Assembly: GCA_023245035.1 (NCBI GenBank) | Contig: JAHFLD010000002.1 | Location: 1,501-65,500, forward strand | Direction: 5' to 3' | DNA length: 64,000 bases | DNA from: Candidatus Harrisonbacteria bacterium | GTDB taxonomy: Bacteria; Patescibacteriota; Minisyncoccia; UBA6257; 1-14-0-10-40-38 | Shown: in pieces, positions 1-64,000 of the stretch | Position numbering within the stretch: position 1 is the first letter of the stretch | How the letters are laid out: every line of letters begins with the position of its first letter | Position numbers and translations under genes: made by a program | Notes under the pieces: generated by a model | Databases searched by the model: none | What the model was told of the DNA's origin: nothing | What the model saw: only the letters and a program-made list of their open reading frames with translations

Positions 1-3000
1 GCGGTTTCGGGACTCCTCACGCTCTACTCGGGATTTATCTCGAGTGCCTCTTCGAGCGTCTCATCAAACCTTAATGTCTCGGGGGCCTTGAACGCCTCCT
101 CGACCTTGGCTGTTGGCGGCATCGCGACCTTAACCGGACTCGTCTCAACCGCCTCGAGCACGCTGCTCAACGTCAGCAACTTGAGCGGAACGAACGCGAC
201 TACGACCAATCTTTATGTTACAGATGTAGCCTCGCTCAACGGCGCTTCAACCACAATTACCAATCTGGTGACCGTCAATGCCTCAAGCACTAATTCAACA
301 ACGACTAATTTTTATATTGGAAATGGATTCGTATCCAATGGCAGCACGTCGGCCTCGTCCACGATTTTGGGCCGATTGAACATTCCTCAATCCGGTTCGG
401 CGGTTGGAGTTAGTATTTCCGGAGTGAGTACCGGCAGTGGTTTGCTTTTGGGGGCGCCGACAACCGGGAAGAGCATTGATGTTACGGCGGGATCTCTCAC
501 TTCAGGAAGCGTTCTTAGTTATAGCGGAAATACTAATGGCACTTTCGGAACGAGAAGTGGTAACTATATTAATATTGTGCCAACAAGAAATTTGACTTCC
601 AGTGATTCAACCAATTCTGGAAGCTTTATCAACTTGGAGGAGCGTTTACAAAATACCGGAACCGGTATAATGAGTATTACCGGGACGCTGATTACCGCCT
701 CTTCAACTTGTTTTGGTTCCGGACAATGCTATGACGGCGGCGGTTTGATTCTTTTGCGACAAAACAACGCGAACGCGACCGGAACGGTGGCGCGTCTTAT
801 CAGTAACGCATCATCAACGGTGCTCTTGTCGCTTGAGAATGCGGCGAATGTTCTTTATTCAATTGCTCCAACAACCAGTTCGTCCACGTCAATCACTATT
901 AGAACCGGTGGGGCGGCGACGACGACGATTCCGGATCTCTACACTAATATTTGGTCAATCGCAACCAACACCGCTTCCACTCCAGTCTTTACGATTTCAA
1001 CGCTTTCCGGTCCGCGGATTGGAATTGGTACGACGACGCCAAGCGCCGCGCTCGCGGTCAATGGCAGTTTTTACGTAACTGGAAGAAGCATAGCCGATGT
1101 TTTGCTCGCAACCTCAATTGGTATCGGCACCTCTTCACCGGCAGCGACATTTTCTATTCATGGTAATGAGTTGATTTCCGGCACGACGACAGTTGGCGGA
1201 ATTGTGGCGACATCATCAATCGATACCAGCAACAAGTCCGGCTTTACCTGGCTGACTGCCAGCGGTTTGAATGCCCTAGTTTTTGCCACCAATACGCAGG
1301 GAACCTCGGGACAGTATCCAATCTTTTCGATTGGAGCGACGACGACGTCTAACGGTGGTTTGGACTACGCGCGCGTGGCCGTTGGTACGACTACCGATGC
1401 TTTAAACAATGGATTGCGAGAGCAATTTACGGTTGCCGGTCGTCTGCGGCAGACGTGGGCGGTTTACGATAACGACTTCATGTCGGTTGGTGGAGGCAAC
1501 CCGGGCGCGGCAATCGCGAACTCGGATACGGCCAACGTTATTAACGGGGCCTTCCACTTTGATTCCGAAGGTCAGTGTCAATTGACTCAAATCCCGTCAA
1601 CAAATACAGTTGGTAATTCCAAAGGTATTATCGGGCTTCGGGCGTCTTCCGGAACGGGTACCACGGCTCCGGGAAATGGCTGTATTCTTTCGGCCGCCGC
1701 CAATACCGGGGCGACATCAAGTCCGGTTTTTGAGACCAAAGTGGCGATGAGTGCTACCAATAATTCACACGCTTTTGTTGGTTTGGGCTATGTTTCTGCG
1801 GTTGGCGGCGATGCCAATGCCAGTTCTACATTTGAGGTTGGTTTCAAATATGGAACTTCCAGTAACTGGTTTGCCGAGGCGAACGACAATGGCACGGCGA
1901 CGATGGTGGATACCGGAGTTGTGCCGTCAACTTCAGCTTTTCAGACTTTGAGGTTTGAGTTTGATTCCAATAGCAAGGTTTCTTTCTTTATTGATGGAGT
2001 TTTACGGGGTGTTATTACAACCAATATTCCTTCAGGAAGTATGGGGATGCTGTTTAAGTTGGAGCAGACGATTGATACATCTAACCCCGGTATGAGCATT
2101 GATTATGTTAAGTTGTGGGCGGACGATCCACCAGGCGGCAACGGACCCAATAGCGGTGGCGGCGGTAACGATCCGAACTTTAACTTACCACCAAACTTGT
2201 CATCGCTGGACATGATTTATCAGAGCGCGGTAGTTGAGCGTTACAACACCGCGGTGAATGCCCTTAACTATCCGCTTGGCACAGTGATGGCTTTTGATGC
2301 CACTAGTTCGCCGGTCTATGCCGGAGTTTATGTGAAACCAGCGGCTACGACTTATGGCGATTTGGTGATGGGGGTGGTAGCGCATAACGAGGCGGCCAAA
2401 ATTGAACTTGGTTTCGGTAACTTGCCACTGGTTAAAAGTGGTCGAGGGTATGTTCGAGTTCAGGGTCAAGTTAATGCCGGCGATTTGTTGACGATCTCTA
2501 CCACGCCAGGTGTTGCCGAAAAGGCGAATAATTCAAATCTTTTGCTGGGTCGCGCTTTGACTGCCGTGGGTAATAGCGGGTTAGTTTTGGCCGATATAGA
2601 GATTAAACATGAGTCGTCCACAACGACATATTCCAATGCGGTTTTCACGCAATCGAGCTTTACAAGTGCCACGACAACTAATGCCACCTCGACCTCCTTG
2701 TATGTTTCGGGTGCTTTGCGAGTAGCGACCACAACCGCCGGACTTGGTTCAGTTTTTGCCTTGCAGGGCAACGCGCTTTTCTCCGGCGATCTCTCTTTGG
2801 CTAACTTGATTGCGACCGGTACGACCAGATTTGGCGGAATTACATATACCTGGCCGACGACGCAGTCGGCGGCGTGTTTGAAAAATGACGGCGCCGGAGT
2901 TTTGAGCTGGGGCTCGTGCGGTGGAGCCTCCGGATCACAGACGCCGTGGGCGCAAAACATTGATGCCTCCGGCTTCAGCCTTTCCAATGTAACCAACATT

Positions 3001-6000
3001 ACCGCAACCGGAAGTTTGTTGGTTGCGAACGCGACTTCCACCATCACTAATCTGACGACGGTCAATGCCACTTCCACCAACGCGACCTCGACGACTCTTT
3101 ACGTTTCCGGTTCGGCGATATTTGCCGGCGCCTCGACCACGATCACCAACCTCAATGCCACCTTCGCCTCGCTTGTCTCCACAGGCGGCGTCTTCGCTTC
3201 GGGCACTGGCGCGGTTTCGGGACTCCTCACGCTCTACTCGGGCTTTATATCCTCGGCCTCCTCGAGTATCTCTTCGAACCTGAACGTCTCGGGGGCGCTC
3301 AACGCCTCCTCAACTCTGGCCGTAGGCGGACTTGCGACCTTGACCGGTCTGCAGTCAACCGCCTCGAGCACGCTGCTCAATGTGACCAACTTCAGCGGAA
3401 CGAACGGCACCACGAGCAATGAGGCGATTACCGGTTCGCTGGCCGTGACCGGAGCCTCCTCGAGCATCGCCAATCTCAATTTGGTGAACGCGACCTCGAC
3501 GACGCTCTACACCTCCGGACAGTTCCTCGCCGGGGGCGCCAGCAACACGATCTTGGGGACGCTCTACGGCTCAACCTTCAATCCGCAGACCTTGACCTCG
3601 ACTGGGAGTGTCAACGCCTCGGGCACCTTGGCCGTCTCGGGACTGGCCTCGCTCTACTCGGGCTTTATATCCTCGGCCTCCTCGAGCGTCTCCTCGAACC
3701 TGAACGTCTCGGGGGCGCTCAATGCCTCCTCAACTCTGGCCGTAGGCGGACTTGCGACCTTGACCGGTCTGCAGTCAACCGCCTCGAGCACGCTGCTCAA
3801 TGTCAGCAACTTTACCGCGACCAACGGCACCACGACCTCGGCCACCTCGACCTCCTTGTATGTTTCGGGCTCCTTGGGTGTCAACGGCGCCTCGACCACT
3901 ATCACGAACCTTGTAACCGTGAACGCCACGACAACTAATGCCACCTCGACCTCCTTGTATGTTTCGGGTGCTTTGCGAGTAGCGACCACAACCGCCGGAC
4001 TTGGTTCAGTTTTTGCCTTGCAGGGCAACGCGCTTTTCTCCGGCGATCTCTCTTTGGCTAACTTGATTGCGACCGGTACGACCAGATTTGGCGGAATTAC
4101 ATATACCTGGCCGACGACGCAGTCGGCGGCGTGTTTGAAAAATGACGGCGCCGGAGTTTTGAGCTGGGGCTCGTGCGGTGGAGCCTCCGGATCACAGACG
4201 CCGTGGGCGCAAAACATTGATGCCTCCGGCTTCAGCCTTTCCAATGTAACCAACATTACCGCGACGAATAGCATTCTAATCGCGGCTTCTGGTGGGAATA
4301 TTGGAGGACAACTCTCGGTAGTGGCGACTTCGACCGATAGCATGTTATTCATGGGCAGAGCCGCCTCTGGGCAAACGGGGCATTTGTTTGCTTTGCAAGA
4401 TTCAAGCGGGGTTAATTTGTTCAGTGTGAGCGCTACCGGCAATACCTTTGCTTCATCGTCATTGCAAGTTTCGGCGACGACGACCTTGTATGGCGATATT
4501 GTTTTGGACTACACGACGACCGACAGACCGCGTGTTTTGAAGATTGGCGCGCCTAACGGAAATCCCCGAGGTTTGTGGATTGCCACTACGACTGGTGCGG
4601 CCTTAAATACTCCAGGAACTTGGCCATTACTTGTGGTGCAGTCAACTACGACTGGGATGTTGGATTACGCACGAGTTGGGATCGGTACTTCTACAACCTG
4701 GGGTGAGGCGGGCTTGCGGGATCAGTTGACTGTTGCCGGAAGAGCCTACACAACTTGGCAGTACGCGTCGTGTGACTTTGCGGGAGCGTCGCTTACAGCC
4801 GCCGTCGCCGCGGCAACGAGCAATGTTTGCGGTCCCTTTGGATTCTTTATCCATCAAGCCGGTTCGTTGAGTCCTGGTACCACGACACCAACATATGTGA
4901 AGCTCAATTCTACGGGAGGCAGTATTGGTCAGGGGGCGATGCTTGGTACCGTGCCAAACTTTATTTCGGCGACCACCAGTCCGGTACTTGAGGCCTGGGT
5001 TTCGGTGACGAGTATTACAAACGGACATTATCAAGTTGGTTTCTTCGGTGCCACGAGCACGACTTGGGATCCGGCTTGGCAGATGAATAACGGCATCTTC
5101 TTTGTGGCGGAACAAAACTTGAATGGTGGTAACTGGACGGCGGTTAACAAGCGGACGAATATTGATGGCACGGTGGCGAGTACCACAATCGATACCGGCA
5201 TTCCCGGGGCGAGTGGTTTTTCGGCGAGTGGCGTGGCCCAGTATCGGCGCCTTAGAATTGAGGTTAGTACCAGCACAATTTATTACCTGATCAATGGGAG
5301 AATTGTGGCACAGTTGAGTACCACAACTCCGTCCAGGAATTTAACCCCGGCGGTAACGGTGGCCAGTGTTTACGCCGCTGCTAGAAAGGATCTCAACTTA
5401 AGATTGTTGCGCCTATGGAATGACGATCCGGTTGGGGGCGAGGTTGTCGGGGCTCCAGCTTTGGACGACTCAACTCCGGAAGTTTCCGATTTGGATCGCA
5501 ATCATACCGCCGGCAAGTTCTTCTTTACCGGAACTACGACGCCACCCGAGGGCAGTCTGGTTTCCTATGATTACGGGGCATCGACTCATAAGAGTGGATT
5601 GTGGGTAGGTTACGCCACAACAACTTACGAATCCGGTTTGGCTGGCGTCGTGGCCAGTGAGGGTAATTCGGCTCTGCGCTTTGGTTCGGGCGATATTGAT
5701 GTGGCTTTGAGTGGCAAGGCGATGGTGCGAGTAAGCGCTGTGAACGGTGAAATTCATGCCGGGGATTATCTGACTTCGAGCGAGGTTCCAGGTGTGGCGG
5801 TTAAGGCGACGCAATCGGGCTGGATTATTGGTCAGGCCTTTGAGAGTTATTCCGGAGGCGGCGAAGGGGCGGTCTTGGCGAATATCGCCCCCGAATTTAT
5901 GACGGTTGATAAACAGTCAGCTTCCGGCGTGATTGATTCTATTACCGAGACGGTTTCGGAATTGGCGGATTTTGTGGCGCAGAATAGCGCGAAGCTAGTG

Positions 6001-6729
6001 AAGGTTTTTTACGGTAAAATTGTGGCCGCGATCGCGGTGGTTAATAACCTTTTTGTGCACACGGTTACCATCTTGCCGGATGGCGAGCTTGCGGTGCCCG
6101 AGGGCGCGAATCAGATTTCCGGAACTGCGACTATTCAGTCCGGCGCTTCGGAGGTGACGATTTACAACACCAAGGTTACTTCTACTAGCAAGATATTTAT
6201 TACTCCGACAACATTGACCAGTTTGCCGCTTTCGGTGACCAATAAGACGTCGGGGCAGAGCTTTACGGTTAGCGTTCAGGGTACCTTGGTTAATTCGATA
6301 GACTTTGATTGGCTGATAATCGGAGCCTATCCTGCTGGTTTGGGAAATCCGCAGACGCAGCAGAATCAGGCGCCCAATAATTCGGGTGGACAGAGCGGTA
6401 ATTCCGGAGGCCTGGCTCCAGATCAGAATCTTGGCAATGGTTCAGGCGGGGATTCTACCGGTGGAACCGGGGCGGTGATTGTTCCGCCGCCGGATTCGCC
6501 CTTAACGCCACCGGATAGTGGATTAAATAATTCTTCGGGAGACGGTTCTTTGCCGATAATTCCGCCTCCAGATGCCGGACAAGTTAATTCACCGCCAGAT
6601 GCGGGAGTTTCAGCGCCGCCCCCAGATAATGGTTCGGGGCAAGTAACTCCACCACCGGACGCGGGAGTGAATAGCGGTGGCGCTGGCAGCGGGGAGCCGC
6701 CGGATGCCGGTTCGGCGCCGAATCCGTAA
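1..6729 (+). CDS. Very large repetitive S/T/N/G-rich cell-surface protein, 5'-truncated; two ConA/LamG-like lectin modules and a proline-rich C-terminal tail
   Basis: The reading frame is open from base 1, and bases 1-190 repeat bases 3211-3400, so the protein starts upstream of the window. The listed TTG at 88 is probably not the true start. It has ~22-aa periodic repeats (ASTTITNLxTVNATSTNATSTSLYVSG) and IGIGTTTPSAALAVNGS-type motifs. Two blocks end in DYVKLWADDP / LRLWNDDP, resembling ConA-like lectin/LamG folds. The C-terminus carries PPDAG repeats. Antisense ORFs in the track are low-complexity artefacts. Confidence 0.8.
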   Translation, partial: AVSGLLTLYSGFISSASSSVSSNLNVSGALNASSTLAVGGIATLTGLVSTASSTLLNVSNLSGTNATTTNLYVTDVASLNGASTTITNLVTVNASSTNSTTTNFYIGNGFVSNGSTSASSTILGRLNIPQSGSAVGVSISGVSTGSGLLLGAPTTGKSIDVTAGSLTSGSVLSYSGNTNGTFGTRSGNYINIVPTRNLTSSDSTNSGSFINLEERLQNTGTGIMSITGTLITASSTCFGSGQCYDGGGLILLRQNNANATGTVARLISNASSTVLLSLENAANVLYSIAPTTSSSTSITIRTGGAATTTIPDLYTNIWSIATNTASTPVFTISTLSGPRIGIGTTTPSAALAVNGSFYVTGRSIADVLLATSIGIGTSSPAATFSIHGNELISGTTTVGGIVATSSIDTSNKSGFTWLTASGLNALVFATNTQGTSGQYPIFSIGATTTSNGGLDYARVAVGTTTDALNNGLREQFTVAGRLRQTWAVYDNDFMSVGGGNPGAAIANSDTANVINGAFHFDSEGQCQLTQIPSTNTVGNSKGIIGLRASSGTGTTAPGNGCILSAAANTGATSSPVFETKVAMSATNNSHAFVGLGYVSAVGGDANASSTFEVGFKYGTSSNWFAEANDNGTATMVDTGVVPSTSAFQTLRFEFDSNSKVSFFIDGVLRGVITTNIPSGSMGMLFKLEQTIDTSNPGMSIDYVKLWADDPPGGNGPNSGGGGNDPNFNLPPNLSSLDMIYQSAVVERYNTAVNALNYPLGTVMAFDATSSPVYAGVYVKPAATTYGDLVMGVVAHNEAAKIELGFGNLPLVKSGRGYVRVQGQVNAGDLLTISTTPGVAEKANNSNLLLGRALTAVGNSGLVLADIEIKHESSTTTYSNAVFTQSSFTSATTTNATSTSLYVSGALRVATTTAGLGSVFALQGNALFSGDLSLANLIATGTTRFGGITYTWPTTQSAACLKNDGAGVLSWGSCGGASGSQTPWAQNIDASGFSLSNVTNITATGSLLVANATSTITNLTTVNATSTNATSTTLYVSGSAIFAGASTTITNLNATFASLVSTGGVFASGTGAVSGLLTLYSGFISSASSSISSNLNVSGALNASSTLAVGGLATLTGLQSTASSTLLNVTNFSGTNGTTSNEAITGSLAVTGASSSIANLNLVNATSTTLYTSGQFLAGGASNTILGTLYGSTFNPQTLTSTGSVNASGTLAVSGLASLYSGFISSASSSVSSNLNVSGALNASSTLAVGGLATLTGLQSTASSTLLNVSNFTATNGTTTSATSTSLYVSGSLGVNGASTTITNLVTVNATTTNATSTSLYVSGALRVATTTAGLGSVFALQGNALFSGDLSLANLIATGTTRFGGITYTWPTTQSAACLKNDGAGVLSWGSCGGASGSQTPWAQNIDASGFSLSNVTNITATNSILIAASGGNIGGQLSVVATSTDSMLFMGRAASGQTGHLFALQDSSGVNLFSVSATGNTFASSSLQVSATTTLYGDIVLDYTTTDRPRVLKIGAPNGNPRGLWIATTTGAALNTPGTWPLLVVQSTTTGMLDYARVGIGTSTTWGEAGLRDQLTVAGRAYTTWQYASCDFAGASLTAAVAAATSNVCGPFGFFIHQAGSLSPGTTTPTYVKLNSTGGSIGQGAMLGTVPNFISATTSPVLEAWVSVTSITNGHYQVGFFGATSTTWDPAWQMNNGIFFVAEQNLNGGNWTAVNKRTNIDGTVASTTIDTGIPGASGFSASGVAQYRRLRIEVSTSTIYYLINGRIVAQLSTTTPSRNLTPAVTVASVYAAARKDLNLRLLRLWNDDPVGGEVVGAPALDDSTPEVSDLDRNHTAGKFFFTGTTTPPEGSLVSYDYGASTHKSGLWVGYATTTYESGLAGVVASEGNSALRFGSGDIDVALSGKAMVRVSAVNGEIHAGDYLTSSEVPGVAVKATQSGWIIGQAFESYSGGGEGAVLANIAPEFMTVDKQSASGVIDSITETVSELADFVAQNSAKLVKVFYGKIVAAIAVVNNLFVHTVTILPDGELAVPEGANQISGTATIQSGASEVTIYNTKVTSTSKIFITPTTLTSLPLSVTNKTSGQSFTVSVQGTLVNSIDFDWLIIGAYPAGLGNPQTQQNQAPNNSGGQSGNSGGLAPDQNLGNGSGGDSTGGTGAVIVPPPDSPLTPPDSGLNNSSGDGSLPIIPPPDAGQVNSPPDAGVSAPPPDNGSGQVTPPPDAGVNSGGAGSGEPPDAGSAPNP

Positions 6730-6829
6730 GTCTTGCCGATGGGGATGGCTTGGCTTGAACTCTGTTTCCGATCTGTTAAACTTTATCCATTGAAGCTATT
6801 TTGGTTCACATAAATTATTTAATAAACTT

Positions 6830-7249
6830 ATGAAAAAAGATAAAATTATTTTTTCGCTGGTTCTTTTAGTGGTCGTGATTATGCTTGGTATTTTTTGGAA
6901 GACAGGTTCAATCTCTTTGACCGGGGATGAGGCGGTGAAGGCGGTTTTTTTGGCGAACGGGCAGGTTTATTTCGGCAAGGTCAGCGCCCAGAACAGCCAG
7001 TTTCTTCGCTTGACCGATATTTTTTATTTACAGGTTAGTCAGACGTTGCAGCCGCCGCAATCCGGCGTTCAGCCCCAGCAGAAAATTGATCTGGTGAAGT
7101 TGGGCAATGAGTTGCATGGGCCGCAGGATTTGATGGAGATTAACCGCGACCAGATATTATTTATTGAGAAGCTTCGCGATGATTCTAAAATTCTTAAGGC
7201 CATCCATGATTTTAAGAATCCTGGTACAAGTGGCCAGCCGGCTAATTAG
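6830..7249 (+). CDS. Hypothetical membrane-anchored protein (N-terminal TM helix)
   Basis: 139-aa ORF with N-terminal hydrophobic helix FSLVLLVVVIMLGIFW. No recognisable catalytic motif. Confidence 0.5.
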   Translation: MKKDKIIFSLVLLVVVIMLGIFWKTGSISLTGDEAVKAVFLANGQVYFGKVSAQNSQFLRLTDIFYLQVSQTLQPPQSGVQPQQKIDLVKLGNELHGPQDLMEINRDQILFIEKLRDDSKILKAIHDFKNPGTSGQPAN

Positions 7250-8036
7250 TGTTTTTCGCCGATCAGTTTTCGGAACAGGGGGGTTGTGGTTAATCCCTCT
7301 GTTTCTTGTTTTTTGGTTGGTGACACCGGTTTTGGCCACGGACTTTTCGGGAACGAATTTTATTATCAAGGATCCCGTGTTGAACGGTTCTTCCGGCTCG
7401 GCCACTTCCAGCAGTTTTGGTTTGCGGGGAACAATCGGGGAGCTTGGCGTGGGGCTTGGAACTTCAACTAACTTTGGTCTTCGCTCCGGTTCGCTTTATT
7501 TTCCGACACCGCCAAGCCCAAGCCCATCACCAACGCCGAGCCCATCGCCATCGCCAAGTACCGGCGGCAGTCCGTTTATTCCCCAGGTAGGAGTCGTGCC
7601 GCCGCTTTCGGCTAATATTTTGGTGAACTTGGCGAATATTATTCCGGTTTCCAATTGCAAGAATCCGGCTTTGAGGCGTTCGGATTATAATTGCGACGGC
7701 AAGGTAAATTTGAGAGATTTAAGCATTCTTTTTTCGGCTTCAGTTAAAAACGTGGCGCGCAATTTGAGCTTCTTGTTCTCTGACTGGACCGAGATTTTGC
7801 CGCGCTTTGCCACGCCGGAGACCTCCTCGCCAAAACAAATTGCCACGACACCGACGAATTTTGGCCGCGGGGTTTCGCCGACATCCCAGTTGGCGCAAGT
7901 GGGCGGAGCCGCTCAACGACCGGTTGATCTTCCTTCCTCTGGTGTGCAGTCTTTTTTTGGTAAGGTTAAGCAGTTGGTTAAGGATGTCTTATCTTTAGTA
8001 TTAACTGTTTTTCGCCTGTTGCCATTTCGGTTTTAG
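7164..8036 (+). CDS. Secreted Pro/Thr-linker protein with a single dockerin-like calcium-binding repeat; start uncertain
   Basis: Signal-peptide-like segment LWLIPLFLVFWLVTPVLA, then a PSPSPSPTPSPSPSPS linker and the motif DYNCDGKVNLRDLSILF, which matches the dockerin D-x-N-x-D-G-x-V-N-x-x-D consensus. The ATG at 7164 overlaps the previous ORF; TTG 7284 is an alternative start. Confidence 0.5.
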   Translation: MRSFAMILKFLRPSMILRILVQVASRLISVFRRSVFGTGGLWLIPLFLVFWLVTPVLATDFSGTNFIIKDPVLNGSSGSATSSSFGLRGTIGELGVGLGTSTNFGLRSGSLYFPTPPSPSPSPTPSPSPSPSTGGSPFIPQVGVVPPLSANILVNLANIIPVSNCKNPALRRSDYNCDGKVNLRDLSILFSASVKNVARNLSFLFSDWTEILPRFATPETSSPKQIATTPTNFGRGVSPTSQLAQVGGAAQRPVDLPSSGVQSFFGKVKQLVKDVLSLVLTVFRLLPFRF

Positions 8037-8082
8037 TCTTTTTCTCACAGGCCGAGATCGGCAGATACTATATACTAGTGGG

Positions 8083-9339
8083 GTGGCTATTCGTCGGATT
8101 GTTTTGGTTGGGTGTTGTTCTTTAATGTTTTTTGCCGCGCCCTTAGCTTTGGCGGCTACTATGCGGCTGACTCCGGCTACGGGAAGCTTTATTTTGGGCA
8201 GCACTTTTGACTTAGCGGTCGTAATGAATACCGGCGGAGTAGCGGTTAACACCATTGAGGCCGACTTGCGTTTTCCTCCGGATAAACTTCAACTGGTTAA
8301 TCCATCGCTCGGAAAATCAATCGTACAGATTTGGGCCAGTCCGCCGACCTATTCCAATCAAGAGGGGCGAATTTATTTTATCGGCGGGATTCCGTCGCCG
8401 GGAATTACGACCTCGGAGGGCATTGTTCAGTCGTTTACCTTTCGGGTAACGGCTCCCGGAGCGGCACAGATTGATTTCGGCAAAAATAATTCTATTTTGG
8501 CGAACGATGGGTTGGGGACTAATGTTCTACAGCAAACTTCGCCAGCTTCGTTTCGGCTGTTGTTGCCACCGGCGCAGGGTCCGAAGATTTTTTCGCCATC
8601 GCATCCGGAGCAGGGCAAGTGGTACAAGGATCCCAATCCAATTTTTCAATGGGAGGCTTCGCCGGGAACCAATGGTTTTAGCTATGCTTTGGATCATGAT
8701 CCCAATGGCGCGCCGGATAACGTGGTGGAGACTGCCGAGGCGCAGGCATCGTTTACCGCCATCGAAAGCGGGGTTTGGTATTTTCATGTCAAAGAGCGGG
8801 CGGGTAACAGCTGGAGCGGGGTCAGCCATTTTTTTGTTAATCTGGACACATTGCCTCCGGCAGAGTTTGGCGTTAAGGCTTCGCCGGGATTGCGGACTTC
8901 CAACAAGAGTCCGATTCTGCGATTTTTTACCACGGATTCGTTGTCGGGATTTGATCATTTTGAGTTGAAGTCGGTGGCGCTAAAAGACGGCCCGAGCCAG
9001 TCTTCGTTTTTCTTTGAGGCATCCAGTCCATATCAACTTTCCGGTTTAAAAAGCGGGCGTTATGAAATTGTGGTCCGGGCTTACGACAAGGCCGGCAACT
9101 TTCGCGATGAATCGGTGACAATGAATATTCTTTCTTCGCTTGTCCAATTTGTGAGTCCGGAGGGAGTGGATTTTGTCTTGTTCTTTGTGCCCTGGGCCAG
9201 ATTCATCCCGACGCTCTTGGTGTTTTTGGTTTTCTTAGTCGGTTTTGTGATTTTTGTGTTGCACCGGCATCATCACCACCTACGGCATATTATTCGCGAG
9301 GATTTGCAGATTAAAAAACCTCGCCCCGGAAGGCGATAA
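8083..9339 (+). CDS. Membrane-anchored cohesin-like / FN3-like surface protein with C-terminal TM helix and His-rich tail
   Basis: Signal peptide MFFAAPLALAA. The N-terminal ~140 aa (TGSFILGSTFDLAVVMNTGGVAVNTIEADLRFPPDKLQLVN...) resemble a cohesin beta-sandwich. FN3-like repeats follow, then a C-terminal TM helix (LLVFLVFLVGFVIFVL) and HRHHHH. Confidence 0.5.
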   Translation: MAIRRIVLVGCCSLMFFAAPLALAATMRLTPATGSFILGSTFDLAVVMNTGGVAVNTIEADLRFPPDKLQLVNPSLGKSIVQIWASPPTYSNQEGRIYFIGGIPSPGITTSEGIVQSFTFRVTAPGAAQIDFGKNNSILANDGLGTNVLQQTSPASFRLLLPPAQGPKIFSPSHPEQGKWYKDPNPIFQWEASPGTNGFSYALDHDPNGAPDNVVETAEAQASFTAIESGVWYFHVKERAGNSWSGVSHFFVNLDTLPPAEFGVKASPGLRTSNKSPILRFFTTDSLSGFDHFELKSVALKDGPSQSSFFFEASSPYQLSGLKSGRYEIVVRAYDKAGNFRDESVTMNILSSLVQFVSPEGVDFVLFFVPWARFIPTLLVFLVFLVGFVIFVLHRHHHHLRHIIREDLQIKKPRPGRR

Positions 9340-9343
9340 AATT

Positions 9344-10075
9344 ATGCGACGATTTTCAATCATCTTATTCTTGGTGTTGCTATTGTCCGCTCGTGACGTT
9401 CCGTTTGTTTTGGCGGAGGATCGAGAGATTCCGCAGCCGTCGGTGACGGTAGTGCCGGATTACTACTATCCCTTTGAGGAATTTTTGCATTTAGAGGGAC
9501 GAGCGGAGCCACGAGCGATTGTGAGCGTGGAGCTCGAGAGACAGGCCGAAAAGCCGGTTAAGTTTACGGTTTCCGCCGATTCAGCCGGGGAATGGGTAGT
9601 GTGGCCGACCAGCCGAGTTTACCTCTCCGCCGGTTCCTGGGTGGTTCGGGCGCGCCAGCAAGTAGGGACTTCAACCGGTTTTTCTGATTGGTCTAATCCG
9701 CAAGTTATTCAATCGGTGATCACCGGATTTACGATTTTTGGAATCAACGTGCGCTATGCCTTGATCGGGGTTATCTTATTCGTCTTTGTTCTTATTTTGG
9801 CTTTTGTTTTCTTTTACTTCGCGAGAAAGATTCGCCGTTTAAAGCGCCAGGTTTTTGAGAAGCGCTTGCGGGAGACGACGGATCAAGTGCGGCGAGGTTT
9901 TTCGGAAATTCATAAAGATTTGATGCAGGAGCTTTTAATGCTGACCACGAAGGCGCAGACTCAGCCATTGTCCCCGGAAGAAATTCAACGCAAAGATCAT
10001 GTGTTGCGCGAGCTGGAAGAGTTGGAAAAAAATGTCAGTGACGGCATGGCGAACATGAATCGCGATATTGATTGA
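9344..10075 (+). CDS. Hypothetical secreted protein, single-pass membrane, cytoplasmic coiled coil
   Basis: Internal ATG at 9344 gives MRRFSIILFLVLLLSARDVPFVLA (signal peptide). A TM helix (IGVILFVFVLILAFVFFYF) follows, then a basic stretch and a coiled-coil tail. Confidence 0.55.
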   Translation: MRRFSIILFLVLLLSARDVPFVLAEDREIPQPSVTVVPDYYYPFEEFLHLEGRAEPRAIVSVELERQAEKPVKFTVSADSAGEWVVWPTSRVYLSAGSWVVRARQQVGTSTGFSDWSNPQVIQSVITGFTIFGINVRYALIGVILFVFVLILAFVFFYFARKIRRLKRQVFEKRLRETTDQVRRGFSEIHKDLMQELLMLTTKAQTQPLSPEEIQRKDHVLRELEELEKNVSDGMANMNRDID

Positions 10076-10198
10076 TTTCGGTTAATCGGGTATGGTTTTT
10101 TTAGTAGTGTTTTTTTTGGTGGAGTAGCGGAATGGTTTGAGACGACAGTTTTGCTTTTCTGTAGTGGTCTCCTACAGGAGAAACTTACCGATCAGCGC

Positions 10199-10285
10199 GG
10201 AGGGGTGGCAGAGCGGTCTAACGCGCCGCACTTGAAATGCGGTATACCCGAAACGGTATCGTGAGTTCGAATCTCACCCCCTCCG
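10199..10285 (+). tRNA. tRNA-Ser (anticodon TGA), CCA not encoded
   Basis: GGAGGGG acceptor pairs with CCCCTCC. Anticodon stem-loop CCGCA-CTTGAAA-TGCGG, long variable arm, T-arm GTGAG-TTCGAAT-CTCAC. Confidence 0.85.
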
Positions 10286-10323
10286 CGCTGGGCAGTAAAC
10301 TAATACATTTTGGGTTGATCTCG

Positions 10324-10827
10324 TTATGTCGTTGAGTTTTTTTCCGACTTTATATCCACGGCATCTTGCAAAATACCTTCCAATACATTGGCGGTGGCGG
10401 CAGTAACGAAAGAGATAAAAATTATCAAAAGACCAATAAAAACACCGCCTGCGATGTCATCGCCAGGCCGAACTATAAATAGATAAGCTTCTGTCGTCGC
10501 ATCAAAACCGATAATAGTCATCGCGCAGTATTTTATGGTGCGCAGGGCTTTTACGGAGTTTTGGGAAAATACTTTATTTTTTGCTACGTATCCCAAAAGC
10601 TTGAGCGCCTGATAAATCGCTATGAAAAAGGCGATAGAGGCAGCGTAGGCGTAGGCCAAAAATGGATCGTTGAAGTAAATTTCAAAAAGCGTGGCTTGGG
10701 CGTTTCTGCCTTCGATGTGCGGTTCCCAAAGCATAAAAGCCAGAGCGCCGATGCCGATGAGAACTATGACTATTCGAAGAAATATAATAGAACTTCGTTT
10801 TGTAAATCCCGATTTTAGGATGATCAT
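10324..10827 (-). CDS. Hypothetical polytopic membrane protein
   Basis: 167 aa with four hydrophobic helices. No catalytic motif. Confidence 0.55.
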   Translation of the reverse strand: MIILKSGFTKRSSIIFLRIVIVLIGIGALAFMLWEPHIEGRNAQATLFEIYFNDPFLAYAYAASIAFFIAIYQALKLLGYVAKNKVFSQNSVKALRTIKYCAMTIIGFDATTEAYLFIVRPGDDIAGGVFIGLLIIFISFVTAATANVLEGILQDAVDIKSEKNSTT

Positions 10828-10940
10828 AATTTAATCTTAATTTAGTGCTTGTCGTTTATCAATTTAGAGGTGGTTTGCTTAAGAGCTGGTTTGATGTTAC
10901 GATTCGGGCGTCTACGGTTTTTGATTTTTGGGGGAGTCGA

Positions 10941-11219
10941 ATGACCAAGGAACAAATCGGTGCCTTGTTGCGTCTTTATCTCGAAAAGTTGCAGGGGATG
11001 CATATCCCGCGGAGAAGTCTTTCGCTCACCGCGGTGCTGGGTCCAGATTCAGCAGGGGCGGCGCTGGCTCATTGCCACCAGATGCTTACCGAAATGCAAG
11101 TTTTTCTGGCCGAAGATCGGATGGATAAGCTTTTTCGCTGGTTGGGTTTTGTGCAGGGATGTTTTTGGTCAGCCGGACTTTTTACGATTGATGAGATGAG
11201 AGAACACAACCGCTCTTAG
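10941..11219 (+). CDS. Hypothetical small protein
   Basis: ATG at 10941 preceded by GGGGAG. Product MTKEQIGALLRLYLEKLQG... The longer track ORF from 10845 is probably 5' over-extension. Confidence 0.45.
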   Translation: MTKEQIGALLRLYLEKLQGMHIPRRSLSLTAVLGPDSAGAALAHCHQMLTEMQVFLAEDRMDKLFRWLGFVQGCFWSAGLFTIDEMREHNRS

Positions 11220-11233
11220 GAGCGGTTCTTTTT

Positions 11234-11295
11234 AATGACTACGAATTTACGAATTTTTACGAATATACGAATAGGATTGCATCAACGAACCCGCC
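11234..11295 (+). repeat. Direct repeat copy 1: tandem TACGAAT heptamer array (gactacgaatttacgaatttttacgaatatacgaatagg...catcaacgaa)
   Basis: Near-identical to 13249-13315. Four TACGAAT heptamers at 8-10 bp spacing. Lies 190 bp upstream of the 11482 CDS. Confidence 0.8.
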
Positions 11296-11481
11296 TCCGC
11301 TTGACCTGCCTTCCGGCAGGCAGGGCTACGGGCGGGCAAGTTTACGACTAAAACAATATACTCATTGTTCGTCCGGCCAAATGAGTACATTTTTGGCCAA
11401 AAAACTTGCTTTTCGTGAGGTTTTCCTCATATACTGCGCTTGGTTCGTTGACATATCAGCGGTTTTTAATTTGGAGATACC

Positions 11482-13212
11482 ATGTTCTTGGATAAGGCGT
11501 TTCTGGATCGGGCAATACCGATTGCTCGACAGTTCGTAAGAGCCCCAGTTCCGTATCAGTTTTCGGTTCGCGAGACTGAAGCCCTGAAATTGTTTTTTAC
11601 CAGTGCGACTTCGAGAGTTTTTTTCTTCCGGAATATGCCGCCGAATTTTTCGGCGGCGCTGCTCGCGATGTATTCGCGGCTCAAGAATCAGCGAGGGATT
11701 CGCGGTCATTTTGTTGATACGCTCTTGCCGCTTTTGCTAACGGGGCTTTTGGAGAATTTCTCCGAAGTTTCGCCAAGCGGAGCGATTCATGCCTATCAGG
11801 CTTATCTGACCGGATTGGGCATTAGGTCGCTTGATCAGTTCTGCGAAGCCAAGATAGAGCATCTGGCGGTATTTAAGGATTTCGTGGCGAATGCCACGGG
11901 CGATCCACGACTTGAAAAACAGTTGGCGGATTCACCGAAGATGAAGGCGTTGCTTGATGTGTTTTTGGACAAGTACGGGCACAATTCCATCGCGCGCGGA
12001 GCGGCTCTCACGTTCGCAGTGGAAGACATTTCCATTCTCGCGGCCAAGTCCATTGAGTGGAATCGTCCGGGTTCGGGGTTTATTGAGTTGAGCACGCGGT
12101 TTGTGGATATTTCGCGCGCCAGACAGTATCCAATCTGGGACGAGATTGCCTTAGTTTGCGAAGAGGCGGCGTGCGCGGCCAGAGAGGCGATTGTTCAGGC
12201 GAGCGCGGCTTATCGAACCTTGATTGGTGTGGCGTTTGACGGAATCTTGCCGAAGTTTTTTGAGCAACACTTCGCCCCGCTTTTGCCGGTCAAGGACTTG
12301 AAGTCCGCGGTTCAGGGCGAGGCGTGCGACGTGGCGGGCAATGTTTTGCCGTGCGCGACTTTGACTTCGGTTGGGGTGGCGATTTCCGGCGAGGCTTTTG
12401 ACTCTCTGCTTAAGCATCTGTTGCTTGACGCGACTCCGGAGAACTTTGCTCTGGTTGAATTGATTTTGGCCGAAGCCGCGAAGGTTGGCGGGGATCAGTT
12501 TGCCCGACACTACGAGCCGTCGCCGTGGGAAGTTGAGGGGTGGAGATACTTATCCTCGCAGAATATCATCCAAGGTTTCGGCACGACTTCGCTCTTGATT
12601 GCCGAGGATGTTTTGTGGAATTATTTTCGTTCCGATGGCACGTCCAACGGTTCCGCGGTGTTTGAAGATGTGCTGAGAAAGTTGCCGTTTGAAGAGAGGG
12701 GAGAACACGATCGCTTGCCCTATCATTTTGAAACGGTTTTTGGCACTAGCTTTGGAAAGATGTCTTTTCGTGGTTGGCGAGATTTGCAGAGGCATGTGCT
12801 CGCGACTCACGCGCGGACATTGGTTGATCCGAGTCTCGGTTTTTACCATTACGACAAGCCGGCACCCACCGAATTGGCCGACGTGTTTGACGAGATTCAC
12901 CTGATGAATCGAGCCACGTGGACGGCACTCTGCGGTCGCGGAGTCGCTCCGCTTATCGCGCAGTATGCCATGGCGATGGGTAATCTGGTTGGATTCCTGT
13001 GCGGTGCCAATTTGCGCGAATGGGAGTTCATCCTGTGGCAGAGAAGCGACTTTCAAGTGAATCACGAGGTGCGACAGGTGGCGCTGGGGATTGATCGCGC
13101 CCTGCAGATTCAGTTTCCGTGGTGGCGAAAAATTTCCCGTACCGATCTGACTCCGGCTTATGTGGCCGCTCGTAGTGAAGTTGGCGTGCCGTTGCCGACA
13201 AGTGTTGGTTGA
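11482..13212 (+). CDS. Hypothetical 576-aa protein, bracketed by TACGAAT direct repeats; weak tandem ThyX-like signature (speculative)
   Basis: GGAG RBS 5 nt upstream of the ATG. Two halves carry faint TFAVEDIS...ELSTRF and SFRGWRDLQRHVLATHART segments, reminiscent of the ThyX TFxxEGxS...RHR...SQRY signature. No confident assignment. Confidence 0.5.
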   Translation: MFLDKAFLDRAIPIARQFVRAPVPYQFSVRETEALKLFFTSATSRVFFFRNMPPNFSAALLAMYSRLKNQRGIRGHFVDTLLPLLLTGLLENFSEVSPSGAIHAYQAYLTGLGIRSLDQFCEAKIEHLAVFKDFVANATGDPRLEKQLADSPKMKALLDVFLDKYGHNSIARGAALTFAVEDISILAAKSIEWNRPGSGFIELSTRFVDISRARQYPIWDEIALVCEEAACAAREAIVQASAAYRTLIGVAFDGILPKFFEQHFAPLLPVKDLKSAVQGEACDVAGNVLPCATLTSVGVAISGEAFDSLLKHLLLDATPENFALVELILAEAAKVGGDQFARHYEPSPWEVEGWRYLSSQNIIQGFGTTSLLIAEDVLWNYFRSDGTSNGSAVFEDVLRKLPFEERGEHDRLPYHFETVFGTSFGKMSFRGWRDLQRHVLATHARTLVDPSLGFYHYDKPAPTELADVFDEIHLMNRATWTALCGRGVAPLIAQYAMAMGNLVGFLCGANLREWEFILWQRSDFQVNHEVRQVALGIDRALQIQFPWWRKISRTDLTPAYVAARSEVGVPLPTSVG

Positions 13213-13214
13213 TA

Positions 13215-13248
13215 GCAGAGCCCTGATTTACACTCGGGGCTTTTTTAT
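13215..13248 (+). terminator. Rho-independent terminator (agcccc...ggggct + T-run)
   Basis: GC stem agagccc/gggcttt followed by ttttt, immediately after the stop of the 11482 CDS. Confidence 0.55.
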
Positions 13249-13360
13249 ATGATTACGAATTTACGAATTTTTACGAATATACGAATGGGTACAGGGTGGA
13301 TTACATCAACGAATAACGAATCCTTTGCGAATGTACGAATGGGGAAAAAGATAAGGGTTA
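13249..13360 (+). repeat. Direct repeat copy 2: extended TACGAAT/ACGAAT array (8 CGAAT units)
   Basis: gattacgaatttacgaatttttacgaatatacgaatggg ... aacgaataacgaat ... gcgaatgtacgaatgggg. Matches copy 1 over ~55 bp. Confidence 0.8.
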
Positions 13361-13459
13361 CGAGGTACTGCTTGCTCCTAGCCCACGCCTTGAACTACGC
13401 CTAAATACGGAGGTTTTCTAGCAGACCCACATGTTTATTAAAAGACGCATTTTGGTTTT

Positions 13460-14194
13460 TTAAGCTCTGGCGGCGACGAGAGCGATAATGTTTTTTCCGC
13501 CGGCGCGTTTGATGGTGAGCGCGGCTTCGCGCAGAGTGGCGCCGGAGGTCGTGACGTCATCTACAAGAATTATATTTTTTCCGCGAACTTGTTCCGGTTT
13601 TTTTATGAGAAAGCTGTGCTGAATGTTTAGGACGCGTTCGGCGCGACTTACGCATTCGGCTTGGGGCTTGATGTAGCGAACTCGCCGGAGGGTGGAAGAG
13701 TTTATCGGCAAGCCGGTTTTCTGCGCAAAGCGGCGGGCCAAAAGTTCCGCCTGGTTGAAGCCCCGGATCTTGAGGCGGCGGCGATGCAGGGGGAGTGGGA
13801 TGACTAGCGGGTTTTTTGTTTGATTAGCGACTTCCTTCCAGTAGCGGGACATCAGGTGCGCCAAAGGGCGGGCCGCGACTGTCTGGCCCCGATATTTTAA
13901 TTGCCAGATTAGTCTTTGAACAGTCTCGTTTTCATATTTAGCGGCGGCGGCGAGCAGGTAGGGGCTTTCGGGGTGGCAGATTTTTTTACCGTCGGGGAGG
14001 CGGGCGCCGCAGATGGCGCATTCAAGCGCGTCGCCAAGTTTAATGTTTTCTTCGCAGGCCGCGCAAAGATTGTAGGTTTTGCGAAGATCCGCGACGACGG
14101 TTTCGCAGACTACGCAAAGTGGCGGGAAGATCAGATCAACGGCTGTTGCGGCGAGGCGCCGGAAGACGCTCATGGTATACTTTGAATATATCAT
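13460..14194 (-). CDS. comFC: Competence protein ComFC (phosphoribosyltransferase-type, N-terminal zinc finger)
   Basis: N-terminal CxxC...CxxC pairs and C-terminal PRTase motif ILVDDVTTSGATL. Divergent from pilM with only 8 bp between start codons. Confidence 0.8.
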   Translation of the reverse strand: MIYSKYTMSVFRRLAATAVDLIFPPLCVVCETVVADLRKTYNLCAACEENIKLGDALECAICGARLPDGKKICHPESPYLLAAAAKYENETVQRLIWQLKYRGQTVAARPLAHLMSRYWKEVANQTKNPLVIPLPLHRRRLKIRGFNQAELLARRFAQKTGLPINSSTLRRVRYIKPQAECVSRAERVLNIQHSFLIKKPEQVRGKNIILVDDVTTSGATLREAALTIKRAGGKNIIALVAARA

Positions 14195-14202
14195 TTTGAG
14201 CT

Positions 14203-15276
14203 ATGTCATTTTTGGAATCGCTAATTCACCACAAGCAGTTTTTTAGTTTGGATATCGGCACCACTTCCATGAAGGCGGTTGAGATGACCCGCCAGGGAGA
14301 GACGTTTGCTTTGAAAAATTACGCGATTCTGGAAACTTTCGGTTATTTGGAGCGTTCCAACAACGCTTTGCAAACCAGCAATCTGAAACTTTTGGAAAAT
14401 GAAGTGGCTTTGTATTTGTCGCTGCTTTTAAAGCGCTTGAATCCGACTTCCGGCGCGGCGGTGCTGTCGGTGCCGACTTTTTCCACTTTTTCCACTTTGG
14501 TAGAATTGCCGGCGGTGCAGGAGCATGAGATCGCTAAGATTATGCAGTACCAAGCGCAGCAATATATTCCGTTGCCGATTGCTTCAGTGACGGTGGACTG
14601 GATTAAGGTCGGGGAGCGAGTTGATGATTCGGGGGCGCGCAAGTTGCAGATTTTGCTAATGTCGATTGTTAACGATCACATTGAGAAGTATCGCAAGATT
14701 TTGCAGTCAGTTGGGATTAGGATGTTGGGAGTGGAGGTTGAGGGTTTGAGCTTGGCAAGAGCGCTGACATCCGGATCTAAAGAGCCGACCTTGATTTTGG
14801 ACATTGGCGGGCGTTCTACCGGTATTTTTGTGGCCCAGGAGGGTTTTTTGAAGTTTGCCGGACAGACTGATTTTTCCGGCGGATCGCTCACGCAGACCAT
14901 TTCCACCGGGCTCACGATCTCACCGCGCCGTTCCGAGGATCTGAAGCGAGAGCGCGGTTTGCTGGGTTCCGGCGGGGAGCAGGAGTTATCCACACTAATT
15001 GAGCCGATTTTGGATGTTATAATTGCCGAAGGAGTGCGGGTTCGGACGAATTACGAAAAGGCCTATCAGCAAACCGTAACCAGGGCGATTCTTTCCGGCG
15101 GCGCTTCCAATCTTTTGGGTATTGAGGAATATTTTACCCGAGAGCTTGGGTTGCCGACGACCAAGGCCGATCCTTTTAAATTCGTGACTTATAACCAGGC
15201 ACTGGCTCCGGTGGTCAAAGATCTGGGTCCGCATCTTTCGGTAGCCGTGGGTCTTGGCATGAAGGATCTCCGTTAG
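14203..15276 (+). CDS. pilM: Type IV pilus assembly ATPase-fold protein PilM
   Basis: Actin-like fold motifs FSLDIGTTSMKAV and LILDIGGRSTGIFV. Sits upstream of PilN/PilO-like genes. Confidence 0.8.
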   Translation: MSFLESLIHHKQFFSLDIGTTSMKAVEMTRQGETFALKNYAILETFGYLERSNNALQTSNLKLLENEVALYLSLLLKRLNPTSGAAVLSVPTFSTFSTLVELPAVQEHEIAKIMQYQAQQYIPLPIASVTVDWIKVGERVDDSGARKLQILLMSIVNDHIEKYRKILQSVGIRMLGVEVEGLSLARALTSGSKEPTLILDIGGRSTGIFVAQEGFLKFAGQTDFSGGSLTQTISTGLTISPRRSEDLKRERGLLGSGGEQELSTLIEPILDVIIAEGVRVRTNYEKAYQQTVTRAILSGGASNLLGIEEYFTRELGLPTTKADPFKFVTYNQALAPVVKDLGPHLSVAVGLGMKDLR

Positions 15277-15284
15277 CTTTTCAC

Positions 15285-15836
15285 ATGCCCCTTCCACAAA
15301 ATAATTTTAATATTAATTCCGGCGTCGCGCCGGCCGCGAGTGGCGGAACCTGGCGGCTTTTTTTGTTTTTTTTCTCCATCCTGATGCTTTTGGTGCTGGG
15401 TTATGTCGGCTTACTGTTCGGTTACAAGCCATATTTGAAGCGCGAGATCGTGGCGCGGGAGCAATCGCTGGCCGATTTGGCGGCCCAGGTTTCGCAAGCC
15501 GAACAGGAAGATTTTTTGAGTTTTTATTTTCAGCTGGTTGATATCAAAAATTTGCTTGCTTCGCATGTGATGTCTTCGCGGGCGCTTGGTCTGTTGCAGG
15601 CCAGGGTCGTACCGAGGGTTTATTTTTCCAATCTCACTTTTAGCTCGCTTGAAAGCAAGTTGACGATTGAGGCCTTTGCCGATTCTTACGATTCTTTCAC
15701 CGAACAGTTGCAGGCTTTTGCCACCACTAAGGAGATTGCTTCATACGCGGTCAGCAACGCGGTGCAAGACAAGGGGTTGGTTAAGTTTCAAGCGGTGCTA
15801 ACACTTAAGCCGGAGGCCTATAAAAATAAGAATTGA
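15285..15836 (+). CDS. pilN: Type IV pilus assembly protein PilN-like (single TM)
   Basis: N-terminal TM helix then periplasmic coiled-coil domain. Position between pilM and pilO. Confidence 0.6.
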   Translation: MPLPQNNFNINSGVAPAASGGTWRLFLFFFSILMLLVLGYVGLLFGYKPYLKREIVAREQSLADLAAQVSQAEQEDFLSFYFQLVDIKNLLASHVMSSRALGLLQARVVPRVYFSNLTFSSLESKLTIEAFADSYDSFTEQLQAFATTKEIASYAVSNAVQDKGLVKFQAVLTLKPEAYKNKN

Positions 15837-15839
15837 TAT

Positions 15840-16424
15840 ATGCGCGCTTCAACCCAACGGATCTACGTTTTTCTTTTAAGCCTGTTTTGCTTCGTGGCCT
15901 CGTTTGTGGTCTACGCTCTTTTGCTCAAGCCGGCTTATGCCGATTTGAATATGTTGCGCGGTATTTTGAGTTCCAAAACCGAGGCGCTGGACGTACATGG
16001 ACAGATCGCCCTAAAAGTTAAGGATCTCATCGCCAACTACAAGGGAGTCCAAAATCTGCAGGAAAATATTTCGCTCGCTCTGCCCAAAGAGCAGTCCCTC
16101 GCGACGCTTTATAATCAGTTTTATGCCTTGGCCAGCGATACCAATCTAAATTTGAAGTCACTTTCCGCTGGCGCGGGAACTTTGCGGGCGACCTCCGAGG
16201 ATCGCAGTACTTCACAGACTCCGGCCAAGGTCGGAACCGTGCAGGTGACTCTGACTCTTGCCGGAACTTACGAAGCTTTTAGAAATTTTTTGGAGAAACT
16301 GGAGACTAATATTCGCATTTTGGATGTGGCCAGTTTTACCGTGGCGGCGCCACAGGGGCAATCAAGGAGCGCTAATTCATTCGATTTTACAGCGATCGTC
16401 GTTGCTTATTACCAATCGAGATAA
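15840..16424 (+). CDS. pilO: Type IV pilus assembly protein PilO-like
   Basis: N-terminal TM helix (YVFLLSLFCFVASFVVYALLL). Position in the pilMNO cluster. Confidence 0.55.
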   Translation: MRASTQRIYVFLLSLFCFVASFVVYALLLKPAYADLNMLRGILSSKTEALDVHGQIALKVKDLIANYKGVQNLQENISLALPKEQSLATLYNQFYALASDTNLNLKSLSAGAGTLRATSEDRSTSQTPAKVGTVQVTLTLAGTYEAFRNFLEKLETNIRILDVASFTVAAPQGQSRSANSFDFTAIVVAYYQSR

Positions 16425-16429
16425 ATATT

Positions 16430-16723
16430 ATGGCCATTGTCTTTGAAAAAGAAAAAAAGAGATTTAACTGGTTCGCGATTCTGCTGACGCTGGTGGTTTT
16501 GGTTTTTGTCGGCGCCGCGGCTTATTATCTTTTTTTCGCCCCGTCCCCGAAAATTGAGGCGATTATTCCCAAGGAGTTGCAGCGCGCGGGCGAGGTGTCG
16601 CAGATTGATTTTACCGACCCGTCGTTTGTGATTAACAGCCAGGCTTATCGCAATCTTCGGCTTTATGTCGGTACGCCGGTTTTGGGGAGTCTAGGACGGA
16701 ATAATCCATTTTTGCCGTTATGA
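16430..16723 (+). CDS. Small membrane protein in pilus cluster (possible PilP-like)
   Basis: 97 aa, single TM helix (FAILLTLVVLVFVGAAAYYLFF). Located between pilO and pilB. Confidence 0.45.
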   Translation: MAIVFEKEKKRFNWFAILLTLVVLVFVGAAAYYLFFAPSPKIEAIIPKELQRAGEVSQIDFTDPSFVINSQAYRNLRLYVGTPVLGSLGRNNPFLPL

Positions 16724-16786
16724 TCAGTCCCTGGTATTTGCCACATTTTTGCCTACGCCGGACAGGTCTTTATTCATAACTTATTC

Positions 16787-18520
16787 ATGGACGACAAGGC
16801 ACTTTTTGACGCGTTGGTTTCGCAAGGGTCGCTCAAGCGGGAGGCGGCCGATTTATTATTGCGGGAGGCGCAGTCTATCAAACGGCGGCCGGAGGATTTG
16901 CTTTATAGCCGCCGGCTGGTAGATGACGGTGAAGTGGCTCGACTGAAGAGCGCTTTGCTAAAAATCCCGTATAAAAAAGTTGATCTTGACGCGGTTACGC
17001 CCGAGGTTTTGAAATCAATTCCGGGAGAAACCGCGCGAACTTATCGGATTGTTCCGATTGCCCGAAGCCAGGATTTGCTGGTGGCGGGGATGTTGAATCC
17101 CGACGACAACGCGGCGCGAGAGGCGTTGCGTTTTTTGGCCAAACAACAGCGAATCAATTTGGGCGTTTATGTTGTCTCCGCGTCGGATGTTGAATCGGTC
17201 CTCAAAAAATACTTCTTGTTTGGCGAAGATATCGCGGCGGCCCTTCAGTCAATGAACCTGAAGCCGGGAGAGGGTCTGACGGATATTCAAAGAATCGTAA
17301 AATTAGAGGAGGGAATGACCGAAAACGACAAGGCGCCGGTTATCCGCATCGTAAGCTCATTGCTCAAAGAGGCGGTAAATATCGGAGCGTCTGATATTCA
17401 TATTGAACCGGGGCGATCCAAACTGCGAGTGCGTTTTAGGATTGATGGCAGTTTGCGTGAAGTCTCGGCCTTGCCGGTGGAATTGCAGCAGCCAGTTATT
17501 TCCAGGGTAAAAGTTTTATCCAGCTTGAAATTGGACGAGAATCGAATGCCCCAGGACGGACGTTTTCGCAGTATTATTTTTGACCGCGAGATTGATTTTC
17601 GCGTGGCGACTTTTCCGACGCCGAATGGCGAGAAGGTGGCCTTGCGCGTGCTCGATCCCACGACCGGACTTAAGAGTCTGGATGATTTGGGCGTGGCCGG
17701 CAGGAATTTGGAAATTTTAAAGGCGGGGCTAGCCAAGCCTTATGGCGCGGTTTTGCTGACCGGTCCGACCGGTTCGGGAAAGACCACAACGCTTTATGCT
17801 TTGATGCAGATTCTAAACAAGCAGGAGGTTAACATTGTGAGCTTGGAGGATCCGGTGGAGTACACGCTCGACGGAGTTAACCAATCACAGGTTAAGCCGG
17901 AGATTGGTTATGATTTTGCTTCGGGTTTGAGGGAGATCTTGCGCCAAGATCCGGATATTATCATGGTTGGTGAAATCCGAGACAAGGAGACCGCCGAGCT
18001 TTCGGTGCACGCCGCTTTAACCGGACACATTGTGCTGGCCACCTTGCACACTAACAGCGCGGCCGGAGTCATTCCGCGTTTGGTGGACATGGGCGTGGAG
18101 CCGTTCTTGTTGCCGTCGGCGCTCAACCTGATGGCCGCTCAGCGTTTGGTTGGTCGATTGTGTTCCAAATGCCGCAAGGCCGAAGACCCATCGCCGCAGC
18201 TTTTGGAAATAATCAAAACAGAGCTCAAGCTAATACCGCCAGAGGCGGTGTCTAGCTTGGCAACGCCATATAAGATTTATCACGCGCCGGGTTGCAGCGC
18301 GTGCGGTGGCAAGGGAATCGTGGGACGCGTCGCGATCTTTGAAGTTTTCCAGATGACGCCCCAACTGGCCGATGTTCTGAATTCTGGAATCAATGAAAAT
18401 AAGATTTTGGAAGAGATGCGCCGCCAGAAGACGGTTTTTCTGCGATCCGATGGAATTCTTAAGGCTTTGCAGGGTTTGGTGCCGATTGAAGATGTGCTCA
18501 AGGAAACCAAGGAGTCTTAA
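16787..18520 (+). CDS. pilB: Type IV pilus assembly ATPase PilB (GspE family)
   Basis: Walker A GPTGSGKTTT. Asp/His boxes. C-terminal tetracysteine CSKC...CSAC. Confidence 0.9.
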   Translation: MDDKALFDALVSQGSLKREAADLLLREAQSIKRRPEDLLYSRRLVDDGEVARLKSALLKIPYKKVDLDAVTPEVLKSIPGETARTYRIVPIARSQDLLVAGMLNPDDNAAREALRFLAKQQRINLGVYVVSASDVESVLKKYFLFGEDIAAALQSMNLKPGEGLTDIQRIVKLEEGMTENDKAPVIRIVSSLLKEAVNIGASDIHIEPGRSKLRVRFRIDGSLREVSALPVELQQPVISRVKVLSSLKLDENRMPQDGRFRSIIFDREIDFRVATFPTPNGEKVALRVLDPTTGLKSLDDLGVAGRNLEILKAGLAKPYGAVLLTGPTGSGKTTTLYALMQILNKQEVNIVSLEDPVEYTLDGVNQSQVKPEIGYDFASGLREILRQDPDIIMVGEIRDKETAELSVHAALTGHIVLATLHTNSAAGVIPRLVDMGVEPFLLPSALNLMAAQRLVGRLCSKCRKAEDPSPQLLEIIKTELKLIPPEAVSSLATPYKIYHAPGCSACGGKGIVGRVAIFEVFQMTPQLADVLNSGINENKILEEMRRQKTVFLRSDGILKALQGLVPIEDVLKETKES

Positions 18521-18566
18521 GGCGCGCCCATGTGGTTGACGAGTGGCGCGGGTGTGAAGAACGTCT

Positions 18567-19667
18567 TTGGCCAGTCTGATATATACTTTAACTATGGATG
18601 CAATACAACAAAAATTAAGCGACTTGCTTTTGACCACGGCGCGGCAGAACGCTTCCGATTTGCATATTTCCGTTGGGCGCAAGCCGACCTTGCGGATTGA
18701 TGGAGTTTTGATTCCGCTCCAGAAGGAGCCGGCGATTACGCCCGAGGTTGCCGAGGGGCTGATTATGGCGCTTTTGACGCCGGAACAAAAGGAGCTTTTT
18801 TTGCAAAACAAGGAGTTTGATTTTTCTTTTGCTTTTGAAGATAAGGCCAGGTTTCGGGTGAATGTTTATAACCAGCGCGGATTTAAGGCGGCGGCTTTGC
18901 GTTTAATTCCGGCGGAGGTGCGAACCGTTGAGGCCTTGGGTTTGCCGCCGGTATTGCATGATTTTACCAAGTTATCGCAGGGCTTTATCTTGGTTGTCGG
19001 TCCGGCCGGACACGGAAAATCAACCACGCTCGCGGCTTTGCTTGACGAAATAAATCATAACCGGATGGATCATATTATTACCATTGAGGATCCGATTGAG
19101 TATTTATTCGTTCAGGATCGGGCGATTATTTCGCAACGCGAAGTAGGGGCGGACACGATGTCTTTTACGGCCGGGCTGCGATCTATTCTGCGACAGGATC
19201 CAGACGTGATTATGGTGGGCGAGATGCGCGATCCGTCTTCAATCGCGACGGCGATGACGGCGGCGGAGACCGGGCATTTGGTTTTTTCCACTCTGCATAC
19301 TAATTCGGCGGCGCAGACGATTGACCGGATTATTGATACTTTTCCAGCGGATCAACAAAGCCAGGTGACCTCGCAGTTGGCGGCGACCTTGGTAGCCATT
19401 GTTTCCGAGCGGTTGGTGCCGAGAGTAAACGGCGGACGGGTTCCGGCGTGCGAGATTATGATCGTCAATTCGGCGATTCGCAACTTAATTCGCGAGCGCA
19501 AGGCGTATCAGATTGATTTGGTGATTGAGACTTCTTTGCAAGAGGGCATGGTGACACTCAACCGCTCGCTTGCGACGCTCGTCAAGCGCAAAGAGATATC
19601 GCTGGAGAACGGGGAGCTTTACTCGATGAATCCATCCGAGCTTAAAATCTTGCTGGATAGAGTATAA
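18567..19667 (+). CDS. pilT: Twitching motility / pilus retraction ATPase PilT
   Basis: Walker A GPAGHGKSTT. Motifs IITIEDPIEY and MVGEMRD, ~360 aa. Confidence 0.9.
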   Translation: MASLIYTLTMDAIQQKLSDLLLTTARQNASDLHISVGRKPTLRIDGVLIPLQKEPAITPEVAEGLIMALLTPEQKELFLQNKEFDFSFAFEDKARFRVNVYNQRGFKAAALRLIPAEVRTVEALGLPPVLHDFTKLSQGFILVVGPAGHGKSTTLAALLDEINHNRMDHIITIEDPIEYLFVQDRAIISQREVGADTMSFTAGLRSILRQDPDVIMVGEMRDPSSIATAMTAAETGHLVFSTLHTNSAAQTIDRIIDTFPADQQSQVTSQLAATLVAIVSERLVPRVNGGRVPACEIMIVNSAIRNLIRERKAYQIDLVIETSLQEGMVTLNRSLATLVKRKEISLENGELYSMNPSELKILLDRV

Positions 19668-19756
19668 ATATAAGTTACTAATGTGCGAATAATTAAGAAT
19701 ATACGAATGTACTTTTTTCGCATCATTCGCATTATCAATTTTCGCATCGGTCTTCT

Positions 19757-20965
19757 ATGAAATTCCGTTACAGCGCCAGAACTAAATCAGGTGAGCTCCA
19801 AGTGGGTTATGTGGAGGCGCTCCATCAAGACGCGGCCTCCAATATTTTGACCGGCCACGGCCTATACGTGCTGTCACTCGAGAGCATTCGCGAGCATCGC
19901 ACCTTTAGGGCGTTTTTCAACTTTTTGAATCGGGTTAAGGCCAAGGATTTGGTGATTTTTACCCGCCAGTTTGCCACCATGTTGGAGGCGAAGGTGCGGA
20001 TTGACGAGGGTTTGCGGACGCTCTTTTCTCAGACCAAAAATCCCATTCTTAAAGAGGCGATTTTTGAGGTTTCCGCGGATATTGACGCCGGTTTGTCGCT
20101 GTCGCAGGCAATGGAGCGGCAGAGCGCCGTGTTTTCCGAATTCTACGTTAATTTAATTCGCTCGGCGGAGGTGACAGGTAGAATTGAGGAGGCGATGCAA
20201 TTTTTGGCGGATCACTTGGAAAAAGAATTTGTCCTGACGACCAAGGTCAAAAACGCCATGATTTATCCGGTATTCGTCATCTTGCTGTTTTTTGTGGTCG
20301 GCGGAATTCTTATCGGTTTGGTTTTTCCTCAAATCACCCCAATTTTTACCGAATCGCAGGTAGAGCTGCCCTTTTTGACCAAGATATTACTTAATTCCGG
20401 TATATTTTTGAGCCATTGGTGGGTAGCGGTTGTAGCTACGGCTGGTTTTTTGGGGGCGGGGCTCTATGCCTACATTAAGACCGCCGAGGGCCGGGCGCTG
20501 GTTGATCAGTTTTCGCTCCAGGCGCCGGTTATGGGCAATTTGTTTAAAAAATTGTATTTGGCCAGATTTTCGGAGACGGCGAGCGTTTTGATCAAGGGTG
20601 GAATTCCAATCGCGCAGGCGATGGAGATTACCAGCCGGACAATCGGGAGCACTTTTTATGGCGAGATGCTTCACGATGTGGCCGAGGGGGTTCGGCGGGG
20701 CGAGCTGCTGTCGCAGGCTCTCGAAAAAAATCCACGTTATTTTTTGCCGCTCTTGACGCAGATGGTGGCGGTGGGGGAGAAGACCGGTAAGTTGGAGGAG
20801 ATGTTTATTCGGGTTTTTAGATTTTATTCCCGCGAGGTGGATACGGTGATTGATAACCTAGTGGAGTTTATTCAACCGGCTTTGATTGTGGTAATCGGCG
20901 GGGCGGTGGGGGCGCTGTTTGCGTCGGTGTTGTATCCCCTCTACTCCCTCATCCAGAAGTTCTAG
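19757..20965 (+). CDS. pilC: Type IV pilus inner-membrane platform protein PilC (GspF family)
   Basis: Two T2SS-F-like repeats, three TM segments, 402 aa. Follows pilT. Confidence 0.85.
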   Translation: MKFRYSARTKSGELQVGYVEALHQDAASNILTGHGLYVLSLESIREHRTFRAFFNFLNRVKAKDLVIFTRQFATMLEAKVRIDEGLRTLFSQTKNPILKEAIFEVSADIDAGLSLSQAMERQSAVFSEFYVNLIRSAEVTGRIEEAMQFLADHLEKEFVLTTKVKNAMIYPVFVILLFFVVGGILIGLVFPQITPIFTESQVELPFLTKILLNSGIFLSHWWVAVVATAGFLGAGLYAYIKTAEGRALVDQFSLQAPVMGNLFKKLYLARFSETASVLIKGGIPIAQAMEITSRTIGSTFYGEMLHDVAEGVRRGELLSQALEKNPRYFLPLLTQMVAVGEKTGKLEEMFIRVFRFYSREVDTVIDNLVEFIQPALIVVIGGAVGALFASVLYPLYSLIQKF

Positions 20966-21279
20966 GTTAAAACATCCGCATTCGGCGCATTTTTTTGTTG
21001 CGAGCTGTGGTGCTCAACGCAGTACTTGAATAAAGTACAGCTTATTCCGCTCCTCGCCTGCGCCTCAAACTGCGCACGAATGCGGATGTTTCAAGTCACG
21101 ATTGTCGTTCGCGCCTCGTATTTGTTCTTTTTAAATTAAGATACAGTATGCGAAAACTTTTTAGCCTGCCAAGCTTTCCATTCATTCTCCTCGCCCGCGC
21201 CTCAAACTGCATGCCCGAACGATTATATTTAGTCGGGCGGGCGCACGAACGCGGATGTTTCGAGACAACTCTTATTTTT

Positions 21280-21385
21280 CGCGAATTATTTTGTTGTTCG
21301 TTCCGTTACTCAGTCGGCGCACTTGGTTAAAGCGCGCCTTCCTCCTTACTCGCTCACTCCTTGTACTTCGCGAAAAATCTAGAAA
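21280..21385 (+). repeat. Conserved ~90-bp intergenic module, copy A (upstream of pilin genes)
   Basis: Aligns with 41725-41825 and 56598-56695: ...gtcgg-[hairpin]-cttcctcctt(t)actcg-ttactcct-gaact...aaaat. The hairpin sequence differs but base-pairing is preserved. Confidence 0.7.
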
Positions 21386-21662
21386 ATTCTTTGCTGTGTG
21401 TGTGTCGATTAGTAGATTATCTTTGCTTCTTGTCTTGTGTTTTATATTACAAACATAGGATTTGTTCATTATCTAAACCCTGTACCCTTCACCCTAGACC
21501 CTACCCAATGCCCTGTGAATATCTTAATTGCGGTGTTGGGTTTTTAGCGTGCTATAATTGGGTCAAATCTTTGAAAGGTCGGTTTCTCTTGTTTTGAGAA
21601 AGTTTAATTTCCAAAGATATAAAGATATTTTGATTATTCCGGTAAAAATTACTTAACTTACA

Positions 21663-22094
21663 ATGAATACAACATCCAAGAAAGGTTTTACGATTATTGA
21701 GCTTTTGGTGGTTATCGCCATCATTGGCCTTTTGGCTTCGGTGGTTTTGGTTGGTTTGGGTGGCGCGCGCCGATCAGGAAGAGATGCGAAAAGAATTGCT
21801 GATTTGAGGCAATTGCAGGTTGGTTTGGAGGCTTATTTTACCAAGAATGGAGTCTACCCAGCGACGCTTAGCGCTTTGACCACTGCTGGTGTCGGCGTGA
21901 CTGTAGTTCCTACTGATCCTGCTGGTGCGGCCTATGGCTATGGAGTAGCTAGCCCGGCAACTACCTATACTCTTAGTGCTCAACTTGAAGATGCGGGAAA
22001 CCAGGCGTTAAATAACGACATCGATGGTACTTCGAATGGTCTTAGCTGTGGAACGGCTGGTCCGACCGATCTCACGTATTGTGTTTCTCTCTAA
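21663..22094 (+). CDS. pilA: Type IV pilin (class III signal peptide G|FTIIELLVVIAIIGLLA)
   Basis: Prepilin leader KKGFTIIELLVVIAIIGLL. C-terminal Cys pair (CGTAG...YCV). Confidence 0.85.
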   Translation: MNTTSKKGFTIIELLVVIAIIGLLASVVLVGLGGARRSGRDAKRIADLRQLQVGLEAYFTKNGVYPATLSALTTAGVGVTVVPTDPAGAAYGYGVASPATTYTLSAQLEDAGNQALNNDIDGTSNGLSCGTAGPTDLTYCVSL

Positions 22095-22118
22095 GTTTTT
22101 ACTTGATTCCTTGGTCTG

Positions 22119-22580
22119 ATGTCTCTAATTTCTTACAGACGAGGTTTTACACTCATAGAACTACTGGTTGCCATTGCTATTGTTGGGCTTTTGGCTTCGG
22201 TAGTTCTTTTGGGTTTGGGAGGTGCGCGTCTCAAGGGTCGGGATGCGCGACGAATTGCCGATTTGCGGACGGTGCAAAATGCTTTGGAGTTTTATATCAA
22301 CCGGAATGGAGTCTATCCCAACAATACCGGCAACTGGATTGCGCTAACTACGGCTCTAAATAACGCCGGCGCGGGTCGTATTCCAACCGATCCGCTAAAT
22401 AGCGGTGTTAATGTTTATAGTTATTACACGAATTCAGGAACGCAGGATTTTTATGTCTTAAAGGCGATGCTGGAGGATATTTCTAATCCGGCTTTGCAAA
22501 ATGACACTGATGGAACTTTTGGTTCTCTAACTTGTGACGATACGGTGACCGCTGCCTATTGTGTTCGTGGTGGCTTATGA
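22119..22580 (+). CDS. pilA: Type IV pilin paralog
   Basis: RRGFTLIELLVAIAIVGLLASVVLLGLGGAR shares the GARxxGRDAxRIADLR motif with the upstream pilin. C-terminal Cys pair. Confidence 0.85.
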   Translation: MSLISYRRGFTLIELLVAIAIVGLLASVVLLGLGGARLKGRDARRIADLRTVQNALEFYINRNGVYPNNTGNWIALTTALNNAGAGRIPTDPLNSGVNVYSYYTNSGTQDFYVLKAMLEDISNPALQNDTDGTFGSLTCDDTVTAAYCVRGGL

Positions 22581-23467
22581 GCTTTTTTATTTTATTATTG
22601 CTTTTTTTTATCGGCTTGGCGGTTGGCAGTTTTTTAAACGTACTGGCGGTTCGATATGATCCCGAGCGGCCTATTTTTTCCGGGCCATCGCTCCTAGGTC
22701 GCTCTCACTGTCCGCATTGCGGTAAGACGCTTTCGGCTTTTGAACTTATTCCACTGGTCAGCTTTTTGTGGCAGAGGGGAAGATGTCGCGGTTGTCGGCA
22801 TTCAATTTCCAGTCAATATTTTTTGGTGGAGTTGTTTACGGGCATTTACTTTGTTGCGGTGCCTTTGTTTTTGACTTCTTTTTACGCGCTCACGCCAAAA
22901 CTGGCGCTTCATGGAGGTCCGTTTGTTTTTGCCGCTGGTTTATGGATTTTAGTCGGCCTGACCCTGCTTTTAATGTCGCTAATTGATTTGCGTCTGATGC
23001 TGATTCCGGATCAGCTGACGGTGTTTATCGGCCTTGTTGGTTTAGTTCAGGTTTTCTTTCTTAGACGTTACGGACTTTTTGGCTCGTTCGACGGGTCCTT
23101 TTTGGGAAGCGCCGCCGGTATATTTGCTTTTCGCGAGAATATTTTTTGGAATCATATTTTGGCGGCATTGGTTGGAGGAGGGGTATTCGGTTTGGTTTGG
23201 GCCTTGTCGCGGGGTCGCGGCATGGGTTTTGGCGACGTCAAGCTGGCGGCGGCGCTCGGTTTTCTTTTTGGCTGGCCGGATGTCTTATTGATCTTGATGC
23301 TGGCGGTCGTCATCGGCGCGGGTTTCGGGTTGGGACTTATTTTTTCTCGCAAAAAGGGTTTTAGGGATGGGATCCCGTTCGGGCCATTTTTGGCCCTCGG
23401 CGCGATGTTGGTGTTTTTCTGGGGTGAGACGATTTTTACCGGCTACCTGAAATTTTTCGGACTTTGA
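22577..23467 (+). CDS. pilD: Prepilin peptidase PilD (A24 family) with N-terminal zinc-binding CxxC...CxxC
   Basis: CPHCGKTLSAFELIPLVSFLWQRGRCRGCRHSIS. Multiple TM helices. Conserved GFGDVKL and GPFLALG motifs. The ATG at 22577 overlaps the pilin stop (ATGA). Confidence 0.85.
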   Translation: MSFFILLLLFFIGLAVGSFLNVLAVRYDPERPIFSGPSLLGRSHCPHCGKTLSAFELIPLVSFLWQRGRCRGCRHSISSQYFLVELFTGIYFVAVPLFLTSFYALTPKLALHGGPFVFAAGLWILVGLTLLLMSLIDLRLMLIPDQLTVFIGLVGLVQVFFLRRYGLFGSFDGSFLGSAAGIFAFRENIFWNHILAALVGGGVFGLVWALSRGRGMGFGDVKLAAALGFLFGWPDVLLILMLAVVIGAGFGLGLIFSRKKGFRDGIPFGPFLALGAMLVFFWGETIFTGYLKFFGL

Positions 23468-23605
23468 TCTAGAGTTTGCGAACCAGCCTTTGTTCTGGGA
23501 GCTGTGGCGGGCAGGTTTAAAAAATAGAAATGGCAAGACGGATGGGTGCAGACTTGTACGATGCTGTGTTTTGGTCTTTTGACCGGCGAGGATTATACTT
23601 AAGCT

Positions 23606-24229
23606 ATGCGTTTTTTGCCAAATAAATCCAGTTTTGGATTTTCTACAGTTGAGATTTTAGTGGTGGCGGCGGTTTTGGGAATGTTGATTACGATTTCCAT
23701 CCAATATTCGCGGCGAAGCGAACAGCAAATCGTCTTGTCCACCGCTCGGGCGGCTTTGGTGCAGACGATTTTACGCAGTAAGGCGCTGACGATTCAAACT
23801 TTTCGAGACGGCTTGCCGGTATGTGGTTACGGAGTGCGTTTTACTTCTACCGGCTACACGCTTTTTCGCGATTTTCCCGCTCCGCAACCGCCGCTCTCAA
23901 GCGGAGCGCCGCCGCCGATTGACTGCAGTGGTTCATTGGCTTTTGGGCCAAAGTATTCCGGTTCCGATGAGGATTTTTCGGTAACCGTGCTTGATCCAAG
24001 ATTGCAGATTCAGGTTTGTTTTCCGCCGGATGTGAGCGGTGGTTTTACCACTAATATCTTGTCGTGCCCCGGTGTTGAAGGCGAGGTGCTTTTTGTGCCG
24101 CCAGATCCAACGGTGTTTTTTGACCCCGGTTTGTCAGGGGATTACATGTCGTTGGTTCTTTCGCTGGTTGATGGAAGCGCGTCATCGCAAATCGATATCG
24201 GTTCCGGCGGTCAAGTTTCTATCCAGTAG
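23606..24229 (+). CDS. Minor pilin / pseudopilin-like protein (prepilin-type N-terminus)
   Basis: N-terminus FGFSTVEILVVAAVLGMLITISI resembles a class III signal peptide. Confidence 0.55.
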   Translation: MRFLPNKSSFGFSTVEILVVAAVLGMLITISIQYSRRSEQQIVLSTARAALVQTILRSKALTIQTFRDGLPVCGYGVRFTSTGYTLFRDFPAPQPPLSSGAPPPIDCSGSLAFGPKYSGSDEDFSVTVLDPRLQIQVCFPPDVSGGFTTNILSCPGVEGEVLFVPPDPTVFFDPGLSGDYMSLVLSLVDGSASSQIDIGSGGQVSIQ

Positions 24230-24235
24230 GCAGAT

Positions 24236-24817
24236 ATGACATTTTTCAAAAACAAATTAGGCGATCGGCGGGGGCAATTAATTGTGGAGTCTATGGTGGC
24301 TATCGCGGTTATGGTGACTGGCATCTTGGGTCTTTTTGTCTTGCTTTCTAAATCACTGGCCGCGACGAAGCTGGTTTCCAGCCAATATGTCGCCGTTCAT
24401 TTAGCCGGAGAGGGAATTGAATTGGTTAAAAATTTGCTGGATAAAAACGCCATTACGCGCCGAGCGACCGGCGGGGCTAATTCACTCACTCCCTGGAATC
24501 AAAATATGGGACCGGGAACTTTTGAGATGGATTTTAACGATGGGGCGCTGACGCCGGTTGTGCCCGGGCAGGCTCATTTGCTGTCGTTTGATGAACAAAG
24601 CGGCCACTATTTTTATGCTTCAAGCGCCGGTGGCACTGGTATTGATGAAGGGCAATCACTCACAACACCGTCAATCTACAAGCGAGAAATCGCCATTACT
24701 TGGTTGCCGGCGGCGAGCCCTAATTCTATGAGTGTTGTTTCCACGGTGTGGTGGTCAATTCGCGGTACTGATTATTCGGTGGTGTTGGAAGATGTCTTTA
24801 CCAATTGGCGTCCTTAA
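24236..24817 (+). CDS. Minor pilin-like protein
   Basis: GQLIVESMVAIAVMVTGILGLFVLL N-terminal helix. Confidence 0.5.
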   Translation: MTFFKNKLGDRRGQLIVESMVAIAVMVTGILGLFVLLSKSLAATKLVSSQYVAVHLAGEGIELVKNLLDKNAITRRATGGANSLTPWNQNMGPGTFEMDFNDGALTPVVPGQAHLLSFDEQSGHYFYASSAGGTGIDEGQSLTTPSIYKREIAITWLPAASPNSMSVVSTVWWSIRGTDYSVVLEDVFTNWRP

Positions 24818-24826
24818 ATTAAGACC

Positions 24827-25348
24827 ATGATTCTTTTTGCTAAAAATTCAGAGGCGCGTCGAGGATTTACCCTGGTTGAACTGATTGTGGCAGTCGGTAT
24901 TTTTGGCATGGTGATGGCTTTGGCAGTCGGTATTTTTGTGAAGCTGTTGCGAACTCAGCGGGCGGTAGTGGCCTTGATTGCCATGAATGATAACGCGAGC
25001 TTGGCGTTGGAGCAGGTGGCGCGCGAGATTCGTACTGGTTCTGGTTTTTCTTTGACGCAGGGAGGATTGAATTTTTTTAACGCGAAGGGGGAGGCGGTGA
25101 GATATGCGTTGGATCAAAATGCCATAGGACGATCCGTGGCTCAGGGTCCGATACGTCATATTACCGGCAACAATGTTATGGTTGATCGGCTGGATTTTAC
25201 CTTGACCGGATCCGCGCCGAATGGTTTGCCCGACGGGTTGCAACCCAGAATCGTCATCGTGCTTAGCGTGAGCGCGGTGGCTTCGGAGGCTGCTGGCGTC
25301 GTCAATCATTATCAAACCGCGGTCAGTCCGCGTTTACTGGATTCTTAG
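24827..25348 (+). CDS. Minor pilin / pseudopilin (prepilin-type cleavage/methylation N-terminus)
   Basis: RRGFTLVELIVAVGIFGMVMALAVGIF. Confidence 0.65.
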   Translation: MILFAKNSEARRGFTLVELIVAVGIFGMVMALAVGIFVKLLRTQRAVVALIAMNDNASLALEQVAREIRTGSGFSLTQGGLNFFNAKGEAVRYALDQNAIGRSVAQGPIRHITGNNVMVDRLDFTLTGSAPNGLPDGLQPRIVIVLSVSAVASEAAGVVNHYQTAVSPRLLDS

Positions 25349-25356
25349 TTTTTATT

Positions 25357-25827
25357 ATGAGACGACTTATTTTTAATAAATTTTTTAGACGCTCGGCGGA
25401 AAGCCGGGTCTCGGGGCAAAGTGGCCAGGTGCTTTTGTTCTCGGTTTTGATTCTCTCCGGAGCGCTTTTAAGCGTTACCGTTATCGCCGGATTGTTGACG
25501 CTTTATCAGTTGAGGCAGGCGGGGGACGTGGCGCGTTCGGCGCAGGCGATTTATGCCGCGGATGCCGGACTCGAGATGGAGTTTTATCGCTGGTTTAAAG
25601 ATTTTGATAATTGCCATGCTCCTTCGGCGGATCTTTTTGTGGTTCCCGGCTCTTATCCCACGACGCCGGCTTGCTTTACGATTGCGAATCCGCTAATAAA
25701 CGGCGCCCAGTTTGTGACTTTGATAGAGTATCGACCAGGCTCCGGTTCGTTGCCGGTTACGCTTGGGGTGATTCGCTCCACCGGACAATCAGCCAGATCA
25801 TTCCGCGCTTTTCGGGCGGATTTTTAG
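25357..25827 (+). CDS. Pilus-associated PilX-like hypothetical protein
   Basis: N-terminal TM helix (VLLFSVLILSGALLSVTVIAGLL). Last gene of the pilin block. Confidence 0.45.
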   Translation: MRRLIFNKFFRRSAESRVSGQSGQVLLFSVLILSGALLSVTVIAGLLTLYQLRQAGDVARSAQAIYAADAGLEMEFYRWFKDFDNCHAPSADLFVVPGSYPTTPACFTIANPLINGAQFVTLIEYRPGSGSLPVTLGVIRSTGQSARSFRAFRADF

Positions 25828-25953
25828 ATGATATTTAGCGCAAGGTTTTTGGCGTTTAGAATGGCCAAAGATGAGGCTTGTTGCTGAATTCGGCGTTTAC
25901 GGCATCCAGGCAGGGCCGTTTTTCGGCGTGGCTTTTGCTGATATACTTTCCCT

Positions 25954-28017
25954 ATGTCGTTTTCGACCACAAAAAAAGCCGCCGCGGAGCGAATCGCTGT
26001 TTTGCGCGAGGCCATCAATAAGTTTCGCTATCATTATCATGTTTTGAACGAATCGCTGATTTCCGATGAGGCTTTGGATACGCTCAAAAAAGAACTGTTT
26101 GATTTGGAGGGGCGTTTTCCAGAGCTCGTGACGCCGGATTCGCCGACTCAAAGAGTGGCGGGCGAGCCGCTCCAGAAGTTTAATAAGGTGAGCCACGAGG
26201 TGAGAATGATTTCGTTAAACGACGCTTTTTCGGAGGCCGATCTTCGCGCCTGGTTTGAGCGTCTGGCTAATTTTTTGGGACGCGAGCCAAAGCCTGAATT
26301 TTATTGCGAGCTTAAAATTGACGGCTTAGCGATTGAATTAATATATGAAAATGGCGTTTTGGCGCGGGCTTCCACTCGGGGCGATGGGCTGGTCGGCGAG
26401 GAGGTGACGCAAAACTTAAAAACGGTGGAGGCGATTCCACTCCGTTTGCGCGGTAATTATCCAAAAAAATTAACGGTTCGCGGAGAAGTTTTTTTGACCA
26501 GGCAGGAGTTTGAGCGCATTAACCGAGAACAAGTTGCTCGTGGTGAAAAGCCGTATGCCAATCCGCGAAATGTGGCGGCGGGGGCGGTGCGCCAGCTTGA
26601 TCCGAGGATTACCGCCTCGCGCCGTTTGGATTCTTTCGCTTATTCCATAGTAACCGACTTAGGGCAAGCGACACATGAAGAAGAGCATCGCTTATTGCAT
26701 TCGTTTGGTTTTAAGACAAACCAGCACAACGCGTTAGCCGGCTCGCTGGAGAAGGTGATTGCTTTTCGCAACCACTGGGAATCGCATCGGGAAAAATTGG
26801 CTTATGAGATTGACGGGGTGGTGGTTATTTTGAACGACAACGAACTTTTCGCGCGAGCGGGGATTATCGGCAAGTCGCCGCGAGCAGCCATGGCTTATAA
26901 GTTTGCTTCACGGGAAGCGACGACGATAGTTCGGGAAATTGTCGTTCAGGTTGGAAGAACCGGAGTTTTGACGCCAGTCGCGATTTTGGATCCGGTGAAT
27001 GTTGGCGGAGTTACCATTACTCATGCCACTTTGCATAATGCCGATGAGATTGAGCGATTAGGGTTGAAGCTTGGAGATACGGTGGTAGTAAGCCGAGCCG
27101 GAGATGTGATTCCGAAAATTATTAAGGTTTTGCCGGAATTGCGAACCGGCAAGGAGCATGGTTTTAAGATGCCGCAAGTTTGTCCGGTTGACGAGTCTCC
27201 GGTTTTGCGCGACGGGGCTTTATATCGTTGCGGTAATCCGGTTTGCGGAGGGCGACATCGCGAGGCTCTTTATCATTTTGTGGGACGATCCGCTTTTAAT
27301 ATTGAAGGCATGGGGCCGAAGATTATTGACCGTTTTCTGGATGAGGGCTTGGTGGCCGATGCCGCTGATATTTTTTCGTTGCGTGAGGGTGATATCGCGG
27401 CCTTGCCGAGATTTGGCGAGAAGTCCGCGGCTAATTTGATTAATGAAATCGCCGGACGCAAGCAGATCACCCTGACCCGTTTTTTGTTCGCGTTGGGCAT
27501 TCTTCATGTGGGCGAAGAAACGGCTAGGGTTTTGGCCGAATGGCTGGTATCCCGTTTGCCGAAGCGAGGCACGACTTTTAATCCGGAGGTCTTAGGGTCC
27601 TTGATGAAGGAAATCAGCGTGGATGATTTGCAAATGATTCCCGATGTTGGTCCGGCGGTGGCGCAGAGCATTGCTTTGTGGTTTACGCAGTCGCGAAACC
27701 AAACCCTGCTGAAGCGACTGGGAGGGGTTGGCGTGGTGTTTCAAGTTTCCTCGCCCAAAGAAAAAGGAGCGCTTACTGGGAAGTCATTTGTGATTACCGG
27801 TACCTTGTCTCAAATGAGCCGTCAAGAAGCCAAAGAGCGAATTCGGAATTTGGGAGGAGTGGTTCACGAGTCGGTTTCAAAGGCGACGAGCTATGTGGTT
27901 GTTGGCGCGGATCCAGGTTCAAAGGCTCGCAAGGCCGGGGAGTTGGGACTTACGATACTTTCCGAGGAGGAGCTGGGATCATTGCTTAACGTTGCCCAAA
28001 AGAAGAACGCGTCGTAA
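25954..28017 (+). CDS. ligA: NAD-dependent DNA ligase LigA
   Basis: KxDG adenylation motif (ELKIDGLAIEL). Zn finger CPVDESPVLRDGALYRCGNPVCGG. C-terminal BRCT. Confidence 0.92.
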   Translation: MSFSTTKKAAAERIAVLREAINKFRYHYHVLNESLISDEALDTLKKELFDLEGRFPELVTPDSPTQRVAGEPLQKFNKVSHEVRMISLNDAFSEADLRAWFERLANFLGREPKPEFYCELKIDGLAIELIYENGVLARASTRGDGLVGEEVTQNLKTVEAIPLRLRGNYPKKLTVRGEVFLTRQEFERINREQVARGEKPYANPRNVAAGAVRQLDPRITASRRLDSFAYSIVTDLGQATHEEEHRLLHSFGFKTNQHNALAGSLEKVIAFRNHWESHREKLAYEIDGVVVILNDNELFARAGIIGKSPRAAMAYKFASREATTIVREIVVQVGRTGVLTPVAILDPVNVGGVTITHATLHNADEIERLGLKLGDTVVVSRAGDVIPKIIKVLPELRTGKEHGFKMPQVCPVDESPVLRDGALYRCGNPVCGGRHREALYHFVGRSAFNIEGMGPKIIDRFLDEGLVADAADIFSLREGDIAALPRFGEKSAANLINEIAGRKQITLTRFLFALGILHVGEETARVLAEWLVSRLPKRGTTFNPEVLGSLMKEISVDDLQMIPDVGPAVAQSIALWFTQSRNQTLLKRLGGVGVVFQVSSPKEKGALTGKSFVITGTLSQMSRQEAKERIRNLGGVVHESVSKATSYVVVGADPGSKARKAGELGLTILSEEELGSLLNVAQKKNAS

Positions 28018-28028
28018 GATGTTAGAGT

Positions 28029-28661
28029 ATGTTGCGCGAAGGAGGTTTTTTATTGCCAGAGAAAAAATACAGTGGCCATGAACTGGAGTGGGATTTATTG
28101 GGTTATGGCGTGCCACGCGAGGCTCGCTATGATGGGCGCTATCTTAATTTTAGGGAGGCGATGAGGCTTGTTCGCGAGCATCAGCCGGAGGGTTGGGATC
28201 CGGCTGATCCGCCGGCGCATCCGACTTCGTTTCCTAATGATTTACACTTTGCTGTGGGCGAGGAGATCACTCAACGGCTCGCGGAGCGATCGGATGACTT
28301 GTCGCCGGAGGTCGCGGCAACGTTAAGCGAGGCTTTAGAACGTCACGGCCTGCAACTTTTTAACGCGCTTGGCAGCCACTTAGACCGGCTTCACGGAGTT
28401 GACGCGTTTTTTGACTTTACTATCCCCGTGGCGCGTGGCGCCGGTTTGGCGGGTGAAAAGCGAATCACCATCACTCTGGATTTAACGCAAAATCCGGAAA
28501 AGGCGGAGCGAGGCGCCAAGGCTAACGCGGTTTTGTATATTCCTTCGTTTGAAGATTATACCGCGATGAATCCGGAGGAGCGGACTAATTTTATGAAACG
28601 CCAGGCGGAAGGCGTTGTCAGCAGTTTGATATTTGAGTTAAAATATTCACACGCCGCTTAG
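28029..28661 (+). CDS. Hypothetical protein (alternative TTG start at 28053 with GGAGG RBS)
   Basis: 210-aa ORF with no recognised motif. GAAGGAGG at 28038-28045 favours TTG 28053 as the start. Confidence 0.5.
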   Translation: MLREGGFLLPEKKYSGHELEWDLLGYGVPREARYDGRYLNFREAMRLVREHQPEGWDPADPPAHPTSFPNDLHFAVGEEITQRLAERSDDLSPEVAATLSEALERHGLQLFNALGSHLDRLHGVDAFFDFTIPVARGAGLAGEKRITITLDLTQNPEKAERGAKANAVLYIPSFEDYTAMNPEERTNFMKRQAEGVVSSLIFELKYSHAA

Positions 28662-28666
28662 TTCTT

Positions 28667-28960
28667 ATGGCCGAAATAACCGCTCAATCTTTGGCGCACT
28701 TGGCGAAGCTTGCCCGCCTACATCTTAATCCGGAGGAATCCGGAGTTTTGTTGCGTGATCTAAAAAAGATTCTAGATCATTTCGCGGAGCTGACGGCCAT
28801 ACCCACCGAAGGCGTGATTCCGGTTGCGGGCGGCACTGATTTGAAAAACGTGTTTCGGGAAGATGTCGCGGCTGATGCGCCGTTTTCGTCCGAGATTTTA
28901 AGACAAGCTTTTTCGGAAAGGCGTGATGATTTTTTGGCGGTTCCGCCGGTTTTTGAGTAA
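28667..28960 (+). CDS. gatC: Asp-tRNA(Asn)/Glu-tRNA(Gln) amidotransferase subunit C
   Basis: 97 aa immediately upstream of gatA. Motif LAHLAKLARLHLNPEE. Confidence 0.8.
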   Translation: MAEITAQSLAHLAKLARLHLNPEESGVLLRDLKKILDHFAELTAIPTEGVIPVAGGTDLKNVFREDVAADAPFSSEILRQAFSERRDDFLAVPPVFE

Positions 28961-29005
28961 GCTACGGATTTACGAACAGAGCGAGTGTAAAAAAATAGGG
29001 ATTCT

Positions 29006-30466
29006 ATGACTACTCTCCACAATTTAACCATTAAAAAATTTCATGAAGGGCTTAGACTTAAGGACTTTAGCGCGCTAGAAATTACCAAGGCTTATTTGGA
29101 CCATATTGACGCTCGCGATTCGGAGATTGGCGCCTATCTTTCGCTTAGCGCGAAAGAGGCATTACTACAGGCGGAGCAGGCAGATCTTGTTTTGGCGCGC
29201 GGAGAGAATCTAGCTCCGCTGGCCGGAGTGCCGTTTGGAATTAAGGACGCGATCTTGGTTCAAGGTGAGCCGGCGACATCAGGTTCAAAAATTTTGGCTG
29301 ATTATCGCGCGGCATATGACGCGACGGTGACTTCCAAGATGCGTTTGAGCGGGGCTGTTTTTTTGGGTAAGACCAATATGGATGAATTTGCCATGGGATC
29401 TTCTACCGAAAATTCGGCTTTTAAGAAGACCAAAAATCCTCATGACACATCGCGAGTTCCGGGCGGTTCTTCCGGTGGTTCGGCGGCGGCGGTGGCCGCG
29501 CACATGGCGCTCGCGGCTTTGGGATCGGATACCGGCGGATCAATTCGCCAGCCGGCGGCTTTTTGCGGAGTGGTCGGATTGAAACCGACTTACGGCGCGG
29601 TTTCTCGTTACGGTCTGACAGCGATGGCCTCCAGCTTGGATCAGATTGGTCCTATTACGCGGACGGTGGCCGATGCCGGTATTGTTTTTCGCGCCATAGC
29701 AGGACGAGATGTTAAGGACGCTACTACTGCCGACGTTTCGTATTCGGCCGAGGACTTTGAGCCAAATTTTGAAAAGTTGCGGAACATGACTTTTGGTCTT
29801 CCCGATGAGTATTTTATTGATGGTCTCGCGACTTCGGTTCGGGAGGCGATTGATCGAGTTGTCCAAATCTATAACAGTTTTGGCGTGAAGTTTAAAAAGA
29901 TTTCTTTGCCACATACCAGGTACGCGCTTTCGGATTATTACATCATTATGCCGGCGGAGGTTAGCGCCAATTTGGCTCGGTTTGATGGCTTGCGTTACGC
30001 GCCGGTCTCGGGTGTCGATCGCCATTCAAAACTGGAGGAGCTTTACGTGGCGAATCGCAGTCAGGGATTTGGGCGCGAGGCCAAGCGGAGAATTATTTTG
30101 GGAACTTTTGTGCTGTCATCGGGATATTACGACGCTTATTACGGCAAGGCGCAAAAAGTTCGCCGGTTGATTAAAAATGATTTTCTGGAGGCTTTTCGCG
30201 GGGTTGATTTGATTTTGGCGCCAACTACACCCACGCCGGCCTTTAAGCTTGGCGAGAAGGTTGAGGATCCGCTCGCGATGTATCTTTCCGATGTTTTTAC
30301 CATTCCGGCTAGTTTGGCCGGGATTCCGGCAATTTCCATTCCGGCCGCTTTGTCGCCTGGAGATTTGCCAATTGCTTTTCAGTTAATGGCGCCGCATTTT
30401 GGCGAGGCGAAACTGATTAACGCCGGCAATTATTATGAGCAGGCGGTTAGCGGTCAAGCCATATGA
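29006..30466 (+). CDS. gatA: Glutamyl-tRNA(Gln) amidotransferase subunit A (amidase signature)
   Basis: GGSSGGSAAAVAA amidase signature. Ser-cisSer-Lys triad context. 486 aa. Confidence 0.92.
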   Translation: MTTLHNLTIKKFHEGLRLKDFSALEITKAYLDHIDARDSEIGAYLSLSAKEALLQAEQADLVLARGENLAPLAGVPFGIKDAILVQGEPATSGSKILADYRAAYDATVTSKMRLSGAVFLGKTNMDEFAMGSSTENSAFKKTKNPHDTSRVPGGSSGGSAAAVAAHMALAALGSDTGGSIRQPAAFCGVVGLKPTYGAVSRYGLTAMASSLDQIGPITRTVADAGIVFRAIAGRDVKDATTADVSYSAEDFEPNFEKLRNMTFGLPDEYFIDGLATSVREAIDRVVQIYNSFGVKFKKISLPHTRYALSDYYIIMPAEVSANLARFDGLRYAPVSGVDRHSKLEELYVANRSQGFGREAKRRIILGTFVLSSGYYDAYYGKAQKVRRLIKNDFLEAFRGVDLILAPTTPTPAFKLGEKVEDPLAMYLSDVFTIPASLAGIPAISIPAALSPGDLPIAFQLMAPHFGEAKLINAGNYYEQAVSGQAI

Positions 30467-30987
30467 TTCTTCTAAATTTTTTAATCAGGATTCGTGTTTT
30501 TTTTGAGCTGATTCTCGGTCCGGCTTTGCCGACGTTGAAATTAATTTCGATTTTGCTGTCGCTGGCTTTTTTGATCGCGATTATCTGGATTAGCGTTAAA
30601 GCAAAATATGTTTTCGATCTATATGATGTCTATACTCAAATTTTTCGCGGTGGGAATCTGCATCGCAAGGATTCAATTCGCGGTTGGAAAAAGGTTTTGC
30701 GTTTGATCCGCTCAAATGATTCCGCAGAATGGCGAAAGGCCTTAGAGTTGTCGGTTAGGATTTTTGACGAGGTGTTGAAATTGGCCGGTTACCGCGGAAC
30801 CAGTTTGTACGAACGTTTGGAGCAAGTCACCCCAGAGGTGGTTAAAAACATTGAGGCGCTACGGCAAGCGCATGCTTTTGCCGAGCGGGTTAGCGCCGAT
30901 CCGGCAGTAGTGATTACCAAAAAGGAGGTGGTAGGCGCGTTGCGGTCTTATCGCGAGGCCTTTCGCGATTTGCAATTACTGGATTAA
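30463..30987 (+). CDS. Hypothetical membrane protein
   Basis: N-terminal TM helix ISILLSLAFLIAIIWI. Confidence 0.45.
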   Translation: MILLNFLIRIRVFFELILGPALPTLKLISILLSLAFLIAIIWISVKAKYVFDLYDVYTQIFRGGNLHRKDSIRGWKKVLRLIRSNDSAEWRKALELSVRIFDEVLKLAGYRGTSLYERLEQVTPEVVKNIEALRQAHAFAERVSADPAVVITKKEVVGALRSYREAFRDLQLLD

Positions 30988-31706
30988 ATTCCGGCGAGTT
31001 TAATGGCGATATAGAGGACGGCAACTCCCAAAATAGTCATGAAGGTGGTCAGATGGCGCGGGTGATTGTGATAGCTTTCGGGGAGCAGGTCGCTGGTTCC
31101 AATATAAAGAAAGAAGCCACAAAAAATAGCCAGAATGACGCCCAAGATTTCCGCCGGGACACTCCAAAAAAGAGTGGAGACGGCGCCAACAACCGGAGTT
31201 ACGGCATCAATCATTAGCCAGCGAATCGCCTTGGCGCGACTACCTTGATTTTTGAGCACCAGATTTACGGTGTTGAGGCCGTCCGAAAAATCATGGACTA
31301 AAACCGCGGTGGCGATGACCGCGCCGACGGCGTTTGAAACCTGAAAAGCAAGACCGATCGCGATACCATCTAGCAGGCTGTGAATAGAGAGGCTACCGGC
31401 GCCGAGAGTTCCGCGGTGGCTGTGGTGTTTTTCTCCCTCTTCGTCGTGATGGGCATAGAGCATCACGACGCGATCCAAGACCATGAAGACCAAATAGCCC
31501 AGGGCGATGATGGAGGTGATGGCGCTGACACCAAATCGTTCGCCACCCAATTCTATGGCTTCGGGCAGGAGGTCAAAAAAAGTAACGCCGATAATGGCGC
31601 CGGCGCTGAATCCAAGAACCAAGTGAAGCTTGTCTTTAAATTTTAGGGCAAACAGGCCGCCTAAAAAGGTGGTGACGACCGTGGCTAAGCCGAGAATAAT
31701 AACCAT
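30984..31706 (-). CDS. zupT: ZIP-family divalent metal transporter (ZupT-like)
   Basis: Eight hydrophobic segments. His-rich loop HHDEEGEKHHSHRG. Conserved HSLLDGIAIG and HDFSDGL motifs. Confidence 0.75.
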   Translation of the reverse strand: MVIILGLATVVTTFLGGLFALKFKDKLHLVLGFSAGAIIGVTFFDLLPEAIELGGERFGVSAITSIIALGYLVFMVLDRVVMLYAHHDEEGEKHHSHRGTLGAGSLSIHSLLDGIAIGLAFQVSNAVGAVIATAVLVHDFSDGLNTVNLVLKNQGSRAKAIRWLMIDAVTPVVGAVSTLFWSVPAEILGVILAIFCGFFLYIGTSDLLPESYHNHPRHLTTFMTILGVAVLYIAIKLAGI

Positions 31707-31765
31707 GGGTTTTGTCTTTAGCTTCTAAATATTTTGCCTTTTTTGGGCGCGGACGACCGGATTTT

Positions 31766-31896
31766 CACCTCACTTCGTTCTTTAAGAACCCACGGTTCTT
31801 AATCTTTTCCTTCACGGAGGGGACGCAGTTGCTTCCCCTCCGACCCACCCCTCTTTCAAATTCGGTCGACTTTTGCTTTGTGATTTTGTCTTTTTT
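31766..31896 (-). mobile_element. Structured ~130-bp insertion downstream of tRNA-Asp (family copy 1), flanked by a duplicated tRNA 3' end
   Basis: A copy of the tRNA-Asp 3' end (gggcgcggacgaccggatttt) occurs at 31744-31765. In minus-strand reading the order is target end, degenerate reverse-complement of the target end (cgaccgaatttgaa), core aggggtgggtcgg + hairpin ggaggggaagcaactgcgtcccctcc + hairpin ttaagaaccgtgggttcttaa, then the direct copy. Confidence 0.6.
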
Positions 31897-31973
31897 GGCG
31901 CGGACGACCGGATTTGAACCGGCGATCTCTACCGTGACAGGGTAGCGCTTTGGACCAGCTAAGCTACGTCCGC
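31897..31973 (-). tRNA. tRNA-Asp (anticodon GTC), CCA encoded
   Basis: Minus-strand sequence GCGGACGTAGCTTAGCTGGTCCAAAGCGCTACCCTGTCACGGTAGAGATCGCCGGTTCAAATCCGGTCGTCCGCGCCA. Confidence 0.85.
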
Positions 31974-32066
31974 ATAGATGATAGTATTGCAGTATTGGAA
32001 TATTTTTTCAATTCTTGGCATTGCGTATCAGAATATCGTAGCTATAAGTCCATGGATTGGTTGCCT

Positions 32067-33392
32067 TCAACTGAGATTTTTTACCAGTTTTTTGAAATAA
32101 AGGCCGCGTTCTTTAGCGTTGTGAAATTCGTCAAAACTGGCCGAGGCGGGGGAGAGCAGGACGACAATGTTAGAATTTTTGGGGTTTAGGGCGATTTCTT
32201 TTTTAGCCAGGGCATAACCAGAGACGAGGGCGGCGGCTAGATTTTTGCGCGAGCTGATTTTTTGCGACAACCTGGCGGCGGTGAGTTCTTTTAAGATTTT
32301 TTGCTGATTTTCTCCATAGAGTATGATTTTTGAGACTGAGCTTTTTTTAATCACTCGCGCCAATTCTAGGTAGCTAAGATTTTTGTCTTTGCCGCCGAGA
32401 AGTAGAATCGTCGACTGATTTTGAGCGCGGATGGCGGCCATGGTACTACCCGGGTTGGTGGCGGCCGAGTCGTTGATGAATTTTATCGCGCTGTTTTTGG
32501 TTTTGATTTGACGGACAAGTTCCAGCCGGTGCTCCAGTCCTTTGAAGTTTTCAACGACCCTTTGAATCGTGGTTTCCGGAACATTTAAATAACGGCAGAC
32601 TGCCGCGGCAAGAGTCAGATTTTTTCGCGGAGTGTTTTCATCGGGTGTTATCGGATGGCGTTCGGCCGGACTTTGCTTCAAAACCCGGATGACATTTTTA
32701 TTGTCGGCGAAGAAAAAGACCGGCTGATTGGTGGATTGAAAGGCGGTGAGGTTTGATTTGGCTTTAAAATATTCCCCAAGGCTTCGGTGATTGTCTAGGT
32801 GATCGGGAAATATATCCACGAAGACCGCGATATCGGGCGAGGTTTGGAGATCCTGAAGTTGAAAGCTAGAGAGTTCCAAGACGATGATTTTTGGAACTGG
32901 CTTGGCTTGCAGGAGATCCAGCATGGGGATTCCGATGTTGCCGGCGAGCGCGGATTTTTTGCCGGCGCTCCGCAGTATTTGGTGAATAACAGTGCTTGTG
33001 GTGCTCTTGCCCTTGGTGCCGCTCACGCCAATTAAAAGCGGTTGGGGATTTTTCCGGCGAATTTCCTCAAAAAATATTTTGGTGGCGCTGGTCAGGGTCG
33101 CGCCGTTTTTTGCGGCCGCTTGAAGCTCCGGCGTGTTGAACGGAAGACCAGGCGAGCGGATGATTAGGTTATAGTTAGCGATGTCGGAGAGATAGTCTTT
33201 GCCGACGCGCAGTTTTATTTTTTTGGCCAGGGCCGGCGGAATTGCTTTGGATATTTTGGGGTCTCGGTCAAGAATAAAAATTTCGGCCGGGCGGTAGATC
33301 GGATGAGACAAGAGAAAACGCAGAGCTGATTTTCCTTCGGCGCCGAAGCCGGCGATAGCTATTTTCATGGGTTTAGTATAGGTGCTCCACAC
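32067..33392 (-). CDS. murD: UDP-N-acetylmuramoyl-L-alanine--D-glutamate ligase MurD
   Basis: Mur ligase P-loop GVSGTKGKSTT. N-terminal Rossmann IAIAGFGAEGKS. 441 aa. Confidence 0.85.
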   Translation of the reverse strand: MWSTYTKPMKIAIAGFGAEGKSALRFLLSHPIYRPAEIFILDRDPKISKAIPPALAKKIKLRVGKDYLSDIANYNLIIRSPGLPFNTPELQAAAKNGATLTSATKIFFEEIRRKNPQPLLIGVSGTKGKSTTSTVIHQILRSAGKKSALAGNIGIPMLDLLQAKPVPKIIVLELSSFQLQDLQTSPDIAVFVDIFPDHLDNHRSLGEYFKAKSNLTAFQSTNQPVFFFADNKNVIRVLKQSPAERHPITPDENTPRKNLTLAAAVCRYLNVPETTIQRVVENFKGLEHRLELVRQIKTKNSAIKFINDSAATNPGSTMAAIRAQNQSTILLLGGKDKNLSYLELARVIKKSSVSKIILYGENQQKILKELTAARLSQKISSRKNLAAALVSGYALAKKEIALNPKNSNIVVLLSPASASFDEFHNAKERGLYFKKLVKNLS

Positions 33393-33529
33393 TCAAGGTT
33401 TCAAGGTTTGGGATTATCTTGCATGGGTATTTTGGAATACCCCTCGACTACGCTCGGGGTTATATGCGCTTCATCCCCGGCCTAAAACGGCCGGAGTTTG
33501 CTGATGTTGCGCATATAAAAAAACCCGGC

Positions 33530-34294
33530 TTAAAGCCGGGTTGAGCGACGACTGAGTCGTACTCTTTCTAACCAACCTTCAATTTCTCGCAGAGCGACGA
33601 ACTCCGGCGTGTTCGGGTTGACGCCATCTTCGTGAGTTCCAAAAATGCTCTTGTGGGTGAAGTTTTGAGCCGTGATCAGAGTTCTTCCTTGCGCCTTAGT
33701 GGCGGCATCAAAATACATTTGCGGTATTTCGCGCGGAACCACTTCATCGGCGCCCCACTGGAGAACGAGCAATTTTCCATTGAACCCGGCCATGTTGTCC
33801 CAGGCATCAGAATCTTGCCAGCTTCCTTCTCGCCGAATGGCTTCGGTGAACTTGGAGCCGAACGGAATTTTCTCCGCCACAACTTTTTTGTCGTAGGCGG
33901 CCGGCGCCACCAGAATCAGGGTGTCGTCTTTTCCCAGAAGATCAACTAAGTGACTCGCGATATAGCCGCCCATGCTTTCGGCCACGATTACGACTTCGGG
34001 GGGATCGTATTCGTCTTGGAGTTTGGTCAAGTTGGCGCGGGCATCATCAACCCGCGTGTGCAGTCCGCTAACCGAGAAATCTTCGCCTTGGTTCATGCCT
34101 CGAAAATCAAAGGCCGCGATTAAGCCGCCCTTGGTTAACCTTGCGATCTCCATCATGGTCGGCAGAGTCTTGCCACGCCGATTATTGCGCGATCCACCGT
34201 AAAGCGGTACCAGCAAACGAGTGACCTTCTTCGGACTGACGTTGTCAAACATGAGCAACAACTGACCGTTCTTTTCCACTCCCTGGATTTGCAT
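33530..34294 (-). CDS. Alpha/beta-hydrolase fold protein
   Basis: GxSxG nucleophile elbow (AESMGG). 254 aa. Confidence 0.6.
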   Translation of the reverse strand: MQIQGVEKNGQLLLMFDNVSPKKVTRLLVPLYGGSRNNRRGKTLPTMMEIARLTKGGLIAAFDFRGMNQGEDFSVSGLHTRVDDARANLTKLQDEYDPPEVVIVAESMGGYIASHLVDLLGKDDTLILVAPAAYDKKVVAEKIPFGSKFTEAIRREGSWQDSDAWDNMAGFNGKLLVLQWGADEVVPREIPQMYFDAATKAQGRTLITAQNFTHKSIFGTHEDGVNPNTPEFVALREIEGWLERVRLSRRSTRL

Positions 34295-34429
34295 GCGTTA
34301 GCTCCCGATGAGGACGGCGCGCATTCATTTTGAAAGAGCCACGTGCATTCTTCCATATCGTTTACACGATGTCAAAATTAAGATATACTCCTGGCTGTCG
34401 CCAAGCTTAGTTTTTGGCGGCGCTTTTAT

Positions 34430-34503
34430 CCCGGGGTAGAGCAGCCCGGTAGCTCGTCTGGCTCATAACCAGAAGGTCGCAGGTTCAAATCCTGCCCCCG
34501 GAA
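34430..34503 (+). tRNA. tRNA-Met (anticodon CAT), probably initiator (C1 x A72 mismatch)
   Basis: CCCGGGG...CCCCGGA acceptor with an unpaired 1-72 position. CTCATAA anticodon loop. Confidence 0.8.
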
Positions 34504-34590
34504 CAAGGGATAAGTTTTCGCACAGGCGGTTTTTTGGATCGGCGCTATGCTGGGCGTAGGACTTTAAAATTTTTATGAAGGAGTTTTGGA

Positions 34591-35514
34591 ATGAGACTTT
34601 TTAAAACTCGCGCCGCGAAGTGGCTTTTGGTTTTTTTTATTGGTTTGGGGTTTGTTGCTTTGTGCGGAGTTCGTTTTTTTACGGTTGATGCTCGGACTCC
34701 GGTGAGCGTGGCCGCGGGTTATATTCAAGCCAAGCGCGGGGACAGTTGGTGGCTTACTTTGGCTCCAACGCTTTTCTCTGACGAGGATATTTTAAGGTTG
34801 CGGTCACGGCATCAGGGAATTGTGGACGCCATGCATAAATTTCGAGATCTTTCGCCGCAGACGCGAGAGTTGGCGGGGCTTTTACCGCGAGTTGTGCCGA
34901 TGGTGGCGTTAGCCGGTGGTTCGGCCGAATGCTTGCTTCGCGGGGAGAAGGATGGCTTGTTGCCGGCTGGAGCGATTGAGTTTTGCTATATTCCGCGAGA
35001 TTTTGTTGGGGAACATGCCTATCGGTTTTATTGCCGACATGATTGGCCGGCGGTTATAGCTGTCGCACTGGACTATCCGCAATTAGTGGCCGCGGCGCTT
35101 TTTTTCCACGAATTGGGACATTTGGCTTCGAAGTTCGATTGGCATATTTCCAGTTTGGAAGCGGAGCTCAATCCCAAGGTATTAAGCGAGGAGGTTCGGC
35201 TCTACGAGTTGGAGACATTAATTTTTGACGCGGGGACTGGCGGATCTTTTAGCCGTTTTTTGGATGAGGTGCTGGCGCGAGAGCCGATAAGTAGCAAGCG
35301 CGAAGCAGTTCTCGCGCTGACTGCTTCCGACATGAAGCATCTGGATCAATTGTTGGCCGCGGGTGATTCGGGTTACTTGATGGGAGCGATACTGGCGTTT
35401 CGTTATCAGATGGCGATTGGTTTGCGTTATTTGCGAGTAGCAGGAGTGGGGGATTTTGATAGCGAAGCGCTGGCTCTTTACCGCTGGATCGCGGGTGCAG
35501 TTGAGCAGAAATAA
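34591..35514 (+). CDS. Membrane-anchored putative zinc metallopeptidase (HExxH)
   Basis: N-terminal TM helix. HELGH motif in FFHELGHLASKF. Confidence 0.5.
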   Translation: MRLFKTRAAKWLLVFFIGLGFVALCGVRFFTVDARTPVSVAAGYIQAKRGDSWWLTLAPTLFSDEDILRLRSRHQGIVDAMHKFRDLSPQTRELAGLLPRVVPMVALAGGSAECLLRGEKDGLLPAGAIEFCYIPRDFVGEHAYRFYCRHDWPAVIAVALDYPQLVAAALFFHELGHLASKFDWHISSLEAELNPKVLSEEVRLYELETLIFDAGTGGSFSRFLDEVLAREPISSKREAVLALTASDMKHLDQLLAAGDSGYLMGAILAFRYQMAIGLRYLRVAGVGDFDSEALALYRWIAGAVEQK

Positions 35515-35583
35515 ACCGGTCTTAATGGGCCGGTTTTTTGCGCGTTTTCCAAAAATCTAATATGCTGTTCTGGTGCTTAATTT

Positions 35584-35655
35584 GCCGACGTAGCTCAGTG
35601 GTAGAGCGGACGTTTCATAAGCGTTAGGTCGCAGGTTCGATCCCTGCCGTCGGCA
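35584..35655 (+). tRNA. tRNA with CAT anticodon (elongator Met or Ile2/lysidine), CCA not encoded
   Basis: GCCGACG acceptor. D-arm GCTCAGTGGTAGAGC. Anticodon loop TTCATAA. T-arm GCAGGTTCGATCCCTGC. Confidence 0.8.
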
Positions 35656-35656
35656 C

Positions 35657-35801
35657 AAAAAGAAAATTGGGTAGCTTGTCTACCCGGTTTTCTTTTTAAT
35701 GTTTTGAGGCAGGGATCGAACGGGAAAGGGGTCGGGAAACGGTAGTTTCCCGTGGTGGAAATATTAAAACCGCATGGTTTTAAAAGCGAAGCGCGTGAGA
35801 T
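35657..35801 (+). mobile_element. Structured ~145-bp insertion downstream of the CAT tRNA (family copy 2), flanked by a 16-bp duplication of the tRNA 3' end
   Basis: tccctgccgtcggcac occurs at 35641-35656 and again at 35802-35817, the second copy followed by cca. Between them lie a terminator hairpin, the reverse-complement of the tRNA T-arm (ggcagggatcgaac), and the core aaggggtcgggaaacggtagtttcccgtggtggaa...aaaaccgcatggtttt, which has two hairpins. Confidence 0.7.
35669..35698 (+). terminator. Rho-independent terminator after the tRNA (gggtagcttgtctaccc + T-run)
   Basis: Perfect 6-bp GC-rich stem followed by ggttttcttttt. Confidence 0.7.
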
Positions 35802-35913
35802 TCCCTGCCGTCGGCACCACGTAGGGAAGATTGATGCCTCGCGCGGGCTTTGCCTTGTATAGCGCACTGAAGTTGTGTGTATTCTTCAAGCTTTGCGTAC
35901 ATTCTTCAAGCGT

Positions 35914-35948
35914 TGTTGACAATCAGGCATTTATTTGCTATCCTACAA
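35914..35948 (+). promoter_or_regulatory. Sigma70-like promoter (TTGACA-17-TATCCT) for the 36030 ORF
   Basis: ttgacaatcaggcatttatttgctatcct. An AAGGAG RBS lies 10 nt before the GTG start at 36030. Confidence 0.5.
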
Positions 35949-36029
35949 AAGGATAAGCCATAGTGGCTTATTCGCTTCACTTAGCGATCTTGGGACCACT
36001 CAAGACGCAAAGAAGAAAGGAGCAGAGTC

Positions 36030-36476
36030 GTGTCAAGTCTAGTTCTTTTGAATCGCGACGGAAACGTTGCCCGCAAGCTCCAGCTGGTCTCTCTGCCGAA
36101 CGATTACGTCGTTCCGGAGGGGATGATTGTAAGCTGGAAAACGGAGCTTCGCGCTTCTTCCACGGATCCGTTTGCTCGATGGCGCGCTCCTTCTGAGCCG
36201 ATTGAGGCTTTTTTCTATCTTGGCAACGCGCAAGGGCAAGTGTCTCGGAGCGGATTCAGGGAGGTTGAGCGTGGTGCGGAAAACCGTCCCACGAGATTCT
36301 GTGTTCGGGATCTGGTCGTCACCGTGCAGGGCGTTTCCGCGAAGAACGTGATGGAGTTGCGTGACCGCGTCATGGACATCATCAATTCGGGAATCGGCTG
36401 GAATGTCAGCAACGACCTGAATCCCAAGCCGAAGCTTGGAATTTTGTCGAGGTTCAAGAAGTTGTTGGGGCATTAG
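36030..36476 (+). CDS. Hypothetical protein (GTG start, strong RBS)
   Basis: 148 aa. AAGGAG at 36014-36019. The antisense ORF 36039-36473 is judged spurious. Confidence 0.55.
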   Translation: MSSLVLLNRDGNVARKLQLVSLPNDYVVPEGMIVSWKTELRASSTDPFARWRAPSEPIEAFFYLGNAQGQVSRSGFREVERGAENRPTRFCVRDLVVTVQGVSAKNVMELRDRVMDIINSGIGWNVSNDLNPKPKLGILSRFKKLLGH

Positions 36477-36636
36477 ACCGCCACTCCCAACCGGGCCGCT
36501 TAGTAGCGAAAGCGAACAGCGGCCTTTTTTTGAATTTCAAGAAAATTGGCACAATTCTGGACAAGTTCCTTTCTTGACTTTTTTACTATCTATAACGTAC
36601 TATCGTTCTTAGTTCCTTTTTTCAATGGAGGTTTCT

Positions 36637-36993
36637 ATGTGGCAGATGACTTACCTCGTTGCGAAAACTCGGGAAGGATTCAAGAAGGATTGGCCGAGCA
36701 AGTTTTTTGTTGCCGTGCTTTTAGTCGCCTACTATTTTCCGGTTTTCAAGCTGATTGACGCCGGGGTTCTGGCCAAGGACTCGCTTTTGCAACTAGGCCT
36801 AACCTTTAGCATCATGGTTGGCTTTGTAGCCTACTTGGCCCTCGCCTACATCCTAGGGATCGGTTTTCCGCGGTCGCTGAAGACTTTGCGTAATCATCTT
36901 GTGACCTTAGTCTACGGCGTTATTTCTCCGGTTGCTCTTTTCGCCTGGCTTGTGTTTTTTTGCCGCGATGGTTATTACGTGAACAGAGTTTAG
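36637..36993 (+). CDS. Hypothetical membrane protein
   Basis: GGAGG RBS 5 nt before ATG 36637. Three hydrophobic helices. Confidence 0.5.
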   Translation: MWQMTYLVAKTREGFKKDWPSKFFVAVLLVAYYFPVFKLIDAGVLAKDSLLQLGLTFSIMVGFVAYLALAYILGIGFPRSLKTLRNHLVTLVYGVISPVALFAWLVFFCRDGYYVNRV

Positions 36994-37071
36994 TCGGTGG
37001 TTCGCGTGTGCCCGCTTTCGTAGCGGGCGCTTTTTTTGCTTTTTTATGATAGTCTTTTCCTGCGGATTAGA

Positions 37072-37374
37072 ATGAAAATACTTATTAATTCATCGGCGCA
37101 GAAGCCGAAAAATATCAATCTGATTTTGCGCCAAGCCGGTTATCATCCGGAAGTTAAACAGCGCACCGGCGAGTTGTCTTTTGTGCGGAGCGCCACCGGA
37201 CGGCCGTTTCCCAGATTCCATGTTTATGTGGACGAGGTGCCCGAAGGCTGGATGGTGAATTTGCATTTGGATCAAAAACAGCCGACTTACGAGGGAAGTT
37301 CGGCGCATAATGGCGAATATGAGGGGGTGATTATAGAGGAGGAGGCGAGGCGCATTAAATGGGCGGGGAGGTAG
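37072..37374 (+). CDS. Hypothetical small protein
   Basis: MKILINSSAQKP... About 100 aa with no recognised motif. The upstream ATG at 37036 is also possible. Confidence 0.4.
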   Translation: MKILINSSAQKPKNINLILRQAGYHPEVKQRTGELSFVRSATGRPFPRFHVYVDEVPEGWMVNLHLDQKQPTYEGSSAHNGEYEGVIIEEEARRIKWAGR

Positions 37375-37495
37375 TCTTTTTGGTTTGGTGCTCGGCTTTG
37401 TCTCGAATCTCAACTCGCGCAATTCAAAGGCAAAATCTGGTTTGCCAAGCTTTCGCTTTGGCCGATTTTTTGCTAGGTTTTATGGATAGAGTTTT

Positions 37496-38719
37496 ATGGC
37501 ACAGATTATGAAAGACAATTCGGCGGAAAATTACCCTTTCAAGATTGAAGTTGATTCAAAACCAGCTCTGACCGGTGGGGAATTGATTTCTTATAGCGAT
37601 CCGGCGGAGCAGGAAGTTCTGGCCAAGCTAAAGGGGCGCGATGATTTTGAGGCGCAAAGATTGCAGCGCATTTTGGCCTTGCCGGATTTGACGCGGACTA
37701 AAAACTCGCCGGTCAAGTTGGTTATAGACAAGATTCTGACTGTGCCGGATTTGCGCGGTTTTGACGTGGTGAGCATTCCCGAGACTATTAGTCCGGCGAA
37801 TAATTTTGATCTTTTTGATTTTCCGGCTGATCATCCAACGCGGAGACCGACCGATAGTTATTTTTTGACTCCGGAGCGAATGTTGCGCACACAGACAACT
37901 TCCATGTGGATGTATCACCTAAAAAATCCGGCGACGGTTAAAAAAATGGAGTCGCGGGGTTTTATGGGCCTTCTTTCCTACGGCAAGGTTTATCGCAAGG
38001 ACGAGATTGATCGCAAGCACTTTCCGGTTTTTCATCAGATTGACGGCTTGTATCTCGTCAAAAAAAGCCAGAAGGTTTTGACTTTGCAAGATTTGCATAA
38101 TGTTCTGACTTCAATAGTCGGGGCGGTTTTTGGCCAGGCGGCGGTGACCAGGTTTTTGCCGGACGCCTTTCCCTATACCGATCCGAGCACGCAAATGGAG
38201 GTGAAGTTCGGCGAAGACTGGCTGGAGATTTTGGGGGCGGGAATGGCGCGGGGAAGCACCTTGGCCAAACTCGGAATTGATCCTTCGGTTTATGGGGGTT
38301 GGGCTTTTGGTTTTGGGGTGGAGAGGTTAGCTATGCAAAAAATGCAAATTCCGGACATTCGAATCCTATGGTCAACCGATCCGCGAATCACCGGGCAATT
38401 TACAAGCATTGATAGTGTTTACGCGCAGGTTAGCCGCTATCCGGAAATTATTCGCGATATTTCTTTTATTGTTCCTCGAGATGTTGTGCCAAATCGGTTT
38501 TATGAAATTGTCCGCGAGCTTGGCGGCGACTTGGTGGAGGAGGTGAAGTTGATTGATGAGTACGAAAATGAGGCGAAGCTGGGGCCACAGAATAAGAGTT
38601 ACACCTTCCGCACGATTTATCGTTCTTTTGAACGGACTTTGACCGGAGAAGAGGTAAGCAAGATTCACGCGGCGGTGGAGGATTTTTTGAGGCGGGAACT
38701 GGGGGCGGGGATTAGGTGA
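37496..38719 (+). CDS. pheS: Single-chain phenylalanyl-tRNA synthetase-like class II aaRS (PheS-type catalytic core fused to FDX-ACB-like anticodon-binding domain)
   Basis: Motif 1 region DHPTRRPTDSYF. Motif 2 YRKDEIDRKHFPVFHQIDGL. Motif 3 GWAFGFGVERLAM. The C-terminal YPEIIRDISFIVP segment resembles the FDX-ACB domain of mitochondrial-type monomeric PheRS and of PheT. No pheT is adjacent in this window. Confidence 0.7.
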   Translation: MAQIMKDNSAENYPFKIEVDSKPALTGGELISYSDPAEQEVLAKLKGRDDFEAQRLQRILALPDLTRTKNSPVKLVIDKILTVPDLRGFDVVSIPETISPANNFDLFDFPADHPTRRPTDSYFLTPERMLRTQTTSMWMYHLKNPATVKKMESRGFMGLLSYGKVYRKDEIDRKHFPVFHQIDGLYLVKKSQKVLTLQDLHNVLTSIVGAVFGQAAVTRFLPDAFPYTDPSTQMEVKFGEDWLEILGAGMARGSTLAKLGIDPSVYGGWAFGFGVERLAMQKMQIPDIRILWSTDPRITGQFTSIDSVYAQVSRYPEIIRDISFIVPRDVVPNRFYEIVRELGGDLVEEVKLIDEYENEAKLGPQNKSYTFRTIYRSFERTLTGEEVSKIHAAVEDFLRRELGAGIR

Positions 38720-38782
38720 GCGCCTTTGCTTTTGAGGCGGCTTTTTGCTATAATTTGGGTGTAATCGAGTGATGATTTTTAG

Positions 38783-40849
<2,067 letters not shown>

Positions 40850-40937
40850 GCTTGGGGTATGAGCGATTGCGTTTTTTGCTTTTTATTGACCGGATATTAT
40901 TTTACTGATATACTCCAATCCATTAAAGATTCAGCCC

Positions 40938-41126
40938 ATGACTATTCGGTTAAAAAACTTTTGGGAGTCGGCTAAGCAGGAGTTTCGGCGGGTTAATTGG
41001 CCGAACTGGAATGAGACGCGATCACTAACACTGGTAGTGATTGTTTTTTCCGTTGGAACGGCCTTGTTTTTGGGCGTGTTAGATTTTGTGTTTACCTACT
41101 TATTGCAGGTTTTCTTTTTGAGTTAA
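40938..41126 (+). CDS. secE: Preprotein translocase subunit SecE
   Basis: 62 aa, single C-terminal TM helix. Conserved position before nusG. Confidence 0.75.
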   Translation: MTIRLKNFWESAKQEFRRVNWPNWNETRSLTLVVIVFSVGTALFLGVLDFVFTYLLQVFFLS

Positions 41127-41138
41127 CAGCTCGCTTTT

Positions 41139-41705
41139 ATGGATTCATCCTCAAAACAAAAACTTTCCGCAGGAAACAACGAGCGCCATTGGTACGCGAT
41201 TCATACCTATTCCGGCTACGAGGACGCGGTGGTGCGTTACTTGCGCCAGCGCGTGGATTCGCTGGGCATGAACGACAAGATTTTTAACATCATTGTGCCT
41301 TTGGAGAAAAAGGTAAAGATTAAAAACGGCAAGCGTCGCGAGGTTTCCGAGAAAATTTATCCCGGATATGTTTTAGTAGACATGGCCTTGACCGACGATT
41401 CTTGGTACGTGGTGCGCAATACGCCAAGGGTGACCGGTTTTGTTGGGTCTGATAGCACGACACCAGTTCCGCTTTCCAAGTCGGAGATAGACCTTCTGAT
41501 GTCTCGCATGGGCAATCAAGAGACGAAGTTTAAGATTGATCTTCAGGTTGGCGAGTCGGTTAAGATTACCGATGGGCCGTTTAAGGATTATGACGCCAAG
41601 GTTTCGGAAGTTGACGAGGAGAAGGGCAAGGTGAAGGTGTTGGTGCCGATTTTTGGGCGCGACACGGTGGTGGAGTTAGACTCACTTCAAGTCCAGAAGC
41701 TCTAA
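41139..41705 (+). CDS. nusG: Transcription termination/antitermination factor NusG
   Basis: NGN domain WYAIHTYSGYEDAV. C-terminal KOW (GESVKITDGPFKDYDAKV). Confidence 0.9.
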   Translation: MDSSSKQKLSAGNNERHWYAIHTYSGYEDAVVRYLRQRVDSLGMNDKIFNIIVPLEKKVKIKNGKRREVSEKIYPGYVLVDMALTDDSWYVVRNTPRVTGFVGSDSTTPVPLSKSEIDLLMSRMGNQETKFKIDLQVGESVKITDGPFKDYDAKVSEVDEEKGKVKVLVPIFGRDTVVELDSLQVQKL

Positions 41706-41724
41706 GGCGCCCTATCTTTTCTTC

Positions 41725-41825
41725 GCATTTCGTTGTCGTAACCTGCGTCAGTCGGTCGCGGTACTGTGACTTAAGTACCGCTTCCTCCTTTACTCGGTTA
41801 CTCCTAGAACTGCAAAGAAAATACA
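41725..41825 (+). repeat. Conserved ~90-bp intergenic module, copy B (between nusG and rplK)
   Basis: ttcgttgtcgtaacctgcgtcagtcggtcgcggtactgtgacttaagtaccgcttcctcctttactcggttactcctagaactgcaaagaaaatac. Aligns with copies A and C. Confidence 0.75.
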
Positions 41826-41976
41826 CGGGCGGTGTGGGGCGTTGCAAGTTCATTAGTTCTGTCACATATTTTGTTTAGCGAGTTGGAAATTGTAGCTGTC
41901 TTGTTTTTTGCTCGTATTTGTTGGAGTTTGCATTTTTACCCTAAACCCTATAAGCTAATCGCTAAACGCTATTTAT

Positions 41977-42399
41977 ATGGCCAAACCAATCAAAACCGTA
42001 TTAAAACTTCAGCTGGATGCGGGCAAGGCGAATCCCGCGCCGCCAGTCGGAACAGCTTTGGGACCTCACGGCATTAATATCGCCGATTTTTGCAAGAAAT
42101 TTAACGAAGCTACCAAGGACATGATGGGGGATGTGGTTCCGGCGGAAATCACGATTTTCGAGGACCGCACTTTTACTTTTAAGCTCAAAACTCCTCCGGC
42201 GTCTTCGCTTTTAAAAAAGGCGGCGGGAATCGAGAAGGGATCTGGTGAGCCAAACAAGAAAAAAGTGGGAACAGTGACTAAGGCTCAAGTTCGGGAGATT
42301 GCGGAGAAAAAAATGATAGATTTGAATACGACCAACTTGGAGGCGGCGGAGAAGATTATCGCCGGCACGGCGAGAAACATGGGGATCGAAGTTAAATAG
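41977..42399 (+). CDS. rplK: 50S ribosomal protein L11
   Basis: [34 protein letters not shown]. 140 aa. Confidence 0.93.
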
Positions 42400-42571
42400 A
42401 CCCCCATGTTTCTGTGAAGGGGTCGGGAAACGGTAGTTTCCCGTGGCGGAATTATTCAAACCGAGGGGTTTGAAGGAGGAGTGAAGCGACGACGAAACAT
42501 GGGTCTAAACGTTACCGAGTAACGTCGCCCGATCTTTGCTAGGCAAAGATTTAGGGATCGAAGTTAAATAG
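42400..42571 (+). mobile_element. Structured insertion downstream of rplK (family copy 3), with a duplicated rplK 3' end and a 31-nt core identical to copy 2
   Basis: The rplK end agaaacatgggg is followed by its reverse complement ccccatgtttct (42402-42413). The core aaggggtcgggaaacggtagtttcccgtggcgga...caaaccgaggggtttg follows. Direct copies of the rplK end then recur as gaaacatggg (42494-42503) and gggatcgaagttaaatag (42553-42570). rplA does not follow. Confidence 0.65.
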
Positions 42572-42575
42572 GCTC

Positions 42576-42709
42576 GGACTCTTCTTTTGCGGGGACCGGC
42601 TTTGATTTTTTTCCAGCGAAAAATCAAGCCTTCCTCTCGCGCTTCGCAATTCCTGACGGAATACCAAGCTGCGAAGCGCTCCGAGAGCTCCCCGCACAAA
42701 GAAGAGTCC
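42576..42709 (+). repeat. 134-bp nested palindrome (outer arms ggactcttcttttgcgggga / tccccgcacaaagaagagtcc; inner gcgcttcgca / tgcgaagcgc)
   Basis: Read directly from the sequence. Potential long hairpin RNA or cruciform. Confidence 0.7.
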
Positions 42710-42900
42710 TCGCTGGTTAGGGGAGAGAACTAGCGTTTAGGGTTCAGGGTCAAGCGTTTAGGCTTCAAAGCACAAAAGTCCTCGCTGGTGGGGGAATGAA
42801 TAGCGTTTGGCGGTTAGCGTTTAGGTGAATAGCATTAAGCGATTAGTGAGTAGGTCTTAAAATATGAAAGTCCTTGCGGTTCGAGGGTTGGGCTAGCGTT
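42700..42900 (+). repeat. Three degenerate tandem repeats of ~90 bp (unit begins aagtcctcgctggtgggg...tagcgtttagg)
   Basis: Units start at about 42700, 42790 and 42868. The related motif tcctcgctgggtgg recurs at 61872 and 61964. Confidence 0.6.
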
Positions 42901-42972
42901 GAGCGTTTACGGTAAGAAGTGTTTTTTAAATTTTTTGTACACAGCTTGGTTGGGCTTGGTTTATGATATAGT

Positions 42973-43923
42973 TTGGCTATGATCCATAAAAACTTTTGGC
43001 ATTATTTTGGGGTTTTGATGGCGATTATTGTGGTTAATGTGGGGTTTCTTAATTTTTCAACCAGTAAGATTGCCAGCGAGGTTGATACCTTGTCGAGTGT
43101 AATTACATCTACCGGTTCTTCGCCAACAGCGGCGGCTCCGGCCGAAGAAGTCGGTGGAACTTCGGGTGGCGGGTCTTCTCTAACTCAAAGAATTTGCGTT
43201 GACGATCCAAGTCCGGAAAATGACGGAATGAAGCCGGAGTTCGGTAAGGATGGCAAGATAGCCGGCGCCACTTATTCTTTAGAGTTCCAAAATGGAATAC
43301 CAGCCGATCATCGCAATCCAAATGGGACTCCTTTTACAATTGGTCAATATATTGCCGGGGTTAGTGTGTTTGGCGTTGACAGAAGTGAAGCGGGGGGTCT
43401 GGCCGATAGTGATTATAGCTATGACAACAACGATTCGGCTAAATGTGATGGAGTGCAATTAGATAAGGGTCGTCTCTTTAGTCCATCTTCCTACTATGGT
43501 GGTGTCGCTGGCAAGGTAAATGGCAAACCTTTTAGAGCTACCCTTTCCGTTGGTGTTGACCAGGGCAGAGATTGCAAAGAGTTAGGGCCCATTACAGCGG
43601 CAGAAAGCAAGCCGGTAAATACGAGTGGGAGTGCGAATCCAGTACTTAATCCAAATTCTTCGGCGGTAGTAGTTACCGAACAGGGTGGATCTTCCGGACA
43701 GCAGGGTGCGGTTATTAGCTCTGAATCCGGGGCGGTGGTATTGGAATATTTCTGCGGTTCAGATAATCACATCAAGGCGAAATACGTGGCCAAGGTAAAT
43801 AAGAGCGTTAATAAGAGAAAATATGCCCCAACTTTTCCCGCGAGTTCGGGCTTGAACAATCTGCTTAGTGATTTTGGATGGGGTCGGTTATTGGGTAGTT
43901 ATGCTTTTGGTTTTAAGGATTAA
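42973..43923 (+). CDS. Hypothetical secreted/membrane-anchored protein
   Basis: N-terminal TM/signal helix FGVLMAIIVVNVGFLNF. Paralogous N-terminus to the next gene. Confidence 0.55.
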   Translation: MAMIHKNFWHYFGVLMAIIVVNVGFLNFSTSKIASEVDTLSSVITSTGSSPTAAAPAEEVGGTSGGGSSLTQRICVDDPSPENDGMKPEFGKDGKIAGATYSLEFQNGIPADHRNPNGTPFTIGQYIAGVSVFGVDRSEAGGLADSDYSYDNNDSAKCDGVQLDKGRLFSPSSYYGGVAGKVNGKPFRATLSVGVDQGRDCKELGPITAAESKPVNTSGSANPVLNPNSSAVVVTEQGGSSGQQGAVISSESGAVVLEYFCGSDNHIKAKYVAKVNKSVNKRKYAPTFPASSGLNNLLSDFGWGRLLGSYAFGFKD

Positions 43924-43946
43924 ATTCTTTTTGTTCGGTTTTTTTT

Positions 43947-44654
43947 ATGATCCATTCCAGATTTTTAATCTTTTTTAGTATTTTGCTGGGAATTGTGGTT
44001 TTGAATGTTGTTAGTCTTAACATTTTGGTTGATAAAGTGGCGATGCGAGTGAGTGAGGTTAAAAGCGAAGTTTCTTTGGCAAGTGCCAGTTCGGCAGTGT
44101 CTGGACAGGTAGTTAGATTTTGTGCCGATACGGATCATGCGATTGATTACGCGGTGTCGGGGGCGACGATGGAGGTCAGCATTCCGAGTCAAGGAATTTT
44201 TGGCGGGGCGAGTTATCCAAGAAATCCAACTCGGGTAACCGATGCCTTATCGTTGATTCGCGCCGGTCAGCCGACGGTTAGCAATCCCACCAATATTGGC
44301 CCTTGTACGCAGGCTGGCGGCTATTTTACCGATTCAGCCGGGAGGAGGCAGAGTTTTTATTTTCAGCTGTGCCGAGATCAGGGAATTAATACCGGATCTG
44401 GTTCGGTTAAACCCGGCGAGCCGCCGATTCAGGGTTCTGGAATTAAACGCCTTACGGAATTTTATTGCAGTCGTAATTCTTTGACTTCCGTTGATAAAAC
44501 GGTGCCAAACTTCGCGAGCGCAAAAGTGCCTTTGTTCTTTGGTTTTTTTGGGCGATTGGCTGATGCTTTGGGAATTACCTATGCCAATCCGCCGGTGGCT
44601 TCCGGCAATTTGACGACGCAGTGGTTTGTGAATGCCGATCACGAGACGCAGTAG
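43947..44654 (+). CDS. Hypothetical secreted/membrane-anchored protein (paralog of upstream gene)
   Basis: MIHSRFLIFFSILLGIVVLNVVSLNILVDKV parallels MIHKNFWHYFGVLMAIIVVNVGFLNFSTSKI. Cys-containing extracellular domain. Confidence 0.55.
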   Translation: MIHSRFLIFFSILLGIVVLNVVSLNILVDKVAMRVSEVKSEVSLASASSAVSGQVVRFCADTDHAIDYAVSGATMEVSIPSQGIFGGASYPRNPTRVTDALSLIRAGQPTVSNPTNIGPCTQAGGYFTDSAGRRQSFYFQLCRDQGINTGSGSVKPGEPPIQGSGIKRLTEFYCSRNSLTSVDKTVPNFASAKVPLFFGFFGRLADALGITYANPPVASGNLTTQWFVNADHETQ

Positions 44655-44743
44655 ATTTTTTGCCAGACTTGCGTGGTTGGAATTAGTGGAGGAATTGGAT
44701 AATTGCTTAGGAGCTTTTGGCTTGGTAAGATTGCAATATAGTT

Positions 44744-46204
44744 ATGCCTTATATCCCAACAATCGGGCTGGAGATTCATGCCGAGCTTAAGACCAAGACT
44801 AAGATGTTTTGTGATTCGTTGAACGATCCGCTGGAGCGGCGTCCGAACGTAAACATTTGCCCGATTTGTACCGGCCATCCGGGAACTTTGCCGGTCATTA
44901 ACCGTGTGGCGGTGGAATCCATTATTCGCGTTGGTATGGCACTGGGCGGGGATTTGCCGGTGATTTCCAAGTTTGACCGGAAGAATTATTTTTATCCGGA
45001 TATTCCCAAGGCCTATCAAATTTCTCAATATGATCTGCCTTTGGTTTTCGGCGGGATTTTGAATGGCGTTCGGCTGACGAGAGTTCATCTGGAAGAAGAC
45101 ACGGCGAGATTACAGCACGCGGATGGAGGTGATTCTGCTAAAAAATCAGAGCGGCGAGTTTCACTGGTTGATTTTAACCGGGCGGGAGTTCCGCTGATGG
45201 AGCTGGTAACCGAGCCGGATATCAAAAATGCCGACGAGGCCGTGTCTTTTGCCAAGGAATTGCAGTTGCTTTTGCGTTATCTTGGCGTATCGGACGCCGA
45301 TATGGAAAAAGGGCAGATGAGGGTGGAGGCCAATGTTTCCATTCATCCTGATTTTCCCGGGAGTCCTTTGGGAACCAAAGTGGAGGTTAAAAATATCAAT
45401 TCTTTTAAGGCGGTGCATGGAGCGATTCAATACGAGCTTAAACGGCAGGCAGAGGTTTTGGATTCCGGAAAAAAGGTAGTCCAAGAAACGCGCGGTTGGG
45501 ACGATGTTGACCAGGTGACCGTGAGTCAACGCGTTAAGGAGTCGGCTCACGATTATCGTTATTTTCCCGAGCCGGATTTGCCGCCGCTTGATTTGGGCAA
45601 GATAGACTTGAAGGCCTTAAAGATTTCTTTGCCGGAGTTGCCGTGGGAGAAGCGGGCGCGATTTTTGAAGGAGTTTGGACTTTCGGCTGTTGAGACCGAG
45701 TCTTTGATTCAAGATCGCCGGGCGGCGCAATTTTTTGAGGAGGCTTTTTCGGAATTTAAATTAGAACACCGAACTCCGGGGTCGCGCGAAATTAAGCTGC
45801 TGATTAATTATTTGAACACCGATTTGCGGGGGCTTTTGGCGGAGAAGGAATCCAACTGGGATGATTCAAAAATAAGCCCCGAGCACTTCGCGGATTTAAT
45901 AGTTCTCATCTCGGAAAATAAAATCACCAGCCGATCGGCGAAGGATATTTTGCGCCGGATGAGTGAAACCGGACTTGATCCGCACGCCATCTTGGCTACG
46001 GAGGGATTGGAACAAGTTTCGGACGCGGAGGTGCTTCGGGGAATGGCGATGGGGATTATTGCCGCTCATCCACAGCCGGTCGCGGATTTTAAAAAAGGCA
46101 AGGAGAATGCCCTGCAGTTTTTAGTTGGCAAGGCGATGGCGGAGTTAAAAGGCAAGGGAAATCCGGCGGTTTTGCAAAAGGTGTTTAGGGAGTTGCTTGG
46201 GTAA
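44744..46204 (+). CDS. gatB: Asp-tRNA(Asn)/Glu-tRNA(Gln) amidotransferase subunit B
   Basis: MPYIPTIGLEIHAELKTKTKMFC. Motifs CPICTGHPGTLPV and YDLPL. 486 aa. Confidence 0.92.
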   Translation: MPYIPTIGLEIHAELKTKTKMFCDSLNDPLERRPNVNICPICTGHPGTLPVINRVAVESIIRVGMALGGDLPVISKFDRKNYFYPDIPKAYQISQYDLPLVFGGILNGVRLTRVHLEEDTARLQHADGGDSAKKSERRVSLVDFNRAGVPLMELVTEPDIKNADEAVSFAKELQLLLRYLGVSDADMEKGQMRVEANVSIHPDFPGSPLGTKVEVKNINSFKAVHGAIQYELKRQAEVLDSGKKVVQETRGWDDVDQVTVSQRVKESAHDYRYFPEPDLPPLDLGKIDLKALKISLPELPWEKRARFLKEFGLSAVETESLIQDRRAAQFFEEAFSEFKLEHRTPGSREIKLLINYLNTDLRGLLAEKESNWDDSKISPEHFADLIVLISENKITSRSAKDILRRMSETGLDPHAILATEGLEQVSDAEVLRGMAMGIIAAHPQPVADFKKGKENALQFLVGKAMAELKGKGNPAVLQKVFRELLG

Positions 46205-46298
46205 AGGGTTTTGATTTGTATTTGACGTTTTAAGCTTTAATCTGTTATGGTGTTTAAAGTTCTTTGATCTATCTGGAGAGTTTTTTTAGGAGATTCAG

Positions 46299-46742
46299 AT
46301 GACCGAAGAGGTAAAGAAGCTGGCTTGCCGGGTTTGCGAACGCGCAACCGACGAGGCGGGCTATTGCGATGTTTGCGATATTACCACCGTGGAGGCGTGG
46401 GATTGTGTTCGGTGCGGTTTTAGCAACAACGCTCTGGCTTGCGAAAATTGCGGTTTAGCCAAGGCGCCGGAAGATACCACAGCTGGCGTCAAAGAAGAGC
46501 TGCTTTTTGAAGAGGACGATGGCACGCCGACTTCCGGTTTCGGCTGGAAGTGCCCCGAGTGCGGCAGAATGAACTTTGAGAACTATGAAAGCAGGGTTTG
46601 CATATATCCTCACGGGGAAGATTTTAGAGGCGAGGGAATTTTCAAGAAAGACCGCTTTTTGGGTATGAATATTCAGGCTTTGTTCTGGGGTTTGTTTGCA
46701 GTCGGCATGTTCATCCTTTGGTTCGTGATGGCGTCGGTCTAG
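46299..46742 (+). CDS. Multi-zinc-ribbon protein with C-terminal TM helix
   Basis: Four CxxC pairs (CRVCE, CDVCD, CVRCG...CENCG, CPECG). C-terminal hydrophobic helix. A terminator follows at 46762-46790. Confidence 0.55.
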   Translation: MTEEVKKLACRVCERATDEAGYCDVCDITTVEAWDCVRCGFSNNALACENCGLAKAPEDTTAGVKEELLFEEDDGTPTSGFGWKCPECGRMNFENYESRVCIYPHGEDFRGEGIFKKDRFLGMNIQALFWGLFAVGMFILWFVMASV

Positions 46743-46820
46743 GATCTTCTGGCTTAAGTAGTTTTCGGCTTGCCTTTGGCAGGCCGTTTTTTTAACTGAC
46801 GGAGAGAGACGGATTAGAAC

Positions 46821-48563
46821 CTAAGAGGTTTTAGCTTCAATTTCTGATTTTATTTTGGTGATAAATTCTTCTAGCGCAAGCGGTTCCAGATTTTTTCCGT
46901 CTTTGCGCGGGGTAGCGGTCTTATTGGCCATTTCTTTTTCACCGACAACGAGAATGTAGGGGATTTTTTGAAGCTCGGCGTTGCGAACTCTTTTACCGAG
47001 AGTTTCGCTCGCAAGATTGACTTCAACGCGAATGTTTTTTTGGTTGAGCAGATTTTGAATTTCTTTCGCGTAGTCGGCCTGTTTTTCACTGACCGGAACT
47101 ATGGCGACTTGCACCGGAGCGAGCCAGACCGGGAAGCGCCCGGCGTAGTGTTCGATAAGAAAGCCAAAGACGCGTTCAAGGCTTCCTATGGTTGAGCGAT
47201 GAATCATCACCGGGCGCTTTTTTTGACCTTCGGCATCTATGTATTCAACGCCAAATTTTTCCGGCAGTAGAAAGTCGATTTGAGCGGTGAACAAGGTGTC
47301 CTCTTTGCCGTTGACATTTTTTGCTTGGACATCTAGTTTTGGTCCGTAAAACGCCGCTTCATCTTCGGCTTCGACATATTGCAGATCTAGTTCGTCGAGG
47401 GCTTTTTCCATCAGACTTTCGGCGTTGTTCCAAAGAGTGTCGTCGGGATAATATTTGCTCTTGTTTTTTGGATCACGCTTAGAAAAGCGATAAGAAACGA
47501 TGTCGAGTAATCCGAGACCTTTCATGCCCTCAACAATCATCTGGCAAGTTTTTTTAAACTCGTCTTTGAGTCCTTCCGGTGCCACAAAAAGATGGCCATC
47601 GGTGAGTTGAAACTTTCGTACCCGCATCATGCCCATAAGCTCTCCTGATTTTTCGTAACGATTATAGTCGGCAATCTCGGCGTACCGCGCCGGAAGTTCT
47701 TTGTAACTCCACTGACGTCGCTGATACATGCGAATATGGTGCGGGCAGGCCATTGGGCGGAGATAAAATTTATCACCGTCCATGTTTATTGGCGCATACA
47801 TGTTTTGCGAGTAATGTTCGAGATGACCAGAGGTGCGATAAAGTTCTTCGCCACCAAGATAAGGTGTTGTAACATGCTCGTAGCCATATTTCTTTTCGAG
47901 CGAGCGAGTGAATTCTTCCAGGGCGAATTTAACCGCGGTGCCTTTTGGTGTCCACATCGGCAATCCTTTACCAACTTTTTCGTCAATGAAAAACAAATCC
48001 AATTCCGGGCCGAGTTTTTTGTGATCGCGTTTTTTGGCTTCTTCTAGTTGCGCGAGCCGGGCCATAAGTTCTTCCTTGGTATTGAAGGCAAGGGCGTAGA
48101 TGCGGGTCAGCATTGGATTTTTTTCACTGCCTCGCCAATAGGCGCCGGCCAGTCGAGTCAACTTGAAGGCGTTCGGATTTATTTCTTGAGTGTTCTCCAC
48201 ATGACCGCCGCGACAGAGATCTATAAAATTTGCACCGGTTTGGTAGGTGGTCAGTTCTTTGCTTTCTTTGGAAAACTCGTCAACGAGTTCCAGCTTGAAT
48301 GGTTGGTCTTGGAATAGTTTAATGGCTTCGTTCGAGGTAATCTTTTTTCCGGAGAAGGGGAGGTTTTGCTTGATGAGATTTTTCATCTCCGCTTCGAGTT
48401 CCGGCAAGATCTCTTCGGAGATCTGTTCCGAAAACTTAAAGTCATAGTAAAACCCGTCATCAATAACTGGACCAATGCCGAGTTTGACGTCGGGAAACTT
48501 TTTTTGGACAACGGCGGCTAGGACGTGGGCTAGTGAATGGCGGATGTGGTCTAGGTTTGGCAT
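46821..48563 (-). CDS. thrS: Threonyl-tRNA synthetase (lacks N-terminal TGS extension)
   Basis: Class II motifs. Zinc-binding HxxxH. C-terminal anticodon-binding domain. 580 aa. Confidence 0.9.
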   Translation of the reverse strand: MPNLDHIRHSLAHVLAAVVQKKFPDVKLGIGPVIDDGFYYDFKFSEQISEEILPELEAEMKNLIKQNLPFSGKKITSNEAIKLFQDQPFKLELVDEFSKESKELTTYQTGANFIDLCRGGHVENTQEINPNAFKLTRLAGAYWRGSEKNPMLTRIYALAFNTKEELMARLAQLEEAKKRDHKKLGPELDLFFIDEKVGKGLPMWTPKGTAVKFALEEFTRSLEKKYGYEHVTTPYLGGEELYRTSGHLEHYSQNMYAPINMDGDKFYLRPMACPHHIRMYQRRQWSYKELPARYAEIADYNRYEKSGELMGMMRVRKFQLTDGHLFVAPEGLKDEFKKTCQMIVEGMKGLGLLDIVSYRFSKRDPKNKSKYYPDDTLWNNAESLMEKALDELDLQYVEAEDEAAFYGPKLDVQAKNVNGKEDTLFTAQIDFLLPEKFGVEYIDAEGQKKRPVMIHRSTIGSLERVFGFLIEHYAGRFPVWLAPVQVAIVPVSEKQADYAKEIQNLLNQKNIRVEVNLASETLGKRVRNAELQKIPYILVVGEKEMANKTATPRKDGKNLEPLALEEFITKIKSEIEAKTS

Positions 48564-48719
48564 GTAATTATATTCCGCTCTCTAACAGTCATCTGCTTTG
48601 TTGCGTCCTTCGATCCTCCCTCACAGTACCAAAATGGTACAGCTCGGTTCGGTACTTGGACGCGCCTCGCATCTGAATTGTTATAGAGCGGAATTATTTT
48701 TAATTGCTTATTTCATTTA

Positions 48720-51700
48720 TCACACTTCGCGGACGCTGTCGCAGATCAGCTTGGTTTCGCCGTCGCGGGTAGACATCTTGCCGGCGACCAGGATGACCTT
48801 GTTTTCTTCCCAAACTTTTCGGGTTTCATCCAATTTTTCGGGGAAGACGATGACCTCCATAGTATTCCAAAAATCTTGGATTTTCGCAAAGGCCATGGCT
48901 TTGCCAGTTTTGGTGACGATATGCTGAACGCTGGTAATAATTCCGCCGGTAATGACGCTTCGCCGGTTGGGAGTTAACAAGGCATCCTTGATTGGTTTGG
49001 CTTTGATCTTTTCAAACTTTTCGCGATGCTGGTTGAGCGGATGGTCGCTTACATAGAGGCCGAGCAGTTCTTTTTCCCAAATTAGCTTTTGGGCCGAGGG
49101 TGCCGGTTCGGCTGGCTTTAATTGCAGAGCCTGCTTGGAAGTACTGGCGCCGAAGAGTCCCATCTGATTTTGATTGGCTTGTTTTTTGTAGGCGCTGGCG
49201 AATTTGAGGATGTCATCCATATTGGCCAGGGCCGCGGCGCGCTCCACGCCCAAAGAATCAAGAGCGCCACATTTAATCAAACTTTCCAGCGATTTTTTGT
49301 TGAGGTCTTTGTGTTGAACACGGCTTAAGAATGATGGCAAATCCACAAAGTCGCCGGCGCGGTTTCGTTCTTCTATCATGGCTTCCACGATTTTTTGACC
49401 CACGTTTTTGATAGCCGCCAGACCAAAGCGAATTTTGTCGCCTTCCGGCGTAAAATCGGCGTCGCTGCGGTTGATGTCCGGCGCCAAGATTTCGATGTGT
49501 TGTTTTTTGGCTTCGGCGACGAGATAGGTGATTCGGTCAATGTCTTTGGATTCGGCGTTCAAGAGACTCGTCATAAATTCCACCGGATAGTGGGCGCGAA
49601 GATAGGCGGTCTGATAGGCGATCATGGCATAGCAGGCGGCGTGCGAGCGATTGAAGCCATAACGGTCAAACGGTTCCACCAACGCCCAGAACTCATTGGC
49701 GGTTGATTCGGGTATGCCGTTTTTAATACAGCCGTTAATCAGCTTTTCTTTTTGCTCCAGCAGGAGCTTGCGAATTTTTTTACCAACCGCTTTGCGCAGA
49801 ACGTCGGCTTCCGAGAGGGTGAAGTTGGCCAGGGTTCTAGCTCCATTCATCAGCTGCTCCTGATAAATCATGATGCCGTAGGTTTTGTTGAGTACCGGCT
49901 CCAGCTTGGGGTGCAGATAAGTTATGGTTTTCTTGCCGTGCTTGCGAGCGATGTATTCGGGGATGAGTTCCATCGGTCCGGGGCGATAGAGGGCGACCAT
50001 GGCGATTAAGTCTTCAATTTCCGTCGGCTTAAGCTCTTTTAGGTAGCGCGTCATGCCGGAGGATTCAAATTGAAAGACGCCGCTGGTTTCGCCGCGCTGG
50101 AGCATCAGGAAGGTCGGCTTGTCGCCCAGCGGAATTCTATTAATATCGATTTCTTCTCCCTTAACGCTACGGACGAGACGCAGAGTGTTTTCGATAATAG
50201 TCAGGTTGCGCAGACCCAGGAGATCGATTTTAAGCAGTCCCAAGCTTTCCACCGCGTGCATCTCAAATTGCGAGACGATGACGTTGTCGTCTTGCGGAGC
50301 GCGCTGGAGCGGGAGAAAGTTGACCAGCGGTTCGCTCGAGATAACCGTGCCGCAGGCGTGCACCGAGGCGTGGCGAGCGACGCCTTCCAGATGCATGGCC
50401 GCATCCAGGATTTTTTTGGCGTCGGGATTGTTTTCGTAGAGTTCGTGCAGTTCGCGAACTTCTTTAATCGCGCCTTCAAGTCCGGTTTTAACCGATTGGA
50501 CGAAGGGAATTAGTTTGGCGATTTGATCGCAGAAGCTGTAGCTGATACCCAAGGCGCGGCCAACGTCGCGAACCGCGGCGCGCGCCGCCATGGTTCCAAA
50601 GGTAATAATGTTGGCGACGTGATCCTCGCCGTAGGTTTCTTTGAGATAGCCCATGACTTCGTCGCGGCGCGCGTCGGTGATGTCGACATCGATATCCGGC
50701 ATTTGAATTCGGTCGGGATTTAAGAAGCGTTCAAAGATTAAGTCATAGGCAATCGGATCCAAGTTGGTGATGCCCAAAATGTAAGAGACGATACTACCGG
50801 CGGCCGAGCCGCGGCCGGGACCGACGACGATTCCGCGATTTTTGGCCCAGTTGATGAAGTCTTGAACGATCAAGAAGTAATCGGCAAAGCCCATGCGCTC
50901 AATGACACCTTTTTCAAACTCAATGCGAGAGATGACTTCGGCCGATGGATCCGGGTACCGCCATTTGAGCCGATCTTCCAGTAATTTTTTTAGATAAGTG
51001 GTGGCGGTGTAACCTTCGGGGGTGTTGAATTTTGGAATGCGAATCTTATCCAGTTCCAGCTTAACCGAGCAGGCCTCGGCGATTTTGGCCGTGTTTGAGA
51101 CGGCTTCGGGGGTTTCTTTAAAAAGTTCCGCCATTTCCTCCGGACTGCGCATGGAGAAGTCGTCGTTTTTCAAGGTGAGGCGATCGGGATCGTCTAACTT
51201 GTTGCCGGTTTGAACCGCGAGCAAGATGTCGTGGTAGTAGGCGTCATCTTTTTTGAGGTAGTGAATGTCTTGGGTGGCGACCAAGGGAATGCCGGTTTGG
51301 CGAGAGAGAGCGATTAGGTCTTCTTTTACTTGAATGGTTTCTTTAATGCCCGGATGATGGCCGATTTCAAGGTAAAAGTTTTCAGGGCCGAAAATTGATT
51401 GATACTCCAGCGCGGATTTGGCGGCTTCGTCTTTACGGTTGGCCATGAGGTGGCGCGAAACTTCACCGGCAAGACATGCGGAGAGGGCAATCAAGCCTTC
51501 GTGATGGGCGCGAAGCAACTCCTTGTCCATCCGTGGCTTGTAGTAGAAGCCTTCAAGATAGGAGGCGGTTATAAGCTTGAGCAGATTTTTCCAGCCGGTC
51601 TCGTTTTTGGCGAGCAGAATCAGGTGATAATATTTTTCACCGCCGTTTAAACTTTTTTCGAAACGACTGCCGGGGGCGATATAGGCCTCCACGCCAAGTA

Positions 51701-51887
51701 TGGGTTTGATGCCGCTCGCGCTGGCTTTTTTGTAGAACTCAACGGCGGCGTAAAGATTGCCGTGATCGGTGACGGCGAGCGAGGTCATGCCGAGTTCTTT
51801 GGCTCGCTCCACCAGTTCCGGAATTTTTGGCAGGCCGTCGAGTAGAGAATAATGACTATGTGTATGAAGATGAACAAAATTTTCCAT
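48720..51887 (-). CDS. dnaE: DNA polymerase III alpha subunit
   Basis: N-terminal PHP domain HLHTHSHYSLLDGL. Pol III core motifs. 1055 aa. Confidence 0.93.
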   Translation of the reverse strand: MENFVHLHTHSHYSLLDGLPKIPELVERAKELGMTSLAVTDHGNLYAAVEFYKKASASGIKPILGVEAYIAPGSRFEKSLNGGEKYYHLILLAKNETGWKNLLKLITASYLEGFYYKPRMDKELLRAHHEGLIALSACLAGEVSRHLMANRKDEAAKSALEYQSIFGPENFYLEIGHHPGIKETIQVKEDLIALSRQTGIPLVATQDIHYLKKDDAYYHDILLAVQTGNKLDDPDRLTLKNDDFSMRSPEEMAELFKETPEAVSNTAKIAEACSVKLELDKIRIPKFNTPEGYTATTYLKKLLEDRLKWRYPDPSAEVISRIEFEKGVIERMGFADYFLIVQDFINWAKNRGIVVGPGRGSAAGSIVSYILGITNLDPIAYDLIFERFLNPDRIQMPDIDVDITDARRDEVMGYLKETYGEDHVANIITFGTMAARAAVRDVGRALGISYSFCDQIAKLIPFVQSVKTGLEGAIKEVRELHELYENNPDAKKILDAAMHLEGVARHASVHACGTVISSEPLVNFLPLQRAPQDDNVIVSQFEMHAVESLGLLKIDLLGLRNLTIIENTLRLVRSVKGEEIDINRIPLGDKPTFLMLQRGETSGVFQFESSGMTRYLKELKPTEIEDLIAMVALYRPGPMELIPEYIARKHGKKTITYLHPKLEPVLNKTYGIMIYQEQLMNGARTLANFTLSEADVLRKAVGKKIRKLLLEQKEKLINGCIKNGIPESTANEFWALVEPFDRYGFNRSHAACYAMIAYQTAYLRAHYPVEFMTSLLNAESKDIDRITYLVAEAKKQHIEILAPDINRSDADFTPEGDKIRFGLAAIKNVGQKIVEAMIEERNRAGDFVDLPSFLSRVQHKDLNKKSLESLIKCGALDSLGVERAAALANMDDILKFASAYKKQANQNQMGLFGASTSKQALQLKPAEPAPSAQKLIWEKELLGLYVSDHPLNQHREKFEKIKAKPIKDALLTPNRRSVITGGIITSVQHIVTKTGKAMAFAKIQDFWNTMEVIVFPEKLDETRKVWEENKVILVAGKMSTRDGETKLICDSVREV

Positions 51888-52206
51888 GGTATTTCCTCGA
51901 ATTAGACGAGCGATCTACGGCGTTGCCGCCTCCGTTCCTGGTCACTGTATCTTGCTAGATACAGCTTCGGCGGATACTCGGCGGCGCCTTGTATCTCATC
52001 CCGCCTAATTCGAGGAGTGCTTAAAATTATTTTTTTATTATTCTTTGCCGGTTAATTATCTTGCCTTATTATACTTCGTAGCTAGCGGAAAAGACATCAG
52101 TTGACACTATTTATATTTCGTGTATAATTGGGTTAATCCATCTTTGGTGGAGGCTGGCTTCTCGGCAGTTCCGGGAAGGTGTTCTTTGAAAAGCGAGGAG
52201 ATTGTC

Positions 52207-52833
52207 ATGGCGGGAATACCTGTCGCTGGCGATCTGTACCACCGTCTCGACGGCAAGCTTTTTGAGATCAAGCGACAACTTCGTCAACCTGGCGGGTATC
52301 CGTTTGATCCTCGGGATCTTGATGTGGCGCTTCAGCGGGTGATTGAGGGAATGTTTGGAGTAGCCGGAGCAGATGGATTTTATCCAGTTACTCTCAACTA
52401 CGATCTTCCATTTGGCGAGATGGTTCAGGCGGGAAGATTTGACTGGGTGTCTGATCTTGTGAACAGGAGAAGCTTTCCGATTATTGGCCGTGGAACGGAG
52501 GAGGTTCGCCTTGAACTTTTTCATTGCAACTCCGCTCTCTCCATCCGAGGTGCTAGGAGTAAGATTGCGGAACGTGGCTTGATTTGCGCGCGGATTGAAC
52601 ACCTGCTGGCTTTTGCCGCCGCCTATCCAGATGTTCAGTCTAGGTTTCCGGTGATCGCTCTAGATTCCATCTCGCCGGAAGTTGATGCGTGGCATGTGCC
52701 TCTTCTTGGCAGGGATCATCAAGGGCGTACCTTGAGCACGCAAACCTACCTCACTGATTCTGATGAGCTTTGCCCCGGAAGGTTCCGTTTTCTGGCCTAC
52801 CAAATGCCGGCTGTTGCCAAGGGATGGTATTGA
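52207..52833 (+). CDS. Hypothetical protein
   Basis: GAGGAG RBS before ATG 52207. No recognised motif. The minus-strand ORF 52111-52602 is judged antisense noise. Confidence 0.5.
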   Translation: MAGIPVAGDLYHRLDGKLFEIKRQLRQPGGYPFDPRDLDVALQRVIEGMFGVAGADGFYPVTLNYDLPFGEMVQAGRFDWVSDLVNRRSFPIIGRGTEEVRLELFHCNSALSIRGARSKIAERGLICARIEHLLAFAAAYPDVQSRFPVIALDSISPEVDAWHVPLLGRDHQGRTLSTQTYLTDSDELCPGRFRFLAYQMPAVAKGWY

Positions 52834-52969
52834 CCGATAGTTTAGTTCGCTCGCCCCCGACTTGTCTGTCTCTGGCAGATTGCATCGGGGGTGTTTTTTT
52901 ATCTTTATAATCGCGAGTGTAGGTGGTTGACCATTTTTTGGGCCTGCGTTAGTATGGAGAAACTAAATT

Positions 52970-53125
52970 ATGGGAGGCGTACCAGTAAAACATCATTCAA
53001 AATCCAAGGTTGGCCGGCGGCGGTCGCATTTGGCGTTGAAGCCACTCAAACTCATGGTTTGTCCAAAGTGCAAGGCTCCGCGGGTTCCGCATCGAGCCTG
53101 TGCCAGTTGTGGCGTTTATAAGTAA
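52970..53125 (+). CDS. rpmF: 50S ribosomal protein L32 (below the ORF-track length cut-off)
   Basis: Translation MGGVPVKHHSKSKVGRRRSHLALKPLKLMVCPKCKAPRVPHRACASCGVYK has the L32 signature (KRRxSH, CPxC...CxxCG). GGAG lies 10 nt upstream. The track ORF 52891-53121 is in another frame and rejected. Confidence 0.85.
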   Translation: MGGVPVKHHSKSKVGRRRSHLALKPLKLMVCPKCKAPRVPHRACASCGVYK

Positions 53126-53203
53126 CAGGAGTTTTTGGTCGGATTGTGGTATTATTTTTCTGATGGTTGATTTGTCGGCACGTTCGTTTTTTTAGTCGCT
53201 TGT

Positions 53204-53674
53204 ATGGCAACTCGACAACTCGCTCGCTCGGTCGTTTTACAGTCCCTCTACGAATGGGATTTTTATGGTCGCAAAAGCGATTTAGTTTCTTTTTTAGAGA
53301 GAAATCTGGCCGAGTTTGCCCCGGGTCTCGACGAGCCGCAGTTTGCCCGAGATTTGGCTAATGGGGTTGTGGCCAGACAGGAAGAAATTGACATCATTAT
53401 CAGCCGAGCCGCGCCCGACTGGCCGCTTCAACAAATTTCCATCGTTGATCGCAACGCCTTGCGCATCGGTCTTTACGAGTTGCTGTTCGCCAATCCCGAA
53501 GAGGTTCCACCCAAGGTGGCGATTAACGAGGCGATTGAATTGGCTAAAAATTATGGCGGACCGAATTCGGGGAAGTTTATTAACGGGGTTTTGGGCACTG
53601 TTTATAAAGAAGTGGCCAAGGCCAAAGCCGATCAGTTTCCGACGAATAATCAAGATACCAAAGAAACATCCTGA
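53204..53674 (+). CDS. nusB: Transcription antitermination factor NusB
   Basis: [17 protein letters not shown]... All-helical ~150 aa. Sits upstream of rnc. Confidence 0.75.
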
Positions 53675-53679
53675 TATTT

Positions 53680-54366
53680 ATGCCCGACTTGGCTTTGTTT
53701 CAACGCAGTATCGGTTTTTCTTTTTCGAATAACGCGCTGTTGCGCGAGGCGTTGACACACCGCTCGTATTTGAATGAGCGTCCGGACTGGGATGTTCCGA
53801 ACAATGAGCGATTGGAATTTTTGGGCGACGCCGTGCTGGAGCTTGCGGTTACTGAGGAGCTGTTTCATCGCTTTCCGGATCAGCAAGAGGGGATTTTGAC
53901 GAGCTATCGCGCCGCGCTGGTCAATTATCAAATTTTGGCGAAAATTGCCGGCGAGATTCAACTGGAGGCATTTATTTTTTTGTCGCGCGGTGAGGCCAAG
54001 GATACCGGCAAGGCGCGAGAAGTTATTTTGGCCAATGCTTTTGAGGCTTTGGTTGGGGGGCTGTATTTGGATCGCGGTTATGCCGAGGTAAAAAAGTTTA
54101 TTTTGACGAGAGTAATGGTTCACTTGGCGGAAATTATCGCCGAGGGAAGTTTTAAAGACGCCAAAAGTCTATTACAAGAGAAGGCGCAGAGTGTTTTTAA
54201 ATTGACTCCGAAGTACAAGGTTTTGCGGGAAACCGGTCCGGATCACGACCGGATTTTTACCATGGGAGTTTATTTCGGCGAGAAGTTGATTGCTGAAGGA
54301 TTTGGTCCTTCCAAACAGGACGCGGAACTTGAGGCGGCCAAGAGGGCGCTTGAAGGAATGAATTGA
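53680..54366 (+). CDS. rnc: Ribonuclease III
   Basis: Signature ERLEFLGDAVLELAV. C-terminal dsRBD. Confidence 0.92.
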   Translation: MPDLALFQRSIGFSFSNNALLREALTHRSYLNERPDWDVPNNERLEFLGDAVLELAVTEELFHRFPDQQEGILTSYRAALVNYQILAKIAGEIQLEAFIFLSRGEAKDTGKAREVILANAFEALVGGLYLDRGYAEVKKFILTRVMVHLAEIIAEGSFKDAKSLLQEKAQSVFKLTPKYKVLRETGPDHDRIFTMGVYFGEKLIAEGFGPSKQDAELEAAKRALEGMN

Positions 54367-54442
54367 AGCGCAGGGAAGTCGGTCGTTTTTCCGGCGGAGA
54401 AGCGACATGATTCTCTTTGTCGTATATTATTTAAGAGATTAC

Positions 54443-56578
54443 ATGAAACTTAAACGACTGGAGCTCGCGGGTTTTAAATCTTTTGCCAACAAGACCGTTT
54501 TGGATTTTACCGGCGGGATTACCGCGGTTGTGGGTCCCAACGGTTCCGGCAAGTCCAACATCATTGACGCTTTTCGCTGGATTTTGGGCGCGCGCGAGGC
54601 TAAAAATGCCCGCAGTTTGCGAGCCGAGGATGTAATTTTTGCCGGTACTCAAACGGCCTCGCGGATGAGCTTGGCGCAAGTCGCCGTGACTTTTGATAAT
54701 GCCGACCATTTTTTTCCCGTGGATTTCGCGGAGGTTACGGTTCGGCGCAAGATCAGCCGTGACGGCGAGGCGCGCTTTTATTTAAATGACGCCGAAGTTC
54801 GGCTAAAGGATGTTTTGGATTTTTTTGCCAAGTCGCGTCTGGGTTCCAAGGGTTTTTCCATCATTAACCAAGGAGAGAGCGATCTTTTTGTGAGGTCTCT
54901 GCCCAGAGAGCGGCGGATGATGCTGGAGGAAATATTGGGTTTGCGCCAGTTTCATATTAAAAAACACGATGCGGAGTTAAAGCTTGCGACGACGCGCGCT
55001 AATTTGGATAAGGCCAAAGCTCTGATTGAAGAGATGTTGCCTCACGTGCGTTTGTTGCGGCGCCAGACGGCGAAGCTCGCGCGGTTGGATGAGCTTAAAA
55101 GCGAGCTCGACGAAGTCAGCAAGCAATATTTTGGCAAGCGGTTGTCGGCGGCCTTGCACGAGGTCGCGCAGTTTGAACCGCGTTTTAAGATTTTGGATGA
55201 AAAAATGGCCGAGGCCAGGATTGTTTTCAAGGAGGCCGAGGGAGTTTTGCGCAAAGCCGAGGGCTTGGCTTCGCCGCGCGCCGTCTCCGGCGTTGATCAC
55301 TCGCGCGATAGAAAATTTTTAGATGAAAAACTTTTGGCGATGGAGAAGGAACTGAGCCGGATTGAGGCGCAAATTGAGTTTGCCGGAGTCCAAAAATCCG
55401 GAAGGCTTGATGCCGATGAGCTGGCCGATTTTTTGCGTGATTTTAAGATGAACGCGGAAGAGATTTTGGCCGCGGAAGATTTGGATGACTTGCACGCCTA
55501 TATCTTGCAGGTAGTGAAGGAGGTGGAGGCTTTGCTGGAGGCGGAGCAGGAAGTTCGGGGAAGCAACACCGGCGAGCTTAAATCAAAACGGGATAAGATC
55601 GCTATTTCGATTGAGGAGCTAAAGCGGCAGATCGCGCGTTTGGCCGTGGAAGATGAGTCGCGAACAGAGCAACTTCAGACATTTCAAAAAACTTTCAAGG
55701 AGGCTTTTACTTCTTTTGAGGTGGCGAAGGACCGGACGATAGTTTTAGAGAGAGAGCGGCGCGAGTTGGAATTTGCCCGCGAGAGGGTGCTTGGCAAGAT
55801 GCGGGATATTGAGTCCGAGATTGAAACTTTTGGCGGGCGGATAGATGAGTTTAAAACTTTTGCTTTTGATCCGCATTTTGATTTGGTTTCTGGCGAGCGA
55901 CGATTGGCCAAGCTTCGGATGGAGCTTGCGGCGGCGGGCGAGGTTGATCCCAGCTTGGTTCGGGAGGCGGAAGAGGCGGAGAAGCGCTACTCTTTTTTGG
56001 AGCGCGAGTTTGGCGACTTGGAAAAGGCGGCGGGGGATTTGCAGGCCTTGATCGCCGAGCTGGACGCGCGGATTCAGACGCAATTTAACGATTCGCTTAC
56101 GGCGATAAATCGGGAGTTGCAACAATATTTTCACCTGTTGTTTGGCGGCGGCAAGGCGCGTTTGGTGCTGACCAATCGCGAGGCTTTATCGAGCGATGGC
56201 GAGTCCGCCGAAGGTTCGGCTGATTCCGCGGGATCCGCGGATTTGGGCGGACTGGAAGTTGAGCTTTCGATTCCGCGTAAAAAAATTCATGGCTTGGAGA
56301 TGCTTTCCGGCGGGGAGCGCAGTTTGGTTTCGCTCGCCGTTTTATTTGCTTTGATTTCGGTCAGCCCGCCGCCGTTTATAGTTTTGGACGAAGCCGATGC
56401 GGCGCTTGATGAGCAAAACAGCCGCAAGTTTGGCCAGCTAGTTAAAAATTTTTCGGCGGGAACGCAATTTTTGGTGGTAACTCACAATCGCGCGACGATG
56501 GAGTCGGCGGATGCGTTGTATGGGGTTACTATGAGAGAAGATGGAACGTCCCGAATCCTATCGCTGAAGCTCAACTAA
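54443..56578 (+). CDS. smc: Short SMC-family chromosome segregation ATPase (~712 aa)
   Basis: Walker A GPNGSGKSNIIDA. Long coiled coil. Signature LSGGERSLVSLAVLFAL. Walker B FIVLDEADAALD. Confidence 0.8.
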   Translation: MKLKRLELAGFKSFANKTVLDFTGGITAVVGPNGSGKSNIIDAFRWILGAREAKNARSLRAEDVIFAGTQTASRMSLAQVAVTFDNADHFFPVDFAEVTVRRKISRDGEARFYLNDAEVRLKDVLDFFAKSRLGSKGFSIINQGESDLFVRSLPRERRMMLEEILGLRQFHIKKHDAELKLATTRANLDKAKALIEEMLPHVRLLRRQTAKLARLDELKSELDEVSKQYFGKRLSAALHEVAQFEPRFKILDEKMAEARIVFKEAEGVLRKAEGLASPRAVSGVDHSRDRKFLDEKLLAMEKELSRIEAQIEFAGVQKSGRLDADELADFLRDFKMNAEEILAAEDLDDLHAYILQVVKEVEALLEAEQEVRGSNTGELKSKRDKIAISIEELKRQIARLAVEDESRTEQLQTFQKTFKEAFTSFEVAKDRTIVLERERRELEFARERVLGKMRDIESEIETFGGRIDEFKTFAFDPHFDLVSGERRLAKLRMELAAAGEVDPSLVREAEEAEKRYSFLEREFGDLEKAAGDLQALIAELDARIQTQFNDSLTAINRELQQYFHLLFGGGKARLVLTNREALSSDGESAEGSADSAGSADLGGLEVELSIPRKKIHGLEMLSGGERSLVSLAVLFALISVSPPPFIVLDEADAALDEQNSRKFGQLVKNFSAGTQFLVVTHNRATMESADALYGVTMREDGTSRILSLKLN

Positions 56579-56597
56579 GCAACTGGTCTTTTTTGAA

Positions 56598-56695
56598 TAT
56601 TTCTTTGTCGTAATCTCCGTCACTTGTCGCCGTACTTAGTAAAGTACGCCTTCGGCGTTTACTCGCTTACTCCTCGAACTATTCAAAAAATCTTG
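56598..56695 (+). repeat. Conserved ~90-bp intergenic module, copy C (between smc and rpsP)
   Basis: tttctttgtcgtaatctccgtcacttgtcgccgtacttagtaaagtacgccttcggcgtttactcgcttactcctcgaactattcaaaaaatct. Confidence 0.75.
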
Positions 56696-56868
56696 CGTTG
56701 CCGAAGATTTTCGTTCTATAATCTGCCGCGAATTTGACTCCGAAATAAACCGAGGAGAGATTGCTGTATGAACTCTTCATTTTAATTACTCGTAGTGCGA
56801 TGTTGACGAAACTATTCTTGATTTTGGATTCCTTGCCTTTTTTTGGGTCTTTGCTATACTCTTTCTCT

Positions 56869-57159
56869 ATGTTACGGATTAAGTTCAGCCGAATAGGACG
56901 TAAGCGCCAGCCGAATTATCGGCTAGTTGTGGCCGAACGGAAGAGCAAGCTTAATGGCCAGCCGGTGGAGGATATTGGTTGGTACAATCCTAAGGATGAC
57001 AGTAACTTGGTGCAAAAGGATCGTTTGGCTCACTGGATGCAGAAGGGCGCTTTGCCAACCGATACGGTGCACAACTTTTTGGTGCGAGTCGGTATAATCG
57101 CGGGACCGAAGCGTTCCGTGCATTCGGTCAAGAAAGCATCGGCCGAAGCCAAAGCCTAG
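56869..57159 (+). CDS. rpsP: 30S ribosomal protein S16
   Basis: MLRIKFSRIGRKRQPNYRLVVAE. The track ORF starts 108 nt upstream in unlikely sequence. A TATACT -10 lies 9 nt before the ATG, with no SD. Confidence 0.88.
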   Translation: MLRIKFSRIGRKRQPNYRLVVAERKSKLNGQPVEDIGWYNPKDDSNLVQKDRLAHWMQKGALPTDTVHNFLVRVGIIAGPKRSVHSVKKASAEAKA

Positions 57160-57233
57160 CTTTGACATTTATTGATTTGTCGTGCTATTGTTTTTAGACA
57201 AAGGTCGTTTTCTGCCGTGATATTATTTTTCTG

Positions 57234-57542
57234 ATGTCGAATTCTGGACCGGATAAGGATTTTTTGGAATTTTTGGTAAAGGCGATCGTTGATCATCCGG
57301 ATGACGTAGTGACTAAGCGCACCGTTGATGAGATGGGTGTTTTGCTCTCCTTGAGAGTGAATCCCAAAGATATGGGTCAAGTTGTCGGAAGGCAGGGCGC
57401 GACGGCGAAGGCGATTCGCTCGCTATTGCGGATTGTTGGCATTAAAAACAATGCCCGAGTCAATTTGAAGATTGAGGAGCCCGAAGGATCAACTCGCGAG
57501 CCAAGGTTGGAGACGCCTAACGATGGGGCGATGCAACAGTAG
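57234..57542 (+). CDS. KH-domain RNA-binding protein (KhpA/YlqC-like)
   Basis: GxxG KH motif VVGRQGATAKAIRSL. Conserved rpsP-KH-trmD neighbourhood. Confidence 0.8.
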   Translation: MSNSGPDKDFLEFLVKAIVDHPDDVVTKRTVDEMGVLLSLRVNPKDMGQVVGRQGATAKAIRSLLRIVGIKNNARVNLKIEEPEGSTREPRLETPNDGAMQQ

Positions 57543-57717
57543 ACGGCCAGCTGTTCTAGTGTTCGTATCTTTTGCTTCTATCTTTGAAGTTTTTTTGTAG
57601 TATTAATTTCTTCTTTCCCTAATTAGCGCGAATAGTGATATGGGCAATAGGCAATAGATGTGGGGTATGGGGTTTGGAATGCTGCTTTTTTGATGGTGGG
57701 TTTATTGTTTAAATTTT

Positions 57718-58404
57718 ATGCAATTTCATATTATTTCTCTTTTCACCAAACCGCTCAAAGCCTACTTTGGTGAGAGTATTTTAAAACGCGCCCAGGATAA
57801 AGGTTTGATTTCGGTGGTTTTGCATAATTTGCGGGATTTTTCTCCGGATTTGAAGCATCACAAGGTTGACGCGCCGCCTTATGGCGGGGGGCCGGGCATG
57901 GTTTTGCAATTTGAGCCAATGGCAAAAGCCGTTGCTTTCGCGATGGGCGGGGTGGCTGGAGCCGAGGGTAGAAAAAAGGAAAAATCAAAAGTGAGAGTGA
58001 TTCTATTTTCCACCCGTGGAAAAAAATTGGACGCCAAAATGGCGCAGCGATTGGCTAAATACGACTCGCTTGTTTTGCTTTGTGGGCGCTATGAGGGTGT
58101 GGACGAGCGAGTGGCGAAATATTTAGCCGACGAAGAGGTTTCGCTTGGCGATTTCGTGCTTTCCGGGGGAGAGATTCCGGCTATGGCTTTAGTTGACGCG
58201 GTGGCTAGATTTCTGCCCGAAGTTTTGGGCAAAAGAGAGTCTTTGGAGGAGGTTAAGGGCTCGTATCCAACCTACACCCGACCGGAGGTTGTTGAGTATC
58301 TGATTGGCGCGAGAAGTAAAAAACTTAAGGTTCCAGCAGAACTTTTAACTGGCAACCACGCCAAGATTGCCGAGTGGCGGAAGAGGCACAAAATGTCTTT
58401 TTAA
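57718..58404 (+). CDS. trmD: tRNA (guanine37-N1)-methyltransferase
   Basis: SPOUT fold motifs LLCGRYEGVDERV and SLGDFVLSGGE. 228 aa. Confidence 0.9.
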   Translation: MQFHIISLFTKPLKAYFGESILKRAQDKGLISVVLHNLRDFSPDLKHHKVDAPPYGGGPGMVLQFEPMAKAVAFAMGGVAGAEGRKKEKSKVRVILFSTRGKKLDAKMAQRLAKYDSLVLLCGRYEGVDERVAKYLADEEVSLGDFVLSGGEIPAMALVDAVARFLPEVLGKRESLEEVKGSYPTYTRPEVVEYLIGARSKKLKVPAELLTGNHAKIAEWRKRHKMSF

Positions 58405-58775
58405 ATTGGAATATTGACCTTTAAAACCGTCTTGTGCTAATGTTTCCGTAGCTCTTATTAACGGTACGAGGGATGGGTAGGGCCCTCGGCACTGCAAGTG
58501 TATCGACAAAAGGAACTCTCGAAGTTCTCCTGGCGTTACGCGTTGTACTGCACACCTTTTTGGTACTTACTCGATTTGTAGGGGAGGCGATCGGTTTTGG
58601 CTTGGCTCTTCGGGTCCTTCTTGAGAACACGGTCTTTCGCTGGTCATGTGGCTCTGCTTCCTTCGGGTCATTCACGACCGTCGCCTTCCCTGCATTTTCT
58701 TCCAATGACCACGGGTTCCGTTGAGGAATAAATCCCGTCGAGGAATTATCTGCGAGATTTTTAGAAGTCTCGCGC

Positions 58776-58810
58776 TATTTCTGTGGCTCATTGGTGAGCC
58801 ACTTTTTTTT
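58776..58810 (+). terminator. Hairpin + T8 immediately upstream of rplJ (candidate L10-leader attenuator)
   Basis: ctgtggctcattggtgagccac followed by tttttttt, 40 nt before the rplJ ATG. Confidence 0.6.
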
Positions 58811-58848
58811 GCTTCTGGAACGCCCGCGGTCGAGCGGCGCGAGAAAAT

Positions 58849-59379
58849 TTGATTTTTACCATGCTTACAAAACAACAAAAGAAAGAGGAAGTTTCCGCGG
58901 ATAGAACTTTGATTGCCGGAAGCGCCAATCTGATTTTTGCGGATTTTACCGGCGTGCCGACGCTTGCCATTCATAAGTTGAAGACGGCGCTTAAAGCGTC
59001 CGGAGCCAAGTATCGAGTAATTCGCAAGCGACTTTTTGCCGTGGCGCTAAAAGAACAGGGGATTGAGTTTGATCCTTTGCAATTTTCCGCTCAGTTCGGA
59101 GTGGTGTTCGTGCCAAGCGAACTTGGCCCGGCGGCTTCGGCGGTTTATAAGTTTAGCAAGGAGTTGTTAAAAGACGCCAAGAAGGAGTTCAAAGTTTTGG
59201 GCGCGTATGACACTGTGTCGCGTGCGTTTGTGCCGGTCGCGCAGTTTAACGTGATTGCCCAGTTGCCGTCGCGCGAGGTATTGCTTGGTCAGGTGGTTGG
59301 TACGATGATTGCTCCGCTTAAGGCCTTCATGAATATTGTCGATCAGCTGGCGAAACGCGAGGTCGCGCCACAGAATTAA
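58849..59379 (+). CDS. rplJ: 50S ribosomal protein L10
   Basis: 176 aa, conserved L10 N-terminal region. Followed by rplL. Confidence 0.9.
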
Positions 59380-59408
59380 AAGCAAAATTAGAAAATAATA
59401 ATAAAAAT

Positions 59409-59777
59409 ATGGATCAAAAAATGCAGGACATTATAGGGATGGTGGAGAAATTGACCGTGACGGAATTAGCGGCCCTAGTTAAGGCCATGGAGGAGAAGTT
59501 CGGTGTTTCGGCGGCGATGCCGATGGCGGCCGCGGGAGCGGCGGTGGCGGCCGAGGCCGAAGAGAAGACTGCTTGGGATGTGATGCTTAAGGAGGGAGGC
59601 GGGCAAAAAATTCAGGTCATTAAGGTTTTGCGCGAGGTGACCGGCTTGGGCCTTAAAGAGGCCAAGGATTTGGTGGATGCCGCGCCAAAAGTGGTGAAGA
59701 CCGGACTCAAGAAAGACGAGGCCGAGGACTTGAAGAAGAAGTTGGAAGCGGCTGGCGCGACGGTGGAATTGAAATAA
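59409..59777 (+). CDS. rplL: 50S ribosomal protein L7/L12
   Basis: Ala-rich hinge and C-terminal [24 protein letters not shown]. Confidence 0.93.
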
Positions 59778-59797
59778 AATTTTGCCGGCCGAGTTGA

Positions 59798-59832
59798 TAA
59801 AAACACCCCGATTTGCTTCGGGGTGTTTTTAT
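59798..59832 (+). terminator. Rho-independent terminator after rplL
   Basis: aaaaacaccccgatttgcttcggggtgttttt. Confidence 0.8.
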
Positions 59833-59856
59833 TTGTATGCTCAAGATTATCTTCCA

Positions 59857-59928
59857 GCGCTTTTAGCTCAGTGGTAGAGCGTTCCGTTCACATCGGAAAG
59901 GTCGCAGGTTCGATCCCTGCAAAGCGCA
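59857..59928 (+). tRNA. tRNA-Val (anticodon CAC), CCA not encoded
   Basis: GCGCTTT acceptor. Anticodon stem-loop TTCCG-TTCACAT-CGGAA. T-arm GCAGGTTCGATCCCTGC. Confidence 0.8.
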
Positions 59929-59934
59929 CAATTT

Positions 59935-60408
59935 CTAATTTTTCTCGCTTTCAAAGGAATTCAAGATAATGTCTCGGATTTTTTGGCCGGAAAATTCCGA
60001 GTTTGCAACTTTTTTGGGGATTGATATTTCAATCGCGCCGTTTGATATTCGGAAGTTGATAATTTCACCACCAGCTGTGTTTTTTTCGGTGAAATAGGGA
60101 ACACCTTGAGGATTGATTGGTTGAGATGGCCAAAATTCCGGAGTTACTTTCATCAGCTTTTCGCGAATGGTTATTTGGCGTGATTCCAATTTTTGGGTGT
60201 AGGTGATGCTGTTGGAGTCCGTGGTAATCGACCAGTTGTCAAAAAGCGGATAATCAAAAGAGAAGGAATTATCTTCACTCACAAAGTGAACAATCTGATT
60301 TTGCATAAATAGGTTTTGTTTTGTGATTAGGCGCTCTATTCCATAAACCAGCGATATGCTGATAGCTAGGATAAAAACTCCTTTTAATGTTTTTAGCCGG
60401 ACATTCAT
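59935..60408 (-). CDS. Hypothetical secreted protein
   Basis: Signal peptide GVFILAISISLVYG. 157 aa. Confidence 0.5.
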   Translation of the reverse strand: MNVRLKTLKGVFILAISISLVYGIERLITKQNLFMQNQIVHFVSEDNSFSFDYPLFDNWSITTDSNSITYTQKLESRQITIREKLMKVTPEFWPSQPINPQGVPYFTEKNTAGGEIINFRISNGAIEISIPKKVANSEFSGQKIRDIILNSFESEKN

Positions 60409-60519
60409 ATTCTGTTCATCTGTTCTTTATTGTAACACGCGCGTTTTTTGTGCTATTTTCTAAATAGCACTTCTTGATCCACTCATCGACCGGATTTTTC
60501 CAAGCGAAAGGAGTTTGGC

Positions 60520-60855
60520 GTGGCATCAGAAAGTTTTGGTTTTTTTGCTTGGCTGGTGGCGAAGCGAGCGCAACTTTTTTGCCTTGGAGCTTTTTTGTTT
60601 TTGATTCTGGTTGTCGGTTGGGTTGTGGATTCTGATTTGACCGCCAGACGAGAGCGGATGAGCGCCGACATTATCGCTTTGGAGGAGCGAGTTAAAAAAC
60701 TTGATCTACGGATTTTTTCTTTGAAGTTAGCTTTAGATGAGGCGCGGGCCAAGTCGATCACAGCTATTGATGAGACTTACAGCCGAGGATTTGATGAGCT
60801 TCAGAGGCGAATAGCGAAGATGGATTTTGAGCCAAGATTGCCCGAAAGCCGTTGA
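60520..60855 (+). CDS. Hypothetical membrane-anchored coiled-coil protein
   Basis: N-terminal TM helix then heptad region. Confidence 0.45.
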   Translation: MASESFGFFAWLVAKRAQLFCLGAFLFLILVVGWVVDSDLTARRERMSADIIALEERVKKLDLRIFSLKLALDEARAKSITAIDETYSRGFDELQRRIAKMDFEPRLPESR

Positions 60856-61091
60856 GTTGGTGATTGGTCCGCCGGATTGGTTTTCCCGGCGGCTTTTTTT
60901 GGCCAAGAGTTTTTGGTTTGCATTTTTTGGCCAATTTGCTATCCTGGGCTGGCGTTCTAAAAGGGCTCGTTGACATTATGTATAGGTCGCGGTGCTTGAG
61001 TTGGTTTAGTCGGATCGCGGTTTTAGGTTAAGCGTGTCGTTTTCGGAGAAGGTTTACTCATTGAGGGAAGCTCTTTCTAAGGAGGAGGTCT

Positions 61092-61487
61092 ATGAGAAAC
61101 GACTCGTCTGTTGAGGATGGGGTGGATACACTTCATCACAAACGCTACGCGGTTCAGATTTCGGCCAAGGGTACGTTGAAGGTGAATTCGGTTCCGGATG
61201 CGAGCAATAGTCAGAATTCCGATTCGCGGGGTCGGTTGTTCGCCATCAAGGCAAGCAATGTGGATGAACTGGCTCGGCCGAATGGGAAAGATTCCAAGTT
61301 TGGCCCGGGGGATGTTCTGGACGTGGAGTTGGATCGCGCTCAGGTTAGGATTGTGGGTTCGGGCTATGCGATACGCGCTTTGAGCGGTGTTGGCGTTGTG
61401 ATCTACGAAGGCGCTCGTCCTCGTATCCCTCGCCAGCTTGAGGATGCGTGTCCGCGAATCGCGCTTCTGCCTCGTTCTCCGTTTTAG
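61092..61487 (+). CDS. Hypothetical small protein (strong RBS)
   Basis: AAGGAGGAGG 5 nt before the ATG. Terminator hairpin ccacaggtttttaacctgtgg + T-run at 61516-61548. Confidence 0.55.
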   Translation: MRNDSSVEDGVDTLHHKRYAVQISAKGTLKVNSVPDASNSQNSDSRGRLFAIKASNVDELARPNGKDSKFGPGDVLDVELDRAQVRIVGSGYAIRALSGVGVVIYEGARPRIPRQLEDACPRIALLPRSPF

Positions 61488-61684
61488 GGAGTTTAGTACT
61501 TTTTGCCACAGGTTTTTAACCTGTGGCTTTTTGTATTTAGGGGTAAGAGAGTAATCTTGGGTGTGTATAACTTTTTATTTTCTTCTATTTCTGCTTATTT
61601 AGAGCCATTTTTTTGTTGATTTGCCTTGCTTGCTTGATGTTTTTGACCCAATGGGGAGCGGGGTATATACTTGGTGAAGAGTGG

Positions 61685-61775
61685 TGGGTTGTGGATAAGG
61701 GTGGGGATAAGTCCGGAATCTGGGGATAAGTGGGCGCTCGGACACATCTCTCTCAAGAGACGGGATAACATCTTT
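61685..61775 (+). promoter_or_regulatory. Cluster of GGATAAG boxes (TTGTGGATAAGG, TGGGGATAAGT x2, GGGATAACA) upstream of mraZ: candidate MraZ operator direct repeats or DnaA boxes
   Basis: TGTGGATAA matches the DnaA box consensus. TGGGGATAAGT repeats twice at 18-bp spacing. GTGGG-type repeats are the known MraZ operator type. Nested inverted repeats follow at 61741-61869. Confidence 0.45.
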
Positions 61776-62008
61776 TCCAACGAAGCTGTTTCCCTGTCTC
61801 TCGGCGAAATGATTTTGTTATTCAGCAAAAACCCAGCTCATTTCGCCTGCGAGAACCTCTTGAGGAGAGATGTGTCCTCGCTGGGTGGTTGAGCGGAAAA
61901 CCGATCTTTTTAAGTTTCCGAGAGTTGCCCGCCTGTTCGGCGGGCAAGTCCCAAAATACAAGAATCCTCGCTGGGTGGAAGCCAATCCTTATTTTTTAAA
62001 AAATCAAA

Positions 62009-62440
62009 ATGTTCATCGGGGAATATCAACACAATATAGACGACAAGGGGAGAATGGCGTTGCCGGTAAAGTTTCGCAAGGATTTGACCGATGGCGCGAT
62101 TATCACCAAGGGATTGGATGCTTGTCTTTTTGTTTTTACCAAAGCCGAATGGGCCACTTTGGCGGCAAAATTGGCGCAGATGCCTTTGGCCAACGCTCCG
62201 GCCAGAGCTTTTGCCCGTTTAATGCTGGCCGGCGCGATGGATGTTGATATTGACGCGCAAGGCCGAGTGTTGGTGCCGGATTATCTTCGTAAATACGCGG
62301 GACTCAAGAAAGCCACGGTGATTGCCGGTGTGTATAGCCGACTGGAGATTTGGGACGAGGAAGCTTGGAATCGCTACAAGGGCAAGACGGAGTCGGCGTC
62401 GGATGAGATTGCCGAACAGCTTGGCGGTCTTGGTATCTAA
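62009..62440 (+). CDS. mraZ: Transcriptional regulator MraZ
   Basis: MFIGEYQHNIDDKGRMALPVKFR. Two DXXXR-containing halves. Position before rsmH. Confidence 0.9.
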   Translation: MFIGEYQHNIDDKGRMALPVKFRKDLTDGAIITKGLDACLFVFTKAEWATLAAKLAQMPLANAPARAFARLMLAGAMDVDIDAQGRVLVPDYLRKYAGLKKATVIAGVYSRLEIWDEEAWNRYKGKTESASDEIAEQLGGLGI

Positions 62441-62446
62441 AAAAAT

Positions 62447-63364
62447 ATGCACACTCCAGTTTTAACCAATGAAGTTCTTGGTTTGCTTGATCCGAGGCCG
62501 GGACAATTTGTACTGGATGGAACCGTCGGTTCCGGCGGACACGCGCTTGAGTTGCTAAAAAAAATTCTTCCGGATGGAAAACTTTTGGCAATTGACGCGG
62601 ATCGATATTCTATTTTAGCGGCGGAACGGACGCTGGTCGCCGCCTTCGGGCGCGAGATTGTCGGCAGTCATGTGATTTTTGAACACGACACTTACGCGCG
62701 GGCGGCGCAGGCCGTTAGCCGTCATGGGTTTCCTTTGGTGCACGCCGCCTTGTTGGATCTGGGTTTTTCTTCCGATCAGATTGATTCGGCTGATCGTCCG
62801 CCACGCGGTTTTTCTTTTTTGTCTGATGAGCCATTGCTGATGACTTACAATGACGAGACGGTGGCGGTGCGGGATTTTTTACCGGAGTTGAGCGTTGCCG
62901 ACCTGGTAAAAATTCTTCGCGAATTTGGCGAAGAGAGGTACGCGATGAAAATCGCGACAGCGATCAAAGAACGCGAGCGAGTGCGCCCCTTTTTAACCAC
63001 GCGCGATTTGTCGGAAACCATTACCGCCGCGATTCCTCCGCGTTACGCGCGTGGCCGGATTCATCCGGCGACGCGAACTTTTATGGCTTTGCGGATTTAC
63101 GCCAACCAGGAGCTTAATCAGTTAAAACTTTTCTTGGCCGACATTTCTTTGATTGTGGCCACCGGAGGCCGGGTCGGAGTCATCTCCTTTCATTCATTGG
63201 AAGATCGCCTTGTAAAGCGCGACTTTTTGGCATTGGCAAAGGAAAATCGCGGGCGAATTATTACTAAAAAACCGGTAACCGCTTCGGCTAACGAGATCAG
63301 ACAAAATGCTCGCGCCCGTTCGGCAAAATTCCGCGTCTTGGAACTTGGTTCAAACACTTTATGA
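62447..63364 (+). CDS. rsmH: 16S rRNA (cytosine1402-N4)-methyltransferase RsmH
   Basis: PVLTNEVLGLL and DGTVGSGGHA SAM motif. Confidence 0.92.
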   Translation: MHTPVLTNEVLGLLDPRPGQFVLDGTVGSGGHALELLKKILPDGKLLAIDADRYSILAAERTLVAAFGREIVGSHVIFEHDTYARAAQAVSRHGFPLVHAALLDLGFSSDQIDSADRPPRGFSFLSDEPLLMTYNDETVAVRDFLPELSVADLVKILREFGEERYAMKIATAIKERERVRPFLTTRDLSETITAAIPPRYARGRIHPATRTFMALRIYANQELNQLKLFLADISLIVATGGRVGVISFHSLEDRLVKRDFLALAKENRGRIITKKPVTASANEIRQNARARSAKFRVLELGSNTL

Positions 63365-63678
63365 CCATCATGGCTTCAACTAAAAATCGATTTTGGCATT
63401 CGCCATTTATTCTTGGGCTTTTTGGCTTACTTATCCTCATCCTGATTACGGGAATTTCCTTGTATAATAGCAATGTTGATCTTAAACATCGGATCGCGGT
63501 GGCGGAAAAATCAACCGAACGCTTGCGAGTCGACAATGCCGATCTTAAGAATCAACTTTATCGTCTTCTCGATGCCTCCCATCTTTCCGCGGTGGCAGCC
63601 GATTCCGGTTTAGTGATTGAATCTTATCCCAGATATCTTACCGCTTTTCCAAAGCAGACTGCTTCGATTGGGCTATGA
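63361..63678 (+). CDS. ftsL: Cell division protein FtsL-like (TM + coiled coil)
   Basis: 105 aa, single TM helix then leucine-zipper-like region. Between rsmH and the PBP gene. Confidence 0.6.
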   Translation: MTIMASTKNRFWHSPFILGLFGLLILILITGISLYNSNVDLKHRIAVAEKSTERLRVDNADLKNQLYRLLDASHLSAVAADSGLVIESYPRYLTAFPKQTASIGL

Positions 63679-64000
63679 AGTGGCGATTTTCTCTTATTTA
63701 TTTTGTTTTCTTTGCCTCGTTTGCGTTTCTGGCGTTTCATATATACAACCTGCAGATTGAGCAGGGTTCTTATTATCGCGCCAAGGCCGCGCAAAGAAAC
63801 ATTCCGGGTTTTCGTGACGACAGTCGCGGAACTATTTTTTTTAGGGATAAGTTTGATAATTTAATTCCGGTGGCGCTAACTAAAGAGTATCCGGTGGTGT
63901 ACGCCGTGCCAAAAGAAGTTGTGAATCCAAAAGCGACCGCCAAGAATTTGGCCCCGATTCTTGACATTGACGCGGAGCGACTGGCCGTGATGCTTGGCAA
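63675..64000 (+). CDS. ftsI: Penicillin-binding protein (FtsI/PBP2-type), 3'-truncated at window end
   Basis: ATG at 63675 overlaps the ftsL stop. Product MKWRFSLIYFVFFASFAFLAFHIYNLQIEQGSYYRAKAAQRNIPG matches a PBP dimerisation-domain N-terminus. Confidence 0.7.
   Translation, partial: MKWRFSLIYFVFFASFAFLAFHIYNLQIEQGSYYRAKAAQRNIPGFRDDSRGTIFFRDKFDNLIPVALTKEYPVVYAVPKEVVNPKATAKNLAPILDIDAERLAVMLG

Follow-up and report, generated by a model that had tools for sequence, protein, structure and literature searches.

Giant surface proteins of Absconditicoccaceae and Saccharibacteria carry ConA, FN3 and Ig-type domains, and a role in host recognition has been proposed for them in the passages available from two papers (PMC13059738, PMC10633639). 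At the PTD locus of a Gracilibacterium, 9-nt tandem repeats encode PTD (PMC6851277). The gene analyzed here lies at positions 1-6729 of a 64-kb stretch of DNA (hereafter the window; all features described are on the + strand). Judged from the available passages, its product belongs to the same phylum-level group as the giant proteins (Patescibacteria/CPR), like them is longer than 1500 aa and is predicted to lie at the surface, and these passages make no mention of the neck/ConA-like/G2-like chaperone/K1-lyase_C module described below or of its duplication (PMC13059738, PMC10633639). The Gracilibacterium locus also encodes a CPR surface protein in which internal repeats fragment assemblies and length variation is suspected, but the repeats in the window are 338-nt and 420-nt units that are dispersed or tandem and encode folded shaft segments (PMC6851277). 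Our preferred reading, to which we assign a probability of roughly 0.6, is that the gene encodes a Sec-secreted, probably trimeric, glycan-binding giant fibre on the cell surface of a Parcubacteria-type member of the Patescibacteria (CPR).

Frame +1 stays open from the first base until a stop codon whose last base is 6729. The window thus holds the 3' part of the gene (2242 codons plus stop), which continues upstream with its N-terminus outside the window, as a preliminary description of this DNA had claimed. The very large S/T/N-rich protein that was claimed there agrees with the 2242 aa encoded in the window and with their composition. Besides the open frame, the assignment is based on 32 giant homologues from Patescibacteria. 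Searches with the whole protein gave no match in Pfam, NCBIfam or the PDB. Over most of its length, the fibre family is without a Pfam or NCBIfam model. The layout combines a low-charge S/T/N-rich shaft of 140-aa units with a conserved module that is present once internally and once terminally. In this module, a neck of high conservation is followed by a ConA-like jelly roll and then by a beta-tulip domain; in the terminal copy, the chain runs on through a helix and a beta-sandwich of the K1-lyase_C type into a Pro-rich tail with PPDAG repeats. The two copies (aa 435-866 and 1537-1962) are 31% identical over 454 aa (E 2e-32). The lectin-like blocks that had previously been seen as inserts in fibre repeats are both present, but they belong to this duplicated module of ~430 aa, together with the beta-tulip.

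In module 1 (1264-2145), which was recognized by its similarity to module 2, the neck (LDYARVAVGT...GLREQFTVAGR) is followed by a ConA-like jelly roll ending in LWADDPPGG. The jackhmmer domain spans aa 422-715, DYVKLWADDPPGG is located at aa 701-713 (nt 2101-2139), and Pfam SO2946-like_C scores 24.6 bits, under the cut-off of 27. Module 2 (4558-5445; AF2, Foldseek against the PDB, conservation) has the same neck and a jelly roll ending in LWNDDPVGG, with LRLWNDDPVGG at aa 1803-1813 (nt 5407-5439). The two lectin-like blocks are real, but instead of the ~110 aa originally given they are about twice as long (~230 aa; ~nt 1465-2139 and 4759-5439), and both of these DDPxGG-ending blocks model as ConA-like beta-sandwiches. 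For the module 2 jelly roll, the AF2 monomer model has pLDDT values of 82-93 across the sandwich, and Foldseek returned 414 PDB matches at E<=1e-3 (best E 7e-8), led by L-type lectins (Emp47p, ERGIC-53, VIP36), BoNT Hc-N, CBM40, GH16 and PL7. Pfam matches of the ConA-like domains to Laminin_G_3 or SO2946-like_C fall just under threshold. The jelly roll is shared with the L-type lectins, CBM40 and BoNT Hc-N over ~220-230 aligned residues at a Foldseek probability of 1.0, whereas identity is ~10%, TM is only 0.45-0.59, and the window domain has its own invariant residues and Cys pair. A comparison of 20 ConA-like domains gave E1664, W1712, R1752, E1754 and WxDDP as the invariant set, and a Cys pair of module 2 (aa 1591 and 1610) as near-invariant. 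Two ConA-like domains within one gene were found in none of the 53 related loci.

The ConA-like fold is common to enzymes too, and the invariant E1664, R1752 and E1754 might form an unrecognised active site. The protein could then be a depolymerase fibre whose ConA-like domains, as GH16-like glycoside hydrolases or PL7-like polysaccharide lyases, cut polysaccharide of the host or matrix instead of only binding it. The best fold matches include GH16 laminarinases and PL7 alginate lyases, Glyco_hydro_16 is matched at E 0.1 in one relative, and the K1-lyase_C domain is typical for phage depolymerases. We nonetheless consider this unlikely, since the GH16 ExDxxE motif and the PL7 R.E.R, Q[IV]H and Y.KAG.Y motifs are absent from all 20 ConA-like domains, the best fold matches are non-enzymatic L-type lectins, and the low sequence identity applies to every fold match. 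As catalytic motifs of GH16 and PL7 are missing, binding is the most likely function, and in the glycan-binding fibre that we favor the two ConA-like domains would be ligand-binding heads, most likely for glycans on a host cell or surface.

The internal beta-tulip of module 1 (2191-2625; phage cement/gp12 D4-like), after which no helix or sandwich follows, was detected with a jackhmmer beta-tulip profile (aa 731-940) and with Pfam (Phage_cement, E 0.004). The beta-tulip of module 2 (5506-5901; AF2, Foldseek, family profile) is of the phi29 gp12 D4/Peptidase_G2-related type and has an AF2 monomer pLDDT >90. Its Foldseek matches in the PDB are trimeric beta-tulip proteins, namely the phi29 gp8.5 base and the Pam3 and BB1 cement proteins, and its best BFVD match is a 'Preneck appendage protein' (E 1.3e-9, 27% identity, TM 0.60). 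The family profile, with weak PDB profile matches (E 0.02), puts the conserved GADxAExY motif on the first residue (DFAEYFE...) of 3gqh_A, the D4 fragment released from phi29 gp12, and also aligns to the Dpo31 D4 chaperone. In one relative, Pfam Peptidase_G2 comes close to its threshold (24.5 bits against 25), which neither beta-tulip copy in the window reaches. These profile and model comparisons argue for a relationship of the domain to the intramolecular chaperone of phi29 gp12 (Peptidase_G2-type). In the alignment, about half of the family keeps the self-cleavage motif D-x-A-E-x-Y, of which each window copy misses at least one acidic residue: the module 1 position reads AVVERY, with Asp lost, and in module 2 the Glu is lost. 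Asp and Glu reportedly have a role in phi29 gp12-type cleavage, a result attributed to Xiang et al. 2009. With acidic residues lost in both copies, the chaperone-like domains are probably not cut off, and they would probably act as retained trimerisation nodes.

Trimerisation would not be needed in a monomeric repeat adhesin, that is, a single-chain beta-solenoid or Ig-like stalk of the Bap or RTX type in which the phage-like domains are plain spacers. The beta-tulip and the C-terminal sandwich are both confidently modelled by AF2 as monomers, and in the available passages of PMC13059738 and PMC10633639 surface proteins of giant size that mix adhesion domains are often reported from Patescibacteria. 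However, all structural relatives of these two domains are trimeric phage proteins, and the self-cleavage motif retained in about half of the family is that of trimeric tailspike chaperones. Furthermore, the neck is the most conserved stretch, yet its pLDDT in the AF2 monomer model is 44-54, which may reflect inter-chain structure. A single-chain stalk thus appears improbable. In the trimeric fibre, the beta-tulip domains would, by analogy with phage fibres, nucleate assembly of the three identical chains and set their register, and the uncleaved chaperone-like domains would stay on as clamps that hold the trimer permanently, the first within the fibre and the second close to its end.

The terminal beta-tulip is followed by a predicted alpha-helix (5929-5985; DSSP helix at residues 162-180 of AF2 model m3199af449274, with low confidence around it), a K1-lyase_C-type beta-sandwich (6109-6321; Pfam PF24146, 32.5 bits against a cut-off of 27) and, by composition and motif scan, a Pro/Gly-rich tail (6346-6726; 20% P, 20% G). 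Foldseek matches the sandwich to the C-terminal domains of K64-1 S2-4, Pam1, Sf6 and K1 lyase. Domains of the K1-lyase_C type are found C-terminally in phage tailspikes and depolymerases. The tail, earlier described as (PPDAG)n, is indeed Pro-rich with PPDAG/PPDSG/PPDNG repeats (four PPDAG plus PPDSG, PPDSP and PPDNG at nt 6487-6711), and Pro-rich tails end the homologues too. By these comparisons, the C-terminal module appears to resemble a phage tail-fibre tip in build. With phage tailspikes (phi29 gp12 preneck appendage, Dpo31 D4) it has in common a beta-tulip that is homologous in profile and fold and the position of the chaperone, which comes behind a ligand-binding region and an extended body that is fibrous or rich in beta structure; the K1-lyase_C sandwich is common to phage depolymerases. 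Unlike the tailspikes, the window protein is encoded on a cellular chromosome, has homologues with Sec signal peptides, is far longer, has the beta-tulip twice, once internally, with acidic motif residues lost, and carries more domains after the terminal beta-tulip, which therefore does not form the very C-terminus. A beta-helix body as in depolymerases was not detected in it.

The phage-type C-terminal domains would also fit a tail-fibre gene of an integrated phage or a phage-tail-like particle (tailocin). This is very unlikely, as no phage structural genes were found among the downstream ORFs scanned to about 28 kb, and the neighbours in the window are tRNA, ThyX, ComF-like, type IV pilus and LigA genes. 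Moreover, homologues of the fibre have Sec signal peptides, chromosomal contigs as long as 744 kb hold family members of up to 5476 aa, and a membrane-protein cassette is conserved after the gene in several genomes. This cassette of four genes lies directly 3' of the fibre gene and is kept in L004, L005/L059, L006, L009 and L051. The first gene (6830-7249; 139 aa, N-terminal transmembrane segment) has orthologues that are 50-58% identical in L004, L005 and L006. They sit directly downstream of related fibres. The second (7206-8036; ~250-276 aa, start codon uncertain; orthologues 32-40% identical) encodes a signal peptide, a PS-rich linker and one dockerin-like DYNCDGKVNLRDL motif. The third (8161-9339; 392 aa; orthologues 65-71% identical) is weakly cohesin-like/Ig-like with a C-terminal transmembrane segment, and the fourth (9344-10075; 243 aa; orthologues 46-54% identical) has a signal peptide and a C-terminal transmembrane segment. 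Across loci, the 65-71% identity of the cohesin-like protein compares with 32-44% for the fibre ConA-like domain. Of the previously noted cohesin/dockerin-like neighbours, a weakly cohesin-like gene is present downstream, but both assignments stay under the Pfam thresholds (Cohesin 20 bits against 24.1; Dockerin_1 12 against 22.9). The four membrane proteins would probably partner the fibre, possibly as its anchor. Adjacency to type IV pilus genes, previously taken as a functional hint, recurs in only 3 of the 53 related loci and, not being conserved, gives no support for a functional link with the pilus.

The shaft was delimited by composition, repeat comparison and jackhmmer self-scans. Segment 1 (1-960) is S/T/G/L/N-rich with 5% charged residues, its first 141 aa being a Y-unit copy. 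Segment 2 (2626-4560; 2.7% charged) contains 140-aa Y units (3211-3630 and 3631-4029; partial 2893-3207 and 4150-4464) and two X units. Neither the shaft nor the X unit matches a known structure or family (PDB, Pfam), and composition and repeats suggest its fibre shape. Exact-match extension showed that X copy 1 (2668-3005; aa 890-1002), which contains GITYTWP...LKNDGAGVLSWGSCGG, is 100% identical over 338 nt to X copy 2 (3925-4262), at an in-frame offset of 1257 nt (419 codons), and identity falls sharply to about 45-50% on both sides. The 320-bp repeat previously placed at 2683-3005 and 3938-4262 is therefore real with correct ends, but its starts were set 13-15 nt late. Likewise, a ~190-bp repeat does occur at three sites, although 'near-identical' mildly overstated the 91.6% identity between 3211-3400 and 3631-3820; the copy at 1-190 is more divergent, as described (82% to the 3211 copy, 79% to the 3631 copy; for 1-210, 82% and 78%). 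As 140-aa units, the three copies are 79-92% identical. The former two share a perfect 80-nt core (3304-3383 and 3724-3803), and the older Y copies differ mostly synonymously (24 synonymous versus 7 non-synonymous). Since, apart from the X repeat and this core, no perfect direct repeat in the window reaches 40 nt, chance is excluded as their origin. The flanks of the 338-nt tract are older, diverged copies of a super-repeat (about 55% aa identity). Because a perfect tract lies inside much older repeats, it has the look of a patch copied recently among shaft units, or of gene conversion, and not of the simple tandem event implied by the recent intragenic duplication proposed earlier.

The assembly with the X repeat is metagenome-style, and related fibre genes frequently come out broken when assembled (N-gap in L005; contig ends), as would suit an artefact in which a segment was mis-joined or duplicated and the true gene has one X unit. 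This seems distinctly improbable, since the X copies have differing, coding, in-frame flanks that are themselves old super-repeat copies, at an offset of exactly 419 codons. In addition, window positions 4226-10279 are matched at 100% identity by an independent Logan contig (L001, SRR14366769), which begins inside X copy 2, 37 nt before the repeat end, at the point where a k-mer assembler is expected to break at a genuine repeat.

All named homologues of the fibre are from Patescibacteria, and the window LigA is 60-65% identical to proteins of Parcubacteria, Harrisonbacteria and Colwellbacteria. A search with the module retrieved 22,825 cluster representatives at E<=1e-10 (27,306 at E<=1e-3), the top ones being 1000-5500 aa long with the module near the C-terminus. 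The same module terminates thousands of giant Patescibacteria proteins. Signal peptides were found in at least 12 homologues, and the second closest homologue (P0002) has one in the gene piece that encodes its N-terminus, by which Sec export of the window protein may be assumed. Together with the near-invariant Cys pair and the Pro-rich tails, they make the surface location claimed in the preliminary description most likely. The product is thus probably a secreted surface fibre of an ultrasmall Patescibacteria/CPR bacterium and a plausible candidate host-attachment protein, in which the perfect repeats would permit RecA-type deletion or duplication of 419 aa and hence an altered fibre length.

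The giant gene at window positions 1-6729 on the forward strand encodes a protein, here called the fibre, in which a low-charge shaft is combined with two copies of a module made up of a neck, a ConA-like domain (domain A) and a barrel-containing domain (domain B). No stop interrupts frame +1 between base 1 and the stop codon at 6727-6729 (2242 codons), so that the gene begins upstream of the window, as the preliminary description of this DNA had proposed. The whole fibre protein had no match in Pfam, NCBIfam or the PDB, and matches were obtained only with excised domains. In a chunked self-comparison and a direct alignment, aa 435-866 matched aa 1537-1962 (31% identity over 454 columns, E 2e-32), which shows a large and ancient duplication. 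The homologues are likewise giant proteins of 1300-3300 aa, which match the window protein almost solely via the module, near their C-termini. For analysis, module 2, the C-terminal copy, was split into A (aa 1520-1815) and B (aa 1816-2115); in module 1 the barrel stands alone and leads directly back to shaft sequence. In the shaft, charged residues make up 3-5% and Ser and Thr together about 34%; it consists of Y units of 140 aa and two X units of 113 aa, the latter forming a perfect repeat. Neither these units nor the pre-module region had a match in the PDB or Pfam, or a useful one in PHROGs. N-x-S/T sequons are slightly enriched in the fibre (53 in window 1-6726 versus 41 +/- 5.6 in shuffles; 24 versus 15 +/- 3 in shaft 2), and motifs of the NATSTNATST type are repeated in it.

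Domain A opens with the neck, the most conserved stretch of the family (ATTTGxLDYARVAIGT...GLRDQFTVAGRIYSTW), which was modelled poorly as an AF2 monomer (pLDDT 44-54). The preliminary description had seen two lectin-like blocks of about 110 aa and suggested structure prediction as a check. When the A domain of module 2 (aa 1520-1815) was modelled, the neck was followed by a beta-sandwich with pLDDT 82-93 over model residues 68-290; the fold was thus as suggested, and the blocks are about 230 aa each. All of the 414 Foldseek matches in the PDB at E<=1e-3 belong to the ConA-like lectin/glucanase superfamily, with identities of about 10% and TM-scores of 0.45-0.59, and in its predicted structure domain A is a two-sheet beta-sandwich jelly-roll of this superfamily. 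At the level of sequence families, module 1 scored 24.6 bits on SO2946-like_C, below the cut-off of 27, the A domain of module 2 had no Pfam match to a ConA-like member family, and 2 of 20 relatives matched Laminin_G_3 (best E 2e-4). The hallmarks of the family are a near-invariant Cys pair (aa 1591 and 1610), the invariant residues E1664, W1712 and R1752, and WxDDP. The motifs on which the earlier proposal was built, DYVKLWADDPPGG (nt 2101-2139) and LRLWNDDPVGG (nt 5407-5439), were found in place, as was the PPDAG-type tail. The fold matches include L-type lectins (Emp47p, ERGIC-53 and VIP36), botulinum Hc-N and CBM40 as well as GH16 laminarinases and PL7 alginate lyases, and the heads might accordingly be read as enzymes instead of lectins. 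The GH16 motif ExDxxE and the PL7 motifs R.E.R, Q[IV]H and Y.KAG.Y were, by regular-expression search, absent from all 20 A domains, and we consider an enzyme rather unlikely. In the proposed reading, the two ConA-like heads would bind glycans.

The model of domain B (pLDDT 82) consists of a beta-barrel (aa 1836-1967), a helix (aa 1977-1995), a low-confidence linker and a beta-sandwich at about aa 2037-2107. In the PDB the barrel matched trimeric beta-tulip phage proteins, namely the base of the phi29 head fibre gp8.5 and the cement proteins of Pam3 and BB1, and in BFVD the best match was a 'Preneck appendage protein' (E 1.3e-9, 27% identity, TM 0.60). A profile of 33 family B domains placed the motif GADxAExY on residue 1 (DFAEYFE...) of 3gqh, the crystallised C-terminal fragment released from phi29 gp12; it covers residues 1-52 of 3gqh_A and 6-60 of 28nb_A, and also matches the D4 chaperone of the tailspike Dpo31. 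The barrel therefore resembles the released D4 domain in both fold and profile. Peptidase_G2 (PF11962) had no match in either window copy, and the best relative reached 24.5 bits against a gathering cut-off of 25. Taken together, the beta-tulip and preneck appendage matches, the alignments to 3gqh and Dpo31 and the near-threshold relative indicate that, as judged from profiles and models, the B barrel is a remote homologue of the G2-type intramolecular chaperone of phage tailspikes. This chaperone trimerises the tailspikes and is then cut off (PMC3357383, PMC4690869, PMC10253068). The acidic motif GADxAExY is kept in about half of the relatives. A catalytic role in phi29 gp12 has reportedly been assigned to Asp692 and Glu695 by Xiang et al. 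2009. In contrast to the phage tailspikes, which cut off the domain after trimerisation, both window copies have lost the cleavage motif D-x-A-E-x-Y/F at the domain N-terminus: copy 1 reads AVVERY (Asp lost), and copy 2 reads TAGKFF or, in an alternative register, DLDRNH, with Glu lost in both registers. Nor does either copy occupy the extreme C-terminus, since copy 1 lies inside the protein (aa 731-875) and the helix, the sandwich and a 127-aa tail come after copy 2. Both chaperone-like domains would thus stay on the protein uncleaved. The last sandwich (aa 2037-2091) matched K1-lyase_C (PF24146) with 32.5 bits, above the cut-off of 27, and Foldseek matched it to the C-terminal domains of the K1 lyase, K64-1 S2-4, Pam1 and Sf6 tailspikes.

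The fibre would form a homotrimer, with the beta-tulip domains as nuclei in the manner of phage tailspikes. It could instead be a monomeric adhesin; given that the fold matches of the barrel are trimeric proteins and that the neck was modelled poorly as a monomer, we hold this to be rather unlikely. At least 12 homologues have a signal peptide or signal anchor at the N-terminus and, behind it, a conserved motif of the INYQGKL type, and the N-terminal piece of P0002, the second closest homologue, whose gene is split by an assembly gap, opens with a signal peptide. The signal peptides of the homologues, the Cys pairs and the Pro-rich tails support, at the sequence level, export of the fibre, which would proceed by Sec. 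In the closest relatives (C-termini of P0001 and P0002; contig L051 at 2190-2761) the Pro-rich tail carries 1-5 cysteine-bracketed acidic modules, C-S-D-G-I-D-N-D-x-D-G-x-x-D-L-x-D-x-D-C, which look calcium-binding and have a weak EF-hand match in Pfam; the window protein has PPDAG repeats at this place.

The module is widespread. An exhaustive search with the B profile returned 27,306 cluster representatives at E<=1e-3, or 22,825 when the limit was E<=1e-10; the strongest matches are proteins of 1000-5500 aa with the module near the C-terminus and often 2-4 matched stretches, and the named examples are Woesebacteria, Gracilibacteria and other Patescibacteria. The named relatives of the fibre are all Patescibacteria, and when GTDB species representatives were scanned with domain A, 53 loci were obtained, nearly all labelled Patescibacteria. 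Exactly one A domain was present in 53 of 53 loci (within retrieved flanks of up to 10 kb, many of them shortened by contig ends) and none of the 20 homologues had two A domains in one protein, which argues that the two-headed architecture is unusual; repeated B domains are not.

The fibre gene itself contains long repeats. Extension of exact matches showed that 2668-3005 and 3925-4262 are identical over 338 nt, slightly longer than first described, at an in-frame offset of 1257 nt (419 codons); long identical in-frame direct repeats, as looked for in surface proteins whose length or phase varies by recombination, are therefore present. The second repeat is a 420-nt (140-aa) unit, for which the previously noted pattern of about 190 bp was borne out: 3211-3400 and 3631-3820 are 91.6% identical, and the more divergent 1-190 is 82% and 79% identical to them, respectively. 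Apart from an 80-nt core of this unit, the 64-kb window contains no further perfect direct repeats of at least 40 nt, and exact-pattern scans of genome and metagenome contig collections yielded no other copies of window bases 121-204. The older copies of the 420-nt unit differ mainly synonymously (24 synonymous versus 7 non-synonymous codons), which fits translated repeats under purifying selection. A perfect repeat could be produced by the assembly; however, the SRR14366769 data gave an independent Logan contig that matches window 4226-10279 at 100% identity. Its start falls within repeat copy 2, with 37 nt of the copy left, which is how a k-mer assembler should behave where a repeat is real, and we regard an artefact as very unlikely. 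The repeats had been described as recent intragenic duplications. On both sides of the 338-nt tract the identity drops sharply to about 45-50%, and at the protein level the flanks are about 55% identical; these sharp edges and old flanks speak for gene conversion, or for a recently copied patch, inside an old repeat array, rather than for a simple new duplication. Recombination between X units (338 nt) or Y units would lead to gain or loss of blocks of 419 or 140 aa.

Genes of this family act as systematic assembly breakpoints, the Logan contig ending inside the perfect repeat (window 4226) and a run of N at about 9900-10000 of contig L005 splitting the P0002 gene, and database entries are consequently often fragments labelled 'partial'. 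Repeat-bearing CPR surface genes that break assemblies are already known (PMC6851277). Minus-strand ORFs of 157-262 aa inside the fibre gene (2466-3080, 3654-4442 and 4642-5115, among others) are probably by-products of Ser/Thr/Ala/Gly-rich codon usage, not genes.

Directly downstream, at window 6830-10075, lie four genes for small envelope proteins: a 139-aa transmembrane protein, a secreted protein of about 276 aa with a dockerin-like motif, a weakly cohesin-like protein of 392 aa with a C-terminal transmembrane segment, and a protein of 243 aa, also with such a segment. For the neighbours previously named as cohesin/dockerin-like, both labels are below the Pfam thresholds (Cohesin 20 bits versus 24.1, Dockerin_1 12 versus 22.9). 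The same cassette follows related fibres in the same order on at least five other Patescibacteria contigs (L004, L005/L059, L006, L009 and L051), and conservation is much stronger in its proteins than in the fibre: between these loci the 392-aa protein shows 65-71% identity, the fibre A domain just 32-44%. This sequence pattern would fit a fast-evolving recognition protein with conserved partners, and the cassette proteins may cooperate with the fibre or anchor it. For loci in which 7 kb or more of downstream sequence was available, the 392-aa protein had a homologue in 4 of the 9 where K1-lyase_C was detectable, against 2 of the 22 where it was not (Fisher p 0.04, small numbers). A hairpin with a 15-bp stem and a T-run lies at 7272-7305, immediately after the 139-aa gene ends. 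Because it reaches into what is annotated as the 5' end of the next gene, the start codon of that gene is doubtful. The fibre and the 139-aa gene may form one transcription unit.

The cassette is followed by tRNA-Ser, a ThyX-like gene, a ComF-like gene, a type IV pilus cluster (PilM, PilO, PilB, PilT, PilC, pilins and prepilin peptidase) and LigA. The pilus cluster had been taken as a hint to function. PilB, PilT, PilC or PilM occur within 10 kb of the fibre in just 3 of 53 related loci, and these genes are absent from L003-L007, so that a link is rejected on synteny; on this gene-order evidence the adjacency in the window is probably coincidental. That the gene is a prophage fibre might be supposed from its phage-type domains; no phage structural genes were seen among the downstream ORFs scanned to about 28 kb, and we give this idea hardly any credence. 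LigA (25954-28017) shares 60-65% identity with proteins from MAGs of the Parcubacteria group, Harrisonbacteria and Colwellbacteria among them. The ThyX-like ORF (11482-13212) encodes 576 aa, more than twice the usual ThyX length, and two stretches of it matched Thy1 (ThyX) (E 2e-16). The two tRNA-Met (CAT) genes at 34430-34504 and 35584-35656 are about 1 kb from each other and possibly of initiator, elongator or tRNA-Ile2 type. GC skew is positive in nearly all 2-kb bins of window 1-64000, with a monotonically climbing cumulative skew, and the long ORFs are almost all on the + strand; the window therefore seems to lie within one replichore with a strong gene-strand bias. On L004, the locus of the closest homologue, a diversity-generating retroelement (bAvd and a split RT, 1569-4068) lies 2-4 kb upstream of the fibre gene. 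Its 134-nt variable/template pair (1856-1989 and 2465-2598) is 87% identical, and the retroelement was rejected as a fibre diversifier because the variable repeat lies at the 3' end of a separate 139-aa gene.

Work on how ultrasmall CPR/Patescibacteria cells find and hold their hosts has so far centred on type IV pili and a few adhesins. Giant surface proteins of Patescibacteria with adhesion-type domains, ConA included, are already noted in PMC13059738 and PMC10633639. Our literature search on Patescibacteria and tailspikes found no relevant paper, and Pfam and NCBIfam lack a model for most of the module; three points thus appear to be previously undescribed, namely a C-terminal module like that of phage receptor-binding proteins with a G2-type chaperone domain, its phylum-wide spread, and the two-module version of the window protein. 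With a probability that we put at roughly one in four for the joint reading, Patescibacteria build host-recognition organelles group-wide from parts of phage receptor-binding proteins. There would then be a phylum-wide family of Sec-exported trimeric fibres, folded via G2-type intramolecular chaperones. About half of the members would have chaperones that cleave themselves, and others would retain them in fossilised form as permanent clamps. The lectin-fold heads would decide the host cell of the episymbiont, as tail fibres set the host range of phages; the window protein, with its two heads, would be a rare form that the conserved four-protein membrane cassette docks to the cell, and recombination between identical shaft units would tune fibre length.

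The features given in the preliminary description are confirmed, and its interpretation is borne out in part. For the window alone, the result is mainly a better annotation of one family member, with no new mechanism. For the family, it flags a class of genes at which assemblies break, and defines a very widespread C-terminal module of Patescibacteria giant proteins, consisting of a neck, a ConA-like head, a phage-type auto-chaperone domain and a tailspike-type end domain. This module ties the giant proteins to phage receptor-binding proteins, and predicts trimeric fibres, self-cleavage in members with an intact GADxAExY, glycan-binding ConA-like heads, and a fibre partnered with a conserved membrane cassette.

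Follow-up and report, generated by a model that had tools for sequence, protein, structure and literature searches.

Gene layout at the locus

Near the left end of the window (the whole stretch of DNA analyzed here, 64,000 nucleotides or 64 kb, from an ultra-small bacterium of the Patescibacteria/CPR), genes on the forward strand encode a giant repetitive surface protein, a small protein termed p139, a secreted protein (P1) and two membrane proteins (P2 and P3). The coordinates of these genes and of the features within them are collected in Table 1. Both of the open reading frames that were first described, those of gene 1 and gene 2, are present. Gene 1 had been said to begin at position 7164; however, gene callers choose the ATG at 7206, and the TTG at 7164 is probably not the true start. 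Translation from this ATG gives a protein identical to the database protein P0121. A scan of positions 6500-11000 for promoters and terminators returned counts not above those of shuffled sequences, and it added nothing to the operon call.

Table 1. Genes and features of the P1-P2-P3 region, in window coordinates
Feature	Position	Strand	Remarks
Giant repetitive surface protein	1..6729	+	ORF, >2,242 aa, extends beyond the window on the left; a context gene of the cluster
p139, small protein with N-terminal TM helix	6830..7249	+	family f3
Gene 1 / P1, secreted Nd-linker-dockerin-tail protein	7206..8036	+	276 aa from ATG 7206; ORF opens at TTG 7164
Nd module of P1 (residues 45-101)	7338..7508	+	conserved N-terminal module, common to PamT
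Pro/Ser-rich linker PSPSPSPTPSPSPSPS of P1	7509..7571	+	read from sequence
Degenerate dockerin of P1 (residues about 150-196)	7653..7793	+	
Ca2+ loop DYNCDGKVNLRD of the P1 dockerin	7683-7718	+	
C-terminal basic/amphipathic helix of P1 (residues 247-271)	7944..8018	+	conserved LAQV motif before the helix
Gene 2 / P2, type I membrane protein	8083..9339	+	418 aa, GTG start
Cohesin domain of P2 (residues 25-162)	8155..8568	+	
Stalk of P2, two Ig/FN3-like domains (residues 166-258, 259-352)	8578..9138	+	
TM helix of P2 (about residues 368-395) and His-rich motif	9184..9288	+	HRHHHHLRH at 9262-9288
Gene 3 / P3	9341..10075	+	244 aa; Ig-like ectodomain between a signal/TM segment and a TM helix, then a charged C-terminal tail
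Type IV pilus genes	14203-25827		about 4 kb from the P1-P2-P3 genes

The signal of P1 is a hydrophobic segment (residues 20-48) followed by VLA/TDF, and behind it lies the conserved Nd module. Nd matches positions 10-77 of the 241 positions of the NCBIfam model NF058579 (PamT), with E=5e-5 and a score of 22.8 bits against a cutoff of 240. We found the module in 148 representative clusters, in every case right behind the signal peptide, and 115 of these 148 proteins match the PamT model, the best of them with E=4.5e-11 and none near the cutoff. Despite its strong conservation, Nd was modeled by AlphaFold2 (AF2) with a pLDDT of only about 43, and the module is predicted not to fold alone. The region of the linker is rich in P, S, T and G in all aligned P1 homologs. 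Toward the C-terminus, the amphipathic helix is modeled at pLDDT 83-85 and is conserved in the subfamily of proteins that carry such a tail. A Foldseek search with the P1 model gave four matches, all with E>6, an empty result that is expected because the pLDDT of this model is only 60.

Among the other genes, P3 has hydrophobic segments at residues 4-26 and 129-165, and its charged C-terminal tail is predicted to be helical or a coiled coil. The p139 protein has one hydrophobic segment, at residues 1-31, and matches no Pfam or NCBIfam family. The giant protein, whose reading frame has no stop codon from position 1 to 88, likewise matches no family in Pfam or NCBIfam, and no acceptor domain could be detected in it. 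Genes 1 and 2 had been placed beside those for a giant adhesin and a pilus. The gene for the giant protein is indeed a neighbor, but the type IV pilus genes lie some 4 kb away, with unrelated genes on both strands in between, and we rejected a functional tie to that cluster. In the one related species with annotated downstream genes (loci L001-L003), other genes follow, and not those of a type IV pilus.

Dockerin-like and cohesin-like domains

The dockerin loop that the preliminary description had noted in gene 1, behind a Pro/Ser-rich linker, was confirmed. The strict dockerin-loop pattern occurs once in the six reading frames of the window and in none of 200 dinucleotide-preserving shuffles. 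The loop carries Ca2+ ligands at positions 1, 3, 5, 9 and 12 (D160, N162, D164, N168 and D171); D160, N162 and D171 do not vary among 24 aligned P1 homologs, at least 90% of which also keep D164. It is followed by a first helix and by a second one, NLSFLFSDWTE, that is without a loop of its own, and AF2 models these helices (residues 169-177 and 180-195) at pLDDT 79-89. In each of two alignments (A2 and A3), the second Ca2+ loop of P1 is deleted relative to two-repeat homologs. The two tandem loop-helix repeats that characterize a type I dockerin are therefore not found in P1, which has a single loop only.

Profile searches point to the same family. Pfam Dockerin_1 (PF00404; threshold 22.9 bits) gave no match to the whole of P1 and 14.7 bits (E=0.036, profile positions 35-52 of 57) to the isolated fragment, and it was matched by 7 of 11 close P1 relatives at E<=0.01 and by 55 of the 148 Nd-sharing proteins at E<=0.001. 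When the P1 family profile (A3) was compared with the PDB, 23 of the 25 matches were dockerins, the best being 4fl4_A (E=1.8e-4) and the second 2jnk_A of C. perfringens (E=4.4e-4). Relatives of gene 1 at the same position encode ordinary two-repeat dockerins, and the 70 dockerins in related loci comprise 57 with two repeats and 13 with one loop. Because one loop is intact, the second helix is kept and the relatives have two repeats, the P1 module is a degenerate dockerin with one Ca2+ loop and both helices. The earlier term 'near-consensus' does not fit the domain as a whole, given its single loop and its Pfam score. The dockerin of this lineage has lost the second Ca2+ loop, and an amphipathic helix has been gained at the C-terminus; this helix could attach P1 in another way.

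P2 consists, in order, of a signal peptide, a cohesin domain, two Ig/FN3 domains, a TM helix and a His-rich tail. Its AF2 model (mean pLDDT 86.5) has a signal-peptide helix at residues 2-17, a beta-sandwich at 25-160, further beta-sandwiches at about 187-254 and 264-349, and a TM helix at 371-395; hydrophobic segments were found at residues 1-29 and 362-397. The FN3-like modules and the C-terminal membrane anchor with HRHHHH that had been recognized earlier are all recovered in this model. The N-terminal domain, earlier called cohesin-like, likewise shows the type I cohesin fold: Foldseek superposed it on type I cohesins (4ums, 6kgf_C, 2vn6_A, 1g1k_A and 5nrm_A) with TM-scores of 0.72-0.79 and an rmsd of 2.4-3.0 Å over about 150 columns, whereas type II cohesins matched more poorly (TM-score 0.55-0.57).

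By sequence, Pfam Cohesin (PF00963; threshold 24.1 bits) scored 19.9 bits with the whole of P2 and 23.5 bits with the domain alone (E=6.7e-5, profile positions 13-129 of 139), so that of the two Pfam checks proposed in the preliminary description both came out under threshold. Homologs and paralogs of P2 do exceed it, including two from the sister locus L030 (35.6 and 29.9 bits) and many with precomputed PF00963 matches, and several of the 336 P2 homologs are already called 'cohesin domain-containing protein' by NCBI. A P2 family profile compared with the PDB by sequence gave a sole cohesin match at E=0.065, and the cohesin call therefore rests on structure together with the Pfam matches in relatives. 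On the strength of the model, we regard the N-terminal domain of P2 as a type I-like cohesin. The domain identities thus hold at the family level, and the earlier interpretation as a whole is partly supported.

The stalk domains of P2 gave Foldseek matches to tandem FN3/Ig proteins and sub-threshold Pfam matches to Big_13, Y_Y_Y and DUF7743; homologs of P2 match PF07495, PF19077 and PF00041. The juxtamembrane HRHHHHLRH is predicted to be cytoplasmic. It belongs to a His-rich motif, W..HRHHL.HAF.ED, in which at least two histidines are present in 29 of 36 aligned homologs.

Conserved gene order in related loci

We examined related Patescibacteria loci, which mostly carry Parcubacteria/Paceibacterota-type names. 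The dockerin gene and the cohesin gene are adjacent across dozens of related species. Specifically, of the 65 loci with 1.5 kb or more of sequence on the upstream side, 64 have a dockerin gene immediately before the first cohesin gene, and 69 of the 70 dockerin matches in 1.08 Mb of related loci occupy this position on the same strand. This synteny strongly supports the earlier idea of a functional pair. That pair had also been called minimal, a description that is incomplete: the conserved unit has three genes, which encode the dockerin protein, the cohesin protein and a downstream membrane protein. The P3 gene comes after the cohesin gene in nearly all loci, and BLASTP identified at least 16 database proteins, 650-716 aa long, in which P3 is joined to a P2 homolog (E down to 5e-36). 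These fusions indicate that P3 is the membrane partner of P2, the two being a single polypeptide in other species. Only one dockerin and one cohesin are present in the window; loci with two to five cohesin paralogs usually have a single dockerin gene, so that simple one-to-one pairing does not account for all of them.

Other members of the cluster vary with the type of dockerin protein. Homologs of p139, which is confined to Nd-type clusters, are encoded immediately before the Nd-dockerin gene in 15 other loci, and genes for homologs of the giant protein precede the cohesin gene in 13 other loci and follow it in two. In clusters without Nd, most dockerin proteins begin with a lone strand, TVNISVSAxV, that resembles the first strand of the neighboring pilin-like protein and is followed by a Pro/Gly linker. 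In still other clusters the dockerin protein is a paralog of a neighboring structural protein with a dockerin added, as at locus L078, where the two share 45% identity over 269 aa (E=3.5e-56). The sister locus L030 gave weak matches to Pam_pilin_C (E=9e-4) and WxLIP_PGBD (E about 1e-4). HMMs built for two protein groups of sister loci, f1 (pilin-like) and f2 (WxLIP-like), found nothing in the 64-kb window.

A candidate fiber anchor and its relation to known systems

Together, these observations appear to suggest that P1, P2 and P3 make up a three-part module, conserved across Patescibacteria, for anchoring at the cell surface. The cohesin of P2 would be held off the membrane by the two Ig/FN3 domains, and P3 would partner P2 in the membrane and contribute a cytoplasmic tail. 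P1, which would be secreted via the Sec pathway, may plug its dockerin into the P2 cohesin in a putative Ca2+-dependent binding, whereby Nd on its Pro/Ser linker would be tethered to the cell. The fold of Nd itself is probably completed by a fiber subunit through beta-strand complementation, the candidate fiber being the adjacent giant protein at this locus and pilin-like proteins in sister clusters. P1 and P2/P3 would then hold an extracellular fiber at its base without a covalent bond. We consider it fairly likely that P1-P2-P3 act in this way, as an adaptor and membrane anchor that holds a surface fiber non-covalently, and the P1 and P2 genes probably tether such a fiber to the cell.

The genes might instead cooperate without any cohesin-dockerin contact, with the cohesin-like sandwich binding a glycan or protein on the surface of a host cell, or another protein of the cluster, and with the dockerin-like segment acting as a Ca2+-stabilized element of P1. 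Such an arrangement would accord with the marginal sequence similarity to experimentally defined cohesins and with the occurrence of up to five cohesin paralogs against one dockerin gene. However, it seems unlikely to us, in that the near-invariant gene order spans very divergent species while the rest of P1 varies (Nd, Ig or pilin-like), the dockerin being the part that is retained beside the cohesin; in addition, the fold of the P2 domain is specifically that of a type I cohesin and not of a generic Ig domain. Less probable again is that the dockerin is a decayed relic in this lineage, docking having been lost and P1 being held by P3 or by the amphipathic helix at its own C-terminus. All 13 one-loop dockerins do have a tail that exceeds 40 residues, whereas 46 of the two-repeat dockerins end the protein, and the tail helix is confidently predicted as well as conserved. 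Yet loop 1, both helices and the SDWT motif are strongly conserved in the one-loop clade, and the cohesin domain is equally conserved there. Moreover, in 11 proteins a complete two-repeat dockerin occurs together with a tail, which therefore is no simple replacement for the dockerin, and the tail helix of P1 fails the TM hydropathy scan.

The resemblance of both domains to their families could also be a matter of chance, an isolated EF-hand-like loop having come to lie beside an unrelated beta-sandwich. Although both Pfam scores fall under the curated thresholds, the absence of the loop pattern from all shuffles, the clear homology to two-repeat dockerins in the alignment, the good structural match to cohesins and the synteny effectively refute this explanation.

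The arrangement can be set beside several known systems. A cellulosome, as outlined in PMC13487519, is a scaffoldin with at least two cohesins together with dockerin-fused glycoside hydrolases. No glycoside hydrolase or CBM was found among the proteins scanned, nor were there dockerin-bearing enzymes; as the 64 kb also hold just one dockerin and a single cohesin, we rejected a cellulosome or other enzyme scaffold. A parallel is provided by the scaffoldins that anchor cellulosomes to the cell surface (R. flavefaciens ScaE; C. thermocellum OlpA, OlpC and SdbA; complexes 3ul4 and 4dh2), in which likewise a single cell-bound cohesin docks a dockerin partner, P2 being placed beside them by prediction; its model superposes on the type I cohesins of OlpA and OlpC with TM-scores of 0.72-0.76. 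Cellulosome anchoring scaffoldins are fixed by SLH domains or sortase, whereas P2, with its Ig/FN3 stalk, appears to rely on a TM helix of its own. P1 also differs from the scaffoldin partners, in having a one-loop dockerin and in carrying a small non-catalytic module as its cargo. [quoted passage not shown]

That cohesin and dockerin modules occur outside cellulolytic clostridia is no novelty in itself, having already been reported for non-cellulosomal modules by Peer et al. (2009, FEMS Microbiol Lett 291:1), as cited in PMC13487519. Like the dockerin of the C. perfringens toxin complex (2jnk/2ozn) and other non-cellulosomal modules, those of P1 and P2 are on non-catalytic or non-cellulolytic proteins outside cellulosome producers; they differ in forming a fixed syntenic operon unit across a superphylum, coupled to a third membrane protein. 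Our search of the literature for cohesins or dockerins in Patescibacteria/CPR returned only an unrelated rumen survey, and none of the papers searched describes such a unit. To our knowledge, a binding partner has been demonstrated for only a minority of non-cellulosomal cohesins and dockerins, and a partner or function has been assigned to only a few. Here the question of the partner is nearly settled by genomics, the dockerin gene lying beside the cohesin gene or genes in almost every related genome examined, and the context suggests a concrete role, the anchoring of surface fibers in ultra-small, host-dependent bacteria. The one-loop dockerin also offers a natural case in which to consider the minimal requirements for cohesin binding.

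Attachment structures are considered central to the lifestyle of ultra-small bacteria and are only now being described, as in the 2026 preprint on the Pam pilus of Ca. Mycosynbacter amalyticus (bioRxiv 10.64898/2026.03.03.709456). In that system, whose homologs were reported mainly from Saccharimonadia and Microgenomatia, PamR, a protein with two FnIII domains, a TM helix and a strand at its N-terminus, is the proposed membrane anchor, and a 'tail fiber-like' protein occurs in the gene neighborhoods; the preprint makes no mention of cohesins or dockerins. The Nd module of P1 matches the N-terminus of PamT, in its N-terminal third only and far under the 240-bit cutoff. P2 resembles PamR in layout, with two FN3-like domains and a C-terminal TM helix, and it matched no Pam model; a giant fiber-like protein also neighbors the P1-P2-P3 genes. 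The Pam pilus has Pam pilins and TM-anchored chaperones in one operon, whereas none were found in the 64-kb window. Through Nd, the locus connects the N-terminal module found in PamT with a second architecture, one based on a dockerin.

Beyond this locus, we raise, tentatively and as a possibility that we would not yet favor, a previously undescribed, phylum-wide cohesin-dockerin system of Patescibacteria that anchors extracellular fibers in cells without an outer membrane or usher. In such a system a secreted adaptor would cap or join the fiber by beta-strand complementation, through Nd, a lone donor strand or a pilin-like domain depending on the cluster, while its dockerin plugs into a membrane-anchored cohesin stalk whose partner, P3, reaches the cytoplasm. 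If this were true, the one-loop dockerin with its tail would be a lineage-specific variant, and the system as a whole would be a modular, non-covalent counterpart of anchoring by PamR or by sortase or usher.

The dockerin of P1 and the cohesin of P2

The window has a G+C content of ~50% and a steadily positive GC skew, its genes lie mostly on the plus strand, and the closest relatives of its proteins belong to metagenome-assembled Patescibacteria (CPR) labelled Harrisonbacteria, Paceibacterota, Brennerbacteria, Magasanikbacteria and others. The adjacent dockerin-like and cohesin-like genes of the preliminary description, here encoding P1 and P2, were confirmed, with both open reading frames, the loop after its linker, and a cohesin fold by AF2 and Foldseek.

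Features of the cluster and its surroundings
Feature	Position	Strand	Remarks
Giant repetitive protein, >2,242 aa	1-6729		Ser/Thr/Gly-rich; continues beyond left window edge
p139, small TM protein	6830-7249
P1 (gene 1) ORF	7164-8036	+	adjoins gene 2
P1 dockerin Cys pair	7653-7700		P1 residues ~150-165
P1 dockerin loop	7683-7718		DYNCDGKVNLRD, downstream of PSPSPSPTPSPSPSPS linker
P1 tail	7860-8036
P2 (gene 2) ORF	8083-9339	+	adjoins gene 1
P2 His-rich motif	9262-9288		P2 residues 394-402
P3 (gene 3)	9341-10075		244 aa
DUF2975 membrane protein	10324-10827	minus	marks cluster's downstream end
ThyX-like protein	11482-13212		576 aa, unusually long; Pfam Thy1 matched in two stretches
ComF-like gene	13460-14194	minus	adjoins type IV pilus cluster
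Type IV pilus cluster, complete	14203-25827		PilM, PilO, PilB-like ATPase, PilT-like ATPase, PilC, prepilin peptidase, several N-methyl pilins (one with weak ComP_DUS match)

The giant protein matched no family in Pfam or NCBIfam. It carries a long internal duplication (a stretch starting ATSTSLYVSGALRVATTTAGLGSVFALQGNALFSGDLSLANLIATGTTRFGGITYTWPTTQSAACLKNDGAGVLSWGSCGG is present twice) and a C-terminal PPDAG-repeat tail, and its homologues lie alongside the cluster in 15 further loci.

In the Pfam searches proposed by the preliminary description, P1 and P2 score below threshold, but their relatives match both families. Dockerin_1 did not match whole P1; the isolated segment gave 14.7 bits (E=0.036, threshold 22.9) over half of the profile. 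The repeat had been called near-consensus, which holds for one calcium loop: its Ca2+ ligands are conserved (D160, N162 and D171 invariant), but in an alignment of homologues (11 from a whole-protein search, 30 by profile) the second loop is lost in P1 and its closest relatives while the second helix, NLSFLFSDWTE, is kept. Ordinary two-repeat dockerins, such as DLNCDGKINLQDLSIFLF...DFNRDTRVNIRDLSILFSDWTE, occur among the relatives, 7 of 11 of which match Dockerin_1. The family profile retrieved solved dockerins in 23 of its 25 PDB matches (best 4fl4_A, E=1.8e-4), and the AF2 model, with an overall pLDDT of 60, is confident in two helices at 169-177 and 180-195 (pLDDT 79-89) and in a third, C-terminal one at 247-271; a Foldseek search with this model found nothing. 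The alignment, the Pfam matches of relatives, the PDB matches and the modelled helices together indicate that the P1 dockerin is a genuine but degenerate, one-loop form. Database gene calls start P1 at ATG 7206 (276 aa), versus the TTG at 7164 that opens the ORF, and its hydrophobic signal segment is followed by VLA|TDF.

For P2, the Cohesin profile aligned over positions 13-129 of 139 with 19.9 bits for the whole protein and 23.5 bits for the domain alone (threshold 24.1). At least 336 homologues were found; NCBI names several of them 'cohesin domain-containing protein', and precomputed PF00963 matches exist for many. The AF2 model, built with 36 homologues (pLDDT 86.5), begins with a signal helix, continues through three beta-sandwich domains to a TM helix at 371-395, and closes with a short tail. 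Its first domain superimposes on type I cohesins (4ums, 6kgf_C, 2vn6_A, 1g1k_A, 5nrm_A, 4dh2, 3ul4) with TM-scores of 0.72-0.79 and rmsd of 2.4-3.0 A, and the remainder aligns with tandem FN3/Ig proteins. The FN3-like modules and membrane anchor with HRHHHH described earlier are thus borne out as two FN3/Ig sandwiches, the TM helix and a His tail. Because the family profile gave a weak PDB match by sequence (5g5d_A, E=0.065), the identification as a cohesin depends on the structure and on relatives.

The His tail lies within a juxtamembrane motif, W..HRHHL.HAF.ED, that retains at least two His in 29 of the 36 homologues aligned. Predicted to be cytoplasmic, the motif is absent from the most distant homologues; metal binding and contact with the P3 tail are both possibilities. 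In most dockerins of the Nd-type clusters described below, loop position 4 is a Cys (DxNCDG) and another Cys lies 4-12 residues upstream, and those of a second cluster type have a different pair (VCxGADLN...CADIN). These conserved pairs are probably extracellular disulfide clasps.

Gene order, P3 and two cluster types

One genome per species was scanned, yielding 123 P2 relatives, and HMMs for the dockerin segment, the N-terminal module and the cohesin domain were searched against all ORFs of 79 fetched loci. Among 70 dockerin matches in 1.08 Mb, 69 sit immediately upstream of the first cohesin gene and share its strand, mostly with gaps of -124 to +127 bp; the same was true of 64 of the 65 loci whose upstream sequence reached 1.5 kb or more. 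The remainder of the dockerin protein varies among clusters, and the dockerin adjoining the cohesin is constant. Such a near-invariant order argues strongly, on genomic grounds, for a joint function of the two modules.

The sole exception is a second dockerin protein (L053, 14153-15259) ~8 kb downstream of the cohesin genes. One Harrisonbacteria locus (L001, 8939-10888) has an extra 649-aa gene, matching no family, between its dockerin and cohesin genes and is the only locus with a gap above 2 kb. Several public MAG records with this Patescibacteria-type cluster (loci L009, L022 and L078 among many) are titled 'uncultured Gammaproteobacteria' or 'uncultured Candidatus Saccharibacteria'; such labels look automatic and may be wrong.

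P3 begins one base past the gene 2 stop codon; two stretches of it are hydrophobic (residues 4-26 and 129-165), and its C-terminal tail is charged. Its gene lies downstream of the cohesin gene in nearly all loci, and at least 16 database proteins (650-716 aa) join P2 (residues 1-420, 40-55% identity) to P3 (residues 430-690, E down to 5e-36), which indicates that P2 and P3 form one membrane unit. In these fusions, the His-rich motif would fall in a loop between two TM helices. Two loci (L004, 7181-10000; L015, ~6.7-9.5 kb) hold four tandem P3 paralogues behind the cohesin gene and others 2-5 tandem cohesin paralogues; the dockerin/cohesin/P3 module expands through local duplication.

The N-terminal module of P1 (Nd, residues 45-101) aligns with positions 10-77 of the 241-position NCBIfam PamT model at 22.8 bits, far short of the cutoff of 240. 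PamT has been proposed as the tip subunit of the 'Pam' pilus, described recently from CPR bacteria (bioRxiv 10.64898/2026.03.03.709456). Among 1.84 billion representative proteins, Nd occurs in 148 clusters, always directly behind a signal peptide; 115 match the PamT model (N-terminus only), 55 Dockerin_1 and 2 the Pam pilin C-domain. Nd alone was unfolded in AF2 (pLDDT ~43) despite strong conservation, as expected for a segment that needs a partner in order to fold.

Thirty loci, the window included, have Nd-type clusters: giant protein, p139 and/or another small protein, Nd-dockerin, cohesin and P3. In the other type (36 loci), 25 loci encode a protein weakly similar to WxL-interacting proteins and 22 a pilin-like protein, often downstream of a giant FISUMP-domain protein; both families are absent from all 30 Nd-type loci. 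Most of the other-type dockerin proteins listed open with a lone strand (e.g. TVNISVSAEV) similar to strand 1 of the adjacent pilin-like protein (ISVSATV.EW) and pass directly into a Pro/Gly linker, then Ig domains, then a C-terminal dockerin of canonical form. Others are paralogous to the adjacent structural protein but carry a dockerin in addition (L078: 45% identity, 269 aa, E=3.5e-56). Clusters of this type have 2-5 cohesin paralogues.

A proposed adaptor and its relation to known systems

In the published Pam model, PamR (N-terminal strand, two FnIII domains, TM helix) is proposed to terminate and anchor the pilus (bioRxiv 10.64898/2026.03.03.709456). P2 has the same stalk and anchor, but its cohesin takes the place of the strand, and P1 would bring an N-terminal complementing element together with a dockerin. 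From this likeness we infer that P1 is an adaptor whose N-terminus would join a surface fibre, namely the adjacent giant protein in the window or the pilin-like proteins in sister clusters, and whose dockerin would slot into the membrane anchor formed by P2 and P3.

Chance resemblance of a loop and a beta-sandwich is excluded by homology, structure match, synteny and shuffles: the strict loop pattern occurs once in six frames of the window and in none of 200 dinucleotide-preserving shuffles. The functional pair suggested by the preliminary description is partly supported: it stands at family level as regards its domains, and synteny strongly supports the pairing, but the dockerin is degenerate, and P1 and P2 may cooperate without cohesin-dockerin contact. 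Alternatively, the one-loop dockerin may have become a relic whose place a new C-terminal helix has taken. That helix ends a tail of ~80 residues, in which a conserved LAQV/LAEVG motif and a spacer of ~20-30 residues precede a basic amphipathic helix that fails a TM hydropathy scan. The tail is present on 13 of 13 one-loop dockerins, in keeping with a relic, but also on 11 two-repeat dockerins. In its succession of motif, spacer, hydrophobic helix and basic end, the tail resembles C-terminal sorting signals, but its spacing and motif match no known sortase or exosortase signal.

A cellulosome, as defined in PMC13487519, was rejected: the window has a single cohesin and a single dockerin, and dockerin-bearing enzymes and CBMs were both lacking among the proteins scanned. 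Nor is it new in itself to meet a cohesin-dockerin pair beyond the clostridia, such modules having been catalogued outside cellulosome producers (Peer et al. 2009, as cited in PMC13487519). The Pam preprint mentions neither cohesin nor dockerin, and no description of the dockerin/cohesin/P3 triad was found in the literature searched, the preprint included. New here are the near-invariant order of dockerin, cohesin and P3 across Patescibacteria, the one-loop variant, and the link of dockerin proteins to PamT and donor-strand-like adaptors, and the finding offers a clear experimental path. In its proposed working, the P1/P2 pair most resembles cell-surface anchoring scaffoldins such as ScaE or OlpA/OlpC, but these are anchored by sortase or SLH domains, whereas P2 is anchored by a TM helix and an Ig stalk.

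Follow-up and report, generated by a model that had tools for sequence, protein, structure and literature searches.

We asked what the two near-identical arrays of the heptamer TACGAAT represent that lie in direct orientation on either side of a gene for a 576-aa protein in a Candidatus Harrisonbacteria contig. A sequence-only reading of the window (the whole 64-kb stretch of DNA analysed here) had offered two explanations, a cassette-type insertion and a shared binding motif of a regulator for the pilus and competence region. We found that the arrays belong to a repeat family that co-occurs and moves together with a small nuclease gene (GxxExxY) and that is polymorphic for insertion. The TACGAAT arrays of the window are quite probably remnants of the terminal inverted repeats (TIRs) of a compact mobile element of ~470 bp, namely orphan outer arms.

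Repeat blocks in the window

The first insertion (insertion A; 11240..11405, plus strand, ~166 nt) lies between the terminator of the upstream gene and the thyX promoter and has no counterpart in the closest relative. It begins with module A (11240..11272, +), four TACGAAT units starting at 11240, 11248, 11258 and 11266 (spacing 8, 10, 8), which is followed by the linker AGGATTGCATCAACGAA (11273..11289, +). This linker is common to copy B and has at its end the opening units of a second arm of the 'ATCAACGAAT' type, truncated at this place. The GC-rich hairpin that comes next in insertion A (11290..11338, +; RNA MFE -31 kcal/mol) is a separate small repeat outside the heptamer array, and its core, CCTGCCTTCCGGCAGGCAGG, was multi-copy in other Patescibacteria loci. 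The second insertion (insertion B; 13250..13430, +, ~180 nt) lies between convergent genes, where the thyX-comFC spacer of the relative has ~20 nt in its place. It contains module B1 (13254..13286, +; unit starts 13254, 13262, 13272 and 13280), the sister of module A and matching it in every spacer base (T, TTT, A), and module B2 (13303..13343, +), a tandem second arm of the 'ATCAACGAAT' subtype that reads AACGAAT, AACGAAT, TGCGAAT and TACGAAT (spacing 7, 11, 8). The four further CGAAT units noticed earlier after the second copy were present (13308-13340).

The direct repeats that had been described around the 576-aa coding sequence are real. The sister blocks span 11240-11289 and 13254-13313, and the alignment gave a 52-nt match with 88% identity (11224-11275 versus 13238-13289) and a 16-nt match with 94% identity (11274-11289 versus 13298-13313), the latter coming after 10 nt inserted in the second copy. 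Of the 52-nt match, the first ~14 nt correspond only to the T-tails of two intrinsic terminators, which are kept in a repeat-less relative, and therefore the true repeat begins at ~11237 and ~13251.

The pilT-pilC spacer contains module C (19670..19713, +; TGCGAAT ... TACGAAT), a decayed arm that is followed by an inverted ATTCGCA at 19726-19732. The core GAATATACGAATG reported upstream of pilC was present, though at 19697-19709, 48 bp before the ATG, and not at 19705-19720. As for the ACGAATG motif reported twice after pilC, it was found at 21077-21083, while the second site reads ACGAACG; the inverted repeats there, which had been taken for the same motif, belong to a different repeat family and did not match the array profile. 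Of the 14 exact TACGAAT copies in the 64 kb, 9 fall within the two blocks, and clusters of at least two units had a mean of 0.0 in 50 shuffles.

All four arms of the window (A, B1, B2 and C) have their 'inside' facing right. No reverse-orientation (ATTCGTA) cluster was found within ~0.5 kb of A or B, a single ATTCGCA being present after module C only, and without an inverted partner no arm in the window demonstrably derives from a complete element at its spot. A search of the 64 kb by tblastn and six-frame hmmsearch recovered no GxxExxY gene or pseudogene. The window thus contains orphan arms only, not elements, as it has neither an inverted partner nor a GxxExxY ORF. A resemblance to 'MGKKIR' after module B2, considered as a nuclease remnant, was short and not significant, and Rfam searches (gathering and E-value) returned no relevant structured RNA.

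The ThyX-like gene and its neighbourhood

The gene between the arrays (11482..13212, +), previously described as unknown, encodes a long-form Thy1/ThyX-like protein of 576 aa (Pfam E = 2.3e-16). The intrinsic terminator of the upstream 124-aa gene (11208..11233, +; stem 11208-11227 and T-run) forms the left boundary of insertion A, and the intrinsic terminator of the ThyX-like gene (13217..13249, +; 13217-13243 and T-run) the left boundary of insertion B; L002, the relative without the repeats, has these two terminators as well. The ThyX-like gene has a putative promoter, TTGCTT-18-TATACT, 3' of insertion A (11406..11435, +), and the same hexamers occur in L002 with a spacer of 17 nt. The neighbouring tRNA-Ser (10199-10286) and comFC (13460-14194, minus strand) were confirmed.

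We examined whether the direct repeats could mark the ends of a mobile cassette or composite element by which the ThyX-like gene arrived at this locus. Modules A and B1 are near-identical, in direct orientation, and placed on either side of the gene and its promoter, and the tRNA-Ser lies 1 kb upstream; tRNA genes are classic integration landmarks. However, the gene occupies the same position without the repeats in relatives with 75% and 51% identical proteins, which keep the order upstream gene, thyX, comFC, pilM. In particular, thyX is syntenic in L002, L003 and L004, insertions A and B are missing from L002 and L003, which are ~80% identical to the window at the nucleotide level in the flanking genes, and the spacers around thyX in the closest relative are merely 96 nt and 98 nt long, without arrays. 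Long ThyX-like proteins are also near-universal in the clade, no ThyX homologue was encoded at the ~120 other array loci listed, and no attC-like features were seen, all of which makes import of the gene by such a cassette highly improbable.

The ThyX-like gene is resident, not cargo. Because the closest relative keeps the gene without both blocks, it is the repeats, and not the gene, that are inserted DNA (or that were lost in the relative). The comparison of orthologous loci that had been suggested for the 2-kb block thus separated the gene, kept in relatives, from its repeats, missing in the closest one, and what survives of the cassette proposal is the involvement of mobile DNA, probably in the form of element arms. 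That A and B1 flank one gene is possibly a coincidence, which could have arisen by local hopping, ectopic conversion or a preference for post-terminator sites.

Array loci across genomes

A genome scan with a pattern of three heptamers, for which we estimated ~2 matches by chance, recovered the four-heptamer module at at least 120 loci. Among the matches listed, ~63 were assigned to Patescibacteria and ~29 to Bacteroidota (tally by record titles). The fourth heptamer, which the pattern does not demand, and an inverted partner array were usually present at the listed loci; the arrays listed were intergenic and often paired with an inverted copy. The heptamers were perfect while the spacers were variable and non-complementary between the two arms, and therefore selection acts on the units and not on a hairpin. 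We discarded a phage origin, as there was no match in phage records and the four-heptamer module had zero matches in 2.9 million viral contigs. The motif was not over-represented outside arrays, so we discarded a role as DNA-uptake sequence.

Most arrays were without a gene: in this array-ascertained set, a GxxExxY gene adjoined 5 of the ~140 array sites among the matches listed. All-against-all clustering of 884 ORFs revealed no classical transposase beside the arrays. Recurring neighbours of ~155-163 aa, considered as candidate mobility genes, proved to be DHFR, pilin, PTPS and others, and only PDDEXK_3 held up.

We then considered the arrays as operator or activator sites of a transcription factor (response-regulator, ComK-like or ribbon-helix-helix) that governs thyX and the pilus/competence cluster. 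The selection on the heptamers while the spacers drift, the copy 5' of pilC and the over-representation of arrays or elements inside type IV pilus clusters of related genomes agree with such sites, and orphan arms could have been co-opted. Small proteins read the heptad operator arrays of ribbon-helix-helix proteins (omega of pSM19035) and the metboxes of MetJ cooperatively, and those arrays, like the ones described here, consist of tandem units of 7-8 bp in direct and inverted orientation; they are, however, promoter operators of few operons on one replicon, whereas the TACGAAT arrays are scattered and mobile and go together with a nuclease gene. Several observations speak against a regulatory role at this locus. 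The thyX-flanking arrays are missing in the closest relative, whose genes and promoter are the same, array B lies between convergent gene ends, and the spacing of 8, 10, 8, which had been compared to a helical turn, is not helically phased. Moreover, the housekeeping neighbours are unrelated across loci, there was no orientation bias relative to the flanking genes among the matches listed, and the arrays move as a unit with the nuclease gene. The genes starting and ending beside arrays (92 and 105 genes) comprised 166 and 140 Pfam families, respectively, without any coherent function in the Pfam scans. Sites in pilus clusters, at rpsG-fusA and in the dnaK region do recur, which insertion hot spots explain equally well. 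We consider the shared regulator motif unlikely.

TACGAAT could also be the -10-like cin-box of a ComX/SigX-type competence sigma factor, with the arrays acting as competence promoters. The streptococcal ComX box TACGAATA, a term found in the literature, is an identical 7-mer, and comFC and pilus genes are present in the window. The cin-box is a single promoter element, whereas the units described here form arrays of four to eight tandem copies, in both orientations and in inverted pairs, at non-promoter positions that include spacers between convergent genes and sites beside ribosomal, heat-shock and glycolytic genes, with no consistently placed start codons or promoters. The resemblance appears to be a 7-mer coincidence, and we give this explanation hardly any credence.

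Loci selected by the GxxExxY protein

We examined 80 metagenome loci (69 unique) that were picked by GxxExxY protein homology alone, in a search with a three-sequence alignment. The ~130-aa gene was bracketed by TACGAAT units at the 5' side and ATTCGTA units at the 3' side. The density of forward units was 25.6 per kb in the left flank, and that of reverse units in the right flank was 24.4 per kb, compared with a background of 0.44-0.54 per kb, so that the bracketing was ~50-fold above background. The strict pattern with exact units was found in 36 of the 69 unique loci, and most of the remaining ones had variant heptamers (TACTAAT, TACCAAT, TACGAAA) that co-varied between both arms. The bracketed gene corresponds to PF13366 PDDEXK_3 / TIGR04256 (~125-135 aa). 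Its product has a Cas4-like fold and represents a minimal PD-(D/E)XK nuclease with a conserved catalytic motif and without a separate DNA-binding domain.

Left-end and right-end nhmmer profiles built from these protein-ascertained loci only matched the 64 kb with E < 0.01 at exactly four places, A, B1, B2 and C, and nothing else fell below E = 1. Module A matched at 11236-11277 (E = 8e-7 with the left-end profile and 6e-9 with the right-end profile on the minus strand), module B1 at 13252-13287 (E = 3e-6 and 6e-8, respectively) and module B2 with E = 4e-5 and 9e-5. The match of module C was weak (E = 7.5e-3 and 9.5e-4), and identifies the motif upstream of pilC as a true fourth copy, decayed. 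The spacings of the window arms are common in real elements, 8, 10, 8 being the third commonest and 7, 11, 8 the second commonest.

The intact element has the left end (C)CC-TACGAAT-TACGAAT-N3/4-TACGAAT-N-TACGAAT, with the ATG of the GxxExxY gene directly after it, and a right end with the mirror-image ATTCGTA array closing in GG(G). It enters short intergenic spacers, typically 1-4 nt past the upstream stop codon. According to the model that we propose, the GxxExxY protein would bind the heptamers as an oligomer and cut the element ends, in a transposase- or homing-like role. What the element would leave behind are single arms and TIR pairs that have no gene and resemble MITEs (miniature non-autonomous copies). 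Modules A and B1 may have landed, or been copied, just past the two terminators flanking the ThyX-like gene, and the orphan arms of the window are presumably inert relics and not co-opted sites.

Insertion polymorphism and pilus clusters

Two elements, in L131 and L135, shared 95% identity from (AA)CCCTACGAAT to ATTCGTAGG, while their flanks were unrelated. The host genomes are close relatives (92.6% and 89.4% nucleotide identity in pilT and pilC, respectively), the element lies at different sites, and each genome has the matching empty site. The ORF was more conserved than the flanks in several pairs (99.7% vs 88-94%; 90% vs 80-82%). The filled/empty comparison gave no clear target-site duplication, and 2-3 extra bases were present at one filled site.

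The pilT-pilC junction presented a decay series, with full elements (L135, L198 and others), a gene-less TIR pair (L005) and remnants (the window and L002); sequence and orientation differed between the window, L002 and L005. The positional link to pilus genes noted earlier extends to related genomes, as the parent element or its arms were located inside type IV pilus clusters at at least 13 distinct loci. This link is most economically read as a sign of an insertion hot spot, or of an ancient insertion, and not of a regulon, though the enrichment could instead reflect function.

A and B might still be active as non-autonomous elements, or be one-ended or aberrant transposition products, with a GxxExxY gene at some other genomic site mobilising them in trans. 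The near-identity of modules A and B1, which extends to spacers and linker, implies recent copying, and gene-less copies form paralogous families within single contigs (three copies in L017 and two in L057). A Chryseobacterium MAG (L055) also has the tandem-arm layout, with a linker of a similar G-rich/GCATCA type. Against continued activity, the canonical two-ended cut is impossible without an inverted partner, and there is no source gene within the window; we regard it as doubtful, and favour orphan arms of a former element.

In a broader proposal, the GxxExxY proteins (PF13366/TIGR04256) would be the mobility nuclease of undescribed transposon- or homing-type elements of ~470 bp with four-heptamer TACGAAT ends. 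These would have spread through Patescibacteria, Bacteroidota and other phyla, favouring type IV pilus clusters and the rpsG-fusA junction and seeding many gene-less arrays, some of which, possibly those at thyX/pilC, may now be protein-binding sites in a DNA-uptake locus. We advance this proposal tentatively, as a possibility somewhat short of even.

Significance and relation to known systems

The GxxExxY heptamer-TIR element is apparently undescribed, and is common in Patescibacteria and Bacteroidota. The array strings were absent from the literature searched, which also contained nothing linking Patescibacteria with intergenic heptamer repeats and treated GxxExxY/PDDEXK_3 just as 'unknown' or in passing. 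Hundreds of genomes of the candidate phyla radiation (Patescibacteria) and of Bacteroidota encode members of this large family, whose function is listed as unknown, and our interpretation, if true, would provide it with a biological role and a testable DNA substrate. It would also account for a conspicuous class of intergenic repeats in streamlined Patescibacteria genomes, where mobile DNA is usually considered scarce. The combination of a 130-aa PD-(D/E)XK protein and heptamer-array ends would rank among the smallest known mobile units that are self-contained, and might serve genome engineering in organisms for which no tool exists at present. In annotation, such arrays should not be read as regulator sites or cassette boundaries.

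Besides the heptad operators and the cin-box, three known systems offer close parallels. The REP/RAYT (REPIN) system of Proteobacteria likewise has a small nuclease-type gene between inverted short repeats and many gene-less copies, single or in inverted pairs, in spacers of housekeeping operons. Its enzyme is an HUH/Y1 transposase and its repeat an imperfect hairpin, whereas here we found a ~130-aa PD-(D/E)XK protein (PDDEXK_3 / TIGR04256) and a four-heptamer array selected unit by unit; in addition, the gene described here is multi-copy and mobile, and the heptamer is shared across phyla. MITEs and transposons whose ends have several binding repeats for the transposase (Tn7, Mu and IS21) share with the present element TIRs made of repeated sub-sites, short non-autonomous derivatives and filled/empty site polymorphism; MITE-like gene-less TIR pairs were found in related genomes and not in the window. 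It differs from this group in that it has no DDE, serine or tyrosine transposase, is only ~470 bp long and inserts exactly into the gap that separates a stop codon from the start codon after it.

Homing genes are free-standing or intron-borne, and one homing endonuclease, I-Ssp6803I, is a PD-(D/E)XK enzyme. The present element resembles homing endonuclease genes as a very small selfish nuclease gene that is found repeatedly at the same conserved junctions (here rpsG-fusA and pilT-pilC), and an element more conserved than its flanks is expected of homing between diverged genomes. However, homing genes need no TIR arrays and normally lack both these and gene-less TIR derivatives, whereas the element described here has both, and its near-identical copies at different sites in sister genomes point to transposition.

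Repeats and residents around the thyX-like gene

The direct repeats that the sequence-only reading had described around a 576-aa gene are real: GAY-TACGAAT-T-TACGAAT-TTT-TACGAAT-A-TACGAAT-RGG was found at 11237-11275 and 13251-13289 (reading of 10800-13700), and tRNA-Ser and comFC lie where that reading had placed them. Each four-heptamer repeat is followed by GGATTRCATCAACGAA (11274-11289 and 13298-13313), with 10 extra bases preceding the second copy, and this second copy runs on into another array with the units AACGAAT, AACGAAT, TGCGAAT and TACGAAT (13308-13340). The leftward extension of the match (11224 and 13238) comprises only the T-tails of two intrinsic terminators (11208-11227 and 13217-13243). 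The two arrays hold 9 of the 14 exact TACGAAT heptamers of the 64 kb, and clusters of two or more units had a mean of 0.0 in 50 shuffles. The host is a Patescibacteria/Paceibacteria-type bacterium with a G+C content of 49.7%.

The gene itself, previously called unknown, matched the Pfam Thy1 family in two stretches (E = 2.3e-16). The protein had 215 homologues at E <= 0.001; the best 120 of these were 529-616 aa long, and the named ones among them belonged to Parcubacteria-group genomes, several being annotated as FAD-dependent thymidylate synthase. Two loci from Hainich groundwater (L002 and L003) carry the nearest homologue (75% identity), and L004 a more distant one (51%). All of them share their gene order with the window: the thyX-like gene follows a small gene and is followed by comFC, on the other strand, then by pilM and the remaining pilus genes. 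With this arrangement kept around 75% and 51% homologues, the thyX-like gene is resident at its position. The 2-kb block had been proposed as a cassette-type insertion with flanking repeats; the added DNA corresponds to the repeats, while the gene is syntenic in L002, L003 and L004. In particular, the gene, the two terminators and the promoter hexamers TTGCTT and TATACT are all present in L002, but its spacers flanking the gene contain no arrays and measure 96 and 98 nt, whereas those of the window measure 263 and 248 nt. Measured against L002, the window thus has two additions: insertion A (~11240-11405), which separates the upstream terminator from the thyX promoter, and insertion B (~13250-13430), which follows the terminator of thyX. 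A GC-rich hairpin of -31 kcal/mol (11290-11338) also lies in insertion A; its core CCTGCCTTCCGGCAGGCAGG recurs several times among other Patescibacteria (L032, L036, L041), and the hairpin probably represents a separate small intergenic repeat family.

Some other features were observed in this neighbourhood. The thyX-like protein reads 'QRHVLATHAR' where the canonical ThyX motif RHRxxS would be expected, and its catalytic status may be worth attention. In L004, a thymidine kinase gene adjoins the thyX-like gene, and the thyX-comFC spacer (7545-7600) contains the reverse-orientation units ATTCGCG, ATTCGTG and ATTCGCG, indicating that this spacer hosted heptamer arms more than once. The segment from tRNA-Ser to the small upstream gene differs between the window (10287-10845, with a DUF2975 gene) and L002 (315-2470, with three other ORFs, one of them AAA_33 kinase-like), and there may be an integration hot spot beside tRNA-Ser. 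An independently assembled Logan contig (L001, window 11363-13283) carries this sequence too; it stops inside the array at 13251-13289, as expected at a repeat, whereas its start at 11363 falls within insertion A with no evident cause.

A widespread array module with diverse neighbouring genes

In a scan of one genome for each species, we sought triplets of TACGAAT units spaced 1-3 nt apart, a pattern for which we estimated about two matches by chance, and recovered at least 120 loci. Among the matches listed, ~63 were from Patescibacteria (many class-level lineages) and ~29 from Bacteroidota, as tallied by record title, the remaining ones including Omnitrophota, Chloroflexota and unclassified MAGs. 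At least 53 loci had, within 3 mismatches, a fourth heptamer directly upstream that the pattern did not require (C-TACGAAT-TACGAAT-NNN-TACGAAT-R-TACGAAT). Among the matches listed, the mirror-image array ATTCGTA-Y-ATTCGTA-NNN-ATTCGTA-ATTCGTA-G very often lay 20-70 nt beyond the forward array, and the arrays were nearly all intergenic, many occupying the entire spacer between two genes. Within the same genome, the spacers vary between arrays and those of opposite arms show no mutual complementarity, while the heptamers stay perfect; selection therefore targets the units rather than a hairpin. Gene-less pairs of opposite arms also formed paralogous families inside single contigs (L017, L057). 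The four-heptamer module had no match in 2.9 million viral contigs, and the literature searched for array strings gave no paper, though a description of the element may exist elsewhere.

A shared regulator binding motif, as suggested from the window, was not borne out by the array neighbours. Among the matches listed, the 92 genes starting beside an array comprised 166 Pfam families, with no family in more than three genes, and the 105 genes ending beside an array comprised 140; they included PGK, GatB, UvrA, ribosomal protein S20, DnaK, MreB, DHFR and pilus ATPases. A ThyX homologue was encoded in none of the array loci listed. The arrays showed no preferred orientation with respect to the genes beside them, and some lay between convergent genes. 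The sequence TACGAATA is the streptococcal ComX box, a term that occurs in the literature, but arrays of 4-8 units in both orientations do not match the architecture of a -10 promoter element.

A GxxExxY gene lies between the arms

Clustering of 884 ORFs from array loci yielded one small family hugging the arrays, corresponding to Pfam PDDEXK_3 and equivalent to the TIGR04256 'GxxExxY protein'; 5 out of its 6 members abut an array. In L120 and L107 (both Bacteroidota) and in L073 and L056, the GxxExxY gene lies between TACGAAT and ATTCGTA units, and in L073 the whole element (1228-1700) is placed between the genes of ribosomal protein S7 and EF-G.

We then examined 80 metagenome loci retrieved by the GxxExxY protein alone (70 unique ORF sequences). 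The 80 nt ahead of the gene contained forward units at 25.6 per kb and the 90 nt behind it reverse units at 24.4 per kb, against a background of 0.44-0.54 per kb, and units in the wrong orientation were rare. The last heptamer usually joins the start codon directly (TACGAATATG; gap 0 in 26 cases), and the arm lies 1-4 nt behind the stop codon of the gene before it. Loci without exact units mostly had the variants TACTAAT, TACCAAT, TACAAAT and TACGAAA, which co-vary between left and right arm. The D...ExK residues were invariant in two alignments; the protein had no sequence match among solved structures, and its AlphaFold model was confident (pLDDT 92.6). A 2012 survey of the superfamily listed PDDEXK_3 as of unknown function, with 'multiple transfers, mixed clades'. 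We infer that the arrays would be bound and cut by the GxxExxY protein. A more divergent PDDEXK_3 gene without flanking arrays was observed on the Bacteroidota contig L107 (7185-7640); the tie to TACGAAT arms holds only for a subfamily of PF13366.

Mobility of the element

The copies in L131 and L135 are 95% identical from (AA)CCCTACGAAT to ATTCGTAGG, and the similarity ends exactly there. The two hosts are closely related (pilT 92.6% and pilC 89.4% nucleotide identity), but L135 has the element in the pilT-pilC junction, which in L131 is empty with overlapping stop and start codons (TAATG), and L131 has it directly after pilC, where L135 has only a terminator. In further pairs, the ORFs were 83-85% identical with unrelated flanks. 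In pairs with homologous flanks, among them L152 vs L154, L168 vs L176 and L128 vs L133, the DNA of the GxxExxY ORF was often better conserved than the housekeeping genes around it (99.7% vs 88-94%, and 90% vs 80-82%). This pattern suggests that diverged genomes recently exchanged DNA at the same site.

Orphan arms in the window

Profile HMMs of the element ends, built from the protein-ascertained loci, matched the window with E < 0.01 at only four places, all in the same orientation: module A (11236-11277; E 8e-7 with the left-end model and 6e-9 with the right-end model on the minus strand), module B1 (13252-13287; 3e-6 and 6e-8), module B2 (13303-13343; 4e-5 and 9e-5) and module C in the pilT-pilC spacer (19670-19713; 7.5e-3 and 9.5e-4), the right-end matches being on the minus strand in each case. 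None of the four reached the ORF part of the profile and no GxxExxY gene or fragment was detectable within the 64 kb; the window thus carries orphan arms only. The unit spacing in real elements was, by frequency, 7,10,8 > 7,11,8 > 8,10,8, and that of the window arms was 8,10,8 in A and B1 and 7,11,8 in B2. Modules A and B1 are sister copies, given their common spacers and linker. This linker ends in the first units of a 'ATCAACGAAT'-type arm; module B2 is the complete form of that arm in insertion B, and insertion A contains only a truncated form.

Pilus clusters and other recurrent sites

The suspected positional bias toward pilus genes held in the wider data, with elements or arrays at pilT, pilC, pilB and pilM in many loci, in a sampling biased toward one clade of the GxxExxY protein. 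The full element was found between pilT and pilC (L125, L135-138, L140, L159, L173, L198/199), just after pilC (L131/132), before pilB (L195) and beside pilM (L164), and gene-less arrays after pilC (L088), before pilB (L005, L047), beside pilM (L058), before pilT (L008) and after pilT (L116). The pilT-pilC junction also hosts a gene-less inverted pair of arms in L005 (7660-7780), a short remnant ATTCGTAtATTCGCA in L002 (11024-11059) and module C of the window (within 19670-19732). Compared side by side, these junctions make up a decay series, from the full element (L135, L198) to the pair of arms (L005) and the remnants (L002, window). The pilus bias can be accounted for by an insertion hot spot or by an old insertion, with no need to invoke regulation.

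A second recurrent site is the rpsG-fusA junction (S7/EF-G), occupied in at least four distinct genomes (L073, L152/154, L187/188, L191). In these elements the last heptamer runs directly into the ATG and there is no visible Shine-Dalgarno sequence, so that translation of the gene calls for an explanation.

Finally, the region after pilC (20963-21270) contains a different repeat family, a long inverted repeat aaacatccgcattcg / cgaatgcggatgttt, and had no match to the heptamer-arm profiles. A second partial copy lies near 21243-21262, and GCATTTTTTTGTTGCGAGCTGTGGTGCTCAA (20985-21015) recurs downstream of thyX in L002 (4706-4740).
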